Part shown: positions 1 through 64,000 of the stretch, in pieces
Layout: each line of letters begins with the position of its first letter
How positions within the stretch are numbered: position 1 is the stretch's first letter
Assembly (NCBI GenBank): GCA_964402415.1
Contig: CAYOCI010000006.1
Coordinates: 16,020 to 80,019 of the forward strand
Length of the DNA: 64,000 nucleotides
Direction of reading: 5' to 3'
From: an uncultured Clostridia bacterium
GTDB taxonomy: Bacteria; Bacillota; JAAYKD01; CAYOCI01
Notes under the pieces: model-generated
Databases searched by the model: none
Told to the model about the DNA's origin: nothing
Seen by the model: the letters and a program-made list of their open reading frames with translations, nothing else
Position numbers and translations under genes: made by a program

Positions 1-424
1 GCATGGCTACGCCCCTACGAGCCACGAGGCAACCCCAACATGTAGGGGCGTAGCCATGCTACGCCCGCAACCCTAGTTGGTAGCCATCAAGCTCAGAACA
101 GACACGAGAGCACCCCACGCTTCGGGTGCTCTCGCTTATGATGGCAGCTGCAGCTATTGCCTGTCCTTACTGCTAGGTGTCTGTTTGGGTTGCTGGTTGG
201 GCAGCTCGTTTTGGCAGCAATAGAGACGATCACTCCCAGACTCCTTCTTGCTGGCGTTGGCAAGGCGGTCGAGGAAGTTCTTCCACCAACCCATGGTGCA
301 TCTCACTTCCCGCTAAGAGCCAGGCTGTTTCCTCGGATAGAAGGATAGGGCGCCCAGTGCTTCTCTGCCTGGTGGCCAATCTCCATCCGGGCGCATCATC
401 CACCCAGCCCGAGCATACCTTCCT

Positions 425-1486
425 ATGAGCAGTCATATGGAGGTTATGCATGTGAGGGATGATCTGCGCGTAGCCCTGGTCCTAGTTGGCACCAGTGTAG
501 GGGCTGGGCTGGCATCGGGACAAGAGATACTGCAGTTTTTCAGCCGTTTTGGTTCAAAGGGGATCTGGGGTATTGGTTTCTGTCTGCTTGCTTATATCAT
601 CATGTCCGTTCTAACCGTGAATCTCTGTTTCCGCTACCGCTTCCGTTCGTATGCGGAGATCATCCGCTTCGTCTGTGGTAATCGCCTTGGCACGCTACTA
701 GAGGGGGCGCTGACACTCTTCATCTTTGGCGGCAACGTCGTGATGATCGCTGGCGGTGGTGCCATGCTCAATGAGTATACCGGCCTGTCCCCGCTGGTCG
801 GCATCGGCCTCATGGTGATCGTCGCCTACCTCTTCGCGCGCCGTTCCACGGACGGGGTGGTGGCGATCAATGCCTTGATCGTTCCCATGTCCAGCTTGTC
901 CATCCTGGCCCTGGGTGCCGCGGCGCTCTTCACGCTCTCCCGGCCGCCGGTCTTTCAGCCGATCCCTTCGACGGGGGGGAGTTGGCTGATCACCGCGGTG
1001 CTCTACTCCTCGTTCAACATGTTTGGCATCACCGGCGTCCTCTGCCCCATGCTAGCGGAGATGAGGGATAAGAAGCAGTGCCTGCGCGGGACCAAGATGG
1101 GTAGTCTCCTGCTCATCGCCTTGATCGCCATCATCCACTTTCTCATCCTAGCTTACGCTCCAGATACGCTGGGCAAAGAGATCCCGAATCTCTACGTGGC
1201 CAGACAGTTTGGGGCTCTGCTGCCGATCGTGATCAGCAGCGCGATCTGGTTGGAGATGCTCTCCACCGAGATCGGGGATCTCTACAGCCTGGGCAAGCGC
1301 ATTCATCACTCCGTAGGTCTGCCGTATGAAGCAGCGGTCATACTGATACTCTTGGCTTCCATCCCGTGTGCTCTGGTGGGGTTCTCCCAGCTGATTCGGG
1401 TGCTGTATCCTGCCTACGGTGCGGTCAGTCTCATCTATACCGTGGCCGTGTTCCGCAAGTGGGTCGTGCTGCATCTGGTGCGGTAG
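425..1486 (+). CDS. Polytopic membrane protein, YkvI / spore-germination GerAB-like amino-acid-permease superfamily
   Basis: 353-aa ORF with many hydrophobic helices. N-terminal 'LVLVGTSVGAGLASGQEI' is typical of YkvI/GerAB-type transporters. True start may be an internal Met. Confidence 0.5.
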   Translation: MSSHMEVMHVRDDLRVALVLVGTSVGAGLASGQEILQFFSRFGSKGIWGIGFCLLAYIIMSVLTVNLCFRYRFRSYAEIIRFVCGNRLGTLLEGALTLFIFGGNVVMIAGGGAMLNEYTGLSPLVGIGLMVIVAYLFARRSTDGVVAINALIVPMSSLSILALGAAALFTLSRPPVFQPIPSTGGSWLITAVLYSSFNMFGITGVLCPMLAEMRDKKQCLRGTKMGSLLLIALIAIIHFLILAYAPDTLGKEIPNLYVARQFGALLPIVISSAIWLEMLSTEIGDLYSLGKRIHHSVGLPYEAAVILILLASIPCALVGFSQLIRVLYPAYGAVSLIYTVAVFRKWVVLHLVR

Positions 1487-1589
1487 CACCAATGCCATAG
1501 CCGAGGGATGAGATCGTCGCGATAGCGCACGATAGAGAGGAATAGACTTTCGGACGCCTACCCAAGAAGCTAAGAGAGGCGGTGAGCCG

Positions 1590-1787
1590 ATGTTTAGCCG
1601 GGAACAGATCATGGCCGCAGCAGCATCTGTCCTCAGCGAACAAGAAGTAACCATAGCGTACGCCAGGCTCCTGAGTGAGCCACCACTAACCTTAGGCGAG
1701 ATCGAAGCGAGATACAAGGTCTCGCGGGACGAACTGATGGGGATCGAGCAGAGAATGATTGATTACATCAGGAATCGTGTTCTGTAA
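1590..1787 (+). CDS. Small standalone sigma-70 region-4-like HTH protein
   Basis: 65 aa. 'LSEQEVTIAYARLL…LTLGEIEARYKVSRDELMGIEQRMIDYIRN' has the sigma-70 region 4 HTH pattern. GAGG-type RBS upstream; hairpin terminator at about 1803–1850. Confidence 0.4.
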   Translation: MFSREQIMAAAASVLSEQEVTIAYARLLSEPPLTLGEIEARYKVSRDELMGIEQRMIDYIRNRVL

Positions 1788-2053
1788 CAAGTCGGGCATA
1801 TGGGGAGCCGTGGATCGCCGATGCGATCCACGGCTCTCGTCTTGTTTGGACGAAGCGAATGCGTTTCAGAGAACGCGCAGCCTAGAGCGATCTAGTCAGA
1901 TCGCTGTCGGTGGGCATGGCTGCGCGATTACTAGACGTCCCGAGGATAATCCTACCAGTATTCTTTTGGCAGACCAGGCCTGCAACTTCTGCTCCAGTTT
2001 CCCCGTCTAATGGTTGATGCGGACAATCGGGGAAACCACTAGGAGGTCGGACG

Positions 2054-2587
2054 ATGGGGAGAAGGTTGGCTGTGGTGCTGTCTTTGGTTGGTGCACTAAT
2101 ACTGGGTCTGGCCTTCTACCGTAGCTTCGGGGCAGCCGCCCCGGCGCCCACAGGAGAGGAGGCTGCCCCGTCGGACTTTGCCTTTACGGCAGCCTGGGGC
2201 ATCGAGGGGAAGAACGTACTCGATACCTTCGCAGGGAGGTTCACCAAGGATCTGATCGCCGATGGAACAGCCACGACGCCTCTAAAGCTGCCAAGTCAAT
2301 CCATGGCGCGCATCTATGCCCTGGCGAACGAGATGCAGATCATGGACTACCCGCCTGACCTTGCTCCCAAGGCAGGGGAGACGATGGTCTTCGTCACCCC
2401 TGCTTTCGCGTATCGCCTGCTCATCCGGATGCACGGTGCTACGCGGGAGGTTGTCTATGATGCTTCCCATCCATCCAACGATCCCAAGGCCGCCAAGCTA
2501 GTCGGGCTGATCAATACCATCAGGTCCGAGGTCATGGCAACGAAAGAGTATAAACACCTACCCCCGGCCAAGGGCGGATACGATTAG
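2054..2587 (+). CDS. Hypothetical membrane-anchored/secreted protein
   Basis: Perfect AGGAGG RBS 8 nt upstream. N-terminal hydrophobic signal/anchor 'LAVVLSLVGALILGLAF'. Confidence 0.5.
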   Translation: MGRRLAVVLSLVGALILGLAFYRSFGAAAPAPTGEEAAPSDFAFTAAWGIEGKNVLDTFAGRFTKDLIADGTATTPLKLPSQSMARIYALANEMQIMDYPPDLAPKAGETMVFVTPAFAYRLLIRMHGATREVVYDASHPSNDPKAAKLVGLINTIRSEVMATKEYKHLPPAKGGYD

Positions 2588-2713
2588 GCGCGGTCTTGAT
2601 GGCCACGCCGACGGGTCGCTAAGCCCGCGACCGGTAACCGGTTGCTTGTCCAGATGCCAATCCGTGGTAAGATAGAAGACAACAACAGCTCTCAGGCCCA
2701 AGGAGGTAAGCCA

Positions 2714-2947
2714 ATGCATCAAGGAGAACAGCAAGAACAACTCAAGCTCGGCCATCGATATCGACACTATAAGGGGAATGATTATCTGGTGCTGCACTTA
2801 GCCAAGCACTCAGAAACTGAGGAAGAGATGGTGGTCTACCAGGCGCTCTACGGCGAGCGGGGGATCTGGGTTCGTCCGCTCACCATGTTTATCGAGTATG
2901 TAGAGCTCAATGGCCAGCGTGTTCGGCGCTTCGCCGCAGTGGAGTAA
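2714..2947 (+). CDS. DUF1653-family protein
   Basis: Motif 'YRHYKGNDY…HSETEEEMVVYQALYGERGIWVRPLTMF' matches the DUF1653 pattern. AAGGAGG RBS precedes the internal ATG at 2714; the longer ORF from 2642 is probably an over-extension. Confidence 0.55.
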   Translation: MHQGEQQEQLKLGHRYRHYKGNDYLVLHLAKHSETEEEMVVYQALYGERGIWVRPLTMFIEYVELNGQRVRRFAAVE

Positions 2948-3077
2948 CCACCACCTGACCAGGGCATCCGGGCTATTCCGCAAGTAGGCAACCTTATCCG
3001 CGGGACGAGAAAGCACCTTACAGACGCGCTTATGCGCGATCTACAAGGTGCTCTTGCCAGTGGACCATCGATATCGA

Positions 3078-3500
3078 TCAGAGGCCGAGCTTCTTCGAGA
3101 ACGGGAACAACCCGAGCTTCGAGAGCATGGCCAAAGCAATCAGACTCTCAGCTAATCCTACAAGGAAGAAAATCACATGTAGAGCAGCAATGGTTTGCAG
3201 CATGTAGCATTGGATCACGATCCAGGCCATCAGGATGCCGCCAACCAACCCGCTGACATGGACATGAAGCCCAGTCTCATATCTGCTAAGCATGTAGGAA
3301 ACCAGATGTCCGACTCCTAATACGAAGAACAGAAACAGGCCGGGTATCAGGAAATCAGTGAAGGGGCCCGTTTTCAGGATCTCAACCGGTGCACCATAGA
3401 GAGCCCCCGAAGGATCGTAAATGGCCATGCCACCGCCAAATATCGCCCCTAAGCCAACCAACAACTGTATGGTCTTCTGAATATGGCGAAGCGTTCCCAA
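3078..3500 (-). CDS. Hypothetical integral membrane protein
   Basis: 140 aa with four hydrophobic helices and no recognisable catalytic motif. Confidence 0.45.
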   Translation of the reverse strand: MGTLRHIQKTIQLLVGLGAIFGGGMAIYDPSGALYGAPVEILKTGPFTDFLIPGLFLFFVLGVGHLVSYMLSRYETGLHVHVSGLVGGILMAWIVIQCYMLQTIAALHVIFFLVGLAESLIALAMLSKLGLFPFSKKLGL

Positions 3501-3922
3501 CTCTTAATCGCCTCTCTATCATTGGGGTGAGGAGAGGTCATTGTGCGCCCTCTCTAAGAACTACTCTATCTGTCCATCACCCCAAAGTCTACTGCTATCT
3601 GGTAAATGTTTCTGTATTTTGGATGAAGTCTGTGGCTACGGGTTGAGATTGTCGAAAAGGGCGCTTTCTCTTCGCACAGCCAAACACCGTACGCCGAATG
3701 TGGTAGGCGCAGCATGGCTGCGCAACTACATCTGGGGGACTAGGCCTCGCTGCAGTCGCGCAGCCATGCTGCGCTTAAGGTTCTTCGACAGCCTCACGGG
3801 TTCGCAGGTCTTGGTGCCAATCTCGTGGTGAGCGCCTGTGCTCTGCCACCGGTTGGAGTTCGGCGGGATTGACAAACCAAGTAATAAAGAACGACAACCT
3901 CCACGGTGGAGGTTGTCGTTCT

Positions 3923-4117
3923 TCATTCCACGATCTTCTGGACCCGGCCCACCTGGCCATCGGTCAGGCGAACCTTGATTCCATGTGGATGGGTAGGGGA
4001 GTTGGTCAAGATATCCTTGACGATCCCTCTGGTCAGCTTTCCAGTCCTCTGATCGGCTTTCAGCACGATCTCCACCTCAAGACCGGGTCGAACAGAGCTT
4101 CTGAGGCTTCCGTCCAT
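3923..4117 (-). CDS. YwbE/DUF2196-family small protein
   Basis: 'RPGLEVEIVLKADQRTGKLTRGIVKDILTNSPTHPHGIKVRLTDGQVGRVQKIV' matches the YwbE 'HPHGIKVRL…GRV' family. AGGAGGGG RBS before the internal ATG; hairpin terminator immediately downstream (3884–3918). Confidence 0.6.
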   Translation of the reverse strand: MDGSLRSSVRPGLEVEIVLKADQRTGKLTRGIVKDILTNSPTHPHGIKVRLTDGQVGRVQKIVE

Positions 4118-4278
4118 AAGATCCCCTCCTGCAGCAGTGCAGACGCACACAGAATAGTACCATTCTACGCTATAGCTTATCCAGTCGCAGGCGAGAGTGC
4201 AACTACGCTGAATATGCCCTCGGACTGTGAGAGGAGCGGTAACCTGTGGGTTATCGCTCCTCTACTCATCCCGCGAGT

Positions 4279-6252
4279 CTAGATCTTGAACTGCTCGACA
4301 CTCCTCTTTAGTTGTTCGGCGCTGATCTTGAGCTCCTGAGCGACCTCCTGCAGCCGACTGGTATTAGCCGCCTGCTGCTGGGTGGTAGCCGAGACTTGCT
4401 CGACTCCAGCGGCCGCTTGCTGCGCCCCGGCTGAGATCCCCTGGATGGCATGGACGACCTCATCCGTCGAGGCGGCCATCTCTTCAGCGACGGCGGCTTC
4501 TTCCTGTGCCTTCAGGACGATGCGATCGATGGTGACAGTGACGTCTGCAAATGCACGCGATGTGGCCTCAACAGCTACCACCTGGGCATCCACTGCGGCC
4601 CGGGCCGAGTCGACCTCAGCTACGCCAGCGGCAATGGCAGTTTGGATCTCGTTGATGATGACGGTGATCTTCTGCGCTTCACGATTCGACTGCTCGGCAA
4701 GCTTACGGACCTCTTCAGCTACCACCGTGAACCCTCTTCCAGCATCACCAGCACGAGCGGCTTCAATAGCAGCGTTCAGAGCGAGCAGGTTGGTCTGCTG
4801 CGCGATCGAGCCGATCACGTCAACCATGGTGACAATCTGCTTGGATTGCTCGGCAATCCGCGTGATTGCTTGTGATACTGAGGCCGTTGCTTCTTGATTG
4901 TGCCTCATTTTGCTCTGCTGCGTCTCGATTGCCTGAGCACCTTGATCCACCGCCTCGCGCGCGGACTCGGAGGCCTCGACAGCCACCTGACTGCCCACCG
5001 CCACCTGGTTGATCGCCCTGGCTAGTTCACTGAGGATCTCAGCGCCCTGCTGGGATTGCTCGGCGTTGTTCGAGGCGGCCTGAGCCAGCTCTTCCATGGT
5101 TAAGGCGATCTGCGAACTGCTTTCGGTACTCTGACTGACCGCCTCGGCCAGTATGGCGGAGGAACTGAGCACCTGCACTGACAATCCGTCCAATCCCTGG
5201 ACCATCACTGTCAGTCGATCAGCCATGGTGTTGAAGCCGTGAGCGAGGCGGGCAACCTCATCCTTGCCCCTGACCGTCAATCGCTCCCTGAGATCGCCAT
5301 CGGCTATCTTTAGGCTGGTATCCGCCGCACGAATGATCGGGGCAGCGATCGATCTGCTCATGACGTAGGCAGACAGGGCTGCAATCAGCAGCAATAAGCT
5401 TCCGAGGAGGATAGCGTTGCGCCTCTGCATACTGATCGGAGCGGTGATCTCGCTCTCATCGACGGTCACAGCCAAGCTCCAGTTGGCCATCGGGATCGGG
5501 GCAAAGAAGGCCAGCTTGCGGCTGCCATCGAGGGTGAAGCTGGCATCGCCCGCCTCGCCCGCAGCCATGCGGGTGGTAGCCTGCTTCAGCTCCGTATTGG
5601 ACGACTTCAGGAAGCTCTTGTCGGGCTGCATGACCAGCGACCGGTCGGGATGGGTGACAGCCATTCCGTCGCGCTGGACGATGTAAGCGTAGCCTGACCC
5701 CATCTTGGCCGCAACGGTGATCGCATCCAGCTGGTCGAGGAGTACCGAGGCACCGAAGATGCCGACGACTTTGCCGGCAGCGTCCGTGATCGGCGCAGCC
5801 ACGACGACGATCAGGTTATTGGAGAATCGCGAGACAACTGCGTCGGAGACCGTGCTCTTGCCAGTCTCCATCACCAGACGGAAGTAGTCGCGGTCAGCGA
5901 TATTGGCGCTCTGCCCCGTGGTTGCCTTGAGATTGCCCTGAGGGTCCCCGACCCACAGCATCTCATACTCGGACTTTCCGACCAACACATCCTGGAGAAA
6001 GGCATTGGTCTGCGGCCAGTCCATGCTGCGCACCACGGCGGTCTTGGCCAAAACACTCGCCTCATCGAGGCGGCCATGCAGCCACTCTTCGACCTGGTTG
6101 GCAGTTCCGCTGGCAACTGCGGTCGCACCTTCGACGAGGGTGGAACGCAGATCCTTCCCGACCATCCAACTATTGACCACGGTCAAGATGGTCAGAGCCA
6201 GAGCCAGTAGCACGGTGGTGAATACAGCGATTCTGGTGCTCAGGGTTCGCAT
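4279..6252 (-). CDS. Methyl-accepting chemotaxis protein with extracellular double-Cache-like sensor, HAMP and MCP signalling domain
   Basis: 657 aa. N-terminal TM, then periplasmic sensor, second TM, HAMP ('[23 protein letters not shown]'), and the MCP signalling domain '[34 protein letters not shown]'. AGGAGGA RBS. Confidence 0.9.
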
Positions 6253-6416
6253 GAAAGATCCTCCTATATGTCTACCATAATAGTAATTAGGACTAGTAGT
6301 GATATTTTACTGGTTTCGTTTAGCCAACGCAAGTAAGTATATGGGAAACAGGTGGAGTTCGCGACGGTTTTTTCGTGGTCTTATCGCTGATTATGTACTA
6401 GAGTAAAGAGAGAGCC

Positions 6417-6442
6417 GGATGCCTTGCGGCATCCGGCTCCTA
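6417..6442. terminator. Bidirectional hairpin terminator
   Basis: 'gccggatgcc ttgc ggcatccggc' lies between the MCP promoter region and the 6456..7043 gene. Confidence 0.55.
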
Positions 6443-6455
6443 GGTTGGCGTTCTT

Positions 6456-7043
6456 CTACATCGTCAGTTGCTGTTGGGCTGGGACGGTCGGTATCGTATG
6501 AGGGAAGGATGAGAACTCGCGCAACAAGCCGTTGCTGACATATTCAAGAGCTGTAGAGGTACGGAAGTCCTCTGGGGTGATCAGGTCAGGACACTTCTCA
6601 AATAGGCGAATGCTTCCCGCATCTAGTACGCGCGCCACGAACTGCGAACAGAAACAACGATGTTGGCTCCCGACGGGTACACCCACCGCTGCCCCGACGA
6701 CCCCGAGATAGTTGTAGCGATAGCGGCTGGCATCACGCTCATATCTCTCGATCTCTCGCTCCACACCCGCGTACTGCTCAGCGGTCACAGGCAACTTGAG
6801 CAGGCAATAGGAGGTCGCAGGAAAACGGGCAAAGGTACCGCTACGGATATTCTCATGGACAAAACCGCCGATCCAGGGGTTCTGCGGACGCAGGCGGCCG
6901 AAGCTATAGAGCCTAGTCAGCTCGGGATCAAGCGAGATCGATACGTGGTTGTACGGATAACGTGAGAAAAGCCCAATGACTTGGGTCGGCAGACTCCCGG
7001 TCTGCGTCAGGAGAATATAGATAGCGTTGTTCTGATGACGCAT
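6456..7043 (-). CDS. Hypothetical protein
   Basis: True start is the ATG at 7043 (MRHQNN…). The upstream 'RKRREL' of the longer ORF is the AAAGGAGGGAG ribosome-binding site read in frame. Confidence 0.5.
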   Translation of the reverse strand: MRHQNNAIYILLTQTGSLPTQVIGLFSRYPYNHVSISLDPELTRLYSFGRLRPQNPWIGGFVHENIRSGTFARFPATSYCLLKLPVTAEQYAGVEREIERYERDASRYRYNYLGVVGAAVGVPVGSQHRCFCSQFVARVLDAGSIRLFEKCPDLITPEDFRTSTALEYVSNGLLREFSSFPHTIPTVPAQQQLTM

Positions 7044-7426
7044 GAGCTCCCTCCTTTTTCGCACAATTTCTGTCGATCTATTTATTCTAAGGGAGAATAG
7101 TTTTTAGGGCAAGTGGAAAGTCGAAGCGTGATTGGCTGGATGAGGCATATCCAGAACGATATACCCATTTTGACGGCGAGTTCGCTTTTTTTCGTCAAGA
7201 TACCACTGGGAAAACCTGCAACTTTTCGCGTGGGAGATGCGTCATAAGTGACAGGAGAGATGTACAAGGCAACCCTTCGCGCTGGAAAGAGTCAGCGGTG
7301 TCGAAAAAACAAGCGGTTGCTGTCGGTTTTACGCGCAAGTTGACGAAAAGATCCGCCAAATATCGTGCAGGTATAGTCCAGTATGTGGCGAATAATGAAC
7401 CACGGCATGATAGGAGTTGATCAGGC

Positions 7427-7618
7427 GTGTCCAACGTCGTAAGTCTGCAGGAATACCGCGAGAAGAAGTATCCGTCTCCGCCTGGACGCACGCCGCTGCA
7501 GGCGCTCTTGGTCTTGATCGAAGAAGCGGTCAGAGGGATCAGAAGCGAACGCAAGAAGAGGCGCCCCAAGAAGAACCGGAGCCGTCGCGCTGTACGGCGT
7601 CGAGTGGCCGGTAGCTAG
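7427..7618 (+). CDS. Small, highly basic hypothetical protein (GTG start)
   Basis: 63 aa with an Arg/Lys-rich C-terminus 'KKRRPKKNRSRRAVRRR'. AGGAG 11 nt upstream of GTG. Weak call. Confidence 0.2.
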   Translation: MSNVVSLQEYREKKYPSPPGRTPLQALLVLIEEAVRGIRSERKKRRPKKNRSRRAVRRRVAGS

Positions 7619-7835
7619 CGGCAGACTACGCTGTACAGAACACGACACTCACCGACGCACTCTCTGTCTAATCATATTAGTGCTGCCACTTGGCAGAACC
7701 ACAGAGGATGAAACGTTCCACCTCGCAGATTGCCCCCACTGTGGGCTGCGGGCATTTTCACATTGCGATATGCGTTGATCTTAGAACGGCGCCCCAGATG
7801 GCAGGGGCGCCGTTACTTGCGTTTCTGGGCGTTGC

Positions 7836-9005
7836 CTACCGGTCGCGAGGGATGCCAAATCCACCTTCATCATCGATGACGACATTGAAGCTGCGGCTGA
7901 CCTCACGTAAGATGCCGATGACCTCTTGTCCGATGGGATCGGATGGGTCATGGAGGTTGGCCTTGCAGTAGTTGCACCAGACCGGGAAGACGCGTCCCGA
8001 CTGGAAGCCATCTTTACTGTACTGCAGCTCGAAGATGCTCGTCTTGCCGCAGATCTCGTACATCTTGAGAAAGACGAAGTTGCCCAGACTGTAGAGGATC
8101 GGCTTGCCCTGATAGAACTCGATCCCCTGCAAAACATGCGGGTGATGGCCGACCAACCCGTCAGCGCCGGCCTCGATCATCCGGTGGGCGAGATCGACCT
8201 GCCAGGCGTGGGGCTGTTGTACATATTCAGTCCCCCAGTGGAGCGATACCAGTAGGACATCGCACTGCCGATCGGCGGCGCGGATGAGCTGCAGTAGGTG
8301 TTCGTGATTGTCTGCTGTCAGGGGAGCGATACCGGGGCGGTCATCCTCCGCCACCCATTCGGGGTAGGGGATGATCTCTGTAAGGGCTAGCAGCCCCACC
8401 TTGATTCCATTGCGCTCGAGGATCTTCAGTTGCTCAGCCTCGCGCCGGTTCTGCCCAGCGCCCACCCACTCGATATTGCTTGCCTTGAGGTTCTCCAGAG
8501 TATCGGTAAAGGCATCGACGCCGAAGTCGAGGACATGATTGTTCGCCACCCAGGCGCCATCAATCCCACAGTTGACTAAGCCCTCCATGGTGTAGGGAAG
8601 CGAGCGAAAACTGTACCCCTCAGGCTTCTTGGTCCAGCCACGCGTGCTGACGCTGGTCTCCAGATTCACGATTGATAGATCAGCCTCGCGCAGAACAGGC
8701 GCTACCTCTGACCAGGGATAGTTCACACCATAGCTCTCGATATAGTCACCGATAAAGCTAGCCATCATCAGATCACCAGTGAGGCGTATACTAATGGTGG
8801 ATGGTGGAGTAGGGGCGGGATCATTGAGAGGAGGCTGGAGCAGGGCTTGTCCTCCGGGAGTGGGCTCGCCAGGCGGTACCGCAACTGGCGGGCTGGAGCG
8901 GGGGAGAGGCAAGCAGGCAGCGGTCATCACCATGACCAGAGCCAATAGGGCCAGGAGTGCCGACTTGCGCCCCATGGTCCGGCCGGGTCCTTGGCTCATC
9001 CCCAT
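7836..9005 (-). CDS. CapA-family metallophosphatase (poly-gamma-glutamate biosynthesis CapA-like), secreted/lipoprotein
   Basis: Signal peptide with lipobox-like 'VMTAAC'. CapA/metallophosphatase motifs 'LVSLHWGTEYVQQP' and 'AWVANNHVLDFG'. Confidence 0.7.
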   Translation of the reverse strand: MGMSQGPGRTMGRKSALLALLALVMVMTAACLPLPRSSPPVAVPPGEPTPGGQALLQPPLNDPAPTPPSTISIRLTGDLMMASFIGDYIESYGVNYPWSEVAPVLREADLSIVNLETSVSTRGWTKKPEGYSFRSLPYTMEGLVNCGIDGAWVANNHVLDFGVDAFTDTLENLKASNIEWVGAGQNRREAEQLKILERNGIKVGLLALTEIIPYPEWVAEDDRPGIAPLTADNHEHLLQLIRAADRQCDVLLVSLHWGTEYVQQPHAWQVDLAHRMIEAGADGLVGHHPHVLQGIEFYQGKPILYSLGNFVFLKMYEICGKTSIFELQYSKDGFQSGRVFPVWCNYCKANLHDPSDPIGQEVIGILREVSRSFNVVIDDEGGFGIPRDR

Positions 9006-9173
9006 CACCCCTTTCTCTTACTTGGATACCCCCTTCGATCTTGTCTCGCCCTATTCCTGCTCTATGTGCAGACGGAAGTTCATCCGATCACAGCATCGGT
9101 GCAGGAATGAGCCCAGTATTCGTGTAAAATGATAGGGTAGGTAGCGTGATACTGTCTGATATTAACAAAGGAT

Positions 9174-9827
9174 GTGTCGATGGTGAAAAAGCTGAGGCTT
9201 AAGGATCCCGGCAGTGCTCTGACCCACCTGGTCGGGGCGCTGCTATCAGTGGCTGGATTGGTGGCACTCATCCGCGTGGCTCTGGTACGGGGATCGATCT
9301 GGCATGTGGTCTCCTTTAGCGTCTTTGGTGCCAGCCTGATCCTGCTCTATACCGCGAGCACTCTCTATCACTGGTTGTCACTGCCGCCCAAAGCCACCCT
9401 CGCGCTGCGCAAGGTCGATCATATCATGATCTTCCTCTTGATCGCAGGCTCCTACACCCCCTTTACACTGGTGGCACTGCGCGGCGTCTGGGGCTGGTCG
9501 CTCTTTAGTATCGTTTGGAGCCTGGCTCTATTTGGGGCGATTGTGAAGCTTTTCTGGATGTCAGCCCCGCGCTGGCTCTACACACTCTTCTACCTGCTGA
9601 TGGGCTGGATGGTGGTGGTGGCGGCCTACCCGTTGGTCAAGGCGCTGACCCTGCCGAGCCTGATCTGGCTGGCTGCCGGCGGTTTGTCCTACACCGTCGG
9701 TGCCATCTTCTACGCCACGAAATGGCCCAACCCCTGGCCAGGCAAGTTCGGTTTTCATGAAATCTGGCACCTGTTCGTCATGGGCGGGAGCCTCGCCCAT
9801 TTCGCTGCGGTCATGACTCTACGGTAA
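9174..9827 (+). CDS. Hemolysin III / PAQR-family membrane protein
   Basis: 217 aa with seven TM segments and the hemolysin-III pattern ('LRLKDPGSALTHLVGALLSVAG', 'HEIWHLFV'). Bidirectional terminator at 9843–9872. Confidence 0.8.
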   Translation: MSMVKKLRLKDPGSALTHLVGALLSVAGLVALIRVALVRGSIWHVVSFSVFGASLILLYTASTLYHWLSLPPKATLALRKVDHIMIFLLIAGSYTPFTLVALRGVWGWSLFSIVWSLALFGAIVKLFWMSAPRWLYTLFYLLMGWMVVVAAYPLVKALTLPSLIWLAAGGLSYTVGAIFYATKWPNPWPGKFGFHEIWHLFVMGGSLAHFAAVMTLR

Positions 9828-9881
9828 CCCAGAACAGAACAGGCCGTCCCTAAAGGGGCGGCCTGTTCCATACCGTTTAGG

Positions 9882-11366
9882 CTAAGCGGTGGGCTGGGTG
9901 CTAGACTTCTGCTCTGGGGCAGCAGTAACAGGGATGGTGACGGAAGATGCTGGCTGACCTGTGGCCTGAGCCCCTTTGGCTGCCCCCTTAGTCAGGAGCT
10001 GCATCAGATCCACCCCGGTCAGGGCGCCCACGGTTTCGGGCAGCTTCGCCATGATGTCCGTGACGTACTCAGTCACCTTGCTAGCCCCCTTACCGCCACC
10101 GCCATCGACGATTACGATCTTCTCGGTGCGGGACAGGGGTTCGGAGATGGCGCGGGCGATCTCAGGCAACTTCTCGACCATCATCTGCGTCATGGCCGCC
10201 TCATTGTAGAGACGGTATGCTTCGGCCTTGGCTAGCATCGCTTCAGCCTCGGCCTTACCCTTTTCGCGGATGATCTCGACCTCTGCCATACCCTCTAGGC
10301 GGCGGGCATCAGCGCTGGCCTGACCACGTAGCCTGATCGACTGGGCTTGGGCCTCGGCCTCCTGGATCTCGCTGTAGCGGCCGGCCTCAGCTTGCTTCGC
10401 TTGGCGGTACTTCTCAGCGTCCGCTTCCTTGACGATGGTCGCTTCCAGTTCCTGTTCACGACGGAGCGCTTCCTGCTGAGCGAGCTGGATCTCCTTCTCC
10501 TTCTTCAGGATCTCGACCTGCATCTGGGTCTCTGTCACTTCGCGCTTGACCTTGTTCTCCTCGATGGAGTAGGCCAAGTCGGCCACAGCGCGGGAAGACT
10601 CCTGCTCTTTACGGAAGGCTTGGATCTTCAGTTCTCTATCCTTCACGCTCTGGGCGATTTGGGCCTCGGCGATCAACCGTGCTTCTTCACCTTGACGGTT
10701 CGCCTCAGCGGTGCGGATCTTGGCTTCCTTATGAGCCTCTGCCTCAGCGATCTCAGCGTTCTTCTTGACCTCGGCGATCTGCTTCTTACCGAGAGCCTCT
10801 AGGTAACCATTGATATCGTCGATATCGGTGATGGTAAAGGCCTTGATCTCCAATCCCATGGTGGCGAGATCCGTGGCGGCGATCTCCTGTACGCGGGAGC
10901 CAAACTCCTTGCGGTCTTGGTAGATGCCTTCGACGGTCATCTCCGAGATGATCTCACGCAGCTTGCCTTCGAGGACGTTCTTAGCGGTCTTCTTGATATT
11001 CTCGACAGTGCGCACCTCAGCGCCGGTGTTGAACTGCTCAACTGCCGCTAGGATGGACTCTTTGTCGGACTTGATCTTGATCACAGCAAAACCGTTGACG
11101 GTGATCGGAACTCCCATGGCGGTCAAGGCGCCATTGGTCTGCATCTCGATGGTCATGTTCTCCAGGGAGATCCGGTCGGTCTTTTCCAGCAGGGGAACGA
11201 CCAGACCACCACCACCGGAGATAACACGTTTGCGCAGGCCCGTGACTACCAGCGCTTTGTCCTGCGAGACCTTGCGCCACATGGATGTAATGCCCAGAAG
11301 GAGTAGGATGATAACCCCGACGATCGACGCCGAGATAAAGATGGTAGACTGTATCGATTCTGGCAT
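9882..11366 (-). CDS. floT: Flotillin (SPFH/band-7 domain, FloT/YuaG-like)
   Basis: N-terminal TM, SPFH domain, then a long E/A/K/Q-rich coiled coil ('EAEAHKEAKIRTAEANRQGEEARLIAEAQ'). Sits downstream of an NfeD gene in the usual operon arrangement. Confidence 0.85.
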   Translation of the reverse strand: MPESIQSTIFISASIVGVIILLLLGITSMWRKVSQDKALVVTGLRKRVISGGGGLVVPLLEKTDRISLENMTIEMQTNGALTAMGVPITVNGFAVIKIKSDKESILAAVEQFNTGAEVRTVENIKKTAKNVLEGKLREIISEMTVEGIYQDRKEFGSRVQEIAATDLATMGLEIKAFTITDIDDINGYLEALGKKQIAEVKKNAEIAEAEAHKEAKIRTAEANRQGEEARLIAEAQIAQSVKDRELKIQAFRKEQESSRAVADLAYSIEENKVKREVTETQMQVEILKKEKEIQLAQQEALRREQELEATIVKEADAEKYRQAKQAEAGRYSEIQEAEAQAQSIRLRGQASADARRLEGMAEVEIIREKGKAEAEAMLAKAEAYRLYNEAAMTQMMVEKLPEIARAISEPLSRTEKIVIVDGGGGKGASKVTEYVTDIMAKLPETVGALTGVDLMQLLTKGAAKGAQATGQPASSVTIPVTAAPEQKSSTQPTA

Positions 11367-11392
11367 GTGCGTCCCCTCCCATTGTTTTCTGT

Positions 11393-11935
11393 TTAGCCAA
11401 AGAGCCGATCTGAGCGTTCCACGTAGAAGACGTTGTCTTGGATCCTGACAATCATCACCTCCTCGCCCTGCTTGAGATCAGTGGAGCTCAGCGCCTTAGC
11501 TGGTGCGGTAAAGCTGTTCCCATTGACCATATAGGTGATGGATCCGAAGCGGTCACCGCGCAGGTCGAGAGCGACCCTGGCGGGCAGACCCACCAGCTCT
11601 TCCTGAGAGACGGTGCTGGTGTTCTGCGCACGGTACAGTGGTAGGACCACATAGCGGTAGAGAAGCGTGGCTACCAGCAGCCCTGACGCCGTCGCCAAGA
11701 GTAGAGCCAGAGTTGCCCCCAGGCCTTGGCCCAAGCCGATTAGCCCCACACCGCCGAAGACCGTGATGAAAGATACAACCGTAATCGGCTTGATTGGCAG
11801 AAGAGCATCCGGCGTATCGGCATCGAAGTCTAGATCCCCGTCACCGTCGAACAAGCCAAATACTTGGCCAAGCAGAAACGAGAGGACAGCGAAGATAATG
11901 CCAGTATAGAAGCATAAGCTGAACAGTAGCGTCAT
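11393..11935 (-). CDS. NfeD-family membrane protein (YuaF-like)
   Basis: 180 aa; TM N-terminus plus C-terminal OB-fold-like region. Immediately upstream of flotillin. GGGAGGTGA RBS. Confidence 0.7.
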   Translation of the reverse strand: MTLLFSLCFYTGIIFAVLSFLLGQVFGLFDGDGDLDFDADTPDALLPIKPITVVSFITVFGGVGLIGLGQGLGATLALLLATASGLLVATLLYRYVVLPLYRAQNTSTVSQEELVGLPARVALDLRGDRFGSITYMVNGNSFTAPAKALSSTDLKQGEEVMIVRIQDNVFYVERSDRLFG

Positions 11936-12386
11936 GATCTCACCTCCCGTACTTAAAGAACGCTCCAGTATTAGTCGATCTCACTTGTTTATACGCTGTT
12001 CGTGCGGTTTAGTTCCCACTCAGGTATCAATAAGTCACGATGCTTACCTATCCAAACAAGTGCTAGACGGTCAACTGCGACCGTCTAGCACTCCTGACCA
12101 TCCCACCACTCGGGCCGCAGGCCCTTACCTGAGCCACAGCAGCAGCACCAAGAAGGCTGTGAGTAATCCCGCTATCGTTACCAACATGATCGGAAGCTGG
12201 ACAGAGTACTCGGCTAAGCAGAGGCTGCAGAACTCTCGGAGTGTCACTCGATCAGGATTGACCGTGAGAGCGGGTTGGATTAGTTGCTTCTCGCGGCCAC
12301 TTTCATCGTACCTGGAAGAGCCCTCGCGCATGGACATCCGCATCGTCTTGACCTCCTACGTTCAGGCGTGGCTACACGCTATCAGG

Positions 12387-13394
12387 TTACGGTTGATCCA
12401 GCAGATGGCAGCAGGCCATATGACCCGGTTCGACCTCGCGCATCGTGGGAGCATCGGTCTTGCACCGAGGCATCGCATAGCTGCAGCGAGTATGGAATTT
12501 GCAGCCTGATGGGGGGTTCGCAGGACTAGGAACATTGCCTTTGAGGATAATCCGCGCCCCTTTCATACCGCTATCAAGACGCGGCATGGCTGATAGGAGC
12601 GCCTGGGTATAGGGATGGACTGGGTTTGCGAATAACTGCTCACTGCGACCTGTCTCCACAAAGGAGCCAAGATACATGACGGCCACACGATCACAGAAAT
12701 AGCGCACCACTCCTAGGTCATGGGAGATGAAGAGGTACGTCAGCCCCATCTTCTCCTTTAGCTCCTGCATGAGAGTCAGGACTTGGGCCTGGATTGAGAC
12801 GTCAAGAGCCGCGATCGGCTCATCCCCGATGACAAAGCGTGGGTTGAACGCTAGAGCGCGAGCGATGCTAATCCTTTGACGCTGCCCACCGCTAAACTCG
12901 TGGGGATATTTGTTGATGTTCACTGATGAAATGCCGCACAGCTCAAGTAGAGCGGCCGCCCGTTGCATAGCATCCACAGGTTTGGCCAGTCTGTGGGCTA
13001 TGAGCCCCTCCGAGACAATGGTGCCGATGTTCATGCGCGGATCAAGAGAGGCGAAAGGATCCTGGAAGATAATCTGCATGTCACGCCGGAGCAAGCGCAT
13101 TTCGTTTTGTGCCAGGGCGTTGCGGTGCTCAACATCGTAGAGCAACTTGCCGGCAAATGTGACGCGGCCTCCGGTAGGGGCGACAAGGTTGAGGATGGTC
13201 TTACCAACTGTGGACTTGCCGCAGCCGGATTCACCTACCAGACCAAAGATTTCACCCTTGAATATTCGGAAGGAGACGCCATCCACGGCCTTCACGTCAC
13301 CTATCTGGCGGGACAGGATGCCACCCCGAATGGGGAAGTACTTCCGTAGGTTTTCGGCTTGCAGCAGAACCTCAGGCAATGGTATCACCTCCAT
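12387..13394 (-). CDS. oppF: Oligopeptide ABC transporter ATP-binding protein OppF
   Basis: Walker A 'GESGCGKST', signature 'LSGGQRQR', Walker B 'FVIGDE', and the Opp C-terminal extension. Confidence 0.85.
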   Translation of the reverse strand: MEVIPLPEVLLQAENLRKYFPIRGGILSRQIGDVKAVDGVSFRIFKGEIFGLVGESGCGKSTVGKTILNLVAPTGGRVTFAGKLLYDVEHRNALAQNEMRLLRRDMQIIFQDPFASLDPRMNIGTIVSEGLIAHRLAKPVDAMQRAAALLELCGISSVNINKYPHEFSGGQRQRISIARALAFNPRFVIGDEPIAALDVSIQAQVLTLMQELKEKMGLTYLFISHDLGVVRYFCDRVAVMYLGSFVETGRSEQLFANPVHPYTQALLSAMPRLDSGMKGARIILKGNVPSPANPPSGCKFHTRCSYAMPRCKTDAPTMREVEPGHMACCHLLDQP

Positions 13395-14361
13395 TCTGCA
13401 TAAGCCAACAGCTAACGAGATGACCCGCCGCCGCAGATTTCAGCGGAGGAACGCTGGTAGAACAGACAGCCAAAGCATACTCGCACCGTGGCGCGAAAGG
13501 GCATCCAGGTGGCATGTTCTTCATGGTCGGAACCATCCCCGGGATGCAGTACAGCTTCTCATGCCGGTCCATTCTGCCCGGACGAGAGCGCATGAGGCCA
13601 CGGGTGTAAGGGTGACGGCCATCAGCGAAGAGCTGTTTTACCGAGGCCTTTTCGACGATCTTCCCAGCGTACATCACCATCACCTGATCAGCCATCTCAT
13701 TGATGACCCCAAGGTCATGGGTGATAAACATGACGGCCGTTCCCATCTCTTGCTTCAGATCGCGAAGCAGGTCCAGCACCTGCGCCTGGATGGTAACGTC
13801 AAGCGCTGTAGTAGGCTCATCAGCGATCAGGAGCTTCGGGTTACATGCCAATGCCATGGCAATCATGACACGTTGTCTCATCCCTCCTGAGAACTGGTGA
13901 GGATACTCGTGGACAACATGGTTAGCTCGAGGGATCCCCACCATCTCAAGGAGCTCGATTGTTCTCTGGCGGTTCTCCCTGCTCTTCAGGGCGACGTTCT
14001 GATGAACGTGCAGTACCTCGCCGATCTGTTCACCAATTGGTAAGACAGGGTTCAGCGCCGTCATGGGCTCCTGAAAAATCATGGAGATGGCGTTGCCGCG
14101 GACTTGGCGCATTCCGGCTTCGCTCAGCTGGCGAAGATCGGTTCCATTGAACACGATCTGTCCTTCAGAGATATATCCATTTGGTTTAGGCAGGAGCCCG
14201 ATCACTGCCAGACTGGTCACGCTCTTGCCACATCCCGATTCACCGACGATTCCCAAAACCTCTCCCGCATTTACCTGGAAGTCAACTCCTCGTACCGCCT
14301 GAACCAACCCATCGGAGGTACGAAAGTTGACAGCTAGATTTCGGACTTCCAGCAGGCTCAT
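13372..14361 (-). CDS. oppD: Oligopeptide ABC transporter ATP-binding protein OppD
   Basis: Walker A 'GESGCGKSV', 'FSGGMRQR', 'LLIADEPTTALD', and the Opp C-terminal Cys-containing tail. Confidence 0.85.
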   Translation of the reverse strand: MSLLEVRNLAVNFRTSDGLVQAVRGVDFQVNAGEVLGIVGESGCGKSVTSLAVIGLLPKPNGYISEGQIVFNGTDLRQLSEAGMRQVRGNAISMIFQEPMTALNPVLPIGEQIGEVLHVHQNVALKSRENRQRTIELLEMVGIPRANHVVHEYPHQFSGGMRQRVMIAMALACNPKLLIADEPTTALDVTIQAQVLDLLRDLKQEMGTAVMFITHDLGVINEMADQVMVMYAGKIVEKASVKQLFADGRHPYTRGLMRSRPGRMDRHEKLYCIPGMVPTMKNMPPGCPFAPRCEYALAVCSTSVPPLKSAAAGHLVSCWLMQNGGDTIA

Positions 14362-14371
14362 ATCGATCCTC

Positions 14372-15298
14372 CTATTGCTTTAGTTTGGGGTCCAGGGCGT
14401 CACGAAGCGCGTCGCCTAGTATGTTGATAGAGAGCACGACCGTTAGGATCATGAAACCAGGGGGGATCCAGAGCCATGGATAGAACATTAGCGAGGCCAT
14501 GTTCTGCGCTGACGAGAGCATGTTACCCCAGCTGGGTTGTGGCTGTTTGACGCCAAGGCCGAGATAGCTTAACCCTGCTTCTCCTAAGATGCCACCCGCG
14601 ATTCCCAAGGTCGCGTAGACCATCACCACTGCAAAGACATTGGGTAATATGTGACGCATGATGATCGCGACGGGCGTCAGGCCCAGAGCGCGCGATGCCT
14701 CGACAAACTCCCTCTCCTTTAGGGAGAGCACTTCGGCCCTTACCATGCGTGCCAGACTTGGCCAGCTCAGGATCCCAGAAACAAACATCACTGTGGTGAT
14801 ACTCGGGCCCATGATCGATGCAATAACGATGGCGATCAAGAAGAAAGGGAAGCACATGAAGATATCCACCAGGCGCATGATCACGTTGTCCATCGCGCCT
14901 CCGAAATAGCCAGCGATCGCCCCCAGAGTGAGCCCGATGACAATGGAGATGAGGGTAGAGACTAGGCCTACTTCCAGCGATGCCCGAGTGCCGTAGATGA
15001 GGCGCGTGAATACATCCCGACCGAACTCATCGGTCCCTAAGATGTGAGTAGCACTGGGGCGGAGGAATCGCTTCGTCAGATCGATGGCGTCGCGGTCGTA
15101 GCTGGTGATGAGTGGCGCCAAAATCGCCACGAGAATTAGCGTGACCACGATCAGCAGGGCGCCGAGAGCAAGGCGGTTGCGACGTAAGCGCACGAAGGCG
15201 ATGGCCCAGGGGGATAGCCCCTTGACAGGCGTGTGGTCCGTTGTCGGCATCGGCTTCCCTCCCTTACTCATAGCGAATGCGTGGGTCGACCATCGCAT
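14372..15298 (-). CDS. oppC: Oligopeptide ABC transporter permease OppC
   Basis: Permease with the EAA-type loop 'VEASRALGLTPVAIIMRHILPN'. Placed between oppB and oppD. Confidence 0.85.
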   Translation of the reverse strand: MRWSTHAFAMSKGGKPMPTTDHTPVKGLSPWAIAFVRLRRNRLALGALLIVVTLILVAILAPLITSYDRDAIDLTKRFLRPSATHILGTDEFGRDVFTRLIYGTRASLEVGLVSTLISIVIGLTLGAIAGYFGGAMDNVIMRLVDIFMCFPFFLIAIVIASIMGPSITTVMFVSGILSWPSLARMVRAEVLSLKEREFVEASRALGLTPVAIIMRHILPNVFAVVMVYATLGIAGGILGEAGLSYLGLGVKQPQPSWGNMLSSAQNMASLMFYPWLWIPPGFMILTVVLSINILGDALRDALDPKLKQ

Positions 15299-16274
15299 AC
15301 ATGATGTCGGCGAACAGGTTCGCGAAGAGCATGGTCAGAGCGAGCACCATGGTTCCGGCCATGACCAGTGGGTAGTCCCGGTTAGCAATGGCTTGGTAGA
15401 CCAGAGTACCCATGCCAGGCCACATGAACACGTTTTCGGTCAAGATCGCTCCCGAAAGCAGGGACCCCAGGGAGATGCTCAATACCGTGATGACCGGGAT
15501 GAGCGCGTTGCGCAGTGCATGCTTGTAGATAACGCTCCGCTCACTCATGCCCTTAGAGCGGGCGGTGCGTATGTAATCCTGCCCAATGACCTCGAGCATA
15601 GATGACCTAGTATAGCGCATACGCCCGGCTACCTGAATAACCGTTAGCACTGTCAGGGGGAGGACCATGTGGTAGAGCATATCCCACAGTGCTGCCATAC
15701 CAGAGAGATTGGCACCGATGGTTTCCATGCCCTGAATTGGGAAGAGCGAAAGATCGAAGGCTACGTATTTCACCAAGAGCAGGGCGAGGAAGAACGCAGG
15801 AACAGAAATACCGATGAGGGCGACAATGGTCAGGATATAATCCCACACAGAGTACTGCTTGGTCGCGGACAGAACTCCCAGTGGCACGGAGATTAGGGTG
15901 CTGAGCACCAGAGCAGGAAGCGAGAGGGCCAACGTATTTGACAATCGTCGCCCAATCATCTCTGCCACCGGCTGCTTTTGGCTAATCGAATAGCCCATAT
16001 TGCCGGTCAACATCTGACCAGCCCACTTCACGTACTTAACCGGCAGGGGGTCGTAGTAGCCGATCGATCGCAGCAAGTTTTCATAGTCGGCCTTGGACAT
16101 GTTGGGATTGCTCTCGATCATACTCGCAAATGGATCCCCCGGGGCAAGGTTGATCAAGACGAAGATGATGACTGATATCCCGATGATCACGGGGATCATT
16201 AAGAGCAGACGACGCAGCAGATAGTTGCGCATGGATGGGGACACCCCCTTTGGTTTCAGCGCTAGTGTGATCAC
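15264..16274 (-). CDS. oppB: Oligopeptide ABC transporter permease OppB
   Basis: N-terminal 'LLRRLLLMIPVIIGISVIIF' and EAA motif 'IRTARSKGMSERSVIYKHALRNA'. Confidence 0.85.
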   Translation of the reverse strand: MITLALKPKGVSPSMRNYLLRRLLLMIPVIIGISVIIFVLINLAPGDPFASMIESNPNMSKADYENLLRSIGYYDPLPVKYVKWAGQMLTGNMGYSISQKQPVAEMIGRRLSNTLALSLPALVLSTLISVPLGVLSATKQYSVWDYILTIVALIGISVPAFFLALLLVKYVAFDLSLFPIQGMETIGANLSGMAALWDMLYHMVLPLTVLTVIQVAGRMRYTRSSMLEVIGQDYIRTARSKGMSERSVIYKHALRNALIPVITVLSISLGSLLSGAILTENVFMWPGMGTLVYQAIANRDYPLVMAGTMVLALTMLFANLFADIMYAMVDPRIRYE

Positions 16275-16339
16275 GAAGGAGCGAAATGCAGGAGACGCCG
16301 CTCCTGCATTTCGTTCTCCTTACCGCTTATACGCGGGGG

Positions 16340-17998
16340 CTACTTGGTGTACTCCCATTTTTCCACCTTGTAGTAGGCACCGCCGGCGAAGAACTGGACG
16401 TTCTTCAGCTTGGGGGTAACCGCCAATCCGCCCTTCCAGTTGTAGAGCCAGACGTTTGGGATCTGTTCGTTCATGTGGAGCGCCCATTCTTTGTAGATGG
16501 CTTTCCGCTTCTCAAGATCGATATACTTGAGGCCATCGTCGAGGAGTTGGTTGGTCTTGGCATCATCCCAGCCACAGTAATTGAAGTTGGCACCAGTTGC
16601 CCAGATGTACTTCTGGTCAGCATCGAAGCTGGTTCCCATGCCCATCAGCATCAGTTCGAAATCCGCCTTGGCCACGTCGGCCGATAGCGCGGCGAACTCC
16701 ATGATCCGAGCATCGATCTCGATGCCGATCTCCTTGAGATTCTGTTGGATGACGATGGCAGCCTTTTCACGCGCCTTGTTGCCAGATGGGTACTTCAGAA
16801 CCCACTTGACTGGCTTACCCTGGTAATACATAACGTTGTCTCTGTGCTCAAATCCAGCCTTCTTGAAGAGATCGATAGCCGCGTTCTTGTCGTACTTATA
16901 GTCCTTGAGAGCGGCATCGCCGGGATGGGCCCAGATGCTCTTGGGGAAGGGATTGTTGGCGACATTGCCCTTGCCATAGAGGAACTGGTCGACAATGCCT
17001 TGGCGGTTGATCGCATGAGCTAGAGCCTGGCGAACCTCTTTCTTCTGGAAGACAGGGAGGCGATTGTTGACACCCATGTATTGGACTGCGACTAGATCAG
17101 CCTCAAGCACCTGGATCTGCTTATCGGTGAACAACTTGATGAACTGTGGATCGAAATCACTGACATCCATCAGATCGATCTCGCCTTTGAGCATCTGGGT
17201 CTGAGCAGTGTCCTGGGCAACCGCCTGGATGACGATGCCGTCGATCTTCGGTTTGCCGCCCCAGTAGTCAGGATTTGCGACGACGGTGGCATGGGAATCG
17301 GGCTTAAACTCCTTGAGCTTGAACGGGCCAGTACCAACTGGGTTGAGCAGGAGCTCCTTGTTCTTCTCCGCAGTAGCGACATCAGCCTTTCCCCAGAGAT
17401 GCTTGGGCATCATCGGACGTCCACCAATGCTGTAGAGGAAGGACGCAAACACCTCGCTGGTCGTGATCTTGACGGTATTCTGGTCAATGATCTCGATGCC
17501 GCTGACGCTGGTGGCTTTGCCTTCGTGGAACTCCTTCATGCCTTTGATCTTCTCGACATTGGAGTAGCGCGGGCCCTTGTAGTCCTTGTGCCCTACGAAC
17601 TCGAGCGAGAATTTCACGTCTTCGGCGGTAAAGGGCTTACCATCATGCCATTTGGCGTCCTTGCGCAGGTGGAAGGTGACACTGAGATTGTCAGGGGCGA
17701 CAACCCATTTCTCAGCCAAAGCGCCTTCATACTCTAGCTTGGGATTTAGCTGGACCAGGGGCTCGAAAAGCAGGCTGGTTACAGCACTGTCGTAGGAAGA
17801 CGTAAGAATATCGGGATGGAACAAGCCTGTGGGGGGGTTATATTGGGCGTAGCGAACGAAAGTCTCTTGCTTAGAGGCGGGAGTTGTTGGTGGCGTCGTG
17901 GTGCTAGATTGGGGTGTGCACCCCACCACGACCATCATTAACAATAGAGAGATAACGAGCGTTCTTGTCCTCTTACGCATATCCATCCTCCTCTGCAT
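16340..17998 (-). CDS. oppA: Oligopeptide ABC transporter substrate-binding lipoprotein OppA (family 5 SBP)
   Basis: Signal peptide with lipobox 'VVGCT'; about 550-aa family-5 solute-binding protein. First gene of the opp operon. Confidence 0.85.
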   Translation of the reverse strand: MQRRMDMRKRTRTLVISLLLMMVVVGCTPQSSTTTPPTTPASKQETFVRYAQYNPPTGLFHPDILTSSYDSAVTSLLFEPLVQLNPKLEYEGALAEKWVVAPDNLSVTFHLRKDAKWHDGKPFTAEDVKFSLEFVGHKDYKGPRYSNVEKIKGMKEFHEGKATSVSGIEIIDQNTVKITTSEVFASFLYSIGGRPMMPKHLWGKADVATAEKNKELLLNPVGTGPFKLKEFKPDSHATVVANPDYWGGKPKIDGIVIQAVAQDTAQTQMLKGEIDLMDVSDFDPQFIKLFTDKQIQVLEADLVAVQYMGVNNRLPVFQKKEVRQALAHAINRQGIVDQFLYGKGNVANNPFPKSIWAHPGDAALKDYKYDKNAAIDLFKKAGFEHRDNVMYYQGKPVKWVLKYPSGNKAREKAAIVIQQNLKEIGIEIDARIMEFAALSADVAKADFELMLMGMGTSFDADQKYIWATGANFNYCGWDDAKTNQLLDDGLKYIDLEKRKAIYKEWALHMNEQIPNVWLYNWKGGLAVTPKLKNVQFFAGGAYYKVEKWEYTK

Positions 17999-18216
17999 TA
18001 GTGGGTTGGTCGGGCTATCAGGATCGTCTGAGGGATATCCTCACTAACCAATATTGGGGCACGTCCAGCTTTATGACAGGCAAGTACGCTTTTCTAGTGA
18101 GCGGTGACCCAGTCTGCGTGAACTCGGTAAGACAGACAAAGAGAGGATGCAGGTCTCGCGACCTGCATCCTCTCCTATATCGGTTTCTTACATAGCACCT
18201 AAACCAATGGGCCACT

Positions 18217-19656
18217 CTATGCATCTGCCTTAGCCTGCTGCGCCGCAAACATTTGTTGGCGAATGACAGCCTTCGCCTTCCAACCACCAGTCAGATAGCG
18301 GGTAATCGGAATCACACTGGAGACAGACCAACCGACGGGGATGGCCCACCAGGTGCCGCGGTAGCTCACGCTTGGTATCGTTACCAGCCAGTAAGCTGCG
18401 ATCACCCGCGCGGCGAGGTCGACCGTCACCGCGATCATGGGAATGGTTGTATCGCCGGCTCCACGCAGGACGCCGTTGCAGATCCCCATGATACCGAAGA
18501 CAACATAGAAGAGCGAGACGGTACGCATGTACTCGACACCACGGCGGATGACCTCGGCCTGATTCGCATCAATGAAGATCTCGATCATCTGCGGGCCAAA
18601 GGTATACACCAGTACCGACATGAGCGCACAGCAGCCTACCACCAATAATAGCGCCGAGTGGACACCGTGCCGGACACGATCCATCTTATCCGCACCGACG
18701 TTCTGGCCAGTGTAGGTGGAGACCGCCATACCCAGGTTCATGATCGGCATCATCGCGAACGAATCCATGCGGGCTGCCGCTGTGTAAGCGGCCATGGTGG
18801 TGCTGCCAAAGGAGTTGATCAGGCTCTGCACGGCCATGAACCCCATGGAGGCGACGGTCTGCTGGATCGAAGAGGGGATCCCAATTTTGATCATGGTCCC
18901 AAAGATGCCGCGGTCAAAGACGAACTCCTCCCGCTTGAGCTGCAGGAGAGGGACCCGGCGATAGATATACAGGATGCAAAGCACCACGGAGATGGCCTGT
19001 GCGATCAAGGTTGCCCAGGCTACCCCAGCCACACCCCAGCCGAGATTGGCGACGAAGTAGACGTCCAGTACCACATTGATCAGCGTGGAGACGATCAGGA
19101 AGTAGAGCGGGCTCCGCGAATCACCAAGCGCACGCAAGATGCCAGCCAAGGCATTGTACATGAACATGAAGATCAGGCCTAGGAAGTAGATGCGCATGTA
19201 GGTGGCGGAGTCACTGATCACATCAGCAGGGGTGCGAAGCAGCTGCAGCAGGGGGCGACTGGCGAACAGGCCCACCACCGTCATGACCGTTGCACCGACC
19301 AGTTGAAAGATGATGGCGGTAGAGACGGCGCGGCGCACATCCTCGTAGCGCTTGGCGCCAAAGTACTGTGAGATAATGATGCCAACCCCTGTGGTGAGCC
19401 CCATGACCAGAGCGATCAGCATAAAGATGATCGGCGTGCTGGTTCCCACAGCGGCGAGCGCCTGCGGGCCAACGAAGCGGCCGACCACGATCGAGTCTAC
19501 CATATTGTAAAGTTGCTGGAAGATGCTACCGAGCAGCATCGGGATGGTAAAGGTAAGGATCAGCTTCAGCGGCGAACCATTGGTCATGTCATTGAGCATT
19601 ACGGCACCACCTTCGAGAATATCGCAGTCAACGCATGTTCGCGGGCGAACGTTCAC
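18217..19656 (-). CDS. MATE-family multidrug/sodium efflux transporter
   Basis: 479 aa with 12 TM segments; the typical MATE N-terminus 'LKLILTFTIPMLLGSIFQQLYNMVDSIVVGRFVGPQALAAVG'. Confidence 0.85.
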   Translation of the reverse strand: MNVRPRTCVDCDILEGGAVMLNDMTNGSPLKLILTFTIPMLLGSIFQQLYNMVDSIVVGRFVGPQALAAVGTSTPIIFMLIALVMGLTTGVGIIISQYFGAKRYEDVRRAVSTAIIFQLVGATVMTVVGLFASRPLLQLLRTPADVISDSATYMRIYFLGLIFMFMYNALAGILRALGDSRSPLYFLIVSTLINVVLDVYFVANLGWGVAGVAWATLIAQAISVVLCILYIYRRVPLLQLKREEFVFDRGIFGTMIKIGIPSSIQQTVASMGFMAVQSLINSFGSTTMAAYTAAARMDSFAMMPIMNLGMAVSTYTGQNVGADKMDRVRHGVHSALLLVVGCCALMSVLVYTFGPQMIEIFIDANQAEVIRRGVEYMRTVSLFYVVFGIMGICNGVLRGAGDTTIPMIAVTVDLAARVIAAYWLVTIPSVSYRGTWWAIPVGWSVSSVIPITRYLTGGWKAKAVIRQQMFAAQQAKADA

Positions 19657-19951
19657 TACAGAACGTATTATACCATCCCGCTGTCAATACATCAATCGCA
19701 GACTATCTCAAAGAGGAAAGGGGCAGGGACGACGACCAACGTCGCTACCAGACGCTACCAAACGTACAGACTCTTGAAGAACGGTGACAGGCTACTCGCG
19801 GTCGCACGCCTCTAGCGGCGATCCGCTTCATCTGTCTTCGCGGCTCTGCCGCATCTTTTTTTGACTTGGATACTCATCAATTAGGTGAAAAGCCGAGAAG
19901 CGAGCCGTTGTCGGCTCGCTTCTCCTGTTCGCCCGCTGTGCCTCGTCCTTG

Positions 19952-22906
19952 CTAGAGCACTTCCAGCTTCTTTACTAGGTTGTTCTCGATGGTGATCTTG
20001 ACTGTCTTCCCAGCAGCGACGTCTGATAGCGTCGGGTTGGTCTTGCCTGGAACGACGATGGTGTAGGAGCTGGCTAGGGTGTAGCTGACCACGTTGCCGT
20101 CGCGGATGACCTCGATCCCTGGAGCGGTGCTGCTGCCGATGACGCGGACAAAGACCGCGTTGAAGATGCTGAGTTGCGGGTTCACGGTGATCGAGCGGAC
20201 TAGACCGCCACGCAGCGTCAGTTCGGCGCGATCGCCGACCTTGATCTGGCTAAGCGTGGGGCTGGTGATACCGGGGATAGTCACGGGACATGGGGTGGCG
20301 AGGGTGTAGGTCTGACTGGCGCTGCCATTGGTCGGCAGCAGGTAGATCTTCTTGGGATTGCTGACTAGATCGGTGAGGGTGACCGAGCCCTCGACCTTGG
20401 TGTAGGTGTACTCAGCCTCCAGGCGGACGATCTTGTCATCAACGATGCGCGCCGAGACGGTATCGCCGACTAGGAGACTGGCGAAGGTGGCGGTGGGTTG
20501 ATCTTTGATCACCACGGTGGCGTTGGTTGCCAGGGTGTGGGTGACGACCTGGTCATCAGCCTTCTTGATCGTCAGCGCGCGGGTAGTGCTGTTGTTGATA
20601 ATGGCTTCGATCTTACCGCTGACGGCGGTGGCGGGGGTGACATTCATGGAGAACACCTTGCCATCACGCAGACCGAGCTCCGCTTGGTCGCCGACCAGTA
20701 CGTCACTGAGCTTCGGTTGGGTCACGCCGGTGATGGTTAGGGTCATGTTCTGCCCAAGGGTATAGCTCTGCGTGGTGTTATTGTCCCGGCGAACGGTGAC
20801 TGAGCTGGTGGAGATGGCGGTGATGGTGCCACGATCTGAGGTCGCGACGCTCTCGATCACGAGCTCGGTGACCTTGCCTTCTGCCAGGCGGATGCTGACC
20901 AGGTCGCCCACGCGGATATCATCGAAGGTGGCTGTCAACAGGTTCTTGAAGCTAACCTTGCCATTGGCGGCAAACTCGTAGGTTACCAGAGCCCCGTCTG
21001 CCTTTTCGATGATCACACCGCGGTAATCGCCGACCTTGATGGTGCTCTGAACCGTACCGTTGACTAGGTTAGCGGGAACCACATGCATAGCGCGCACGAT
21101 ACCATCGCGCAGCAGCAGGTTGGCCACGTCGCCGACCCTGACCTCGCTAAGCGTCGGTGCGGATACGCCTTGGATGGTCAGGCTCATGTTCTGGCCGAAG
21201 GGATAGGCCCTCGTGGTATCGTCGCCCCGCTTGATCGAAATAGCGGTGGCGGAGATGGCGGTGATCTGACCGGCATCGGAACTGGTCACGGTCTCAATGA
21301 TGAGGTTGGTGATCTTACCGTCGACTAACCGGGCACGGACCGTATCACCCTCACGGATGTCGGCGAAGGTACCGGCGGGCCAGTTGGTGAAGCCGACAGT
21401 GGTGTTGGCAGTCAGAATGTAGGTTTCGATGACACTGTTGGACTTTTTGATGCTGATATAGCGGTAGTCCCCGGATGTGCCCACAGACTGCACTGTCCCA
21501 GTGAGATTGGTGGCCGGAGCGACATGCATGGATCTGACGATGCCGTCACGCAGCAGCAGATCCGCACGATCGCCGACGAGCACGTCACTGATCTTGGGAT
21601 CAGTGATGCCATCGATGGTCAGGCTCATGTTCTGGCCAAAGGGGTAAGACTTCGTGGTGCCGTTATCCCGTTTGATCGAAATAGCGGTGGTGGAGATGGC
21701 GGTGATCTGACCGGCATCGGAACTGGTCACGGTCTCAACGATCAGATTGGTGATCTTGCCGTCGACTAGCCGAGCGCGGACTGTATCGCCCTCACGGATA
21801 TCGGCGAAGGTACCGGCCGGCCAGTTGGTAAAGCTAACCTGGGCAGCAGAGGTGAGGCGGTAGGTGACAATCTCATTGTTGGACTTCTTAATCCTGACGT
21901 AGCGGTAATCGTTGGTCTGACCGACGGAGCTGATCGTGCCGCTGATATTGGTGGCAGGAGTCACGCGGATGGATCTGACGATGCCATCACGCAGCAGCAG
22001 CTCGGCTCTGTCGCCAACGAGCACGTCACTGATCTCAGGATCAGTGATGCCAGCAATGGTGAGGCTCATGTTCTGGCCAAAGGGGTACGACTTCGTGGTG
22101 CCGTTCTCCCGCTTGATCGAGATGGCGGTGCTGGAGATGGCGGTAACCTGACCAACATCCGAAGCCACAGCGGTCTCGACGATCAGCTCGCTGATCTTTC
22201 CGTCGACGAGCTTAAACGTGACCTGGTCGCCCTCACGGATATCGACGAAGCTGCCAGCTGCCCAGTTCTTGAACGTGACCTTGGCGTCGGTCGTGAGCAG
22301 ATAGGTATTTAGGTTGCCGTTAGCTCTGATCGTCACGGCTCGCAAGGAGTTCTGGTTGAGGATCTGCGTGACCGTGCCGGACTGCGTGGTCGTGGGTGGG
22401 ACGGGTGTTGTCTGATCGTCCGAGTTGGCCGCGATCGTCAGGACATGCCCGCTGGGGTTAAGCAGCATGGCGACACGGTCGCCTGCATCCAGATCATTGA
22501 GGCGAGCCTGTTTCCCATTCAACCAGACTTTGACACCGTTACCGGCAGTGTAGGTTTCGAGCTTGTTGTCCGAGTTCTTGATGGTAATGCTCGGTTGCCC
22601 CTTAGAGGTGCGCACCTCTGTCACGGTGCCATAGGCAATTCTGAACTTCAGGGCACCGAAGAAGCGGGAGAACAATCCAAATAGCGGATTCTTGTTCAGG
22701 GAACTCTGTGCCCACTCGCGGTCCTCGTCGTCATCATCATTGTCATCGTCATCATCTCTGTCGAGCCATCTGGCGATCTCATCGGTGTCGATGGTCACCT
22801 TTCCACCTTTGTAGTCCACCGAGGGTTTGGCATAGACCGCTGGCGAACTCAGAGCGAGCACCAGCAAGCAAGCGATGACAGCCACGACGCTCTTGGATAA
22901 ACGCAT
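19952..22906 (-). CDS. Large secreted repeat protein: signal peptide, poly-Asp stretch, then at least five tandem 147-aa beta-rich repeats (possibly DUF5666-like)
   Basis: True start at 22906 (MRLSKSVVAVIACLLVLALSSPAVYA) with a GGAAGGAGAG RBS. Acidic run 'DRDDDDDNDDDDEDRE'. Repeated module '…FTNWPAGTFADIREGDTVRARLVDGKITNLIVETVTSSDAGQITAIS…'. Rho-independent terminator at 19888–19925. Confidence 0.7.
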   Translation of the reverse strand: MRLSKSVVAVIACLLVLALSSPAVYAKPSVDYKGGKVTIDTDEIARWLDRDDDDDNDDDDEDREWAQSSLNKNPLFGLFSRFFGALKFRIAYGTVTEVRTSKGQPSITIKNSDNKLETYTAGNGVKVWLNGKQARLNDLDAGDRVAMLLNPSGHVLTIAANSDDQTTPVPPTTTQSGTVTQILNQNSLRAVTIRANGNLNTYLLTTDAKVTFKNWAAGSFVDIREGDQVTFKLVDGKISELIVETAVASDVGQVTAISSTAISIKRENGTTKSYPFGQNMSLTIAGITDPEISDVLVGDRAELLLRDGIVRSIRVTPATNISGTISSVGQTNDYRYVRIKKSNNEIVTYRLTSAAQVSFTNWPAGTFADIREGDTVRARLVDGKITNLIVETVTSSDAGQITAISTTAISIKRDNGTTKSYPFGQNMSLTIDGITDPKISDVLVGDRADLLLRDGIVRSMHVAPATNLTGTVQSVGTSGDYRYISIKKSNSVIETYILTANTTVGFTNWPAGTFADIREGDTVRARLVDGKITNLIIETVTSSDAGQITAISATAISIKRGDDTTRAYPFGQNMSLTIQGVSAPTLSEVRVGDVANLLLRDGIVRAMHVVPANLVNGTVQSTIKVGDYRGVIIEKADGALVTYEFAANGKVSFKNLLTATFDDIRVGDLVSIRLAEGKVTELVIESVATSDRGTITAISTSSVTVRRDNNTTQSYTLGQNMTLTITGVTQPKLSDVLVGDQAELGLRDGKVFSMNVTPATAVSGKIEAIINNSTTRALTIKKADDQVVTHTLATNATVVIKDQPTATFASLLVGDTVSARIVDDKIVRLEAEYTYTKVEGSVTLTDLVSNPKKIYLLPTNGSASQTYTLATPCPVTIPGITSPTLSQIKVGDRAELTLRGGLVRSITVNPQLSIFNAVFVRVIGSSTAPGIEVIRDGNVVSYTLASSYTIVVPGKTNPTLSDVAAGKTVKITIENNLVKKLEVL
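20200..22420. repeat. Intragenic 441-bp tandem DNA repeats (about five copies, near-identical)
   Basis: The antisense ORFs at 21083..21328 and 21524..21769 encode almost the same peptide 441 bp apart. Long identical DNA stretches such as 'gatggtcaggctcatgttctggccaaagg…' recur. Confidence 0.8.
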
Positions 22907-23020
22907 ACCATTCTCTCCTTCCAGATTTGATACACTCCTTGGACGTTGCTTCCAGCCATAGAGTTCGCCAAAATTGGCAGGGTTTGGGGGTATAGTGCAA
23001 AAAGGACAGGCAAAATTTGA

Positions 23021-23057
23021 AAAAAAACCGGGGGCACCGTATTGGTGCCCCCGGTCG
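23021..23057 (-). terminator. Rho-independent terminator for the LUD-domain gene
   Basis: On the minus strand: 'ccgggggcacc aatac ggtgcccccgg' followed by tttttttt. Confidence 0.75.
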
Positions 23058-23072
23058 ATCGATTCTCCTTGA

Positions 23073-23684
23073 CTAGATACCCAAGGCCTCATCTACTAGG
23101 ATGATGTGGATACGGTCTTTGTCAGCTGGCATCTGACTGCGGATGACGGTGTAGCAGCGGCAGATTCGTTGGGGAGACTGGCAGTCCGAGCAGGTACCCG
23201 TGCTGGCGCACGGGGTCGAGCGCCCCAGACGCTTGGCCAGACCAGGCGCGATGCTGCCGCGCATCTTCTCCCAGGCCGCTTCCTCATCGGCAACGATCTT
23301 GTTCTTGCCGACCACGACCACTACTCGATCGGGCCCAAACATCATGGCTGCTACGCGGTTGCCTTTGCCGTCGACGTTGATCAGCGCTCCATCCATGGTC
23401 AGGGCGTTGGTGCTGGTAAAATAGACATCCGCCGTCATGCTGGCCTTGCGCCGGCGCAGATTCTCTTCAGGGGGGATGCCAGCCTCAAACTGGTTGATTG
23501 TGGCATAGGTCCCCGACGTGAGGGCCGCGAAGATGCCGGCCTCCCTAAGCGTCGCTGAGTTGCCCATCCCAACTGTGGCACCGGAGGGGATCAGGCTCAG
23601 TGCGGTCTCGCGAGCCTCTTCCTTGTTACTAGCAGTGTGAACCGTGAAATGATTGGCCTCGAGTCTACGGATCAGATGGTCCAT
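23073..23684 (-). CDS. LUD-domain (DUF162, LutC/YkgG-like) protein
   Basis: Internal ATG at 23684 with a perfect AAGGAGG RBS. 'ALINVDGKGNRVAAMMFGPDRVVVVVGKNKIV' resembles the LUD domain. Confidence 0.55.
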   Translation of the reverse strand: MDHLIRRLEANHFTVHTASNKEEARETALSLIPSGATVGMGNSATLREAGIFAALTSGTYATINQFEAGIPPEENLRRRKASMTADVYFTSTNALTMDGALINVDGKGNRVAAMMFGPDRVVVVVGKNKIVADEEAAWEKMRGSIAPGLAKRLGRSTPCASTGTCSDCQSPQRICRCYTVIRSQMPADKDRIHIILVDEALGI

Positions 23685-23978
23685 GGCTGATCGCCTCCTT
23701 GGTGATATGGGGCCTTCTATAGTCCATGGTATTAGGAGCGTAGGTGGTTGGCAATGCCCAATTTCATCCTTACTATCATCTAGCTCGGCACATAGAGATA
23801 GCATGGCCCTAGGTCCCTCGAGCTAGTCCAGTACAGAACCCTGTCCTGTATGGCTCATAATACCATCGGAGAAACCCAGGCCGGTTCTGGCCAGCGCGAT
23901 CACCTCTCCTGTATAATGAACAAATACGCGGTAGCTCAGGCGGTTTCGACGATCCTACAGAGAGGTTGGAGATCAGGC

Positions 23979-24689
23979 ATGAGATCGGCACCAGAACAGA
24001 ATCAACTGATGGCAGGTGCCCGGGCGGCACTGCCCATCGTGCTCGGTTATATCCCCATCGGCCTGGCGTTCGGGGTGCTAGCGGTGAAGCAGGGGCTGGG
24101 GGTGCTGGGTATCTTCCTCATGTCGCTACTGGTCTACGCGGGCTCCGCACAGTTCATTGCTACCGGGATGCTGGCCGCTGGAGTATCGACCAGCGCCATC
24201 ATCGCTACCACCTTCCTGGTGAACCTGCGGCATCTCCTGATGAGCGCGTCCATCTCCAGCCACCTGAAGCGCATTCATCCCGTCCTGCAGGCGATCATCT
24301 CGTTTGGCATCACCGATGAGACCTTCGCCATTGATATCACCGCTGCTGGGGAGCAGGAACGCGGCGCGCAGTTCTTCCTTGGCGTGCATGGGCTCTCACA
24401 GCTGTCATGGATTCTTAGCACCGTGATCGGCGGCTTGGTCGGCAACCTGATCCCTCAGCCCGAACGCTTCGGGCTGGACTTCGCCCTACCAGCGATGTTC
24501 GTCGGTCTACTTCTGATGCAGCTGCGGGAGAGCAAAGAGTTGCTGGTCGCGGTGATCTCAGGAGCGCTCTCAGTGGGCCTAGCGCTCGCTCTCCAAGGCA
24601 ACTGGAATATAATCCTCTCCACCATCATCGCAGCGAGCATAGGAGCAGTGGTGCACACATGGCAGCAGAAGTCGTCGTTGTCGTCTTAG
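23979..24689 (+). CDS. azlC: AzlC-family branched-chain amino-acid exporter component
   Basis: 'ALPIVLGYIPIGLAFGVLAVKQGL…SAQFIATGMLAAG' is the AzlC pattern; multi-TM. GGAGAT RBS at the internal ATG. Confidence 0.75.
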   Translation: MRSAPEQNQLMAGARAALPIVLGYIPIGLAFGVLAVKQGLGVLGIFLMSLLVYAGSAQFIATGMLAAGVSTSAIIATTFLVNLRHLLMSASISSHLKRIHPVLQAIISFGITDETFAIDITAAGEQERGAQFFLGVHGLSQLSWILSTVIGGLVGNLIPQPERFGLDFALPAMFVGLLLMQLRESKELLVAVISGALSVGLALALQGNWNIILSTIIAASIGAVVHTWQQKSSLSS

Positions 24690-24976
24690 GCATGAGTATT
24701 GTCACCTTTCTTCCCAGACTCCTGCCTGTGATCATTTTATCACGAATGAACCTACCGCAATGGTTTTTGACCTGGCTGAAGTACGTGCCGGTGGCGGTCT
24801 TAGCAGCACTCTTGGCACCCCTGCTGCTGATTCAGAACGGTCAGCTGGCCATCGGATGGGAAAACCTGGCTCTTTTGGCATCCTTGCCCTGCTTTTTGGT
24901 CGCGGCGAAGACCAAGAGCTTGTCGCTAACGGTAACCATTGGTATCATCGCGACCGTGGTGTTGCGCTACTTCTGA
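24659..24976 (+). CDS. azlD: AzlD-family branched-chain amino-acid transport protein
   Basis: 105-aa, three-TM protein overlapping the end of azlC, as in the usual azlCD arrangement. Confidence 0.7.
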   Translation: MAAEVVVVVLGMSIVTFLPRLLPVIILSRMNLPQWFLTWLKYVPVAVLAALLAPLLLIQNGQLAIGWENLALLASLPCFLVAAKTKSLSLTVTIGIIATVVLRYF

Positions 24977-25152
24977 AAACACCCACCATCCAAAACCCCG
25001 CAATGTGATAATATGGTTGCCGCAGTAGATCCGTAAGGGATTGAGCGTATTTGGGTATCGTAATATATAAGCCTTGCTCTGGAACCATAGATCGTTATAT
25101 GATGAACTAGGTTTTCAGGACCACATTAAAGTGCGTTACGGAGGGGTATGAA

Positions 25153-25707
25153 ATGAAGGTCAAAGTCGCAGCAGTCTCACTGGCTCTCGCCGCAACTCTA
25201 CTCGGAGGATGCGCCGCTAAGCCCGCGCCCAATACTCAACCTGCACCGCAACAACCATCCACCCAAACTCCCGCTGCCAAGCCAGAAGTAAAGACCACCG
25301 CTTCGATCGTTGATACCAACGCAGCCTTCAAGAAGGCTATCAGCAAGGAAGGCTCCTGGATCGCGGCTACTCTGAAGGATCTGACCTTCACCGAAGATCT
25401 CGTCCTCGAAGGCGAGTTCAAGAACAAGGATGTCGTCGCCCGCAAGATCGCCCTTTACACTCAAGACGCAGACAAGAAGGTTACTGCCCGCTTCACTTTG
25501 AAGGCTCCTAAGCTCACCATCAAGAGCGAGAACGCCAGGATCCAGAGTGGCACCTTTGTCGGCGATGTGTATGTTGAAGCGAAGAACTTCCAGCTCGTCG
25601 ATGCTAAGGTCGAAGGCAACGTTTACTTCACCAACACCGACGCTCAATCCACCTTCAAGAAGGACACCAACAGCAGCGTCACCGGCAAAACCGAGCTGAA
25701 GAAATAA
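25153..25707 (+). CDS. Hypothetical lipoprotein
   Basis: Signal peptide plus lipobox 'LLGGCAA'. GGAGGGG RBS. Confidence 0.6.
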   Translation: MKVKVAAVSLALAATLLGGCAAKPAPNTQPAPQQPSTQTPAAKPEVKTTASIVDTNAAFKKAISKEGSWIAATLKDLTFTEDLVLEGEFKNKDVVARKIALYTQDADKKVTARFTLKAPKLTIKSENARIQSGTFVGDVYVEAKNFQLVDAKVEGNVYFTNTDAQSTFKKDTNSSVTGKTELKK

Positions 25708-25971
25708 CGAACCGATCCATAGAGCAAGTGGCAGCCTGCTGGTCAACACGGCACGCGATCTGCCCCTTGCTTTTTGATTCCCCACTGGTTCCCCATGCTG
25801 CCTCTTCGGAAACATGGCAGAGGATGATACGCTGCACGTTACAGATGGGTGACCCCACTACGGGCATTGGACTGCGGGCATTTTCATATCAGGGTCAGAC
25901 ACCATCCCATTATCTCGATAGCTCGGGTAAGGGGATCGTCCTGGCCCTGATTCTTTTTTTCGGGCAGACTA

Positions 25972-26023
25972 TTGACAGTAACAAAGGGAAGGGTTAGTAT
26001 ATAACTAACCAAATAAGTTATAT
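25972..26023 (+). promoter_or_regulatory. Predicted sigma-A promoter with an overlapping inverted-repeat operator, candidate Rrf2/NsrR-type site
   Basis: TTGACA (25972–77), 17-nt spacer, TAGTAT (25995–26000). Inverted repeat ATATAACT-N9-AGTTATAT at 25999–26023, just upstream of the flavodiiron start codon. Confidence 0.45.
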
Positions 26024-26043
26024 TTAAGAGGGGGCCCATTATC

Positions 26044-27246
26044 ATGCCAGTACGCGAGGTCGCGCCGAATATTTTCTGGGTCGGAGTCGTCGATTGGGAC
26101 AGCCGCTACTTCCACGGTCCTGCCTATTCCACCCACCGCGGAACCACCTACAACTCATACTTAATCCTCGATGAGAAGGTCACTCTGGTCGACACCGTCT
26201 ACACCCCCTTCACCGAGCAACTGCTGGCCAATATCCGTGAGGTCATCGATCCCGCCAAGATCGACTACATCATCTCCAACCACAGCGAGATGGACCACTC
26301 CGGTGCACTGCCCAAGGTGGTCGAGGCGGCCCCCAATGCCAAGATCTACTGCACCCAGAAGGGGTCGGAGTACCTAGAGAGCTACTACTTTGGCGGCTGG
26401 GACTACCAGGTCGTCCGCTCCGGAGATCAGCTCAGTTTAGGTAAACGCACCCTCACCTTCCTGGAAGCCCCGATGCTGCACTGGCCGGACAGCATGTTCA
26501 CTTACATTAATGAAGATGCCATCCTGATGCCCAACGATGCCTTCGGTCAGCACTACGCCAGCTCCGGCCGCTTTGATGACGAAGTCAATATGGATGAGGT
26601 CATGGATGAGGCCGCCAAGTACTACGCAAATATCCTCACCCCGTTTTCCAAGATGGTAGCCAAGAAGCTCGAAGAGGTTACCAAGATGGGGATCCCGATC
26701 AAGATGATCTGCCCCAGCCACGGCATCATGTTCCGCCAAGACCCTGGTCGGATCGTCAACGCGTATGCGCGCTGGTCCACGGTCAGCGGCGACGAGAAGA
26801 TCGTGATCGCCTACGACACCATGTGGGAGAGTACCGCCATGATGGCCAATGCCCTCGCCGAGGGGATCGCCTCTGAGGGCGTGGAGTACCGCATCTACCG
26901 TATCTCCAAGACCGACCACAACGATATCATCACTCAGATCCAGGCTGCCTGCGGGGTTGCCATCGGTTCGCCGACCATCAACCGCGGCATCCTGGCCAAC
27001 GTGGCGCCGCTGCTCGACGACATGGTGGGCTTGAAGCCCTTCGGCAAGGTGGCACTGGCCTTCGGTTCGGATGGCTGGGGTGGCGGTTCGGTTCCGATCA
27101 TCAACCAGTCCCTCACCAAGGCAGGCTTCAGGTTAGTCAACGATGGCCTGACCGTGAAGTGGCGTCCGTCCGGAGATGACCTGAAGAGAATACGTGAACA
27201 AGGCGCTGAACTGGCTCGCCAGGTCAAAGGTGCCGTCGTCGAGTGA
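26044..27246 (+). CDS. Flavodiiron protein (FprA / flavorubredoxin-type NO or O2 reductase): metallo-beta-lactamase-like di-iron domain plus flavodoxin domain
   Basis: 400 aa. Di-iron ligand motif 'HSEMDHSGAL', FDP core, and a C-terminal flavodoxin fold ('KIVIAYDTMWESTAMMANALAEG'). Confidence 0.85.
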   Translation: MPVREVAPNIFWVGVVDWDSRYFHGPAYSTHRGTTYNSYLILDEKVTLVDTVYTPFTEQLLANIREVIDPAKIDYIISNHSEMDHSGALPKVVEAAPNAKIYCTQKGSEYLESYYFGGWDYQVVRSGDQLSLGKRTLTFLEAPMLHWPDSMFTYINEDAILMPNDAFGQHYASSGRFDDEVNMDEVMDEAAKYYANILTPFSKMVAKKLEEVTKMGIPIKMICPSHGIMFRQDPGRIVNAYARWSTVSGDEKIVIAYDTMWESTAMMANALAEGIASEGVEYRIYRISKTDHNDIITQIQAACGVAIGSPTINRGILANVAPLLDDMVGLKPFGKVALAFGSDGWGGGSVPIINQSLTKAGFRLVNDGLTVKWRPSGDDLKRIREQGAELARQVKGAVVE

Positions 27247-27261
27247 GAGTGAGGCAATACC

Positions 27262-27672
27262 ATGGAGCTAACGCGCAAAGCTGAGTATGCCATCGCTATG
27301 CTGACAGAGCTGGCGCTGCATCCCGGGACGCAGCCAGTCCAATCGCGGCAGATCGCTGAACGGCGTCGCCTGCCTGAGACCCTCGTCCCGCAGATCGCGG
27401 CCATGCTCAGCAAGAAGGGATGGATCGAAGGTACGCGAGGTGTGGGTGGCGGAATCAGGTTAACCGCTGATCCGGCCGCCATATCGGTCCTGGACGTGAT
27501 CGAGCTGGTCGAAGGCCCGATCTACCTGAACCATTGCCTGAAGTCGGGCAATTGCTCCGGGCGTACGGGATGTCCGCTACGCCAAGTCTGGTCCAAGGCC
27601 CAGGACGCTCTGCTGGATGTCTTTCGCCAATCAACCATTGCCCAGCTGGCAGAGCAGGAGAATCGGGAATGA
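27262..27672 (+). CDS. Rrf2-family transcriptional regulator (NsrR/IscR-like, Fe-S-binding)
   Basis: N-terminal wHTH 'MELTRKAEYAIAMLTELA…VQSRQIAER'. Three-Cys cluster 'CLKSGNCSGRTGCP'. Starts 15 bp after the flavodiiron gene. Confidence 0.8.
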   Translation: MELTRKAEYAIAMLTELALHPGTQPVQSRQIAERRRLPETLVPQIAAMLSKKGWIEGTRGVGGGIRLTADPAAISVLDVIELVEGPIYLNHCLKSGNCSGRTGCPLRQVWSKAQDALLDVFRQSTIAQLAEQENRE

Positions 27673-27764
27673 CGTCACATCCAATCTAGTCGCCCACTTG
27701 TGGACGTGTGGACTTGTGGGCTTGTGGACTCTCACAATGAGATAGAGTATGAGGAGGAAGAACG

Positions 27765-28526
27765 ATGAAAACCATGAATGACAAGACCAACCAACTGGCA
27801 CAGCTGCTCAAACGCCTCAACGATGGTGAGAACCCGGCCAGCGTCCGGGCCGAGGCGAAGGAACTGATCAGTCAGCTAAACCCCGCCGAGCTATCCCTAG
27901 CCGAACAGCAGCTGGTGGACGAAGGCCTACCCGAAGAACACCTCCGTGGGCTCTGTTCGGTGCACATGGAGATGCTGGAAGGCGAGCTAGACCGCTTCAA
28001 GGCATCGCTGCCTGTAGGCCATGTGGTTCGCACTATGGTTGAGGAACATGAGATGATCCTCAGCTTCCTCGATCAGTTAGAGGATCTGAACCGCAAGCTG
28101 CAAAGCCAACATGAGTATCACGACGACGACTTGAAGCGGTTGGTGCAGGTGGCGGAGAACCTCATCGGTGCAGAACCGCACCATGAGCGCGAGGAAAAGG
28201 TCCTATTTACCGAGATGGAGCAGCGTGAAGTTAGCGGACCACCTCGCATCATGCGCATGGAGCACGAGGATCTACGGCCGATGAAGAAGCAGGTCAGGAA
28301 GCTCGGTCAGGCTGCACTGGAACGCACCATCCCGGTGGCTAAGTTCAAGGCAGCACTCGATGACGTAGAATCCAAGCTGGTATTCACCCTGCGTGACCAT
28401 ATCTTCAAGGAGAACAACATCCTTTATCCCACCGCCCTCGAGGTTATCGCTGACAAGAGCATGTGGGCTGATATGAAGCAGCGCTGCGACCAGATCGGCT
28501 ACTGCTCCTTTACCCCGAAGCAGTAA
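27765..28526 (+). CDS. Hemerythrin-like/DUF438-family protein (RIC/ScdA-like, iron-centre repair)
   Basis: Repeated His/Glu-rich helical pairs ('VHMEMLEGE', 'EHEMILSF', 'EPHHEREEKVLF', 'MEHEDLRP'). GAGGAGG RBS. Confidence 0.55.
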   Translation: MKTMNDKTNQLAQLLKRLNDGENPASVRAEAKELISQLNPAELSLAEQQLVDEGLPEEHLRGLCSVHMEMLEGELDRFKASLPVGHVVRTMVEEHEMILSFLDQLEDLNRKLQSQHEYHDDDLKRLVQVAENLIGAEPHHEREEKVLFTEMEQREVSGPPRIMRMEHEDLRPMKKQVRKLGQAALERTIPVAKFKAALDDVESKLVFTLRDHIFKENNILYPTALEVIADKSMWADMKQRCDQIGYCSFTPKQ

Positions 28527-28685
28527 TCAAGCGCCCCAGAGATAACAGCACGAGCAAACACATCACCCCCACAGCCCAAGCTCTGGGGGCGATCTTCTTT
28601 GGGGGTATTCGCAGACTCCTATCGAGTGGTATAATCAAGCTATGATCTTTGTTTAGCTATGCGTTAGGTAAGAGGAGGAGAAACC

Positions 28686-29087
28686 ATGTGGGAAGACTTT
28701 AAGAAATTCGCCATGAAGGGCAACGTGGTCGACCTGGCCGTCGGTGTTATCATCGGTGGTGCGTTTGGCAAGATCGTTACCTCGCTCGTAAATGATATGA
28801 TCATGCCGATCGTAGGGTTACTCCTAGGCGGCGTGAACTTCACCGGACTCCAATTCACTTTCGGCAAAGCCGTCATTAAGTATGGTTCCTTCCTGCAGAA
28901 CGTGGTCGACTTCGTTATCATCGCTGCTTCGGTCTTCTTCATGGTTCGTTTCCTGAACCACTTCAAGAAAAAGGAACCGCCGAAACCGGCTGCCGATCCG
29001 CTGCCATCCACCGAGGCTCAGCTTTTGATCCAGATTCGCGATCTGATGAAAGAGCAACAGCAGGGTCGCGGCCGCGCCAACGGATAA
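28686..29087 (+). CDS. mscL: Large-conductance mechanosensitive channel MscL
   Basis: '[37 protein letters not shown]' is the canonical MscL N-terminus. Terminator at 29105–29140. Confidence 0.9.
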
Positions 29088-29241
29088 GAACGAATACCAG
29101 CTTACAGATTGACCACAGTGCGTCTGGCACTGTGGTTTTTTTGTGCGCAAATGGCTCATACTACTACTTATCTTTGCCTGCGTGCAGAGAGATGCTAGTG
29201 CGGAAGACGGTGATCAACGCCGCACTGCCAAAGTTTGATAT

Positions 29242-29270
29242 TTGACACAAATAACAGATTCCGATAATAT
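29242..29270 (+). promoter_or_regulatory. Near-consensus sigma-A promoter (TTGACA-17-TAATAT) driving the small gene at 29376
   Basis: TTGACA at 29242–47 and TAATAT at 29265–70; about 105-nt leader. Confidence 0.6.
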
Positions 29271-29375
29271 ACTACAAAACAGATGCAGACGTGTCTGCAG
29301 TATGTGAGCCCAACCTGAGGTGAACGACCCGGCTTCGAAGATTGATCTGTACTTAACCCGAAAGGATGATGATAG

Positions 29376-29603
29376 ATGTACCAAAAACACCCAGTTGACT
29401 CCATCAACACCCCGATCTTCTGGTTTGACCAGCTCAGTCTCGCCGTCACCATTGGTGACCGTGTCGTACGACGCATGACCGGCAAGGCCGGCACGTTGCT
29501 CGCCATCGACCAACGCGGCTTTACTGTGGATTGGGATGACTGGGGCAGAAGGACCTACCCGATCGATGCCGCCAGTGAGATCCGCCCGTTCATTGAGGGC
29601 TAA
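29376..29603 (+). CDS. Small conserved hypothetical protein, paralog of 36757..36990
   Basis: 75 aa 'NTPIFWFDQLSLAVTIGDRVVRRMTGKAGTL…' shares the 'NTP(I/L)FWFD(Q/N)LS(L/M)AVTIGDRV…TYPID…EIRP(F/L)I' pattern with the paralog. Terminator at 29640–29672. Confidence 0.5.
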   Translation: MYQKHPVDSINTPIFWFDQLSLAVTIGDRVVRRMTGKAGTLLAIDQRGFTVDWDDWGRRTYPIDAASEIRPFIEG

Positions 29604-29888
29604 GGAGACCGATGCCTGGGCATACCCATAGCTTGGCAATCAAGACCAGCGCGAAGATGCGCTGGTTATTTTTGTGTACCTCGTGCCTCCGTCCTAGATC
29701 TTCCCAGGCAGGAATCAGCATACCCAGCGAGAAAGTAGAGCTTGTCCTAACACAAGAATGCCCGCGGCCCTCAGCCCACAGCCCGCAGTAAGGTCAACCA
29801 CCGGTGGGGCGGAACGTCTCATCCACTGTGGTGCCATTGAGACGGCCCGGGGGACTAACTAGACGTCAATTCGTTACGGGGGTGCCTC

Positions 29889-31160
29889 ATGACCGTTCGC
29901 TTCATCCATACGGCTGATATTCATCTGGACAGTCCGCTCTGCGGCCTGTACCGCTATCAAGGTGCTCCAGAGGAGCAGTTGCGCGGTGCCACCCGCAGAG
30001 CGCTGGAGAACCTGGTTGACCTCGCCATCACCGAACGGGTCGACTTTGTCCTGATCGCCGGGGATCTCTACGATGGCGATTGGCGCGATTACAATACCGG
30101 TCTCTACTTCGTCGGTCAGATGGGCCGACTGCGCGAGGCTGATATCCCTGTCTACGTGGTCCAGGGCAATCACGACGCTGCCAGCTCCATGACCCGCCGT
30201 CTGCGTCTGCCCCAGAATGTCAACCTCTTTGCCACCGACCGTGCGGAGACCAAGTCGCTGGACCATCTCGGCGTCGCCATCCATGGGCACGGCTTCGCCA
30301 AACAGGCGACCACCGAGGATCTCTCCACCCGCTACCCCGATCCCCATTCAGGCCAACTCAATATCGGCCTGCTACATACGTGCGCTGGTGGGCGTGAGGG
30401 GCACGAAAGCTACGCCCCCTGCAGCCTCGACTATCTTGCCGCCAAAGGGTATGACTACTGGGCCCTTGGCCATGTCCATAAACGCGAGGTTCTACGCAGC
30501 GGGTACCCTTGGATAGTTTTCCCAGGCAATACCCAGGGCCGTCATATCCGCGAGACCGGGCCCAAAGGCTGCAGTCTGGTAACCGCCCGCGATGGGCGAA
30601 TCGAGTCCGTCGAGCATCGGGCTCTGGACGTGCTGCGCTGGGCCGTCTGCGAGGTCGATGCCTCTGGCGCCATCGATACCGACGAACTCCTGGTCCGAGC
30701 TGACCAGCAGATCGGGCTCACCGCATCCGAGAGCGCCGACCGCCTGATGGCCGTGCGCATGGTGATCAAGGGCGCTTGCCCTGCCCATCGAGTGATCAAC
30801 CAGCGGCCCGAGCAGTTTGAAGAGCAGCTCCGCGCTCTGGTCAATGATCTCGCCCGCGATCAGATCTGGCTGGAAAAGATCAAGCTCGAGACACGCCGTG
30901 ACCAAGACCTGAACGCGCTCCTCGAGCAGCAGCACGCCGTGGCTTTCCTCGGGCGCTTCATCCAAGAGCTGCAAAGCGATGCCGAGGCCATGACCGAGCT
31001 GAAAGCTGAGTTCAAGGAGCTGGAGACCGTCTTACGCCGTGACCTGGGCAGCGCCGCTGATACGCTGGGCTTAGGCGATGGGGCCATCTTTGGCGCACTC
31101 TTTGGGGAAGCGGGCGAGCTGGTGCTCAGCAGCATCCTGGATCAGGAGGAGAGAGCATGA
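29889..31160 (+). CDS. sbcD: SbcD/Mre11-family DNA-repair exonuclease (YhaO-like)
   Basis: Calcineurin-like phosphoesterase motifs 'FIHTADIHLD', 'VLIAGDLYD', 'VVQGNHD', 'GHVH'. Overlaps the downstream ATPase gene. Confidence 0.8.
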   Translation: MTVRFIHTADIHLDSPLCGLYRYQGAPEEQLRGATRRALENLVDLAITERVDFVLIAGDLYDGDWRDYNTGLYFVGQMGRLREADIPVYVVQGNHDAASSMTRRLRLPQNVNLFATDRAETKSLDHLGVAIHGHGFAKQATTEDLSTRYPDPHSGQLNIGLLHTCAGGREGHESYAPCSLDYLAAKGYDYWALGHVHKREVLRSGYPWIVFPGNTQGRHIRETGPKGCSLVTARDGRIESVEHRALDVLRWAVCEVDASGAIDTDELLVRADQQIGLTASESADRLMAVRMVIKGACPAHRVINQRPEQFEEQLRALVNDLARDQIWLEKIKLETRRDQDLNALLEQQHAVAFLGRFIQELQSDAEAMTELKAEFKELETVLRRDLGSAADTLGLGDGAIFGALFGEAGELVLSSILDQEERA

Positions 31161-34100
31161 GGATTGCCAGCCTGTATCTAAAGGCCTATGGCCGTTTTAC
31201 CGAGCGGCAGATCGATCTCCCCGCCGACCGCGGTTTTCATATGATCTATGGCGGCAATGAGGCAGGGAAGAGTACCACCCTGCGCGCCATCACCAGCTTC
31301 CTGTATGGATTTGAACATCAGCATGGCGACGACTTCGTCCACAGCAGCAGCCAGCTGCGCGTGGGTGCCCGCGTGATCGGTGAGGGTGGCGAGCAGCATG
31401 AGCTGGTTCGCCGCAAGGGCCGGAAGGACACACTCCTCGACTCCGAAGGTCGTCCTGTAGCCGATGCCCTGCTAGCCAAGCTGATGGGGAACCTCGACCA
31501 AACCCTCTTCACCAATATCTTCGGCCTCGATCACCAGACCTTGATCCAAGGAGGCGAGGAGCTGGTCACCGCCAATGGGGGTGTGGGTGAGAGCCTGTTC
31601 AGTGCCGCTAGCGGAGCGACCGGGATCCAAGAGATCATGCAGGCGCTGGACACCCAGGCCTCGGATATTTTCAAGAGGACAGGCAGCAAGCCCGAGCTGA
31701 ATCAGGCTCTAAACCGCTATAAAGAGCTGCGGCAGAAGATCAACGACCTCTCGCTGGCCCCCTCAAACTGGGAAGCCACGGAGAAGGAGTACCAGCGCCA
31801 AGCAGAAGAGCTGGATCAGCTCAAACAAGCCATCGCCCAGATCGCCAAGCGCGCGGCGCAACTGGAGCGGATTCAACGTTCACTCCCCTTGATCGCGGAG
31901 CTGCAGCGGCATCGAGAAGAGCTGGCCGCCATGGGTGACGTGCTCACCCTGCCCACGATTGCGACCAGCGAACGCGAGCAGTGGACTCAGGCCCAGGAGA
32001 TCGCCGCCACCGACCGTCGCCGCGCCGAGACCGCCATCGAAGCCCTCGGCCAGCAGTTGGCTGGGCTCCAGGTCTCCACCACCATCCTGGACCGAGCCGG
32101 AGAGATCCGCGGCCTGAATGAGAGAATCGAGAGCTATCGCAACCAGCAAAAGCAGCGGCCCCACCTACAGGCTGAGGTTGCCCAACACCAGCAGACGGTC
32201 TTGGCGCTGCTCCAGCTGGTGGAACCCGGCCGCAGCTCGGTAGCTGAGCTGGATGGCCTGCGCGTTCCTCTGCACCTCACCGAGCAGATCCGGCGCCTGA
32301 CCGAGCAGTACAATACCCTGCAACAGCTGCTCGCTCAGCTGCGTACCCGCAGAGATCAGATCGAAGAAGACCTGGCGAAGACGCAACGCGACCTGGATCG
32401 GCTGCGCGGTCACCACGACCTATCCTGTCTGCAGCGGGCGCTGCAGCATGCGCGCCAGGTAGGCAAGGTCGACAACGAGTGCGATCAGCTTCGCTTGCAG
32501 ATCTCCCAAGCCGAGGCCAAGTTGGCGGACGGTATACGCGGCCTCTCCCTCTGGCAGGGAAGCGCTGAGCAACTCACCACGCTGCCGCTGCCGCTCAAGG
32601 AGACGATTCGCGCCTTCGCGGATCGGGCTATCCGCCTGGAGCAGCGCGACGCGCAGCTGCAGGCTGGCGTACTGGAGATGGACCGCCAGATCGCCGAGTG
32701 CCAGCGTCAACTTGAGGAGATCAGACTGGCCGGCGACGTGCCCACAGTCGAGCAACTGACCACCGCCCGCCAGCGCCGTGAGAATGGCTGGCAGTTGGTG
32801 CGCAAGGCGTGGCTAGAGGGGCAGCGGTCCGACGAGGCTGAGCAGGAGTTCGACCCCGCCCAGCCCCTGGCCAGCGCCTACGAACAGAGTGTGGATAAGG
32901 CCGACCAGGTGTCTGATCATCTGCGTCGGGAGGCCAAGCGGGTGGCTGAGAAGGCTGCCCTTGAAGACCGGATCAGAGCCCTACTGGAAAAGGTCGATGA
33001 ACTGGCACTGACAAAGAATGCATTGACCCAAGATCGAGAGCAGTATGCTCACGAATGGAGCGCCCTCTGGCAGTCGCTCGCCGTCGAGCCCCTCTCCCCC
33101 CAGGAGATGATCGAATGGCTGGAGCGCTGCGTCAGCCTGCAGACCGCCGCCCATGGGCGGCGCGAGCAGCAGCAGCGGCTGCAGCAGCTGACCTCCCTCA
33201 GTCAGCAGCTCTGTGGTGAGCTGGGCACCTCCCTTAGCGAGGTGGGCGAGTCTGGCTGGCAGACCGGTGAGACCTTGGACGATCTGGTCGACCGGGCCGA
33301 GGGGATCTACCAACGTTTGCGCGACACCAAGACCCGCTTTGATCAGCTGACCGAAAGCCAGGCCGATCAGAAAGTGAAGGAAGAGAAGGCCCGCACCGAA
33401 GAAGACCGCCTGCAGGCTGAGTTAGCCATGTGGAGAGCGAACTGGTCCACTGCCATGACCACCCTGGGGATCTCTGCGGAGATACTCCCCGAGGCAGCCT
33501 TGGCCCGGATCGAGAAGCTGGACGAACTCTTCCGCCAGAAGGCGGAGCTCGACTCTGCCCAGAGCCAGATCACCACCATGCAGAGTGCCATGGCCAGCTT
33601 CCAGCAGCAGGCTCATCAGCTGGCAGTGGAACTGATGGCTGAGAGTGCTGATCTGCCTGCTGAGGTGTTGGTCACGCGACTGGGCGAGCAGGTGACCCGA
33701 GTCCAGCAGCAGATCACCGAACGCCAAGGCTATGAACGTCAGCTTCAGCAAGCGCAGCAGCAACTGACAGTGGCCAAGGAGGACGAGCTCAAGGCTCAGG
33801 AGCAGCTCGAACGTTTGATGCAGCAAGCAGGCTGCCAGGACCTCGATGCCTTGGTTATCGCCGAGCAGCGCTCGCAGAGCTACCTGCAGCTGGCCAGCCG
33901 TATCGCCGAACTGGAGAGGCTACTGCTCCAAGGAGGGGCAGGGCTGACGCTGGAGCAACTGATCGCTGAGACCAGCGGCGTCGATCGTGATGCCATCCCC
34001 TTTGAACTGCGCCAAGCCCAGGCCGAGCAGCAGGCCATGGACCGCCGCCGCACCGAGCTAGAGCAAGTCTTCGGCGTCACCAAGGCGAGCTACGAAGAGC

Positions 34101-34663
34101 AGTCCCAGGGTCGTAGCTCCCAGGCCTCACAGATCGCCCAGGAAGCGCAATCCGAGCTGGCCCGTATCCAGTCGCTCACGACCCACTACATGCGCCTACG
34201 CTTGGCCCAGTCCGTGCTGAAGCGTGGGATCGAGCGCTACCGTGCCGAGAACCAGAACACCCTGCTGCAGCGGACCGCCGAGATCTTCAGCCAGATCACC
34301 GCTGGCGCCTTCACCGACCTACAGACCGACTACGATGACAAAGACCGCACCGTTCTGCTGGCGGTTCGTGCCAATGGTCAAAAGGTCGATATCGATGGTA
34401 TGAGCGACGGGACCCAAGACCAGCTCTTCCTGGCCATCCGTCTGGCCAGCATCGAGCATTACCTGAAGAACGGGCAACCCGTCCCCCTGGTGCTGGACGA
34501 TATCTTGATCAACTTTGACGACGCCCGCTCCCGCGCCACCCTGCGCGTCCTCGCCGAGATCGCGGAGAGGGTCCAAGTGATCTTCTTCACCCACCACCAA
34601 GCTCTGGTCGAGATGGCGAAGGACGAGATCGAGCCGCAGAAGCTGAACGTGGTGGAGCTGTAG
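31157..34663 (+). CDS. sbcC: SbcC/Rad50-like AAA ATPase with long coiled coil (YhaN-like)
   Basis: N-terminal Walker A 'YGGNEAGKST'. About 900 aa of Q/E/L/R-rich coiled coil. C-terminal signature/Walker B region 'DGMSDGTQDQLFLAIRLA…LVLDDILINFDD'. Confidence 0.8.
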   Translation: MRIASLYLKAYGRFTERQIDLPADRGFHMIYGGNEAGKSTTLRAITSFLYGFEHQHGDDFVHSSSQLRVGARVIGEGGEQHELVRRKGRKDTLLDSEGRPVADALLAKLMGNLDQTLFTNIFGLDHQTLIQGGEELVTANGGVGESLFSAASGATGIQEIMQALDTQASDIFKRTGSKPELNQALNRYKELRQKINDLSLAPSNWEATEKEYQRQAEELDQLKQAIAQIAKRAAQLERIQRSLPLIAELQRHREELAAMGDVLTLPTIATSEREQWTQAQEIAATDRRRAETAIEALGQQLAGLQVSTTILDRAGEIRGLNERIESYRNQQKQRPHLQAEVAQHQQTVLALLQLVEPGRSSVAELDGLRVPLHLTEQIRRLTEQYNTLQQLLAQLRTRRDQIEEDLAKTQRDLDRLRGHHDLSCLQRALQHARQVGKVDNECDQLRLQISQAEAKLADGIRGLSLWQGSAEQLTTLPLPLKETIRAFADRAIRLEQRDAQLQAGVLEMDRQIAECQRQLEEIRLAGDVPTVEQLTTARQRRENGWQLVRKAWLEGQRSDEAEQEFDPAQPLASAYEQSVDKADQVSDHLRREAKRVAEKAALEDRIRALLEKVDELALTKNALTQDREQYAHEWSALWQSLAVEPLSPQEMIEWLERCVSLQTAAHGRREQQQRLQQLTSLSQQLCGELGTSLSEVGESGWQTGETLDDLVDRAEGIYQRLRDTKTRFDQLTESQADQKVKEEKARTEEDRLQAELAMWRANWSTAMTTLGISAEILPEAALARIEKLDELFRQKAELDSAQSQITTMQSAMASFQQQAHQLAVELMAESADLPAEVLVTRLGEQVTRVQQQITERQGYERQLQQAQQQLTVAKEDELKAQEQLERLMQQAGCQDLDALVIAEQRSQSYLQLASRIAELERLLLQGGAGLTLEQLIAETSGVDRDAIPFELRQAQAEQQAMDRRRTELEQVFGVTKASYEEQSQGRSSQASQIAQEAQSELARIQSLTTHYMRLRLAQSVLKRGIERYRAENQNTLLQRTAEIFSQITAGAFTDLQTDYDDKDRTVLLAVRANGQKVDIDGMSDGTQDQLFLAIRLASIEHYLKNGQPVPLVLDDILINFDDARSRATLRVLAEIAERVQVIFFTHHQALVEMAKDEIEPQKLNVVEL

Positions 34664-34721
34664 GGTCCCGTCCTCCTCCACCCATGTACCGTCGTCATTG
34701 ACTTCATCATTACAACCTCAA

Positions 34722-35085
34722 TCACGGCCAGGTCGTCTGTAGGGGCGGGTAAACCGTCGCAGCATGGCTGCGAGGCTACAGGCCCGCCCGTGTCACCCCC
34801 GTTCCTCCGCTCCCCGTTTCTCCACCACGTACCGTTGCCATTATCTCCATCGGTGCAGCCACACCGGCGACAGGGCCGTCTGTAGGGGAGGGTCTCAGAC
34901 CCTCCCGCCGTCACCCCCTCCCCCGCCCCCATCCCCCCGTTTCTCCACCGCGTACCGTTGCCCTTATCTCCATCGATACAGCCACAACGACGGTAGGGCC
35001 GTCTGTAGGGGAGGGTCTTAGACCCTCCCGCCGTTCCCTCGTTCCCCGCCCCTCCGCTCCCCGTCCCGCCGTCCATCCGCCGCCG
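34722..35085. repeat. GC-rich tandem repeat array (about 123-bp unit, 2–3 copies) with embedded 'GTAGGGG(C/A)GGG…CCC(G/T)CCC' hairpins
   Basis: A unit beginning 'ccgtttctccacc(a/g)cgtaccgttgcc(a/c)ttatctccatcg…ggccgtctgtaggggagggtct(c/t)agaccctcccgccgt' recurs at about 34813 and 34936. Related dispersed copies lie at 1–60, 3700–3790 and 36405–36535. Confidence 0.7.
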
Positions 35086-35140
35086 CACCTCTTCCTACTT
35101 TTCTACGCCAATCCCACCACTACACGGAGGACGTGAAGTC

Positions 35141-36325
35141 ATGATCGAAGTCAAAGGCAAGTACAACACCGCCAAGGTCTACATCGACCAGGTCGGCGAA
35201 GAGACCATCGCCCAGATCCTCGAGCTCTGTAACCAGGAGTTCACCGCCGGCTCCACCATCCGCATCATGCCCGACACGCATAAGGGGGCCGGCTGCACCA
35301 TCGGCACCACCATGACCATCCGCGACAAGATCGTCCCGAATCTCGTCGGGGTCGATATCGGCTGCGGAGTGGAGGTCGCTGAGCTCGCCGAGAGCGAGAT
35401 CGACTTCGCCAAGCTCGACCGTGTTATCCGCGAGCATATCCCTTCCGGGTCGTCGGTCCGCTCGACCGAACACCCCTACGTCTCCCAGGCCAGCATAGAC
35501 GATCTGCGTTGCCGTGCGCAGATCAGCATCAGTCGCGCACGGCTTAGCATTGGCACCCTCGGCGGCGGCAACCACTATATCGAGATCGACCGCGATGATC
35601 AGGGACGGCTGTACCTCGCCGTCCATTCCGGTAGCCGCCATATGGGCAAGCAGATCGCCGAGTACTACCAGAAGCTCGGCCACCAGCGCCTGACCCGCGA
35701 TCGCCAAGCTGCTATGGTCACCCGCCTCAAAGCTGGTAAGCGCGACCACGAGATCCACGCCGAACTCCAGAAGTTCAAGGCTCAGTCTATCTCGAAGGAC
35801 CTAGCCTATGTGGAAGGGCAGGACTACGCAGACTACCTGCACGACATGGTCATCGCCCAAGTCTATGCCACCATCAATCGTAAAGCCATGGTCGAGGAGA
35901 TCACAAAGCGTATGGGGCTCCACGTGGTCTCCCGCTTCACCACCATTCACAACTACATCGATACCGAGAGCATGATCCTGCGCAAGGGCGCCATCTCCGC
36001 CCAGGCAGGGGAGAAGCTGATCATCCCGATCAACATGCGCGACGGCGCCCTGATCTGCGTCGGCAGAGGCAACCCCGACTGGAACTACTCCGCCCCCCAC
36101 GGAGCCGGTCGCCTACTCAGCCGTGGCGAAGCCAAGCGCCGGATCAGCATCGAGGACTACCGCCGCTCCATGGATGGGATCTACACTACGTCCGTGGATG
36201 CCAGCACCCTGGACGAAGCCGCCATGGCCTACAAACCCATGGAGCAGATCATCCGCAATATCGGCGATACCGTCGAGATCACGGCCATCGTCAAGCCGGT
36301 GTACAACTTCAAGGCCGGGGAGTAA
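35141..36325 (+). CDS. rtcB: RtcB-family RNA ligase (short form)
   Basis: Motifs 'PDTHKGAGCTIG', 'GGGNHYIEID', 'HNYI' and 'PHGAGR' match the metal- and GTP-binding residues of RtcB. Confidence 0.8.
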   Translation: MIEVKGKYNTAKVYIDQVGEETIAQILELCNQEFTAGSTIRIMPDTHKGAGCTIGTTMTIRDKIVPNLVGVDIGCGVEVAELAESEIDFAKLDRVIREHIPSGSSVRSTEHPYVSQASIDDLRCRAQISISRARLSIGTLGGGNHYIEIDRDDQGRLYLAVHSGSRHMGKQIAEYYQKLGHQRLTRDRQAAMVTRLKAGKRDHEIHAELQKFKAQSISKDLAYVEGQDYADYLHDMVIAQVYATINRKAMVEEITKRMGLHVVSRFTTIHNYIDTESMILRKGAISAQAGEKLIIPINMRDGALICVGRGNPDWNYSAPHGAGRLLSRGEAKRRISIEDYRRSMDGIYTTSVDASTLDEAAMAYKPMEQIIRNIGDTVEITAIVKPVYNFKAGE

Positions 36326-36620
36326 CGTAGTACGCCCCTCTGGCCCAACGCCGCCTACTTCGTTTCCGCGCCGATCACCGCCTCACACGACCAATGATCA
36401 CCTAGCGCCGAGGGCGTCCGTAGGGGCGCCGCTCAGCTGCGCCCGCCCGTCCTCACCGTAATCTCACTGTCTTACCGCCGCAGACTCTCTCACCACGAAG
36501 GCTGGATGTAGGGGCGGGTCTGACGACCCGCTCGTGGAGGGGCACTCTGTGCCCCGGCTTCCGCATTCCCGCCGCAGTCATCCTGCCTGTCACGCATCTA
36601 CTTGTTACAAGAAATAGCAT

Positions 36621-36649
36621 TTGACATAACGCCATTCTTGCTGTAATAT
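36621..36649 (+). promoter_or_regulatory. Near-consensus sigma-A promoter (TTGACA-17-TAATAT) driving the small gene at 36757
   Basis: TTGACA at 36621–26 and TAATAT at 36644–49. Same architecture as the promoter at 29242. Confidence 0.6.
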
Positions 36650-36756
36650 ACCAAGAAGCAGATTGTAAGCGCGATAGAGAACGTATAAGCCTGATGCAGC
36701 TTGACCACGACCACCTATTGAAACAGATCTGACTCCAACCATAAAGGAAGAACTAT

Positions 36757-36990
36757 ATGTTTCAGAAACAACTTTCGAAGTCCAACAACACCCCGCTGTT
36801 TTGGTTTGATAACCTCAGCATGGCAGTCACCATTGGTGATCGCGTTCAGGGCCGCGCAACTGGCGTCCCGGGCACACTGACCTCGATCGACCAACGCCGC
36901 TTCACCGTGGCTTGGGACGGACATGGTCACAAGACCTACCCGATCGATCTGGCCAATGAGATCCGCCCCCTGATCGCTCAGGCTCACTAA
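36757..36990 (+). CDS. Small conserved hypothetical protein, paralog of 29376..29603
   Basis: 77 aa, about 55% identical to the 29376 product. Hairpin terminator at 36999–37035. Confidence 0.5.
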   Translation: MFQKQLSKSNNTPLFWFDNLSMAVTIGDRVQGRATGVPGTLTSIDQRRFTVAWDGHGHKTYPIDLANEIRPLIAQAH

Positions 36991-37060
36991 GAACACAAAC
37001 AGCAGGAACCAGCGGCAACGCCGCTGGTTCCTTTTCTGTACCCGTTCGCGGAATCTCTAT

Positions 37061-37372
37061 CTACTCTTTGATGTAGTGGCAGCAGTAGTCGGTCACATCG
37101 TAAACACGCATCCTGAAACCCGAGTTCTTGGGAATGGTAAAGCTCTCACCTGCGCTCACTGGCTGCCACTCGGTGGCATGGGGCAGCCAGACGTCTAGAC
37201 GACCAGCCTGGATCTCCATGATCTCCTTGTCTGCCGTGCCGAACTCATACTCACCGGGCAAAAGGATACCGAGCGTCTTACGCGTCCCATCCGCAAATAG
37301 CACCGTGCGGCTGGTGACCTGTCCGCTGAAGTAGATATTGGCCTTCTTGACTACCGTCACATTCTCAAACAT
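37061..37372 (-). CDS. ppnP: Pyrimidine/purine nucleoside phosphorylase PpnP (UPF0345/DUF1255 cupin)
   Basis: 'MFENVTVVKKANIYFSGQVTSRTVLFADGTRKTLGILLPGEYEFGTADKEIMEIQAGRLDVWLP…' aligns closely with E. coli PpnP ('NEYFSGKVKS…GEYTFST…E.M.V…G.L.V.LP'). Confidence 0.75.
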   Translation of the reverse strand: MFENVTVVKKANIYFSGQVTSRTVLFADGTRKTLGILLPGEYEFGTADKEIMEIQAGRLDVWLPHATEWQPVSAGESFTIPKNSGFRMRVYDVTDYCCHYIKE

Positions 37373-37724
37373 CGTAAGCCCCCCATCACGTAATGAAGAG
37401 TACTTCGGTAACGACCACCCAACCACCTTCCTCTAGACAGGCACACGAGCGACCTGCCCCGTCCTAGCGTATCCCATGCGCTCCAGCCCCGCCGAAAGGA
37501 CTTATTGGTATGTGTCAGATGACCGAGATCGGCCATAATCGGGCCTGGACTGCGCGCGCTCCTCGGCCTATGGGACTACATAGCTACTTCTCCTGCCTCT
37601 GATCCTACAGATCAGCATCGACTTAAGCCAGGTCGGCTTTGGCGGGCGACCGGGCCTGACTGCTATCATAACTTCAGACGGCAGGCCTGCTAGTCAACAC
37701 CAAAATCTAAGGAGGAACGATACC

Positions 37725-37952
37725 ATGGCAATCACCAAACAGGCAGGAGCGGCGAAGCTCGTTCTCAGGCTACAGACCGGCGTCGATGGCAAGGGGGTTC
37801 CCGAACTCAGCTCGCGCACCTACAGCAAGATCAAGCCGGCCACCACCGATCAGAATCTCTACGATGTAGCCCAAGCCATCGCCGATCTGACCAGCTACCC
37901 ACTCTATCGAGTGAACCGCGTGGACGACGCCGCTCTGATCGAGCAGCTGTAG
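37725..37952 (+). CDS. Small protein, DUF1659-like
   Basis: 75 aa with an AAGGAGG RBS. First of a small-protein pair that I recall, without being able to verify, as a DUF1659/DUF2922 arrangement. Confidence 0.4.
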   Translation: MAITKQAGAAKLVLRLQTGVDGKGVPELSSRTYSKIKPATTDQNLYDVAQAIADLTSYPLYRVNRVDDAALIEQL

Positions 37953-38002
37953 TCCAAAACCACCGACCATAACCATCCAAACAGTGAAGGAGGAATAGAG
38001 CG

Positions 38003-38212
38003 ATGAAAACCCTAGTAATGACCTTTCAGACCCAGGGTGGGGCCAAAGTTCACTACCGTGTGGCTGATCCGAAGGATGCGCTTGAGGCCGCTGAGGTTCA
38101 GTCCGCCATGCAGGTGATCCTAGCCAGCAACGTCTTCAGCACCACCTCCGGTGATCTGGCCAGCATCGTCGGCGCCGAGATCATCGACGAACAGACCACG
38201 AAGGTGTTCTAA
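38003..38212 (+). CDS. Small protein, DUF2922-like
   Basis: 69 aa with a GAAGGAGGAA RBS. Second member of the small-protein pair. Confidence 0.4.
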   Translation: MKTLVMTFQTQGGAKVHYRVADPKDALEAAEVQSAMQVILASNVFSTTSGDLASIVGAEIIDEQTTKVF

Positions 38213-38539
38213 TCGGGAATATCTTGCAGGATATTCCCACGCTCACCGTAGTCAGAACTAGCACCTGTTAGGTGCGGTGTCGGCAGTGTCCTGTAGCGGG
38301 CACTGCCGACAGTTGTGACGGGGGATGAGCGGTTGCATGAGCTAGAATAATCTGGGCTGTCCCAAGGGCACTTGCGGACACGACCAGAGCCCAGAAGGAG
38401 CTCCCGTTCCACTGTCCGGGTGGAAGGGGAGCTTTAGTTTGTGAACCAGTCAGCCCTTTCGCCGTGAGGTAGAAAAGACTGACCGATACACCAAACATTA
38501 CAAAACGGAACCAGCGGTGTGCGTCACCGCTGGTTCCTC

Positions 38540-38640
38540 ATATATACCGGTCCGAAACCGAAGCGCCCGTCCCACCATGATGGTGGAGACGATCGCCTCT
38601 GGGGTTCGGTAATTTCATGGGGTGCCTCTGGGCCAGCCCC
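38540..38640 (+). ncRNA. Copy 1 of a conserved ~95-nt structured repeat (candidate small RNA or cis element)
   Basis: Shares 'CCGNNCCGAANCNGAAGCGCCCGTCCCNCCATGNTGGTGGANACGANCGC…GGGTGC…CAGCCCC' with the copy at 39470–39570. The palindrome CCACCATGATGGTGG becomes CCGCCATGCTGGTGG there, a G·U-compatible change on the + strand only. Confidence 0.35.
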
Positions 38641-38655
38641 TTGCTCTTTGTTCGC

Positions 38656-39228
38656 CTATTGGCCACCGGAGCGCAGCACCGCCTCCAGCAGCCGCAGCAG
38701 CTCGTAGCGCTGCTGGTCCAGTCTGGGCTCGGGCTGGTGGCGGTCGGAGTCGGCCGCCGATGCTACGACCCGACCCTTGGCCAGGCGGTTCTGCACATGC
38801 TTGAGCGTGGCGGATGTGGCCAGCTCTACCTGCCCGAGATGGATGATGGTGCGCGCGTCGTCGGATTGGGATCTCCGGGGGAGGCTCTCCAGGCCGGTGA
38901 CACTATCTAGATCGACAAAGCCGTAGGCTGCATCGTCTTTGATCATGGCGGCCCGCATCTTGATCGGCACCAGCACATGCCCGTGTTCCAGAGGGATTGG
39001 GACCGCCAGTGTGGCCCCGCAGATCGGTCCGTAGTTGCGCCGTAGAGCGGTAATGTCGAGGCACCAGGGGCGGATGTACGCCCGCAGCACACTCTTGATG
39101 CCGTGAGGGTCGAGCAGCGTTTCGCCGCTTCTGGTATAGATCTCGGTTGCCTCGCCGATCCCCTTGGCGTTGACCGGCTTCAGGGCGATAACCTGGCGGC
39201 GTAGATGGGTGATCTCAATAACAGTCAA
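38656..39228 (-). CDS. Hypothetical protein, weak ComK-like resemblance
   Basis: 190 aa. Central 'PIPLEHGHVLVPIKMRAAMIKDDAAYGFVDL' loosely resembles the ComK core. Flanked on both sides by the ~95-nt repeat. Confidence 0.35.
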   Translation of the reverse strand: MTVIEITHLRRQVIALKPVNAKGIGEATEIYTRSGETLLDPHGIKSVLRAYIRPWCLDITALRRNYGPICGATLAVPIPLEHGHVLVPIKMRAAMIKDDAAYGFVDLDSVTGLESLPRRSQSDDARTIIHLGQVELATSATLKHVQNRLAKGRVVASAADSDRHQPEPRLDQQRYELLRLLEAVLRSGGQ

Positions 39229-39469
39229 TGGTCTTCATCTCCTTTTGTCGCTGTGTTGCCTAGCGATCTGAGCTTGCATCACCGATCAAGGCACCACTAC
39301 CCGGGCTCAGGGCGGTTGAGGGCGGCTTGACCTGTTTGCGCCCTTATTATACCAAACGCATGTTCGTATGAATAGCGTCTTCACCGACTTTGGTGAAGAC
39401 TGAAGTCGTCGATTTTCCTATCCGCAAACGCAAAGACTCGTGGCTCTCCAGCCCGTTCGAGGTCATTAT

Positions 39470-39570
39470 CCGGCCCGAATCAGAAGCGCCCGTCCCGCCA
39501 TGCTGGTGGAAACGAGCGCTCTTTTAGTCTTGGTCACTTCATCGGGTGCATTGGAGGCAGCCCCTATTCC
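39470..39570 (+). ncRNA. Copy 2 of the ~95-nt structured repeat
   Basis: See copy 1. This copy lies between the 38656..39228 gene and the end of the 39597..40034 gene. Confidence 0.35.
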
Positions 39571-39596
39571 GCTTCTGGGCTTAGGTTCATGCGGCC

Positions 39597-40034
39597 TTAC
39601 TGAAAGAGTCTGATACCAGTCTTGCGTGCTAGCGCGTCCCATGCGCTCCAGTCCAGATCCATCACCTCGAGCCAGAAGACGAGATAGACCAGGGGCAAGG
39701 CGATCAGGGCGTTGATCCAGAGATAGGAGGCAAAGAGAATCGTGCTGAGAAGGAAGACGATCCCGCCGATGGCCCCCGCCTTCGCCCAGTAGCCCCTGTG
39801 CATCAGCAGCACCCAGAAGCAAGTCTGAGCACCAGCGAACAGGAGCAGGGAGAAGACCTGCAACCATAGCGGTGAGGAGCTGACGATCGATCTAAGCCAA
39901 GGGAAAAGAGCGCTATCGCCCAGCCCCTTCACCATCTCAGGGGCAGAGATCGCCAGGTACAGGTTGACGAAGCTCGTGAATATGAAGAGGAGACCATAGA
40001 ACGTCTTGATGCCGTTTCCTAACGTGCGGCTCAT
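39597..40034 (-). CDS. Hypothetical integral membrane protein
   Basis: 145 aa with four TM helices. AGAGGTGA RBS 6 nt before the ATG. Confidence 0.5.
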   Translation of the reverse strand: MSRTLGNGIKTFYGLLFIFTSFVNLYLAISAPEMVKGLGDSALFPWLRSIVSSSPLWLQVFSLLLFAGAQTCFWVLLMHRGYWAKAGAIGGIVFLLSTILFASYLWINALIALPLVYLVFWLEVMDLDWSAWDALARKTGIRLFQ

Positions 40035-40611
40035 GGTATCACCTCTGGGTGCTGGAATGGGTTACGTTTCCAGCATAGGGGTATGTCATCTTTCTGTCAA
40101 TGAGCTGCTACTCCTCAACGGAGACTAGGAACATGCCATCTTCGAAACCGCCACGCTCGGTGGGCTTCACACACCGCAGCTTCTCGGGGTATGCGCGACC
40201 CGCTGTGCTTCACCGCGCCGCCTATCACTGTATTCGAGCAGCGGACATAGGTAAGACACGCTGCCCGCTTCGGTCGACGGCGAGGAATCTGCGTGAATGA
40301 CGTCTTGATTGTGAGATTTGCCCCATTAGGAATTGCCTGTGTCTAGCCGCAATATTGTCACATGCTGCCAGATGCCGACGGGATAAACACGAATCATGGA
40401 GGAATTGACGCGGTGAACGAGAATACAACATGTGAAATCTCAGAATCTGTCATTAAGGGGCACATAAGTGGACTACGCTAACTCGCTGCATTAGGAGACA
40501 ACAAGAGACGAGCTCACGAAATCTGGTTCGGTAAGGGTAGCGAGAGCGGCATTCATATGGGCTTTAGGATGGATAAGCACACTACACTGAAACACAGGAT
40601 GGACTTCGTTT

Positions 40612-41847
40612 ATGGATGGAAAAGCAGTAAACTTCATAGATCTATTTGCAGGTGCGGGCGGTCTGTCCGAGGGATTTGTGTCTGCGGGGTATAGTGCCAT
40701 TGCTCACGTTGAAATGAGCGCAAGTGCCTGTGATACCTTGAGAACTCGGGCCTGTTATCATTATCTGACCCAACACGGTATGTCGGCTATCTATGGAGAC
40801 TACCTCAGCGCTAAGATATCTCGACAACAGCTATACGCATCCGTCCCGAAATATGTTCTCGACTCCGTTATCAACCTGACGATGGGCGATGTAGCGATGG
40901 ATGAGATATATGACCGTATCGATGAAGCGATGATCGCACGGGATATCTCAAAAATCGAACTGATTGTAGGGGGCCCCCCCTGCCAAGCGTATTCCCAGGT
41001 TGGTCGCTCCCGAAAATGTATGGATGATGATCCCCGTAATCACCTCTATGAGCTATATTGCCAAGTGCTAAAGAGATATGAGCCGGAGATGTTCGTATTT
41101 GAGAATGTTCCAGGACTACTGACTGCGGGTGGAGGCAAGTATCTGCAGAGCATCCAAGCTACATTCAGGGAATCTGGATACGAGCCAGACTTTCGAGTGA
41201 TAGATGCGGCTGACTTCGGGGTGCTGCAGCAACGAAAGAGAGTCATTCTGATAGGATGGAAAATCGGGACTACGCATAGTTACCCAACTTTTCCAAGGAT
41301 CGACCATCCTTACACCGTCGCGGATATTCTGAATGATCTGCCGGCAATACAGCCCGGTGAAGAAAGAACCCAATATTGTCCGGGCGATTTCAGTCAATAC
41401 TTGCAGGATACCATGATTCGAACGGTAGGTGACATGTTGACGTGGCATGTGGCTCGGCCTCATATTGAGCGGGACCGTGAGATTTACCGAAAGACAATCG
41501 ATGCATGGAATGCAGGCCATAGGCGCCTCAAATATGACACCTTGCCTGACGAACTATGTACTCACAGGAATCGAAGTGGATTTCTTGACCGCTTCAAGGT
41601 AGTTGCCGCCGATCTTCCCACAAGCCACACGGTAATGGCCCATATTTCGAAGGACGGGCATTACTTTATCCACCCAGATATCGACCAAGCACGGTCAATC
41701 TCGGTTCGTGAGGCGGCGAGACTTCAGTCGTTTCCCGATGACTTCTATTTTGAAGGGTCACGCACCGCAGCATTTAGGCAGATCGGCAACGCAGTTCCAC
41801 CTCTAATGGCTAAGGGAATCGCAGAAGGACTTTTTAAGGAGTTTTGA
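40612..41847 (+). CDS. dcm: DNA (cytosine-5)-methyltransferase
   Basis: Motif I 'FIDLFAGAGGLSEGF', motif IV 'GGPPCQAYSQVGRS', motif VI 'FVFENVPGL', motif VIII 'QQRKRVILIG', motif X 'FRQIGNAVPPLMA'. Confidence 0.92.
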   Translation: MDGKAVNFIDLFAGAGGLSEGFVSAGYSAIAHVEMSASACDTLRTRACYHYLTQHGMSAIYGDYLSAKISRQQLYASVPKYVLDSVINLTMGDVAMDEIYDRIDEAMIARDISKIELIVGGPPCQAYSQVGRSRKCMDDDPRNHLYELYCQVLKRYEPEMFVFENVPGLLTAGGGKYLQSIQATFRESGYEPDFRVIDAADFGVLQQRKRVILIGWKIGTTHSYPTFPRIDHPYTVADILNDLPAIQPGEERTQYCPGDFSQYLQDTMIRTVGDMLTWHVARPHIERDREIYRKTIDAWNAGHRRLKYDTLPDELCTHRNRSGFLDRFKVVAADLPTSHTVMAHISKDGHYFIHPDIDQARSISVREAARLQSFPDDFYFEGSRTAAFRQIGNAVPPLMAKGIAEGLFKEF

Positions 41848-41862
41848 CAGGAGGGCATACAT

Positions 41863-43917
41863 ATGGCAACCGATCTGACCATAACTAAGTTCTACAGTGA
41901 GCTCCGTGATCAGATCCTACTGGCTGCTGACACCGAAACGAGTGGCTGGCAAGATGAGGACTTCCTGACATCTGCTATGCTCGACTATCTCGAAGAAGCG
42001 GGAGAAGTGGACACGCCTATTATCTGCCCGTTCAGAGAGCGTGGCCTGCAGCTTAACGCCTACGCGATTTCCGAGGACTATGAGTGTGTAGACATATTCG
42101 TCAGCATATTATCCGATGGTGAAACGCCTCAGAGCGTCTCCCAGACTGATGTTGACGCTGCTGTAAAACGTGCACTCCAGCTTTATCGTAAAGCCACCAA
42201 TGACCTCTATACTTCTTTTCAGAGGGACAATGACACATATGAGTTCGCTGTGACTATTCACAAGAAAAAAGCACTAATAAAGAAGGTCCGCGTTATTGCT
42301 TTGACTAACGGACTTGTCAAACCAATAACATTCAAGGACGTGACCGTTGATGGCGCGCAGATTTCCTTTACGGTATGGGATATCGATCGTCTCTATCGTT
42401 GCTGCACGTCCGGCAAAATGCGTGAAACGATTGAAATAGACTTTGAGGAACAGTTCGGTACTGTCATTCCCTGCGTAGAGAACAGATCGAGTGAAGCGTA
42501 TAGTGTGTATCTCGCAATACTGAATGGCGAAATGCTAGCGACTTTGTATGAGGTGCACGGAGCTAGATTACTTGAGAGGAATGTTCGCTCCTTTTTGCAG
42601 GTGAAAGGTCAGGTTAACAAAGGCATACGAGACACACTCCGCGATGAACCCCATATGTTCCTTGCCTACAACAATGGGATCTCCGTTACTGCCGAGAGCG
42701 TTGAGATCGTCCGAGACGATAACGGGAAGCCTTCAATCAAGAAGATACGCGATTTGCAGATCGTCAATGGAGGCCAGACCACAGCTTCCATTTTTAGTGC
42801 TAGGAAAGACAAGAAAAATGCAGCAGACTTATCACATGTATTCGTCCAAATGAAACTGTCTGTCATTAATTCTGCATCGCAGATGAATGAAGTAGTGCCG
42901 AAGATATCGGCATTTGCCAACACGCAAAATAAAATACAAATGGCGGACTTCTCTGCAAATGATCCGTTCCATAGAAGAATTGAAGAACTCTCACGAACCA
43001 TATGGGCCCCGGCGCAGAGCGGTATGAAGCCCCAAAATTGGTTCTACGAGCGTGCTCGTGGTCAATATGCGGATATGCTGTCTCGCGAATCCACTACCTT
43101 GAGAAAACGACACTTCAGAGAGGAACATCCGCTTTTTGCGAAGACGGATCTAGCACGATACGAGAACACTTGGGATCTACTTCCTCATCATGTGAGTGAA
43201 GGCGCACAGAAGAATTTCCGCAGATTTACACTTCGCTTGGCAGATCGCGGACATATCCTTCCCGATGAGGCCTACTTCAGGCATCTAATTGCAAAGGCAA
43301 TCCTGTTCAGACGGACCGAGAAGCTCGTTCAGCAGCAACAATATGGTGGGTACCGGGCCAACATTGTGACCTACACACTTGCGTGGCTGTCCTTTAAGAC
43401 GGCGCAGCGAATCGACCTCGAACGCATATGGAAAGAACAGGCACTCACCGAACACCTCGAGCGAGAGATTGTCGAGGTATCGAAATTCGTCCGGCACCTA
43501 ATCGTCAATCCACCTGGTGGAGCCAATGTTGGCGAGTGGTGCAAGAATGTAAAGTGCTGGAGTGCCATAAAGGAATATGAGCATGAGATTAGTGAGGGGC
43601 TAAAGGCAGAGCTGATCTCGATTAGTCGTCCGACCGCATCAACTGCACCAGTTAGTAGCATATCATCCGCTACCGCAGCAGAACAGGAAACCATCAACCA
43701 AGTATGTGCTATCGAGCCATCAACTTGGTTCGCGCTATCGAGATGGGCAAAGGAAACAAACAATTTCTTGCCTTGGCAACGCAGTCTTCTGTTCAGTGTC
43801 GGTACGATTGTCGGCAGGAAGCAGAGGCCGAGCCCTAAGCAGGCGACTCATGCATGGCGAACCTATGTGGATGCCACCGAGAAGGGCTTTGTCCCATCAC
43901 GTACAGAGCTGAGGTGA
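41863..43917 (+). CDS. AIPR-like (abortive-infection phage-resistance family) protein
   Basis: 684 aa with an AGGAGGG RBS, 15 bp after dcm. The acidic N-terminus and the 'LQIVNGGQTTASIF' motif match my recollection of AIPR-family proteins. Family assignment is not verified. Confidence 0.5.
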   Translation: MATDLTITKFYSELRDQILLAADTETSGWQDEDFLTSAMLDYLEEAGEVDTPIICPFRERGLQLNAYAISEDYECVDIFVSILSDGETPQSVSQTDVDAAVKRALQLYRKATNDLYTSFQRDNDTYEFAVTIHKKKALIKKVRVIALTNGLVKPITFKDVTVDGAQISFTVWDIDRLYRCCTSGKMRETIEIDFEEQFGTVIPCVENRSSEAYSVYLAILNGEMLATLYEVHGARLLERNVRSFLQVKGQVNKGIRDTLRDEPHMFLAYNNGISVTAESVEIVRDDNGKPSIKKIRDLQIVNGGQTTASIFSARKDKKNAADLSHVFVQMKLSVINSASQMNEVVPKISAFANTQNKIQMADFSANDPFHRRIEELSRTIWAPAQSGMKPQNWFYERARGQYADMLSRESTTLRKRHFREEHPLFAKTDLARYENTWDLLPHHVSEGAQKNFRRFTLRLADRGHILPDEAYFRHLIAKAILFRRTEKLVQQQQYGGYRANIVTYTLAWLSFKTAQRIDLERIWKEQALTEHLEREIVEVSKFVRHLIVNPPGGANVGEWCKNVKCWSAIKEYEHEISEGLKAELISISRPTASTAPVSSISSATAAEQETINQVCAIEPSTWFALSRWAKETNNFLPWQRSLLFSVGTIVGRKQRPSPKQATHAWRTYVDATEKGFVPSRTELR

Positions 43918-43923
43918 CGGGCA

Positions 43924-46503
43924 GTGCTAGAGTGGAATGACTACATACGAACTGTCCTCTTGGAACCAGCTGTATTTGATAACATAAACCTGACCATCAA
44001 CGGTGAGAGAGGTCTGACACCCGTTCCGCCGATTATCAAGGCAAGCATCGTAATGCTTGACCAGATAATTGCAGGGCAAAGCAAATATAATATTCTGGTC
44101 TTCCCGGAGAAAACACAGACCGCCTTCATCTTTGCGCTGGCTAAGGCTATCTATAACATAGGTGGTGGCAAAGTCCAGCTTACGTATGACCCACACATGT
44201 TTGCGCAGGGACAGAAACTGAAATATAAGAACTGTGTAATGGAGTTCAGCCATATCGAGAGCAAGTCAGGATATGAGCTAATTCATGTCAGATTCGCCGA
44301 AAAACTCACGTATGGGCTTCCCATTGAAATAGCGCCTCATCTTCAACTGGCAGAGACCAACCGTCTCTCTCGATTTCCCACATTCGCAAGTGTGTTCGAT
44401 GTTAGGGAGGCTCAGAAGAAGAAAGCATCGCAGTCGGCTGATCTCATTGAGCTTCTGCAAAACTACAGAACCCACATCGGCAGCTCTATTTTCTACGTCG
44501 CATCGATTCTAAGCACGAAGGAATATCTTAGTGGCAGCACCATAAATGGCAGCAAGTTACAGGATGTTCTATTGTTGAGCCACGCAAACCTGGAGGGTGG
44601 TATCAAACCGCTGAGCGCAGGGCAGTTGACCGGTAACCCCGCTATTGTCCTTGCGGCGAACCTGTATGCTGTCACTAATGCTATGGGCAAGGGCGCATCA
44701 CTGCAGTCGGTGATCGCCGATATATCAAATGTAGGCATCGTAGAGTCCCAGCTGGATGCCATGGATGAGCTCATGAGAGCAGGTATTCCCATCACGTGTG
44801 TTACGGATGTGGCAAACTCGTTTGAGCTCCAACCGTTGATTGACCGGGGGTACAACGTATGGAGATGGGACCAAGATAGCATTACCTCAGAGCTGTACGG
44901 CGTCTCGAACATCATCTCGGACTACAAGACGAAGCATTGCGCCAAGCGCAAAATTGAGTATGTCACCGTAGACGGGCAGGAAATAAGCGACTCTCTCAGA
45001 CTGTTATACTCTCGCAGAGAAGAGGTTTCAGATCAGTCGGCGCGAATGATAAGCGCCTTTGATAGATTGTTCTCAATCGCCTTTACAGCGTTGAGGACAG
45101 TCCACCCGCATACCCCATCTAGCTTGGCCAGGATGCATCAGGTGCTGAGCGATTGCGAGTTCGACCTACAACAGGAGCAGAGGTTTATATCCGATGAGGC
45201 CTACAACGATCATTCCGAGGTGATCCGCGGGCTTAAGAAGACCATCTGTTCAGGTTATGCACTCCCGAAACATGACGCGCTGGCAGAGCATCTGCTGTCT
45301 CATCACTATCGCAATATCTGCATAATTGTACCCGACAGAACGGATAAGGCCGCCTGCCAAGCCTATTGGATCGGCTTCTGCAGTCGTGAACACCTTCAGA
45401 CGGATGTGACGGTTATGTACCCATCCGAGTACTACGCTCTAAGCCGCTTTGCGTTTAATGCTACTGTTATTGTTGGTTGGCTCAACAATAGTATTATGCG
45501 AAAAGTGCTGTACAGCTTCAATACCGAAACATACGTGGTGTTGCTCTATGATTACGAAAAACGCTGGCAGAAGGCACACGTCGCCGCCTGGAACCGGGTG
45601 CTGAGTAACGAGAACAACCGAACTATCATTCGGAAATATCTCGCCAAGCCGACTGTCGATATCTCGACAGCAAGATTTAGCGACAGTGCCGCTCCTACCC
45701 CGTCTTCCGCAGCCGACGAACTGGGTGAAGTTGAGCGGATTCTCCGTGAGAATAAGTACCGCCAGTATGTAGCGCGAGGTGGTCAGCGAGCAGCCGATAC
45801 TATCGAAGCGGTGCCTGTGAACTTTGTTGGAGGCTACCTATCGTTCTACCGGTTGCCTCATAGGATCGTCACGGCAACCGATATTATCGTGAACGACGAT
45901 GATAAGATAGTCACCACGCTACCGATCGAGCTGAAAAACGGTGACTTTGTCATTGTCAGAGAAAGCGGCCGTGATCTCATCAAGGAAATTGCTGACAGGA
46001 TACTTGCTAGTTGCGGCAAGGCAGGTCTTCGTGATACTGCCATGAAGTGGAAAGAAGCGCTTACACTTGAAACTGTCTTCTCGACTGAGTTACAGATAAT
46101 ACAAAAGTTTACCGCAGCTGGATGCAAACGCAGTGTGCAGACAATCCGTGGCTGGTTGTCAAATGAAGATATCATCTCTCCGCAGGACAGAGATGATCTG
46201 GAGAGCATTGCATTGATAACCGAGGATACTGTGCTAATGGAGAAGATTGACGAAGTTTATTCTGCTGGTCGCGAAGTGAAAAACGCTCACGTACAGGCGG
46301 GTAAGTACTTGTCTGATCAACTCAAACAGAAGATCGCAGCCGAACTACAGGCATTTGGCGAAATCGACCCGTTCAATATTTGGGAGCCCATTACTCTCCA
46401 GCTCGAGAACATCGGGACTGTTAGAATTCTGAAGGTCATAGACATTGGCACACCTGTTGTCGTTGATATGGCAGACACGAACCGTCTGATAGTAGAGGGG
46501 TAA
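43924..46503 (+). CDS. Large hypothetical protein, defense-island component, no recognisable catalytic motif
   Basis: 859 aa; GTG start with a GAGGTG RBS 6 bp after the AIPR stop. No clear P-loop, HxK or PD-(D/E)xK motif found by eye. Confidence 0.5.
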   Translation: MLEWNDYIRTVLLEPAVFDNINLTINGERGLTPVPPIIKASIVMLDQIIAGQSKYNILVFPEKTQTAFIFALAKAIYNIGGGKVQLTYDPHMFAQGQKLKYKNCVMEFSHIESKSGYELIHVRFAEKLTYGLPIEIAPHLQLAETNRLSRFPTFASVFDVREAQKKKASQSADLIELLQNYRTHIGSSIFYVASILSTKEYLSGSTINGSKLQDVLLLSHANLEGGIKPLSAGQLTGNPAIVLAANLYAVTNAMGKGASLQSVIADISNVGIVESQLDAMDELMRAGIPITCVTDVANSFELQPLIDRGYNVWRWDQDSITSELYGVSNIISDYKTKHCAKRKIEYVTVDGQEISDSLRLLYSRREEVSDQSARMISAFDRLFSIAFTALRTVHPHTPSSLARMHQVLSDCEFDLQQEQRFISDEAYNDHSEVIRGLKKTICSGYALPKHDALAEHLLSHHYRNICIIVPDRTDKAACQAYWIGFCSREHLQTDVTVMYPSEYYALSRFAFNATVIVGWLNNSIMRKVLYSFNTETYVVLLYDYEKRWQKAHVAAWNRVLSNENNRTIIRKYLAKPTVDISTARFSDSAAPTPSSAADELGEVERILRENKYRQYVARGGQRAADTIEAVPVNFVGGYLSFYRLPHRIVTATDIIVNDDDKIVTTLPIELKNGDFVIVRESGRDLIKEIADRILASCGKAGLRDTAMKWKEALTLETVFSTELQIIQKFTAAGCKRSVQTIRGWLSNEDIISPQDRDDLESIALITEDTVLMEKIDEVYSAGREVKNAHVQAGKYLSDQLKQKIAAELQAFGEIDPFNIWEPITLQLENIGTVRILKVIDIGTPVVVDMADTNRLIVEG

Positions 46504-46517
46504 GGGGGTACGGCAGC

Positions 46518-48254
46518 ATGGCGAGAATGATTCCTTCAACTATATCCCCTGCCGTAAAAAGCAACGCAGAACGAAGGATCTTCGAGTGGTTTCGTGATGA
46601 CCCGCTGACCGTAGACTGGGTTGTACTACATTCATTGGGGATTACAAACCATAACAGAGTCATCCATGGAGAGATCGACTTTGTCGTCTTGGCGCCCAAC
46701 CTCGGTCTGTTTGCGCTGGAGGTGAAGGGTGGCCGGGTGAAGCAAGAGAGCGGAGTATGGCATTTTACCGACAAACACGGGGCATCAGGCAGAAAGGTGC
46801 GAGGTCCGTTCGACCAGGCATGGGACGGAGTGTTCAGCATCGTTGCATCGCTTGTCGACAAACTGGATGCGTCGCATCGGTACATGGCCGAGATGTTGTA
46901 CGGGATCGGTGTTATGTTTCCGGATATCACATACACCGCCATTAGCGTGGACGAGGAACAATGGCAGGTCTTCGACTGCAATGACGGCAGAAAAGTAGGC
47001 GCGTTTGTTCAGAGAGTTGCCGCTGGCACCAGACGGAAGTGGGAAGAACGCTACGGCCCCTTGAGAAGTTCAAAGCTGCCGTCCACTAGAGATGTCGAGT
47101 ATATCGCATCTCTCCTACGTGGGGATTTTGACAAGGCAGTTGCGGTCAGTGTTCAGCTCCGCAATGCGGAAGAGGAGCTCGTCGAACTAACAAAAGAGCA
47201 GTATAGGTGCCTTGACCAGATTGATGATAACCCCAGATGTGTGATCCAAGGCGCGGCGGGAACCGGTAAGACGCTTCTCGCTATTGAAGAAACAAAGAAG
47301 GCTGCAGCTGCTGGTGAGAAGGTGGCACTGTTCTGCTTCAATGCTAACCTCGGAGAGTGGCTCAGAAGCCACTTCTCCAAGATGTCTTACAGCTTGCGAC
47401 CTGCCTATGTAGGGACATTTCACAGGTATATGGCACAGATGACTCTTCGCGGGAGCGCTAATCTCAGGCAGCCATGTGACGAAGATATCCAGCGGTTCTA
47501 CACTGAGGATCTGCCGGAGGCTGCAAGTGTTGCATTGCAGCACGGGTCAGACAAGTATGACAAGATCATCATTGATGAGGCACAAGACCTGATCAAACCG
47601 CAGTATCTAGATGTCATGGACTTATCACTAAAGAAGGGCTTCTACCGGGGAAAGTGGACCATGTATGGCGACTTTTCCATGCAGGCGATATACTCTGGTG
47701 ATAGGAATGGCGATGAACTTAAGGAAATTCTTGAGCACCGAACGGCATTCATCTGGTTCAAACTGACGATGAACTGCCGCAACACCAAGCCAATATGTGA
47801 GGAGATTGAGACGGTTACAGGGTTCCATCCGCCGTCTAGCGTATGGGTAAAGACTGATGGCCCACCGGTTAACTACCTTACTTACTCCTCTCAAGCAGAG
47901 CAGAGGACAAAACTGCAAGAGTTGCTTACATCGCTGATGAGCAATGGCATCGATAAGCGGAAGATCACTATTTTATCGCCAGTGAGGCGTGAGAATTCCG
48001 TTGTCTCTCAGATTGACGACTTTGATATTCGCGATTTCCAGGTCAGTTCACTTGACGATATCACCTTCTCTACCATTCAAGCATACAAGGGGCTTGAGAA
48101 CACCGTGATAATACTTACAGATATCGACTCATTTCAGTCGGATAAGCTTATGTATGTTGCACTGAGTCGAGCAAGAGTTGGGCTGAACGTTCTGACATCA
48201 GACTCTGCACACAGTGAGTATCTTGAACTCCAGCGGAGGAGGTTTATGCCGTGA
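46518..48254 (+). CDS. NERD-domain nuclease fused to a UvrD/AAA_30-like P-loop ATPase
   Basis: NERD pattern 'GEIDFVVLAPNLGLFALEVKGG' at the N-terminus. Walker A 'GAAGTGKTLLA', Walker B 'KIIIDEAQDL', UvrD-C-like 'FSTIQAYKGLENTVIIL'. Its stop overlaps the next gene's GTG (GTGA). Confidence 0.7.
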   Translation: MARMIPSTISPAVKSNAERRIFEWFRDDPLTVDWVVLHSLGITNHNRVIHGEIDFVVLAPNLGLFALEVKGGRVKQESGVWHFTDKHGASGRKVRGPFDQAWDGVFSIVASLVDKLDASHRYMAEMLYGIGVMFPDITYTAISVDEEQWQVFDCNDGRKVGAFVQRVAAGTRRKWEERYGPLRSSKLPSTRDVEYIASLLRGDFDKAVAVSVQLRNAEEELVELTKEQYRCLDQIDDNPRCVIQGAAGTGKTLLAIEETKKAAAAGEKVALFCFNANLGEWLRSHFSKMSYSLRPAYVGTFHRYMAQMTLRGSANLRQPCDEDIQRFYTEDLPEAASVALQHGSDKYDKIIIDEAQDLIKPQYLDVMDLSLKKGFYRGKWTMYGDFSMQAIYSGDRNGDELKEILEHRTAFIWFKLTMNCRNTKPICEEIETVTGFHPPSSVWVKTDGPPVNYLTYSSQAEQRTKLQELLTSLMSNGIDKRKITILSPVRRENSVVSQIDDFDIRDFQVSSLDDITFSTIQAYKGLENTVIILTDIDSFQSDKLMYVALSRARVGLNVLTSDSAHSEYLELQRRRFMP

Positions 48255-50944
48255 CTGACAACCGAAGAGAGCAGCTACTTGATATCATAAAAAGAGAGTT
48301 TATTGGCCCAGACCCCGTAGACATCCCAGGCATGATTCAGGAAAACGGTGAAGAAATTCTGTCTTCGGATCCTCCCCGCGTTCGCTATGCTGCCGGTATT
48401 CTCTTTCCGCAATGCGCTTTGCCGGAAACGGTTGATCCGGTGGCGGATGAAGGGACCCCTGGTGCAGAGGTTGATGACGCCGAAGTGGCTGAAGGGGCCA
48501 CCCCCCATGGCGAGTCTTCAGGCGATAACTACGAGTATCTTGAAGATGCGGAAGAGCTCATCAATCTTTCCAATGCTTATCGTCAGTCTGCCATAAGCCT
48601 TACCGTGGCACTAAAGGATGAAGATGATCTGACTGCACTCGTGACGGCCGGTTCTTATACAATGATCAACGTTACAGATCCCATTACGGGAAAACAGTCC
48701 ACCCGGTATCCCCGGGCAGGCATATCGTGGAATAACGACGGAATGCCGCTGAGAATGCCTAGTGTGAATTCCCGTATTGTGAAAACCGAGATTAAGGGTA
48801 CCTACCTTCGGTTTGACATTACCTACCGTTATCGTCAGAGTGGTTATTCCATCTATACATTTACATTAGAGAATACGAAGATCAACAGCACCGATTCAGT
48901 TCGTGACGAGGAATGCTATTTTCAAGCGGCATTTCAGCTTGTATCTTCAAAAGGCTTCAGCCCCCTGCCTGGCAGTCAGCGTATCAACACGGATGACGAG
49001 GACTACTGGTCTAATCAGCTTCTATACAGAAATGTAGAGAATTACGCCATTGGTCACGGCTGTGCGGCTGACTGGGAGGGGGTGGAAGGTCGGATATCTA
49101 GTGTTAGGACATCAGTATTCCCGTCCTATGAAGTCAAGCCGATTGTGCCAAGCGTAATCCCTGGGGTATCTCTTGACATGTTCAAGATGAGCGATCTAGG
49201 TGACTTTTCCGAAACAATAGGCGAACTGGAGAAGCTCTGTACAGCATACAGGGGTTGGATAGATGGGCTCAAGGCTGCAACCATCAGTATTGCTGATAAC
49301 TATAAGGACACCGCCAACAGGCATATTGCTAATTGTGAAGCTTGCCTTGAGCGTATGTGTGATGGTGTTGAACTACTAAAGAGTGATGACAAAACAAAGC
49401 TGGCGTTCCAGTACATGAACCGAGCAATGCTGCTGCAGCAGCTCCACTATAACCTCCCGCTGCAGAATTGGGGTGTTGATGATAACGGCGGCATAAAACT
49501 GGAGAACCCGGTAACGCAACTGCCGATTATCTCCGATCTGTCAACGTGGCATGGCGATAGGACGAGGTATGGGAGATGGAGGCCCTTTCAGCTTGCGTTT
49601 ATTCTCATTAACCTGAGGTCAATGGCAGATAAGCAATGCAACGACCGCAGGAAAGTCGATCTGATATGGTTTCCGACCGGTGGCGGCAAGACCGAGGCAT
49701 ATCTGGGCCTGTCGGCTTACACGATCTTCATTCGTAGACTATACAACAGGGATGACGCCGGAACCACGATTCTTATGCGATATACACTGCGCCTATTGAC
49801 TGCACAGCAGTATGAGCGAGCTTCCGCCATGATCTGCGCCTGTGATCTGATTAGAAAAGAGCACTCCGCTAGTCTGGGAGATACTCGCATAACCATAGGT
49901 CTTTGGGTTGGAGGCGACACTACGCCAAACAGTACGAGCGATGCAGTCAAGGCATACGACAAGCTATATTCTGGTAGAAGTGATGTAAACCCCTTCGTGA
50001 TGCTAAAATGTCCGTGGTGTGGTGCCCAGATGGGTAGGGTTATAAAGCGAGATAACTCGTTCGAAACACCTGGATATAAGAAGATTGGTGGACGCAAAGC
50101 CCGCGTGGTATTCCAGTGCGCAAACTCTGAACATGGGTGCGAATTCTCTGTGAGTGGCAATGAACTGCCGCTGTACGTTGTTGATGATGACATCTATGCT
50201 AATACGCCCACACTGCTGCTTGGTACCGTGGATAAGTTCGCTATGCTCCCGTTTAGGCCACAGGCACAGGCAATTTTTGGGATGTACGATGGGCAGAGAC
50301 TTTCATCTCCAGACTTGATAATCCAGGATGAGCTCCACCTGATTTCCGGCCCATTGGGTTCCATGGTCGGTCATTATGAAACTCTCATTCATGAGCTCTG
50401 TACACAGAGGACAAGCTCCGGGGTAATCCAGCCGAAAATAATAGCATCCACTGCAACCATTAGCCGCGCAAAGGAACAGTGCCATGCCCTCTATGCCTGC
50501 GGCACCGATAGTGTTTTCCAGTTCCCACCTTCAGGTCTAGATGCTGGAGATTCGTTTTTTGCAGTTGAAAATACGAGTGGTACTGGCAGGCAGTACGTCG
50601 GAATCCTCGCTTCTGGCGCTTCCTCAGACGCAACGACAGCAATCCGGCTGTTTGCTTCTCTGCTCTACGGTGCTAAGGCCATTAATGTGGCGTCGGAGGA
50701 ACTTCGAGATCCCTATTGGACCAATATCGGCTACTTCAATAGTATCCGTGAGTTAGGACAAGCCGCCACATGGATTCGTGCAGATATCGACGAATATCTT
50801 CATGTCATATATAAGCGTAAGTATGAGGACAAACAAGAGGGCTATAGGCAGAACCGCAGATATATGTGGGACGACGAAGAACTCCCGAGCGGTGTTCGGA
50901 GCTATAAGATCCCATTCCGCCTACAGAAGCTCGGTATCTGGTAA
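48251..50944 (+). CDS. DExH-box SF2 helicase, DrmA-like (N-terminal part with motifs I–III), ending at an in-frame TAA
   Basis: Motif I 'FPTGGGKTEAYLGL', motif II 'IIQDELHLISGPLGS', motif III 'ASTATISRA'. About 400-aa N-terminal domain of unknown function. The reading frame continues after the TAA at 50942–44. Confidence 0.7.
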   Translation: MTDNRREQLLDIIKREFIGPDPVDIPGMIQENGEEILSSDPPRVRYAAGILFPQCALPETVDPVADEGTPGAEVDDAEVAEGATPHGESSGDNYEYLEDAEELINLSNAYRQSAISLTVALKDEDDLTALVTAGSYTMINVTDPITGKQSTRYPRAGISWNNDGMPLRMPSVNSRIVKTEIKGTYLRFDITYRYRQSGYSIYTFTLENTKINSTDSVRDEECYFQAAFQLVSSKGFSPLPGSQRINTDDEDYWSNQLLYRNVENYAIGHGCAADWEGVEGRISSVRTSVFPSYEVKPIVPSVIPGVSLDMFKMSDLGDFSETIGELEKLCTAYRGWIDGLKAATISIADNYKDTANRHIANCEACLERMCDGVELLKSDDKTKLAFQYMNRAMLLQQLHYNLPLQNWGVDDNGGIKLENPVTQLPIISDLSTWHGDRTRYGRWRPFQLAFILINLRSMADKQCNDRRKVDLIWFPTGGGKTEAYLGLSAYTIFIRRLYNRDDAGTTILMRYTLRLLTAQQYERASAMICACDLIRKEHSASLGDTRITIGLWVGGDTTPNSTSDAVKAYDKLYSGRSDVNPFVMLKCPWCGAQMGRVIKRDNSFETPGYKKIGGRKARVVFQCANSEHGCEFSVSGNELPLYVVDDDIYANTPTLLLGTVDKFAMLPFRPQAQAIFGMYDGQRLSSPDLIIQDELHLISGPLGSMVGHYETLIHELCTQRTSSGVIQPKIIASTATISRAKEQCHALYACGTDSVFQFPPSGLDAGDSFFAVENTSGTGRQYVGILASGASSDATTAIRLFASLLYGAKAINVASEELRDPYWTNIGYFNSIRELGQAATWIRADIDEYLHVIYKRKYEDKQEGYRQNRRYMWDDEELPSGVRSYKIPFRLQKLGIW

Positions 50945-50995
50945 CCCTCTGCGGCGGGTGAAAAGCGACCGGTAGACATCTGCCTTGCCACAAAC

Positions 50996-51640
50996 ATGAT
51001 CTCTGTTGGGGTTGATGTGCCGCGGCTTGGCCTCATGACTGTATCAGGCCAGCCTAAAATGACATCCGAGTATATCCAGGCGACGAGTCGTGTCGGCCGC
51101 GACAGTGCGTCTCCTGGTTTAGTGTTTGTGTTGTATCGCCCTGGACGACCTCGAGATAAATCCCATTATGAGCAGTTCAGGTCTTACCATTCTAGAATGT
51201 ACTGCAATGTTGAGCCGACTAGCGTAACGCCATTTTCTGCACCGTTGCGAGAAAGGGCTCTACATGCGATCATGATTGGCATAATGAGACTTGAGGGAGA
51301 TAAGGCCTTCAATGCTGATCCACCTCGTCTTCCAGATAATCATACTCTTGAGTGTGTGTACAGTGTTATTCGTAAGCGTGTAGAAGCTGTCGATAGTAAT
51401 GAACTGGAAGCAATGCTCAACCGAATGGATGAGGTGTTGCGGGACTGGGAGGATTGGGGCCCTCAGAAATTTCAGGATTTCACTGCGATGGATGCTGTAC
51501 CGCTCATGTTTCCTTCCGGAACTATGAGAAATGAGGCGTGGGGTAACCGGGGACTATCCACACCGACATCCATGAGAAGCGTAGATTCCTCGTGTGAGGC
51601 ATACGTGCTGGAAAACAGATATTGGTCGGAGGATGTTTAA
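50996..51640 (+). CDS. Helicase C-terminal fragment (motifs V–VI), same frame as 48251..50944
   Basis: The in-frame sequence just upstream of the first ATG reads '…PVDICLATNMISVGVDVPRL' (motif V), and 'QATSRVGRDSASPGLVFV' is motif VI. Together with the upstream ORF this makes one helicase of about 1,130 aa. Confidence 0.65.
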   Translation: MISVGVDVPRLGLMTVSGQPKMTSEYIQATSRVGRDSASPGLVFVLYRPGRPRDKSHYEQFRSYHSRMYCNVEPTSVTPFSAPLRERALHAIMIGIMRLEGDKAFNADPPRLPDNHTLECVYSVIRKRVEAVDSNELEAMLNRMDEVLRDWEDWGPQKFQDFTAMDAVPLMFPSGTMRNEAWGNRGLSTPTSMRSVDSSCEAYVLENRYWSEDV

Positions 51641-51641
51641 G

Positions 51642-53483
51642 ATGGCGTTCTCAAAAAAGCCTATGCGTCGCAGCCAGCTAATCAGTCCATGGGGCGTTGG
51701 TGCAATTGTACCGTTTCCTGACGATGAATCTCTCATGATTGCCGGACTTGATATGTGGCGATACAACTCAACTGATGGGTTCCTCATAAAAGATGAACGC
51801 CTGCAAAGGCGTCTTGGTGTAAAGGAGTTGCGCTGGCCACCGGATTTTAGAGATCAAAAAACCGATGCCAGGAATTACAATCTGAAAATTCCTGCGGTTA
51901 AGTTTCCGAGGTGGCACTACTGCCCTTTCTGCGGGACCATGCAGAAGCTAACATATTACACTAACGCTGCTTACTGCGATGGGTACCCTTGGCCGCACGG
52001 TCGTTCCTGTGCTTCCAAGAAGAAGTTCGGACGCAGGCTGATTCCTGAAAGATTCGTTGTCGTTTGCCCCGATGGACATATCGATGACTTCCCAGTCGCA
52101 GAATGGTTACACCAAGACGGTGAGCATTCATACGATCCAAGTAAATGCCATATCCGCAGAAGTACCGGTGGCACCTCAGCATCACTAACGGGTGTGTTCT
52201 ACGAATGCTCCTGCGGAGCAAAACGGTCCATAGCCGGAGCAACAAGACCCGGAGCTTTGAAGAAGATAGGGTATCGGTGCAGAGGTGCTAGGCCTTGGCT
52301 TGGCGTGGAGAAAGACGACGACAGCCCATGCGATCGTGATGACGTCAAGGTTCTTCAGCGTGGTGCCACAAATGTGTGGTTCGCCGACACCAGAAGTTCA
52401 ATTCATATCCCGACAGACGATGAATCACCCAGCCGCCGCATCGTTGGTATACTTGATCAGTTTCTTGACCCCCTGAGAAGTCACCGCATAAACGGTGAAC
52501 TGAATCGCGATTTCATAAGGATGCTCGCAGAAGCCAATTTCGTCAATGCCGATGATCTATATGCAGCTGCTGTAAAGAGACTAGTAAATATCGAATGCCT
52601 GCCAGAGATAACCGAGGACATGTCGGAGGACGACTACCGCTTAGCCGAATACAAGGTTCTTATCAAGAGCAGCGGCGGCGATACTCTTGACTTTCACTCG
52701 ATCAACTACCCCATTTCTGTATATGATCCCGTGCTTCATAAGTATTTCAGGAGCATATCTTTAGTACCTAAACTCAGGGAGACACGCGCATTTGTGGGGT
52801 TTTCGCGTCTTGAGCCCAGTATTATGGACATATCTCAAAGAAAGAGAATGTTGCGGTTAGGCAACGGGGGGTGGCTCCCAGCCATCGAAGTGTATGGTGA
52901 AGGCATCTTCTTTGAGTTCAATGCCGATATGCTTAAGCAGTTCGCAGAGAGAACAGGGGTTCAGGACCGGAGTGAAAAGCTTGATAGAGCGTATCATGCA
53001 TCGAGTTTCGGGAAACATGCTTCCGGTAGACTCAGACCAGAGTTTGTGCTAATACACACGTTTTCCCACCTGCTAATAAATCAGCTTGGCTTTGAGTGTG
53101 GCTACGGCAGCTCATCCATTAGGGAACGTATTTACTGCGAAAAGACCAGCAATGACCACGAGATGTATGGGCTACTCCTTTATACAGCCTCTGGTGATTC
53201 TGAAGGTTCGCTGGGCGGTCTTGTTCGGCAGGGTGAAAAAGGCCGTATTGAGGACACCATCATGTCCGCGCTGAAGAACGCCGCATGGTGCTCGTCCGAC
53301 CCTATCTGTATTCAGTCTAAGGGCCAAGGCCCCGAGTCTTGTAATCTATCTGCTTGTCATAACTGTGCCCTTCTGCCCGAAACCTGTTGCGAGTGCGGGA
53401 ATCGTCTACTAGATAGAGGGGTTGTGGTTGGCACTCTTGCCGAACCAGAACTTGCGTTCTTTGACAATGCTAGGATACAGTGA
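51642..53483 (+). CDS. DUF1998-domain protein (DrmB/MrfA-C-terminal-like zinc-ribbon)
   Basis: GGAGGATG-type RBS before the ATG at 51642. Several Cys clusters ('HYCPFCG', 'CSCG') and a C-terminal 'WCSSDPICIQS…CNLSACHNCALLPETCCECGN' typical of the DUF1998 four-Cys module. Confidence 0.65.
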   Translation: MAFSKKPMRRSQLISPWGVGAIVPFPDDESLMIAGLDMWRYNSTDGFLIKDERLQRRLGVKELRWPPDFRDQKTDARNYNLKIPAVKFPRWHYCPFCGTMQKLTYYTNAAYCDGYPWPHGRSCASKKKFGRRLIPERFVVVCPDGHIDDFPVAEWLHQDGEHSYDPSKCHIRRSTGGTSASLTGVFYECSCGAKRSIAGATRPGALKKIGYRCRGARPWLGVEKDDDSPCDRDDVKVLQRGATNVWFADTRSSIHIPTDDESPSRRIVGILDQFLDPLRSHRINGELNRDFIRMLAEANFVNADDLYAAAVKRLVNIECLPEITEDMSEDDYRLAEYKVLIKSSGGDTLDFHSINYPISVYDPVLHKYFRSISLVPKLRETRAFVGFSRLEPSIMDISQRKRMLRLGNGGWLPAIEVYGEGIFFEFNADMLKQFAERTGVQDRSEKLDRAYHASSFGKHASGRLRPEFVLIHTFSHLLINQLGFECGYGSSSIRERIYCEKTSNDHEMYGLLLYTASGDSEGSLGGLVRQGEKGRIEDTIMSALKNAAWCSSDPICIQSKGQGPESCNLSACHNCALLPETCCECGNRLLDRGVVVGTLAEPELAFFDNARIQ

Positions 53484-53491
53484 GGTGTACC

Positions 53492-54520
53492 ATGTATGTT
53501 ATTCTGTCTCAAAAGGTGGATACGGACTCCATTTACTCCGATGATCTTTTCAACACTTATCACTATCCAGCACGATATAAGAACCAGTTACACACTGGGG
53601 ATATTTTCATCTACTACCAAGGAAACCGGTATAAGAGTGAACACCGGTACTATTTCGGTGTCGGTACCGTTGGAGAGATCCTCACGACTGACGGTGAGAG
53701 CTACTATGCCAGACTGCTTCGGTGTCGACGCTTCGAAAATCAGGTCCCCATTTATGTCCCCGATGGCGGCTATGTGGAACAGAGAGGTTATGAAAGCGTT
53801 CGGCGGAGCCTAAACCCGCCATGGCAGACTTCGATTCGTCCTTTATCCAAGGATGCATACGATTATATCATCGAGAAGGCAGGAATATTGATCAGTACCA
53901 ACCCAGATCAAGAAATCGACGTGATGAAGAACGCTCTGAAGAGGTCTCTTAAGGAGTTCTACCTAGGTGGTAATCAGAAGGCAATTCTATCCGTTGTTAG
54001 CATTGCCCAGCAAATTGCTGATACTCTGCAACTTGGAGCAGTTGCTGTGTGCGAGGATACAGTCACAGCGTTTAGCGCAGCTCAAACACCCGATCCGACA
54101 CAGCAGAAGACCAAAACCATGTTCTTCGACTACTGCAGAAGCATGAGAATGTCATATTCCTATAAGCCAGTGCTCATACTGGCAGTTCTAGATTGCGGAG
54201 TAGAGAAAGGGCAAGTTTCTATTGAAAGAGCTGCTTGCTACTTCAGAGATTACTATACCGAGCGCCGTAAGAACGGGCTGAAAATAGAGAAGGGCAACTG
54301 CATCTATCAACGTGGTGACGTAGATATGCAGCCGATAGCTGGCAACATCGTGGCGAATCCAGTAAAGGCGCTTATCGCTAGCGGGTACTTTGAACATGAT
54401 AGGACTGCCGGATTGTTCGGTTTCGCTCCTCGACTATGGGCGGAGCTTTCGCGTGATGATCTGTCTCACATCAGAGGCGTGTGCGTAGCGAAGCTGGAGA
54501 ACTACTATTCATCGAAGTGA
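53492..54520 (+). CDS. Hypothetical protein, possibly with a PUA/EVE-like N-terminal domain
   Basis: GAGGTG RBS 6 nt before the ATG at 53492, 9 bp after the DUF1998 gene. N-terminal beta-rich aromatic segment 'YVILSQKV…YHYPARYKNQLHTGDIFIYYQGNRY…YYFGVGTVGEI'. Second domain 'YSYKPVLILAVLDCG'. Confidence 0.5.
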   Translation: MYVILSQKVDTDSIYSDDLFNTYHYPARYKNQLHTGDIFIYYQGNRYKSEHRYYFGVGTVGEILTTDGESYYARLLRCRRFENQVPIYVPDGGYVEQRGYESVRRSLNPPWQTSIRPLSKDAYDYIIEKAGILISTNPDQEIDVMKNALKRSLKEFYLGGNQKAILSVVSIAQQIADTLQLGAVAVCEDTVTAFSAAQTPDPTQQKTKTMFFDYCRSMRMSYSYKPVLILAVLDCGVEKGQVSIERAACYFRDYYTERRKNGLKIEKGNCIYQRGDVDMQPIAGNIVANPVKALIASGYFEHDRTAGLFGFAPRLWAELSRDDLSHIRGVCVAKLENYYSSK

Positions 54521-54723
54521 CTTGACACTGCGCCTTGGAGGCTACTACGGTGGCGTTGAGTTTTCAGAGCTAATGCGCCTAGATATGGTTAGCAAAGTGC
54601 TTCCTTCAATGTTATGCTGGAGTAGCATAGCCTGAGATTCGCTAGGAGTATGGCTGCAACAACCACGACACAAAGGGGAGTCTTGCCATCTATACTGACG
54701 ATCTTCACCACCGCACTGCGCTC

Positions 54724-55095
54724 TTGGATCCCAAGTCCTTTTTCTGCGGGTCCGACGAATCCTACTACTTCGCTCTCGGCCAGCTCCTGGTCCACGTCTT
54801 CAACCTCATGGGTGGGGTAGACCGTTACCGCAAGGAGTTTAACTACCTGACCAATCCGAGCTTGGCCTACCCCGTGCAGAAACTGAACTCACGGATCGTG
54901 CACTTTCTCCGGCGCGCTCGTGAGCGCTACGAGCTGGGCCCGGACGCTGAGCAGCTTCTTGACGCTGTGCTTTCCTATCAGCCAGGGCATCAGGACGAGC
55001 CCCGGCATATCGAGAGCTTGGACGACGCTTTCTACTCTGGGATCCATGCCGATAGCACCCTCGGCGGGAGGACTTCATCCGACTGTCGGGCCTAG
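54724..55095 (+). CDS. Hypothetical protein, uncertain gene (TTG start, no clear RBS)
   Basis: 123-aa ORF at the right edge of the low-GC island. An alternative short ATG ORF at about 54649 overlaps it. Confidence 0.25.
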   Translation: MDPKSFFCGSDESYYFALGQLLVHVFNLMGGVDRYRKEFNYLTNPSLAYPVQKLNSRIVHFLRRARERYELGPDAEQLLDAVLSYQPGHQDEPRHIESLDDAFYSGIHADSTLGGRTSSDCRA

Positions 55096-55213
55096 CCCCG
55101 TCCAGATAGTCCCAGAAGACTAGGACCTGAGTACGATGCCCTGTTCCACCCAGTTGTGCTAGAATCCCCGTAGAGAAAACGCTGCCACTTGCGCTCATCG
55201 GGGAGGGGTAGAG

Positions 55214-55522
55214 GTGGATAACGTCTATCAAACCATCGGCGACAAGACGCTGATCTTTACGATCTACAGGGGTGCACCCCGAGCCGCGCTTATCGACAGT
55301 GAAGACCTCGGGGCGGTGGCATCGGTCGATGGCAAGTGGAAGATCGGCCAAGACAATCGCTTCTTCCTGGCGGAGCGTAGCGGAGTGGAGCAACAGGTCA
55401 TTTACATGCACGATATCATCATCGGTGCCCTCGCGCCTGGGAATAGGACCCGGCGGGTGGCGCACATCAATGGTGACGGCGCAGACAACCGGAAGGGAAA
55501 CCTGATGTTTCTTAAGGACTGA
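55214..55522 (+). CDS. HNH endonuclease (HNH_3/AP2-associated type)
   Basis: 'VIYMHDIIIGALAPGNRTRRVAHINGDGADNRKGNLMFL' carries the H…N…H(I)NG(D)…DNR…NL motif. Ends 9 bp before the terminator hairpin that begins repeat copy 1. Confidence 0.65.
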   Translation: MDNVYQTIGDKTLIFTIYRGAPRAALIDSEDLGAVASVDGKWKIGQDNRFFLAERSGVEQQVIYMHDIIIGALAPGNRTRRVAHINGDGADNRKGNLMFLKD

Positions 55523-55715
55523 CAAAGACAAGGACGGTGTCCGCGTGGCGGACACCGTCCTTGTTCGTACATTGCTAATCCCTGCCCATACCCCTAGCCA
55601 GCTAGTCAGTAGGAACTGCAACCGCGCGATCAGCATCGAGCAGCGGCTCATGACAGCGTTACCGAAAGAAGCGCCGAAGCCGATCATCATGACCCAGCGG
55701 CCTGCCTTGGTGATG
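55522..55715. repeat. Direct-repeat copy 1: terminator hairpin plus about 150 bp duplicating the 3' end of gene 59252..59857
   Basis: Hairpin 'ggacggtgtccgc-gtgg-cggacaccgtcc' (55532–55560), then 'ttgttcgtac…gtaggaactgca…gagcagcggctcatgac…gatcatcatgacccagcggcctgccttggtga'. Matches 59198–59395 at about 85–90%. Confidence 0.8.
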
Positions 55716-55960
55716 ATCGCACGGCGCCATTGCGCGCAGGCACTCCCTTGTTGTTTCGGCAGCATCCACGGGATAGTCTCCAATCGTCCCACGACGGGCC
55801 AGCATCTCCGACCCTCCCTGGTTTCTAATACAGGCGGCAGAGTCATGCCTTCATCCTGGCGGTGATATCGCGTAGGACCCGCATGACGGCTTCGAGCTCA
55901 TCGAGTGCGTTCACACTCACTGCAACCTAGACAATGGCTTGTGATTGCAGAGCAGAGGCT

Positions 55961-56743
55961 TTACCCGATAAACTGTGCCAACTCTTGGTTGAATCTGTCG
56001 CGCTCATCATAGAACAATCCGTGGCCGCTGTTTTCAAACGGGACGAGTCTTGAGTTCGCAATTCCTCTGTTCTGTGCTTCAGCCAAAGGGAAGTGACAAA
56101 CCTGATCGTGGATGCCGTGGAGAATCAGTGTGGGCACATGTATTTCCCCGAGATCTGAAAACAGGCCTTCTTCGTCTAGCCAGGTATTTGCCACTGCAGC
56201 AGTGGACCAGCCTGCTGCCTGCAATCCCAATTGAAAGAACCAATCTGAGAATGGCTCAGTCACATGTTGGTAGAAGAAGATATCCCCGAATCCTTGCAGC
56301 ATTTTGGGGCGATCGTTATATGTGTCTTGGATGATCTTGATGATGTCGTCTCGTGTTAATCCATAGGGGAAATATGGACGCTGGATAAGGCTGGGGGCTG
56401 CAGCTGCAAAAAGAGCTAGCTTTGATACCCCATATCCATTATGGCGTGCCATATAGCGAATGGCGACTCCTCCACCAGTAGAATGGCCTCCGAGCGTGAA
56501 GTCGTCCAATTGGAGCGCTTCAACCACACACCGAATATCGTCTGCCAGTCGATCATAGGTGTAGCCACTCCAGGGCTTATCCGAGTTACCAAATCCCCTC
56601 ATATCCATACCAATGCATCGATAACCCATCTTAGGGAGCTGGTTAAACTGGTATTCAAACATCTTGTGGTTGGCTGGCCAACCGTGGACAAACAGGATTG
56701 GCTTCCCACCTCCCGGGTCAACGTCCTCTACATAGATTCTCAC
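55961..56743 (-). CDS. Alpha/beta-hydrolase-fold enzyme (haloperoxidase/esterase-like)
   Basis: 'ILFVHGWPANHKMFEYQ', nucleophile elbow 'GHSTGG', C-terminal 'ILHGIHD…GHGLF'. Lies as a cassette between repeat copies 1 and 2. Confidence 0.8.
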   Translation of the reverse strand: MRIYVEDVDPGGGKPILFVHGWPANHKMFEYQFNQLPKMGYRCIGMDMRGFGNSDKPWSGYTYDRLADDIRCVVEALQLDDFTLGGHSTGGGVAIRYMARHNGYGVSKLALFAAAAPSLIQRPYFPYGLTRDDIIKIIQDTYNDRPKMLQGFGDIFFYQHVTEPFSDWFFQLGLQAAGWSTAAVANTWLDEEGLFSDLGEIHVPTLILHGIHDQVCHFPLAEAQNRGIANSRLVPFENSGHGLFYDERDRFNQELAQFIG

Positions 56744-57077
56744 ATCCGGTTCGACAGTAATATAGCGTCCTCCCGTACAACCCCCTCCGTTCGTGTCAGT
56801 TCTTCAAATAATGATATGAGGTTGGTATGGGATGTATGCTTCTGGTTCCTTAGTCTTGACACCGTGCTCCAAACTGCCTATTACCATGGTCAGTTCGCAC
56901 TAAAGCTCGCCATGCTCAGGACCTTGCGCTGATTGCGCATGACACGGGCGCGGCAATGGCAAGCACACATACGACCATCTCTCACAGAATACGAAACAAG
57001 TGCATACCACTCTGGCGCAGCTCCGGGCTGACAAAGCGGCCGAGTAGTAACGTGGTGCCTAGAGTTTCGATAGGTAA

Positions 57078-57252
57078 AGGGAAGGACGGTGTCCGCGTGG
57101 CGGACACCGTCCTTGTTCATACTTACCTAGGCTCCGTCTATACCCCCAACCAGCTAGTCAGTAGGAACTGCAGTCGAGCGATCAGCAGCGAGCAGCGGCT
57201 CATGACAGTGTTGCCGAAGCAATCGCCGAAGCCGACCATCATGACCGAGCGG
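57078..57252. repeat. Direct-repeat copy 2: the same hairpin plus gene-3'-end unit
   Basis: Hairpin at 57084–57112, then 'ttgttcatacttacctaggctccgtctatacccccaaccagctagtcagtaggaactgcag…gagcagcggctcatgacag…', closely matching copies 1 and 3. Confidence 0.8.
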
Positions 57253-57403
57253 CACAATACGGAGCCTCAGGATTCTTCGTCCCCTTACTCCCCGGCCAAG
57301 AAGGTCAAATAGCTTAGTTTGATCGACTGACTGTGTTTGCGTAGTATAAGAGTGGAGCGCCTCATTCGGTGTTCTCTGTTCCTTGAGGTCATCTTGCTTC
57401 AAT

Positions 57404-58087
57404 CTATAAGCCCTTAACAGGAGGTGCATCATGAACATCTTTGACTGATGGGCGACCATAGTTCAATGCGTTGACAGGGCAGACCTCTTGGCACTGGAAA
57501 CAGACCAGGCAATACGTCGGATCGATTCTCGCGCCTTCCGTTCTGCCGACGTTTATCGCCCCGGCAGGACATGCCGCAGTGCAAACGTTACAGGAACGAC
57601 AGCCCTGAGCTGAGATTTTGAGCTTGGCGAAACGTCCTGTGAGGCTAAACAATATGCCCCAGGGGCACAGATAACGATGCCATGCTGTCTCATTGACGAA
57701 CAGTGTCACGAGTAAACCAAGTGGGATGATGATCGCGGGCAGTGGGAACTTTCGACCTTGGGTAATGGTGTAGATGGTGTAGCCCAATCCCCCGAGAAAT
57801 AACGAAAGAACTATGCGGCGTACGAGAGTTTTGCTGATCCAGCTTGGGACGCTCTTTTTCTGGGTAGCTAGCATTCTGCCCAGCCAGTTAATGGGGCGGA
57901 TCAGAGTATTTATTGGACAAATCCACCCACAATAGAACCGCCCGAAATACGAGGCTAAAATGATGGATGCAAAAATTAGCGCCATCCAAAACTGGGCCTT
58001 GCCGATGATCATTAGAGTTAAGAAGACGGCGAACGAAAGAAGCTGAACCCCCAGGCGAGTTTTTGGATGAGCCATATGAACCTCCAT
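57404..58087 (-). CDS. 4Fe-4S ferredoxin-type membrane protein (NapH/MauN-like)
   Basis: TM helices with 'CGWICPINTL', 'CPWG' and 'CRSCNVCTAACP…CLVCFQCQEVCP' two-cluster ferredoxin motifs. Confidence 0.6.
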   Translation of the reverse strand: MEVHMAHPKTRLGVQLLSFAVFLTLMIIGKAQFWMALIFASIILASYFGRFYCGWICPINTLIRPINWLGRMLATQKKSVPSWISKTLVRRIVLSLFLGGLGYTIYTITQGRKFPLPAIIIPLGLLVTLFVNETAWHRYLCPWGILFSLTGRFAKLKISAQGCRSCNVCTAACPAGAINVGRTEGARIDPTYCLVCFQCQEVCPVNALNYGRPSVKDVHDAPPVKGL

Positions 58088-58283
58088 CTATATACCTATT
58101 CCCCCTATGGGTATATTCATTATATCATCCACAAAATAAGCCAGTCAATAGAGGCAAAATCTAACCACAAAAGTCGCGGAAGACCCGACTTTTGTGGTTA
58201 TCAAGTTTGCAGGGCGTAAGATTCATGATAGACTAGTAAATACCCTAGCTGGGTATGCGTATTAGTTTATTGGGAGGTCGTTA

Positions 58284-58889
58284 ATGGAAAAACGATTGAG
58301 GAGCTATCTCTACGTGGTGACGATATTGTTTTTTACGCTGGGGTTGTTTAATGTTCTTTTTGCCTTTCTGGGACTGATCTGTATGCTCTTGCCATTTGTA
58401 TTATTGTTCAAAGACAGAAAGAAGACATGGTGTCAGAGTTATTGCCCACGTGCTAGCCTTTTTACGAGGCTGTTCAAGGGCAGATCATTGACTGGCAGCA
58501 GAGGCCCTGACTGGTTGTTCGGTAATGGCAAGTGGATCATGGTGGTCTATTTCGGCTTCAATCTCTTCGTCATTACCATGTCCACGCTTAGGGTCGCCAG
58601 AGGTCTCGCGGCTCCTATGGAATACCTACGCTTTTTGGTAGCCTTTGTACTCCCCTGGAAACTTCCGCAGCTTCTTACCCTGGGAGCGCCAGATTGGGTG
58701 ATCCACCTAGCCTACCGAATCTACTCCATGATGTTTACTACCACCGTCTTGGGGATGGTGCTCGGTTGGCTGTTTTACCCGCGAACGTGGTGCCGTATTT
58801 GCCCAATCAGTACACTGTCGGATGCTGCACTGAAAAAGTTGGGTCAATCTACTTCCCAGGCTAAGGGGACGCACCCACAGGCCCTTTAG
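58284..58889 (+). CDS. Hypothetical membrane protein with Cys-Pro metal-binding-like motifs
   Basis: 201 aa, multi-TM, with 'CQSYCPRASL' and 'WCRICPISTL' resembling 4Fe-4S-binding-domain membrane proteins. Confidence 0.5.
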   Translation: MEKRLRSYLYVVTILFFTLGLFNVLFAFLGLICMLLPFVLLFKDRKKTWCQSYCPRASLFTRLFKGRSLTGSRGPDWLFGNGKWIMVVYFGFNLFVITMSTLRVARGLAAPMEYLRFLVAFVLPWKLPQLLTLGAPDWVIHLAYRIYSMMFTTTVLGMVLGWLFYPRTWCRICPISTLSDAALKKLGQSTSQAKGTHPQAL

Positions 58890-59118
58890 TTCATGCAATA
58901 AAGCACAGGCAATCGTTCCGTCTGGGGGTGGCGTTGGTGATCACATTGGAAGATGTCTTTAGCTGGAATGCTTGCTGGTCAGGACCTTCCCACAGCATGA
59001 GCATCGCGAGTGCTAATTGAGAATGGCTTCGGCAGTTAAGGCGATCTCAGATTAGTAGCACCTGCAAGTCACACAGTGTCATCATTGGAGCTTTCCTATT
59101 AGGACAACCTACACGCAA

Positions 59119-59395
59119 GGTGACCCATACTAACAAAGACGCAGCAGATAACCGCAGAGGGAACCTAATGCTTGCTAAAGGCGAATGAATGGAACAAGGA
59201 CGGTGTCCGCTGAGCGGACACCGTCCTTGTTCGTACTTACCTAGGCTCCGCCTATACCCCCAACCAGTTCGTTAGTAGGAACTGCAGGCGAGCGATTAAG
59301 AGTGAGCAGCGGCTCATGACGGCGTTGCCGAAGGAAGCGCCAAAGCCGATCATCATGACCCAGCGGCCTGCCTTGGTGACGATGGCGCCGGGACC
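59119..59395. repeat. Direct-repeat copy 3 (native locus): HNH 3' remnant, terminator hairpin, and the real 3' end of gene 59252..59857
   Basis: '…DNRRGNLMLAKGE*' remnant at about 59119–59188. Hairpin at 59198–59226 with loop 'tgag'. Continues as the coding 3' end of the downstream membrane-protein gene. Confidence 0.75.
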
Positions 59396-59857
59396 GGTGA
59401 GCGCTTTGGTATAGGTCCCGGTGAAGAAGAAGTAGGAGATAACCGCTAGGACACCGAGGAAGAGGATGATGTTATTCAGGGAGTTCAGCTTGACGAAGGT
59501 CGCCGAGACCTGGCTCAGGAACTGTGCCTGGACCGCACCTGCTAGACCGATACCGGCGCCAGCGGCGATCAGAAGCGCCATGGGATAGCGTGCTAACCAG
59601 CCCATATTGGGCACATAGCGGGAGTAAAGCATGAGCCCGAGGACGATGGGGATGAGGTAGATGATCTTACCCTCGAACAGAGGCTTGAGTGCCTGCTTAT
59701 CAAAGTTCTGCCAGCCGACGACGACGGCGTTGCCGGCGGCGATCCCTAAGAATGCGTTTTGGAAGAGCTGATAGACCTTGTTGTCCATTCGAAAAACGAA
59801 GCTGATCATAACCAATGTGGTGATGGCTGCAAGCCATACAACCGGAGCTGTACTCAT
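59252..59857 (-). CDS. Integral membrane protein, last gene of a four-gene membrane operon; its 3' end is the source of the repeat
   Basis: 201 aa with six TM segments. C-terminus '…KAGRWVMMIGFGASFGNAVMSRCSLLIARLQFLLTNWLGV' is re-encoded in partial form in copies 1 and 2. Confidence 0.6.
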   Translation of the reverse strand: MSTAPVVWLAAITTLVMISFVFRMDNKVYQLFQNAFLGIAAGNAVVVGWQNFDKQALKPLFEGKIIYLIPIVLGLMLYSRYVPNMGWLARYPMALLIAAGAGIGLAGAVQAQFLSQVSATFVKLNSLNNIILFLGVLAVISYFFFTGTYTKALTGPGAIVTKAGRWVMMIGFGASFGNAVMSRCSLLIARLQFLLTNWLGV

Positions 59858-59870
59858 GGTTTTCCCCCCT

Positions 59871-60695
59871 CTACGCGGTTTTGGGCTTGCGGTTCAGGTA
59901 GTAGCCGACATTGCCGAGCACGATGATGGCGATGACCAGCAGGTGAGCGATCGACTGAGCATCCATGGCAGCGGCCGCAGAGCCAGGAGATTCGAGGATC
60001 ATCTCATACTCGGCAGCGCCTTTGAGCCCAGTCAGCATGGCGACTGCCTGCTTGGACTGTACATACGGCATATTGCCGGGCGCCATGACCGCAGCAACAC
60101 CGAGGATGAGGTTGATCTTGTTCTTGGTGAAGGCTTGGCGCACCCAGGCGGCGGTGGGCATGGCGTCGCCAACGTTCAGGCTGACGACGAGGTCAAAGTC
60201 AGCCAGCTTGTTGAGGTCGGCCATGGCGGGGATCTGGGTGATGGGTGTCTTGCGACCATCTGTCTTGAAGGTGGAGCCGATCGAGTCACTCATGGCGGCC
60301 ACACCGGACTCAGCGCCCGCTGCGTAACCTAGATGCACGTAGTCGGCGCCATACTTCTTGCCTGCCGCACCGAAGACCTTGTCGGCCATATTGGCGGTCA
60401 AGTTATCTGAGTCGGCCATGGTGGTCATGGTATAGGTCTTGACCCCTTTTTGAGCCAGATGCTTGAGGATAACTTCGGCCTGAGGGTTTAGCTCGGCAGA
60501 AGAGCTGGGGCCATAGTCGAACGATACCAGGACCTTGTCGTTGGCCGCCAGCTTGTTGATGGCGTCGAACCCCCCCCGTGTTTCTGCCGAGATGGGGATA
60601 GGCAGGCCGATGGGGTTGATCAGCGGGATAACCAAGGCAACCAGAAGGACGGCATAGATGATCCGGCGATCTGGGTTGAAGATGTTGAACTTCAT
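59871..60695 (-). CDS. Membrane-anchored hypothetical protein (operon member)
   Basis: 274 aa. N- and C-terminal TM segments flank a soluble domain. 13 bp upstream of the 59252..59857 gene. Confidence 0.5.
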   Translation of the reverse strand: MKFNIFNPDRRIIYAVLLVALVIPLINPIGLPIPISAETRGGFDAINKLAANDKVLVSFDYGPSSSAELNPQAEVILKHLAQKGVKTYTMTTMADSDNLTANMADKVFGAAGKKYGADYVHLGYAAGAESGVAAMSDSIGSTFKTDGRKTPITQIPAMADLNKLADFDLVVSLNVGDAMPTAAWVRQAFTKNKINLILGVAAVMAPGNMPYVQSKQAVAMLTGLKGAAEYEMILESPGSAAAAMDAQSIAHLLVIAIIVLGNVGYYLNRKPKTA

Positions 60696-60710
60696 CTACT
60701 TATCCTCCTT

Positions 60711-61334
60711 CTAGTCTTTGTTGCTGCCCAGCCATTCAGAGCTGAGGCCCAGGATATTGCGTAGGTTGATGGCTATGAAGGCCAAAGCGCTGGTGATGAT
60801 TAGGCCGCGCTGCGCCGCGGTGTTCGGGATGCTGATGATCCAGGCCCCCACCTTTGGTAGTACGGGGCTGATCAGGGCGCCAATGGGAGCATTGCCCAGC
60901 ATGAGCAGAATCGCGGTAACCAGCAGCAGGGTCGACTCGAGGCTGCGGGCGCGGAAGGAACGAGCGGCTGCAGACGCGATGAAGAAGGCCAGGAGGGCGT
61001 AGGCGGTCGAGCTCCCGGGAACCATGATCCCGTCATACAGCAACGCATACGCGCTGTTCTTAGTTCCGATGGTCAAGCCGATCACGATGGTGGAGATCAT
61101 GGCGCCATATAGCACGGCGCTGTTGACCCATCCATCTTTGCGGGCAGAGATGCGAGGCCAGTGTACACGCAGCAGGTTAAACGCGCCCAGTGGCAGAGCT
61201 AGGGTTGCCACGATGACCACCCAGGCACGAATGGTGACTGCGGCTTGATTGACTGCGGCCATCTTGATGAAGTTGTCGGCGATCATGATTAGGCCAACAA
61301 TCGTAGCGGTCAGAATTGGAATCTCACGTCTCAT
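60711..61334 (-). CDS. Integral membrane protein (operon member)
   Basis: 207 aa with six TM segments. Confidence 0.5.
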   Translation of the reverse strand: MRREIPILTATIVGLIMIADNFIKMAAVNQAAVTIRAWVVIVATLALPLGAFNLLRVHWPRISARKDGWVNSAVLYGAMISTIVIGLTIGTKNSAYALLYDGIMVPGSSTAYALLAFFIASAAARSFRARSLESTLLLVTAILLMLGNAPIGALISPVLPKVGAWIISIPNTAAQRGLIITSALAFIAINLRNILGLSSEWLGSNKD

Positions 61335-61346
61335 TTTCGCACCCCC

Positions 61347-62132
61347 TTACCACTTAACCAGATTGGTGAAGAATGGGCTCCCCATGGTCGTGGCTAACGC
61401 GCCGAGGACAATGAGGCAGACGGCGATGGCCTTGCCGAAATCTTGAGCGCTCAAGGAGCCCAAGACGTCGCGGTTGTTGCTGAGAGTGGCGCCGGCGGCG
61501 AACATCTCCTCGCCCAGCAGCGTGTAGTCACAGGCAACAACGAAGAATGGGATCTGATAGACGTTGGTATCACCGGCGATTTGAATGGCGCCAGCAGTAT
61601 TGCCCGCTTCGGCAAGGAGGAGTGACTCGGCACCGAAGCCGCCGATCATGACGTTGCCCGCAGCGTGCTCGGCCTGGATGATGCCGATGGCTGAGGTGGC
61701 GTAGGCAAACTGCTCATTGGAGAGAAAGCGGACCATGCTCTCTTGGAACGCCTCAGGCTTACCGGCTTCAGCGAACGAGTTCTTGGCGATCTCGCGGGAA
61801 ACAGCGTAGGTGGATGGAGCGCAGACCGTGACGATCAGCTTCGTGTTATAGTGGGCGGCGCGTCTCGCCATCCAGGCCATGACTTCTAGACCACCCAGGA
61901 CACGAGCAGTGGAGTCCCCGCCCTCGATGCTGTTGACGCCGGCGGTGAAGTGGACGGGTCGTCCAGCCTCAGTGGCGCGACCGATGACTTCCTCGAGAGC
62001 TTCAACACCTGCCAGGCGGCGGATACTGATGGGCTTGTCCGTTTTTCTGGCCTGCAGGATCTGATAGACAACCACACAGGAGAAGACAAGAAATGTAATT
62101 AGAGCAAAGTGCTTACCAGCGATAATAGTCAA
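61347..62132 (-). CDS. Membrane-anchored hypothetical protein (first gene of the operon)
   Basis: 261 aa; N-terminal TM plus a soluble domain. Confidence 0.5.
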   Translation of the reverse strand: MTIIAGKHFALITFLVFSCVVVYQILQARKTDKPISIRRLAGVEALEEVIGRATEAGRPVHFTAGVNSIEGGDSTARVLGGLEVMAWMARRAAHYNTKLIVTVCAPSTYAVSREIAKNSFAEAGKPEAFQESMVRFLSNEQFAYATSAIGIIQAEHAAGNVMIGGFGAESLLLAEAGNTAGAIQIAGDTNVYQIPFFVVACDYTLLGEEMFAAGATLSNNRDVLGSLSAQDFGKAIAVCLIVLGALATTMGSPFFTNLVKW

Positions 62133-62439
62133 CTAACATCACCTCCGACAATTTGGATCAACGTTAGTAACGAAATACCCCACCATGAATAACACCCAGC
62201 ACATCCTCATCAATCACCTTCATTCCCTTACCAAGTTAGATACATTATACCAGTATATCTATTAATATTCAGCATATTTCTACCTTTACTGCGCTCGACA
62301 CGGGTAGAATTATCGAGCAAACGGAGCTATGCCGGAAAGGGTGCTGGCCATCCCCGGAACTATCAAGGAAACTCTTGACAACATACCACCATGGTGTAAT
62401 AATAACAGCATAGTGTAACGATAGTGAGGGACAACCAAT

Positions 62440-62976
62440 ATGGACGAACAGGGACGCTATACCGCCGAAGAGGCGGCGCAGGTGCTACAGGCCGAAGGGG
62501 ACAGCGAGATAAGCAAACGGACGGTGAACTATTACGCCTTCGAGAAGGGGATGTTTGAGGTCAGCGAGACCGGCAAGCGTTGCTTTACCGAGGCAGATCT
62601 GGACAAGATTCGGGCGATCCGCCTGCTGCGCGAGCACACCAGCCTGACTCTGGAGCAGATCAAGACCGTGATCCGTGATCGCTCACTGGATGAGATCCGG
62701 GCGAGTTGTGTGGCCCGGGTGGCGGAGGCCAGCCAAGCATACGCCCGCCCGCTGATGGCGGAGCAAGTGGAGATGCGTGAGTTCTCCCCGCCGCCCATGC
62801 CGATGATGTATACTTCGTCGACCCGCACGGCAGCCTCTGAACCGCCACGCCCAGCAAAGGCCGAGGCGAAGAGCCGCACCATCCGGGTCAATGAGGATCT
62901 GACGCTGGTGGTCAGCCCGCAGGTCACCACGACCAAGCTAAAGAAGATCATCGACTTCATCCGCGCGCTAGAGTGA
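62440..62976 (+). CDS. MerR-like HTH transcriptional regulator (putative)
   Basis: N-terminal 'YTAEEAAQVLQAEGDSEISKRTVNYYAFEKGMFEV…ADLDKIRAIRLLRE' resembles a MerR-type HTH. Low-complexity C-terminus. Confidence 0.45.
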   Translation: MDEQGRYTAEEAAQVLQAEGDSEISKRTVNYYAFEKGMFEVSETGKRCFTEADLDKIRAIRLLREHTSLTLEQIKTVIRDRSLDEIRASCVARVAEASQAYARPLMAEQVEMREFSPPPMPMMYTSSTRTAASEPPRPAKAEAKSRTIRVNEDLTLVVSPQVTTTKLKKIIDFIRALE

Positions 62977-63105
62977 AAATGGCCCACGGCCCGCAGCCCA
63001 CAGCCTGCAGAAGCCGGCGTTCGCAAAGTGGGGCGGTTTCATCTTCGTGTGCCGCCAAGGTGGTGTTGGGAACCAACGTAAAGAGTGAGAGGGAGGACGT
63101 ATCCA

Positions 63106-64000
63106 TGATGAAGCTCACAGCGAAGTTTGCCAGGGAAGCCATTCTCAATCGCAACGGGCTCAACCATCTGCGCGTAGAGCTGGTGCCGCCGCAGGCACCG
63201 GCGGTCCAGAGCGGGAAGCCGGTCCTGATGATCTTCGTCATCGATCGCAGCGGCTCGATGGAAGAGCCAGCCTGGCGGTCCGCGGAGGAGTCGGCCTATC
63301 AGCGCCGCGGTGCATACGAGCATGCCACGAAGATGAGCTATGCCGCCAGCGCGGCCATCAAGTTCCTTGGGTTGCTGCGCCCCACGGACTTGTTTGGCGT
63401 GGTCTCGTTCGATCATATCGCCAGCATCGAGCAGCCCCTGACCCCCGTGAACCCCGCGAATCACCGCTCGGTGGCGGAGCGCATCCAGCAGATCCATCCG
63501 CGGGGGAGCACCAATATCTCTGACGCCATCGAGATGGCTAGGAAGATGATCTCGCCGGAGCTCACCGACCGGTACAACTGCAAGATCGTGCTGCTCAGCG
63601 ACGGGCAGGCGAATCAAGGGATCACCAATGTCGATGGGTTGGCTTCCATCGCGCTGCGCTGCCAGCAGAACGGGATCACCGTCTCGACCCTGGGGATCGG
63701 GATCGACTATAACGCCAATATCATGGCGCAGATGGCGCTCAGTGGTGGGGGGCTCTTCTACCATATCGTCAATATGGGCGAGCTGGACGGTATCTTCGCC
63801 CAGGAACTGCAGCTGGCACAAGCCATCACCGCCAAGGGGGTTAGACTGACCCTATCCATCCCCGACCTGATCGAGGTAGGGGAGAATCTCAATGGCTTTA
63901 TCCAGACGGTGCAGGGTGGCCATATCGAGCTCCTGATCGGGGACCTCGGCTGGCCGAGCCAGGCGATCATCCCGATCGAGAACCACTTCGTTGACACTGA
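63106..64000 (+). CDS. von Willebrand factor A (VWA) domain protein, 3'-truncated by the window end
   Basis: MIDAS 'VIDRSGSM', 'LLSDGQANQG' and 'TLGIGIDYN' motifs. The ORF runs off the window. Confidence 0.65.

Follow-up and report, generated by a model that had tools for sequence, protein, structure and literature searches.

The locus described here raises a simple question. In a 64,000-nucleotide stretch of DNA from an uncultured Clostridia bacterium (referred to below as the window), the coding sequence for a helicase of the DrmA type is interrupted by a stop codon, and it may be asked whether this represents a mutated gene, an error in the contig, two separate genes, or a stop that is read through.

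One gene and one premature stop

The first-pass annotation had described two open reading frames (ORFs) that lie in a single frame and are interrupted by one TAA at 50942–50944, and our translation agrees with this description. The frame from 48251 to 51640 contains 1129 codons and is otherwise continuous; the TAA, read directly off the plus strand of the window as codon 898, is its sole internal stop. The two ORFs, 48251..50944 (897 amino acids, with a GTG start preceded by a GGAGGAGG Shine-Dalgarno sequence) and 50996..51640 (214 amino acids), both begin at positions equal to 2 modulo 3. The parts of the gene that figure in the argument are the following.

48251..50944, plus strand: 5' part of drmA, 897 codons and the premature TAA, encoding the N-terminal chassis, RecA1 and the first half of RecA2
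50885..50941, plus strand: cluster of lineage-private, mostly radical substitutions, drmA codons 879–897
50942..50944, plus strand: premature in-frame TAA, codon 898, at a Tyr/His column in homologues
50945..51640, plus strand: 3' remainder of drmA in the same frame, 231 sense codons and the natural TAA, encoding motifs V and VI and the C-terminal region

That these parts belong together is indicated by profile comparisons. The N-terminal part matches the PADLOC DrmA profile PDLC02575 with E=1.3e-159 and the C-terminal part matches positions 608–829 of the 837 in the same profile with E=1.7e-58, while the Pfam DEAD and Helicase_C scores both exceed their cut-offs. SF2 motifs I (FPTGGGKTEAY, residues 474–484), II (DELH, 693–696), III (ASTAT, 732–736), V (LATNMISVGVDV, 912–923, encoded by 50984–51019) and VI (QATSRVGR, 943–950, encoded by 51077–51100) occur in order, all at columns that are invariant across 25 aligned sequences. 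Motifs V and VI lie beyond the stop, and a motif-IV-like element, ELTSR in the family (residues 877–881), precedes it. The residues immediately after the TAA read PSAAGEKRPVDICLATNMISVGVDVPRL, exactly as quoted in the first-pass annotation, which had recognized a clean motif V in the codons between the two ORFs, with motif VI following. Its placement of the stop between motifs III and V is likewise correct and can be refined to the interval between the ELTSR element and motif V.

Judged by its sequence, the product of the joined frame corresponds over its full length to DrmA, the YprA-type SF2 helicase of DISARM, and the earlier description of a DrmA-like helicase is borne out by the PADLOC profile, by the structural match and by the motif alignment. 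The structural match is to DrmA of Serratia sp. SCBI (class 1 DISARM; 7S9V/7S9W, PMC9142583), a member of the same helicase family, which aligns as 7S9V_A with E=5.9e-141 over residues 249–1048, a range that takes in motifs I, II, V and VI and the ELTSR element. The Serratia protein is intact, has 1325 amino acids and belongs to a class 1 system, whereas the present ORF ends inside RecA2 and has ELPSG in place of ELTSR. A chance juxtaposition of two ORFs was rejected, because both halves match one DrmA profile and uninterrupted homologues align with 100% of the joined frame. An alternative genetic code was also ruled out; TAA closes 9 of the 29 long ORFs in the window and is a normal stop here.

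The first-pass annotation had proposed that orthologues be inspected for a sense codon at the position of the stop, and such a codon is what they have. All of the 119 best homologues are single proteins of 1120–1151 amino acids that cover 99–100% of the joined query at 62–72% identity; at the column of the stop, 115 have Tyr and 4 have His. The gene is uninterrupted in 80 of 80 related genomic loci, among them one (L001) with the same gene order and a single drmA of 1129 amino acids, and every related locus has a sense codon at this column, mostly TAT (28) or TAC (12). Apart from the source's own coding sequences (P0001 and P0143), two protein searches found no DrmA closer than 72–73% identity; a megablast search of E. 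coli genomes and plasmids for close orthologues gave no match, and neither did an exact-pattern scan of metagenome contigs with the DNA around the stop.

On these comparative grounds, the ancestral state is shown to be a one-gene drmA. Both RecA lobes and the C-terminal region would be expected in one uninterrupted ORF, and here the TAA at codon 898 intervenes. Since the homologues and related loci are all uninterrupted, the present gene would be a disrupted member of the DrmA family. Moreover, because the column of the stop holds Tyr or His, a single TAY to TAA transversion at the third codon position would suffice to explain the stop.

A DISARM island of class 2 type

The interrupted gene belongs to a conserved, low-GC island of seven genes, which has been acquired horizontally by an uncultured Bacillota bacterium. 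In addition to drmA, the island contains the following genes.

40612..41847, plus strand: C5 cytosine DNA methyltransferase of DrmMII type, intact (Pfam PF00145, E=1e-59)
41863..43917, plus strand: AIPR (abortive-infection phage-resistance) protein (PF10592, E=1.3e-101; PF22879, E=8e-39)
43924..46503, plus strand: DrmE, intact (PF24957 DrmE_C, E=8e-9, 35.9 bits against a curated cut-off of 27 bits)
46518..48254, plus strand: SF1 helicase of UvrD/NERD-associated type, intact (PADLOC RTasNERD-Hel, E=3e-40, and several SF1 helicase Pfam families)
51642..53483, plus strand: DrmB, the DUF1998/MZB zinc-binding partner of DrmA, intact (PADLOC DrmB, E=6e-68; PF09369, E=1.9e-8)
53480..54520, plus strand: 346-amino acid protein where DrmC usually sits, no family match, conserved in the closest loci

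The genes other than drmA are full length and deviate from their homologues only conservatively. The methyltransferase has 3 deviations, all conservative, at 125 conserved columns, DrmB has 4 mild ones at 128, and the SF1 helicase has none. Two of the genes are extra. The AIPR gene is kept in the closest relatives of the island, and 16 related loci have a homologue in the corresponding place; the SF1 helicase gene, conserved beside drmA, is present in 68 of 81 related loci. DrmE has 859 amino acids, compared with 865 in L001, and is preceded by a GAGGTGA Shine-Dalgarno sequence; the search of 43924–46503 against PADLOC gave no DrmE match at E≤1e-3. DrmB has its own ribosome binding site, GGAGGA, 8 nucleotides upstream of the ATG at 51642. 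The 346-amino acid protein has homologues that hold the same position in L001 and in a second locus, L003. It gave no match, even at E≤5, to Pfam (including PLD), PADLOC (including DrmC) or NCBIfam, and a single-sequence AlphaFold model of it has a mean pLDDT of 36. A search of the island borders revealed neither a tRNA nor an integrase nor flanking repeats.

This gene content is best described as a class-2-like variant of DISARM. The reference point is the Bacillus system of Ofir et al. 2018 (drmE-drmA-drmB-drmC-drmMII), in the summary form in which it is given in bioRxiv 10.1101/2021.12.28.474362. The present island shares with that system DrmA, DrmE, the C5 methyltransferase (PF00145) and a DUF1998/MZB DrmB encoded directly downstream of DrmA, all in one co-directional island. 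It differs from class 2 DISARM in adding the AIPR and SF1 helicase genes, in having a drmA that is broken by a premature stop, and in that no PLD-domain DrmC was detected, the 346-amino acid protein without a family match being found instead. It has been reported that drmC is dispensable for defence (bioRxiv 10.1101/2021.12.28.474362).

The account that we favor, and that we consider probable, is that the single-gene drmA of this class-2-type DISARM island has been knocked out by a change of the Tyr898 codon from TAT or TAC to TAA, so that the restriction arm is off. The starting point would have been a single 1129-codon drmA in the horizontally acquired island, and the event itself would have been a transversion at the third position of codon 898.

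Alternatives to a recent knock-out

The two-gene arrangement and the read-through arrangement may be considered together, as both would make the interruption functional, either by TAA read-through, for low-level tuning of a system prone to autoimmunity, or by re-initiation to yield a split helicase. The 3' part does remain an intact and conserved ORF, an in-frame ATG (50996) is present 17 codons past the stop, and the base after the stop is C; a C following UAA is a comparatively weak termination context in E. coli. Many proteins of about 214 amino acids in the databases, beginning MISVG..., also resemble the split C-terminal part. These fragments are not natural split genes, however, and a natural two-gene architecture was rejected when two of them were traced to their loci: the split in L084 is a 17-N scaffold gap, and L082 carries a truncated remnant beside a relaxase gene. 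The first-pass annotation had stated that its proposal of one interrupted gene would fall if orthologues proved to be two genes, each with its own start and ribosome binding site, and this was not found; the 119 proteins and 80 loci contain neither a stop nor a split at this point. None of the in-frame ATGs at 50996, 51035 and 51059 is preceded by a Shine-Dalgarno sequence, which is present in 5 of 6 other island genes (GGAGG-like sites precede AIPR, DrmE, SF1 helicase, DrmA and DrmB), and a restart at 50996 would leave out the beginning of motif V. The fold of the RNA from 50925 to 51045 is no more stable than the folds of its shuffles (z=0.35), the window contains neither an Rfam match nor a tRNA, and near the stop the consensus matches to an internal promoter or terminator are at chance level only. 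In addition, the stop is UAA, the least leaky of the stop codons. Programmed read-through and naturally split genes also present two collinear in-frame ORFs parted by one stop, but the stop in the present case is unconserved in relatives, is not accompanied by a stimulatory structure and, being UAA, is less leaky than UGA or UAG would be, and the second part has no start or ribosome binding site of its own. Without a Shine-Dalgarno sequence or RNA structure, and with TAA serving as a normal stop in the window, a two-gene design or programmed read-through is not supported by the sequence, and we consider a functional interruption of either kind highly improbable. The first-pass annotation had likewise put a nonsense mutation or a sequencing error first and had ranked read-through below them, an order with which the homologue, locus, ribosome binding site and folding data agree.

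The codons that precede the stop present an oddity that is unexplained. The changes T879P, R881G, I882V, D885Y, S890R and K/R897W form a cluster that ends at the stop, and the first two of these convert the invariant ELTSR to ELPSG. With the stop included there are 7 private changes in 20 codons, compared with about 1.1 expected (Poisson P=1.6e-4). Such a dense radical patch just upstream of the stop would not be expected from one simple and recent point mutation; the patch could reflect unreliable local sequence, or the gene could have been impaired before the stop arose. Template switching, gene conversion and DGR-like mutagenesis were rejected as sources of the cluster, as far as one window shows: there are no inverted or direct repeats above chance, no 12-mer from 50860–50965 has a second copy in the window, and the inferred base changes are not confined to adenines.

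The same patch bears on the possibility that the TAA arose during base calling or assembly of the contig and that the organism itself has an intact drmA and a functional DISARM system. The source, an 80-kb contig, is probably from a metagenome-assembled genome of a poorly sampled Bacillota lineage, to judge from singleton protein clusters and from closest named relatives that carry the label 'MAG: Bacillota bacterium'; the 231 downstream codons are open and normally conserved, as an error would leave them, and the stop terminates a 60-nucleotide patch with six more odd substitutions at conserved sites, which could be a bad consensus. Against this, every other gene of the island is unbroken and none deviates radically at conserved sites, so that the assembly is not generally poor. 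Further, the patch consists of substitutions only, with the frame kept, whereas errors in long-read consensus are mostly indels and those in short-read consensus are usually far less dense than this. We regard an error as unlikely, although a realistic possibility.

The age of the event can be judged from the conservation of the two sides of the gene. Past the stop the 231 codons run on without a further stop or frameshift, there are 5 mild deviations at 120 conserved columns (A to S three times, T to M twice) compared with 2–9 in intact long-branch homologues, and the identity to the nearest relatives, 71–77%, is that of an intact homologue (P0007). Because these codons are open and conserved as in intact homologues, we infer that the event is recent, or else that it is a consensus error. 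Over the gene as a whole, the query-private deviations number 8 at columns at least 95% conserved and 13 at columns at least 90% conserved; these totals fall inside the range for intact homologues, and gene-wide pseudogene decay was rejected on this basis. Their distribution is uneven, all 13 of the latter lying at residue 749 or beyond and none at the 331 conserved columns before it (Fisher tests: 0/331 vs 8/84, P=2e-6; 0/331 vs 5/120, P=1e-3), while the N-terminal part of comparably long-branch intact homologues has 6–20 deviations. This asymmetry is what might be seen after an older knock-out, with the cluster arising by relaxed selection on a useless half of RecA2 in a decaying pseudogene and the N-terminal 748 residues kept for a residual role, for instance as a scaffold for DrmB or DrmE. 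But in an older pseudogene the untranslated 3' part should decay fastest, and it shows mild changes and normal identity to relatives in an undamaged frame; moreover, the excess divergence is limited to about 20 codons and does not extend over the C-terminal third. An old knock-out combined with N-terminal retention therefore seems very improbable. The interruption does not represent a new mechanism but either a knock-out mutation of the ordinary kind or a base-call error.

Probable consequences for DISARM function

With a recent knock-out, translation would stop inside the RecA2 lobe, and the 897-amino acid product would retain the N-terminal chassis, RecA1 and half of RecA2. Missing from it would be motif V, motif VI, which contains the arginine finger required to hydrolyse ATP, and the C-terminal region, which in the solved structure of DrmAB is wrapped around DrmB and makes contact with DNA. 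In the Serratia protein the latter region is a pivot arm around DrmB, and mutation of the DNA-contacting R1294 lessens protection (PMC9142583). Such a truncated helicase could presumably neither hydrolyse ATP nor translocate, and restriction would be off, while the methyltransferase, AIPR, DrmE, SF1 helicase and DrmB are intact. Since the product would have neither motifs V and VI nor the arm that grips DrmB, the restriction arm is most likely dead, with the methyltransferase intact. Loss of function, together with any selective reason for it such as relief from its cost or from autoimmunity, is what we infer from the homologues.

The literature gives two precedents. In class 2 DISARM, deletion of drmA abolishes protection, according to the passage of bioRxiv 10.1101/2021.12.28.474362 that cites Ofir 2018. 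In class 1 DISARM, some protection survives deletion of drmABC (bioRxiv 10.1101/2021.12.28.474362), and because of this some residual activity of the island is possible by analogy. Going by the class 2 literature, it is also plausible that the knock-out may tune an autotoxic system, as the first-pass annotation had suggested. A stronger version of this idea, to which we assign only a slim chance, takes both the stop and the ELTSR cluster to be real and adaptive, reflecting stepwise attenuation and then the switching off of an autoimmunity-prone helicase. The 897-amino acid DrmA, which has no deviation at the 331 conserved columns of its first 748 residues, might then be kept for a role of its own, perhaps that of scaffolding or regulating DrmB, DrmE or the methyltransferase, or else a small amount of read-through product might hold the helicase at a low and safe level.

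The preferred reading, a recent knock-out, resembles the familiar point-mutation pseudogenes of restriction and defence genes, in which there is also one nonsense mutation in the motor or restriction part, an intact methyltransferase alongside and a gene that is recognizable over its full length. There is no difference in kind, only the tight radical cluster right before the stop being unusual here, and current understanding is unchallenged by the disrupted drmA. For annotation, the two coding sequences of the source record (897 and 193 amino acids) belong to a single disrupted drmA, and the proper entry for the island is a DISARM-type system whose helicase is inactivated, rather than an active defence. 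The knock-out agrees with the reported cost of class 2 DISARM, in which loss of drmMII is deleterious, without proving that cost. If the stop is real and the truncated protein is kept by selection, this would be a DrmA allele in which functions have been separated naturally. For the present, the locus joins other defence islands in which the methyltransferase is retained and the motor component knocked out.

A single in-frame stop within drmA

Read directly, the sequence at 50940-50946 is GG TAA CC, and the TAA at 50942-50944 is in frame with the GTG start codon at 48251. This frame is shared by the next ORF, 50996-51640; translated as a whole, 48251-51640 comprises 1129 sense codons and a single internal stop, at codon 898. 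PSAAGEKRPVDICLATNMISVGVDVPRL is encoded directly after the TAA, followed by QATSRVGR. The first-pass annotation had described one TAA separating these two ORFs, with the codons for helicase motif V and then motif VI beyond it, and the sequence, the frame check and the translation agree with it on each point.

The two pieces match a single PADLOC DrmA profile, the N-terminal part with E=1.3e-159 and the C-terminal part with E=1.7e-58 at profile positions 608-829 of 837. In Pfam the first piece matches DEAD, and the second matches the final third of Helicase_C. Read through the TAA as one chain, the protein aligns with the structurally solved DrmA from Serratia sp. SCBI (7S9V) at E=5.9e-141, and five helicase motifs all fall at invariant alignment columns.

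Helicase motifs of the joined DrmA (residues of the 1129-codon frame)
Motif I, FPTGGGKTEAY, residues 474-484
Motif II, DELH, residues 693-696
Motif III, ASTAT, residues 732-736
Motif V, LATNMISVGVDV, residues 912-923
Motif VI, QATSRVGR, residues 943-950

The stop is situated within the second RecA lobe, past an invariant ELTSR element (877-881) and ahead of motif V.

Each of the 119 homologues that match the joined protein best is one undivided protein of 1120-1151 aa (62-72% identity, query cover 99-100%); the one truncated entry is the 897-aa CDS called in the source genome itself. Comparison with orthologues, proposed earlier as a check, finds a sense codon at the stop column, Tyr in 115 and His in 4 of the 119, followed by a near-invariant Pro. 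In related genomes this codon is mostly TAT (28) or TAC (12), so that one third-position transversion yields TAA. The possibility that relatives carry two separate genes was also examined, and drmA is without internal stop or frameshift in 80 of 80 related loci from different species, although these were best-scoring matches and the sampling is therefore biased toward intact genes; the lone stop in drmA of the related locus L051 is its natural terminator. A second protein search returned many DrmA C-terminal proteins of about 214 aa that start with MISVG and mimic a split gene. The two on longer contigs were checked, and neither is a natural split gene. In L084 (5971-5989) a scaffold gap of 17 N falls exactly there and the stop-equivalent position encodes Tyr, while L082 (1189-1833) carries a truncated drmA remnant that borders on a relaxase gene and still has drmB and the counterpart of the 346-aa gene listed below attached to it.

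The surrounding DISARM island

drmA lies within a co-directional block of seven genes, 40612-54520.

Genes of the island
40612-41847, +, C5 cytosine methyltransferase (PF00145, E=1e-59)
41863-43917, +, AIPR, an abortive-infection gene
43924-46503, +, DrmE (PF24957)
46518-48254, +, SF1 helicase (NERD/UvrD-type)
48251-51640, +, DrmA
51642-53483, +, DrmB (PADLOC E=6e-68; PF09369)
53480-54520, +, 346-aa protein in the usual DrmC position, conserved in the related loci L001 and L003

Judged by its components drmA, drmB, drmMII and drmE, which belong to the class 2 set (bioRxiv 10.1101/2021.12.28.474362), the island is a class-2-type DISARM. The published class 2 set lacks AIPR and the SF1 helicase, both conserved here; the helicase adjoins drmA in 68 of 81 loci examined and AIPR was found in 16 related loci. 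The gene order recurs in the loci most closely related to this one, L001 and L003 among them. No PLD DrmC was detected in the island, and the 346-aa protein has no match in Pfam, PADLOC or NCBIfam (its single-sequence AlphaFold model has a pLDDT of 36). The disrupted drmA belongs to a known gene family, and the defence system around it can be recognised as a variant of a known one.

At 0.48-0.50, the GC content of the island (40000-54500) lies below the 0.54-0.64 of most of the sequence around it, a difference suggestive of horizontal acquisition; its borders showed no tRNA, integrase or flanking direct repeats. GC is highest in the window (0.62-0.64) at 29889-36325, just upstream of the island region, where an SbcCD-like pair (Metallophos nuclease, 29889-31160; AAA_27/SMC-type ATPase, 31157-34663) precedes an RtcB RNA ligase (35141-36325). 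Directly beside the island a 334-aa ORF (54839-55846, -) was assigned no family in Pfam and NCBIfam scans, nor was a 1045-aa ORF (19952-23092, -) in an NCBIfam scan. For the FprA protein of the host, the best matches with a name are entries titled 'MAG: Bacillota bacterium', at 70-73% identity.

Divergence on the two sides of the stop

The 231 codons past the TAA contain no further stop or frameshift, and at 120 conserved columns they show only five mild deviations (A to S three times, T to M twice); the matching region of intact homologues on comparably long branches has 2-9. Identity of this part to its nearest relatives is 71-77%, equal to that of the intact homologue P0007, and the neighbouring island genes have conservative deviations only. 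An open and normally conserved 3' part points to an interruption that is recent, or else not real.

Ahead of the stop the pattern is different. The 20 codons that end at the stop carry the private changes T879P, R881G, I882V, D885Y, S890R, K/R897W and Y898stop, or 7 changes where the overall rate of the gene predicts about 1.1 (Poisson P=1.6e-4, uncorrected for the choice of this interval). The six substitutions other than the stop (50885-50941) are lineage-private and mostly radical, and they destroy the ELTSR element, to which T879 and R881 belong; this element does not vary in 118-119 of the 119 homologues, and Serratia DrmA has it too. Every change in the cluster replaces a single base, in most cases by transversion; indels are absent, and no repeat, quasi-palindrome or donor copy that might explain it was found in the window. 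It may have arisen in one clustered mutational event, by stepwise attenuation followed by knock-out, or as a short stretch in which the consensus is poor. The private deviations at columns conserved to at least 90%, 13 in total, all fall at residue 749 or later; residues 1-748 (48251-50494) have none at 331 such columns (Fisher P=2e-6), and comparably divergent intact homologues have 6-20 in their N-terminal part. By this comparison the N-terminal two-thirds is unusually canonical for a gene bearing a knock-out. Gene-wide decay does not fit, because the excess divergence is restricted to the stretch ahead of the stop.

Origin and consequence of the interruption

The TAA is probably a real, recent and inactivating nonsense mutation. 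An error in the sequence is considerably less likely, and it stays plausible because the 3' part is perfectly preserved and the contig is probably metagenomic in origin; nucleotide and protein searches found no near-identical second sequence. Against an error, the rest of the island is clean and the patch is made of substitutions only, features that mildly favour real mutations. It is very improbable that the knock-out is older and the N-terminal fragment has been retained.

Equally improbable is a functional read-through or split design, since the 3' part has no support from expression signals. A GGAGG-like Shine-Dalgarno precedes the start codons of AIPR, DrmE, the SF1 helicase, DrmA and DrmB by 6-10 nt, and none lies ahead of the in-frame ATGs at 50996, 51035 and 51059, the last being the start of the source record's second, 193-aa CDS (P0143). 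Shuffled sequence folds as well as the RNA around and downstream of the stop (z=0.35), the window contains no Rfam match or tRNA, and promoter-like and terminator-like matches near the stop are at chance level. The genetic code is standard, because TAA terminates 9 of the 29 long ORFs in the window. With homologues uninterrupted and recoding or restart signals absent, the first-pass ranking of nonsense mutation or sequencing error above read-through holds.

In the DrmAB structure two RecA lobes make up the ATP site, and mutation of ADP-contacting residues is described as lowering defence (PMC9142583). Motifs V and VI and the entire C-terminal region are missing from the 897-aa product, which would be incapable of ATP hydrolysis or of coupling to DrmB. 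DrmB itself can still be produced, because it has its own ribosome-binding site, barring a polarity effect on transcription. For class 2 DISARM it is reported that drmA deletion abolishes protection and that loss of drmMII is deleterious (bioRxiv 10.1101/2021.12.28.474362, citing Ofir et al. 2018). Given such a truncated product and the effect of drmA deletion, the most likely state would be a dead restriction arm with the methyltransferase retained. A disrupted drmA is ordinary in kind, and the main use of the finding is in correcting the annotation.

Follow-up and report, generated by a model that had tools for sequence, protein, structure and literature searches.

Consecutive segments bounded by direct repeats at the 3' end of one gene are known from the CIMEs at the fda 3' end of Streptococcus thermophilus and from the composite and pseudo-SCC arrays at rlmH/orfX, which are cases of tandem accretion. 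These arrays have at least three att-like direct repeats that are short (15–30 bp) and identical, and their segments without a recombinase rely on one acting in trans or provided by a neighbouring element. In CIMEs, remnants of the parent element usually remain recognisable. Element e14 and phage 21 are thought to have gained their icd end by imprecise excision.

The H47 genomic island of E. coli is small, has extensive imperfect direct repeats and carries no recombinase of its own (PMC3191183). Excision and integration of the island proceed without homologous recombination, and the crossovers fall within several identical segments (PMC3191183). For the C-terminal displacement of rhs/cdiA, PMC5727410, citing Jackson et al. 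2009, describes a full gene followed by orphaned 3' fragments, each with a conserved piece. The fragments were left behind when a new end recombined in at the conserved part (PMC5727410).

The threefold repeat and the segments that it bounds

The locus lies in a stretch of 64,000 nucleotides from an uncultured Clostridia bacterium (the window). Its central gene, X, codes for a membrane protein and is the last of a four-gene DUF6754 membrane-protein operon (61347–62132, 60711–61334, 59871–60695, X), in which the neighbour of X was identified as DUF6754 (Pfam). The 114 homologues of X come from Bacillota, WOR-3 and Hydrothermae. The original prediction had seen a threefold direct repeat of the gene end with its hairpin, delimiting two small cassettes and adjoined on the left of copy 1 by a defence island. 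All of these features were confirmed, while the repeat coordinates were a few bases off. Alignment of the three copies, which the original prediction had proposed, placed the edges as listed, with the homology of copy 2 ending at about 57258.

40612..54520, plus strand: low-GC defence island, DISARM class-2-like; context, outside the repeat array
54724..55095, plus strand: 123-aa ORF of host-like composition, the conserved right-hand landmark; its homologue abuts the hairpin of X in relative L001 and is paired with the HNH-like gene in relative L010
55214..55522, plus strand: full HNH-like gene, 102 aa, convergent with X, hairpin 1 being common to both; GC3 0.73, host-like
55528..55727, minus strand: repeat copy 1, with an X fragment of 44 codons (55589–55720), TGG (55586–55588), spacer and hairpin 1 (55528–55566)
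55728..57079, no strand: cargo of cassette 1, an alpha/beta hydrolase (ORF 55961..56743, minus strand) with non-coding flanks
57080..57258, minus strand: repeat copy 2, with an X fragment of 37 codons (57141–57251), TAG (57138–57140), spacer and hairpin 2 (57082–57118)
57259..59020, no strand: cargo of cassette 2, two Fer4_5 membrane proteins (57404..58087, minus strand, polyferredoxin-type; 58284..58889, plus strand)
59021..59188, plus strand: HNH'3, a remnant of about 55 codons of the HNH-like 3' end, lacking a start codon and closely preceded by a stop; abuts hairpin 3
59192..59386, minus strand: repeat copy 3, with the last 44 X codons (59255–59386), TAG (59252–59254), a 19-nt spacer and hairpin 3 (59192–59232)
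59252..59857, minus strand: gene X, 201 aa, the intact target gene (ORF list)

Read in the sense of X, the order is full X, hairpin 3, HNH'3, cargo 2, X fragment (37 codons), hairpin 2, cargo 1, X fragment (44 codons), hairpin 1, full HNH-like gene, 123-aa ORF and DISARM island. The repeat search of the window returned a single family of three direct copies of 193 nt (55528–55720, 57080–57272 and 59194–59386), the second and third being 79% and 84% identical to copy 1; between-copy identity overall is 79–88%. Exactly three occurrences in the window were counted for a 17-mer and for a 25-mer taken from the repeat, against expectations of 0.36 and 0.00, a number that 0 of 100 shuffles attained for either. 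Each copy comprises the last 37–44 codons of X, the stop region and a perfect terminator hairpin, and the repeat also runs beyond the hairpin into the 3' end of the convergent HNH-like gene. Copy 3 is the genuine 3' end of the intact ORF. The stop codon of copy 1 is mutated from TAG to TGG, and copy 2 is the most decayed, with four non-conservative changes within its first 15 codons.

The 5' edges of the X fragments, at −44 and −37 codons, are 21 nt apart. The near-identical patches differ from pair to pair. For copies 1 and 3 the patch is the 5' edge, where 37 nt are identical between copy 1 (55677–55713) and the intact gene (59343–59379); for copies 2 and 3 it covers the stop, spacer and left arm; copies 1 and 2 have theirs at the hairpin, with 37 identical nt. 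This pattern resembles homologous exchange or gene conversion, by which any core would be blurred. Copies 2 and 3, which surround cassette 2, have no exact match above 19 nt; 2 of the 25 positions of the proposed core and all three of the hairpin loop are different between them.

The hairpin, GGACGGTGTCCGC-NNN-GCGGACACCGTCC, is perfect in all three copies, with stems of 17, 15 and 19 bp, DNA folding energies of −19 to −25 kcal/mol and z-scores of −8.4 to −10.8. Hairpin 3 is a perfect 20-1-20 palindrome serving as terminator. The hairpin is X's own terminator in its species group and is present in L001; it was not found in JGI metagenomes or IMG/VR.

The cassettes bring 1.3–1.8 kb of cargo per insert, in two tandem inserts. 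The hydrolase of cassette 1 has a GHSTG nucleophile elbow and a GC3 of 0.53. The two genes of cassette 2 (GC3 0.56–0.60) are divergent, with a strong sigma-70-like predicted promoter at 58119–58148 (minus strand). Cargo genes are compositionally foreign, their GC3 of 0.53–0.60 comparing with 0.73–0.77 in the operon and the X ends. The polyferredoxin has its nearest homologues at 58–64% identity, and the cassette proteins are all singletons at 90% identity among ~15 billion proteins, so that there is no sign of circulating cassettes. Comparison of the two cassettes revealed neither a common arm sequence nor terminal inverted repeats.

The neighbouring island codes for DrmMII, AIPR/MzaE, a DrmE-like protein (DrmE_C), a NERD-UvrD helicase, DrmA, DrmB and a 346-aa accessory protein. 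Its drmA gene is interrupted by an in-frame TAA.

Divergence of the gene ends and occupancy in relatives

Purifying selection has acted on the X ends, which are divergent alleles. Copies 1 and 3 are separated by 14.5 synonymous and 2.5 non-synonymous changes (omega 0.03; binomial p = 6e-7), and of the 44 residues of their C-terminal peptide all but 3 agree. Omega is 0.17 between copies 2 and 3 (binomial p = 0.003) and 0.24 between copies 1 and 2 (binomial p = 0.02). The dS among copies, 0.3–1.0, is as great as that against L001. Because the differences are overwhelmingly synonymous, the fragments were functional gene ends until recently and not products of the in-situ decay of an old duplication; the omega of 0.03 leaves no room for a plain duplication that decays in place.

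These data argue strongly that two foreign segments were inserted serially into the 3' end of X, each with a replacement for the last 30–44 codons and a terminator. As each segment supplied a new end, X would have remained intact, the previous end surviving as a dead fragment further downstream. The native end of X is probably represented by copy 1, which is contiguous with the host-like HNH-like and 123-aa genes. Segment 2 would also have brought part of the convergent HNH-like gene. HNH'3 is similar to HNH residues 66–101 (tblastn E = 1e-9, 58% identity) and to phrog_959 (E = 3.6e-4), with a nucleotide shuffle p < 0.0005, and its position is exactly that expected of a captured junction. Its contact with hairpin 3 implies that X end, hairpin and HNH end arrived together, as one complete junction, on the incoming segment. 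A similar HNH remnant at copy 2 was not significant (shuffle p = 0.15).

The original prediction expected related genomes to differ in cassette occupancy, and they do. In L001, the closest relative found, whose X protein is 89% identical, X and its hairpin abut the homologue of the 123-aa ORF and the cassettes are absent, which makes it an empty site. The genes downstream of X differ in every other relative examined, and the 3' side of X is thus a variable hotspot. No X-targeting element or further X 3' fragment was found in 92 loci with X homologues. Of the repeated site-specific integration first proposed, the serial insertion is upheld by omega, the empty site of L001, GC3 and the e14-like anatomy, whereas its site specificity is tentative, neither a recombinase domain in the ORFs scanned nor common arms having been found.

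Possible mechanisms of insertion

For the mechanism, we lean tentatively towards conservative site-specific recombination near the upstream edge of the repeat, by a tyrosine or serine recombinase not encoded in the cassettes, in preference to insertion driven by homology. The fixed crossover site would be the block GCCGCTGGGTCATGATGATCGGCTT, ~30–37 codons before the stop. A site of this kind predicts both the 21 nt between fragment edges and the 37-nt block of copies 1 and 3 at the edge; random illegitimate joins would, by our own estimate, give such close edges in roughly 7–20% of cases. The recombinase may be encoded at another place in the genome, or by a visiting element, and act in trans, or it may since have been lost. 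As they encode none, the cassettes would be non-autonomous, comparable to CIMEs or to the H47 island. The module of X end, hairpin and HNH' would probably stem from imprecise excision in an earlier host with an X–hairpin–HNH junction. In agreement with the initial remark that no integrase is visible in the window, integrase, resolvase and transposase domains were absent from the ORFs scanned (most long ORFs of the window and those in or across the cassette spacers), and a recombinase motif scan was also negative. The lack of common arms and of terminal inverted repeats counts against a lambda-type integrase with arm sites. Further points against the site-specific reading are the short exact match of copies 2 and 3, the pair-specific patches, the negative searches for an X-targeting element in the 92 loci and for the hairpin in JGI metagenomes and IMG/VR, and the singleton status of the cassette proteins.

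Homology-driven additive insertion without a dedicated recombinase is rather unlikely. In one version, a circle with an X end–hairpin (–HNH') junction integrates by a single RecA crossover of the Campbell type. The second version starts from a break in X: repair copies the X end, terminator and accessory genes of a related chromosome, and the far end is joined non-homologously. This topology is identical to that proposed for rhs/cdi C-terminal displacement; the displacement model, as given in PMC5727410, has the same full gene with orphaned 3' fragments. Two single crossovers in the homologous junction would give exactly the order of pieces present here, namely an HNH fragment beside full X, next a lone X fragment, and last an X fragment beside the full HNH-like gene. 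The homology extends to both sides of the hairpin, is allele-like and has host-like GC3, and the pair-specific patches speak for homologous exchange acting on the repeats. Two 37-nt identity blocks are of sufficient length for rare exchange by RecA. The negative result for recombinases in the scanned ORFs also fits, as does a region downstream of X that differs in every relative, as at integrase-free hotspots. However, ~190–350 nt of homology at 12–21% divergence is a very poor RecA substrate, and the ending of two independent events within 21 nt in X is left to chance. Nor was a donor genome with the predicted colinear arrangement found; the polyferredoxin homologues are distant and the cassette proteins singletons.

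It is improbable that the copies are what is left of paralogous operons, or of an old duplication in situ, after cargo replaced all but the last ~120 nt of two of them. Other lineages often have full-length paralogous DUF6754 operons in tandem or convergent arrangement (in 18 of 90 fetched loci matching X there are two or three copies of it, and L002 has a convergent pair), and paralogues under selection likewise give low dN/dS. Nevertheless, two independent replacements would be needed, each stopping 37–44 codons before the stop, and HNH'3 would be left unexplained. Moreover, L001 has a single X directly beside the 123-aa ORF, and paralogues elsewhere are far more divergent, those of L002 having 55% amino-acid identity across the same C-terminal stretch.

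A metagenome-assembly chimera, strain variants being concatenated via the shared repeat, is very improbable. The window is part of an 80,181-bp MAG contig, hairpins 1 and 2 have their 37 identical nt in common, and an independent k=31 assembly (L009, run DRR182650), 100% identical to 53261–55559, breaks off at the hairpin, exactly where the first 30-mer common to hairpins 1 and 2 ends. Such a stop also fits serial insertion, since a hairpin with two left-hand contexts among the raw reads would produce it. The junctions of cargo and X fragment, however, have no homology to anything upstream in X, and a de Bruijn graph cannot invent them, so that at least one duplication must be physically real. 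Between copies 3 and 2 the common stretch is no longer than 19 nt, and the 37-nt block of copy 3 with copy 1 is coding and not at the junction. Only a swap of copies 1 and 2 at k<38 is conceivable, which would still leave one cassette per strain.

Even less probable is homing by the HNH-like protein, which would cut X ~40 codons before the stop in naive genomes, repair then copying the linked X end and its neighbours. The HNH-mediated capture first offered as an alternative loses ground here on the protein itself, a short form of the HNH_3+AP2 family. Relatives have 155–180 aa with HNH_3 plus AP2; this protein of 102 aa ends straight after the motif NL, without the final Asn and the AP2 DNA-binding domain, its Pfam score (14.9 bits) is under the 24.8-bit cut-off, and the L010 homologue is equally short. 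An HNH_3-family ORF does abut the hairpin, with a second remnant at copy 3, the near-coincident fragment edges would suit a site-specific cut, and synonymous divergence of the linked X end could confer immunity to cutting. Yet the intact gene lies outside both cassettes and pairs with the 123-aa ORF, as it does in L010 without X, and the copy at the current gene end is a dead fragment.

Integron-like capture, also raised in the original prediction, is the least probable reading: small cassettes without mobility genes, each with a closing hairpin and all in direct orientation, and AAC...GTT triplets at the outer ends of the palindrome, recall a CALIN with the hairpin as attC, but the hairpin is the native terminator of X, present in L001, is near-identical across copies where attC sites vary in sequence, has a perfect 15–19 bp stem and 3-nt loop without extrahelical bases or internal bulges, and reads GTTCGTA or GTTCATA against the R' consensus GTTRRRY, while the repeat reaches 130–150 nt into coding sequence, cassette 2 has two divergent genes with their own predicted promoter and no IntI occurs in the scanned ORFs.

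Comparison with known systems

The locus is a known kind of arrangement in an unusual minimal form. As with e14 (and phage 21) at icd, the insert lies in the 3' end of a protein gene, a replacement end is supplied and the native end is left as a fragment on the far side; in both, the copies are imperfect, differ mostly at synonymous positions and each have a terminator hairpin. Over the last 165 nt, icd and icdC of E. coli K-12 (NC_000913) have an identity of 92.7%; 10 of the differences are synonymous and 2 non-synonymous. Behind each copy stands a related hairpin. However, e14 is a 15-kb element with its own intE and xisE, while each insert here has 1.3–1.8 kb of cargo in which no mobility gene was found. 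The present locus also has two tandem inserts, more divergent copies (79–88%) and, in one insert, a piece of a convergent gene.

Unlike in the CIME and SCC arrays, no parent element, remnant or recombinase is visible at the locus. With H47 it has in common a small recombinase-less island between long imperfect direct repeats. The organism and site are different, and the H47 repeats are not reported as a gene end with terminator (PMC3191183); mobility, demonstrated experimentally for H47, is putative for the present locus. The full-length gene followed by an array of orphaned 3' fragments is also found in rhs/cdiA (PMC5727410). There the variable part is a C-terminal toxin domain with its immunity gene, whereas here it consists of unrelated genes downstream of the terminator.

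Organization of the repeated gene end

The 3' end of gene X, which codes a 201-residue membrane protein, and the hairpin that follows it are found three times in the same orientation, as the original prediction held. The repeat search returned one family made of three direct copies of 193 nt each, and 13-, 17- and 25-nt diagnostic words are confined to these copies, which no shuffle of the window matches. X is the fourth and final gene of a membrane-protein operon that begins with a DUF6754 gene, and copy 3 is its genuine 3' end. Every copy consists of the final 37–44 codons of X, the stop codon position (TAG except in copy 1, where mutation has turned it into TGG), ~20 nt of spacer and a perfect hairpin (hp1, hp2 and hp3, respectively). 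The hairpins have a stem of 15–19 bp and a loop of 3 nt (-19 to -25 kcal/mol when folded as DNA; z = -8.4 to -10.8). The features of the locus are:

48251..50944 and 50996..51640, the two ORFs of DISARM DrmA
53480-54520, 346-residue ORF
54724..55095, + strand, 123-residue ORF
55214..55522, + strand, 102-residue HNH-like gene
55528-55720, repeat copy 1, the reference for identities (repeat search)
55961..56743, alpha/beta hydrolase gene of cassette 1
57080-57272, repeat copy 2, 79% identical to copy 1 (repeat search)
57404..58087 and 58284..58889, divergent genes of cassette 2 coding two Fer4_5/polyferredoxin membrane proteins
59021-59188, HNH'3, 55-codon remnant of the HNH-like gene
59194-59386, repeat copy 3, 84% identical to copy 1 (repeat search)
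59252..59857, - strand, gene X

Read in the sense of X, the order is full X, hp3, HNH'3, the cassette 2 cargo, an X fragment of 37 codons, hp2, the cassette 1 cargo, an X fragment of 44 codons, hp1, the full HNH-like gene, the 123-residue ORF, the 346-residue ORF and DISARM. The X end and its terminator are present as direct repeats on both sides of the inserts, and the segments between these att-like repeats have no recombinase in the scanned ORFs. In the alignments the homology of copy 2 ceases at about 57258. Cassette 2 has a strong promoter-like site (11/12 sigma-70-like match with an extended -10). No tRNA or tmRNA gene is found in the window, and Rfam gave no match at gathering thresholds, the region yielding sub-threshold noise only.

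The repeat extends further than first reported, beyond the hairpin and into the end of the convergent HNH-like gene. The full HNH-like ORF adjoins hp1 on its left, is convergent with X and stops 5 nt short of the hairpin. Its similarity to HNH_3 is weak (14.9 bits against a Pfam cut-off of 24.8; phrog_959, E=2e-4). HNH'3 lies left of hp3 in the same register, its translation ending in KSHSVIIGAFLLGQPTRKVTHTNKDAADNRRGNLMLAKGE directly before the stop where that of the full copy ends in YMHDIIIGALAPGNRTRRVAHINGDGADNRKGNLMFLKD; its identity is supported by tblastn (E=1e-9), by phrog_959 (E=3.6e-4) and by a nucleotide shuffle test (p<0.0005). One alignment hinted at a similar remnant left of hp2, which was non-significant in the shuffle test (p=0.15).

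The left neighbour of the array is a low-GC DISARM class-2-like island coding DrmMII, a DrmE-like protein, DrmA and DrmB, together with AIPR/MzaE and a NERD helicase. A single in-frame TAA (50942-50944) divides DrmA in two ORFs whose halves match identical PADLOC DrmA profiles. The TAA is due to nonsense mutation or to a sequencing error, or else the gene is naturally split; the DISARM system may be inactive. The 346-residue ORF, located between DrmB and the 123-residue ORF, has no Pfam or PADLOC match and is absent in L001, the closest relative found. Its amino-terminal 130 residues weakly match phrog_8048, annotated as HNH endonuclease (E=1.6e-4), and it may be an accessory defence gene.

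Other repeated sequences lie elsewhere in the window. An imperfect direct-repeat pair (38547-38640 and 39470-39565; ~95 nt, with a 50-nt core 86% identical, 923 nt apart) flanks one 190-residue ORF (38656..39228, - strand; no Pfam match) at the left edge of the low-GC island, with a strong hairpin (38505-38540) after the left copy. It seems non-coding (6 non-synonymous versus 2 synonymous differences in the sole open frame), has no Rfam match and may represent a further insertion scar or else a common leader/UTR element. A 30-nt direct repeat (87% identity) has one copy just upstream of the Ppnp gene (37460-37489) and the other inside the 3' end of membrane-protein ORF 39597..40034 (39625-39654); it may be due to chance or reflect a further small duplication bordering the island. 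At 34682-35080, 2–3 tandem copies of a 123-nt repeat (84–88% identical), each with a GGGAGGGTCTCAGACCCTCCC hairpin, are followed by a 23-nt C-rich microrepeat, an RtcB gene being just downstream; GC skew is strongly negative over 34–38 kb. Four 441-nt tandem repeats (20606-22588) are found within a 1046-residue ORF (19955..23092, - strand) coding a repeat-domain protein that is probably surface-located.

Evolution of the X ends and occupancy of the site in relatives

The last 37 codons of X diverge between copies mostly by synonymous changes. Under the neutral expectation that ~76% of changes are non-synonymous, binomial p values are 6e-7 (copy 1 versus 3), 0.003 (copy 2 versus 3) and 0.02 (copy 1 versus 2).

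Table. Synonymous and non-synonymous differences in the last 37 codons of X
Comparison; synonymous; non-synonymous; dS; omega
Copy 1 versus copy 3; 14.5; 2.5; about 1.0; 0.03
Copy 2 versus copy 3; 9.0; 6.0; 0.44; 0.17
Copy 1 versus copy 2; 7.0; 6.0; 0.32; 0.24

This pattern excludes an old duplication decaying in situ. Each X end evolved inside a functional X, the fragments having worked as gene ends until recently. The distance among copies is about that of each copy to the L001 orthologue, which has 87% nucleotide identity to intact copy 3 over the same 37 codons. The carboxyl-terminal peptides of the X ends are 84–93% identical; a role of the array as silent cassettes varying the X carboxyl terminus was rejected as the peptides are nearly identical. 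GC3 is 0.73–0.77 in all three X ends, 0.71–0.76 in the operon, 0.73 in the HNH-like gene and 0.76 in the 123-residue ORF, with 0.53–0.60 in the cargo genes and 0.51 in DrmB. As all three X ends are host-like, GC3 does not separate native from foreign ones.

A search of 5.8 billion protein clusters yielded few close relatives of X, and the genome-contig search with X returned two loci, the nearest genomes being Clostridia and Bacillota MAGs. In L001 (Logan SRR30200687) X is 89% identical and is followed by the same hairpin with one mismatch; 8 nt further begins a homologue of the 123-residue ORF and then a DrmB-like gene. Since the HNH gene, the cassettes and any X fragment are all absent, L001 represents the empty site. 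In L010 (Logan SRR21890359) the 123-residue ORF adjoins an HNH-like gene (67% identical, likewise 102 residues), which is followed by a different hairpin and a different gene. The DNA 3' of X differs in each of L002, L003–5, L011 and L012, which marks it as a variable spot. The hairpin after X also differs in the loci where this region is readable (L002, L003, L006, L011), and the one found here is thus the X terminator of this species group.

An X 3' fragment is found neither in these compared loci nor in a further 80 from metagenomes, whose X homologues are more distant; additional X copies in these loci belong to entire paralogous operons. The DUF6754 operon is often present in 2–3 full paralogous copies (L002/L007 57-1395; L022, L030, L048, L080 and others), which in many metagenomic loci stand in tandem ~3.5 kb apart and in Clostridia MAG GCA_964540595.1 are convergent, tail to tail. 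The DUF6754 family has no known function and is widespread in Bacillota, WOR-3 and Hydrothermae.

Searches for the origin of the array gave little. Neither JGI metagenomes nor IMG/VR contain a match to the hairpin pattern, and the cassette proteins are singletons at 90% identity among ~15 billion proteins. The search with the polyferredoxin yielded no close donor (best matches 58–64% identical), and the whole array showed only generic hydrolase similarity (64–68%) to plasmid collections and none to phage collections. Exact-sequence look-up in an assembly index found no record of the X protein, the hydrolase, the 227-residue ORF form of the polyferredoxin or the 201-residue Fer4_5 protein. L009, an independent k=31 assembly of run DRR182650, matches 53261-55559 at 100%. 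It ends exactly at the end of the first 30-mer common to hp1 and hp2, as would be the case for a hairpin with two left-hand contexts among the reads.

Proposed routes of cassette insertion

The original prediction of repeated insertion into the 3' end of one gene is supported by the copies that resemble working gene ends, the foreign cargo, the empty site in L001 and an anatomy like that of e14, the cryptic prophage in E. coli icd. The evidence supports serial insertion, the X 3' end being replaced each time. Two foreign segments would have entered the X tail, each with a substitute tail and terminator, and segment 2 would also have brought a piece of the convergent neighbour gene; X would stay intact, its earlier tail being left behind on the downstream side. 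The original tail is probably copy 1, which is contiguous with the host-like HNH-like and 123-residue genes and shares 37 nt at its 5' edge with the intact gene.

For how the segments entered, we tentatively favour, at a probability somewhat short of even, a recombinase acting in trans or since lost, the cassettes being non-autonomous as in CIMEs or the H47 island. The crossover core would be fixed, within the block GCCGCTGGGTCATGATGATCGGCTT. A fixed site-specific crossover is favoured by fragment edges only 21 nt apart (codons -44 and -37) and by an identity block right at the fragment edge, like in e14; the repeats, being short (190–350 nt) and 12–21% divergent, are moreover a poor RecA substrate. 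Against it, the cassette ends have no common arm sequences and no terminal inverted repeats. Recombinase domains are absent from the cassettes, from ORFs in or across the spacers and from the scanned ORFs that make up most long ORFs of the window, in agreement with the earlier statement that no integrase is visible. An X-site recombinase or autonomous element was likewise not seen in 92 loci with X homologues, mostly distant relatives.

Integrase-mediated insertion of the e14 type predicts one identical crossover core in all att copies. Copies 1 and 3 are identical over 37 nt at the 5' edge (55677-55713 and 59343-59379), but copy 2 has 2 mismatches in the 25 nt that overlap it, and the near-identical patch has a different place for each copy pair. 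Also against a fixed crossover, the copies on either side of cassette 2 (copies 2 and 3) have no exact match longer than 19 nt and differ in their hairpin loops. The shifting patches of the copy pairs, a further argument against it, point to gene conversion or homologous exchange between repeats. Homology-driven additive insertion is a possible, if rather unlikely, route, either by a Campbell-type single crossover of a circle or by one-ended break repair with copying from a related chromosome, as in carboxyl-terminal displacement (PMC5727410). The mosaic of shared variants conflicts with every simple two-event scheme, so that the insertion order is not reconstructable from it; the conflict is probably due to later gene conversion. 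Sliding identity to L001 gave no clear step indicating a recombination breakpoint in X.

It is improbable that the place where the X end, the terminator and the HNH end meet serves as docking site for a new cassette system with a recombinase in trans or none. Such a system would stack small promoter-bearing cassettes after a conserved gene bordering a defence island, each cassette being admitted by the spare gene end and terminator that it carries. The locus would then count as a platform for chromosomal gene capture that differs from integrons.

The other explanations carry little weight. Paralogue remnants or an old duplication are very unlikely, and an assembly chimera is slightly less probable still. 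HNH-mediated capture, which the original prediction had kept as an alternative, finds an HNH-like gene at the array, but homing by it is scarcely credible. Its relatives in an exhaustive profile search have 155–180 residues and carry HNH_3 and AP2, whereas this protein and its L010 homologue end directly past the NL of the motif, without the final Asn and without a DNA-binding domain. The intact gene lies outside both cassettes, segment 2 carrying a remnant only, and goes with the 123-residue ORF, its neighbour also in L010. Least credible is the integron-like array that the same prediction had named: attC hairpins are expected to be imperfect and variable, with R''/L''-L'/R' boxes and extrahelical bases, but the hairpin here is perfect, nearly invariant and serves as X terminator in L001; R' reads GTTCGTA or GTTCATA rather than GTTRRRY, and instead of mostly promoterless one-ORF cassettes in a single orientation, cassette 2 has two divergent genes and its own promoter. 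A dif/Xer-like site was also rejected. Note that dif sites have an 11-6-11 layout, unlike this GC-rich perfect palindrome with a centre of 1–3 nt.

Relation to known systems

The structure is real. It belongs to a known class, in which a duplicated gene end acts like an att repeat and segments accrete in tandem. As a member of this class it is unusual and minimal, with two clean cassettes of cargo, a repeat junction of three parts (gene end, terminator and the neighbour's end) and no recombinase among the scanned ORFs. The array is a single instance from a rarely sampled uncultured Bacillota lineage. Variable hotspots beside defence islands often have no visible mobility gene, and the route by which they acquire genes is a practical question. 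This locus keeps readable scars of two successive gains, namely spare ends, a shared terminator, a captured neighbour piece and an empty site in a relative. It suggests that a conserved gene can gain small clean cassettes on its downstream side and stay whole, by the trick of e14 at icd with no integrase on board. Demonstration of a recombinase in trans, or of a purely homology-driven route, would explain in concrete terms how islands grow without an integrase.

In E. coli K-12 the final 165 nt of icd are e14 DNA, while the native 165 nt persist as icdC at the other prophage end. Identity between the two ends is 92.7% (10 synonymous and 2 non-synonymous differences), and each precedes a related terminator hairpin (measured here). 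As in e14, direct repeats derived from the target-gene 3' end and terminator flank the inserts described here, and a vacant site is found in a relative (L001). In e14 and phage 21 the copies differ mainly synonymously because the element-borne end must function, and the X ends do likewise (omega 0.03–0.24). A difference is that those elements carry their integrase inside, with or without an excisionase, whereas the scanned ORFs of the cassettes hold none. In that respect the cassettes resemble the CIME, pseudo-SCC and H47-island types, which are att-bounded segments lacking a recombinase; in the H47 island recombination occurs in several identity segments (PMC3191183). The array also recalls carboxyl-terminal displacement in rhs and cdi loci, where orphaned 3' fragments, still with some conserved sequence, come after a full gene. 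There, however, the displaced ends are different carboxyl-terminal domains with immunity genes, whereas the X ends are near-identical and the cargo codes a hydrolase and polyferredoxins.
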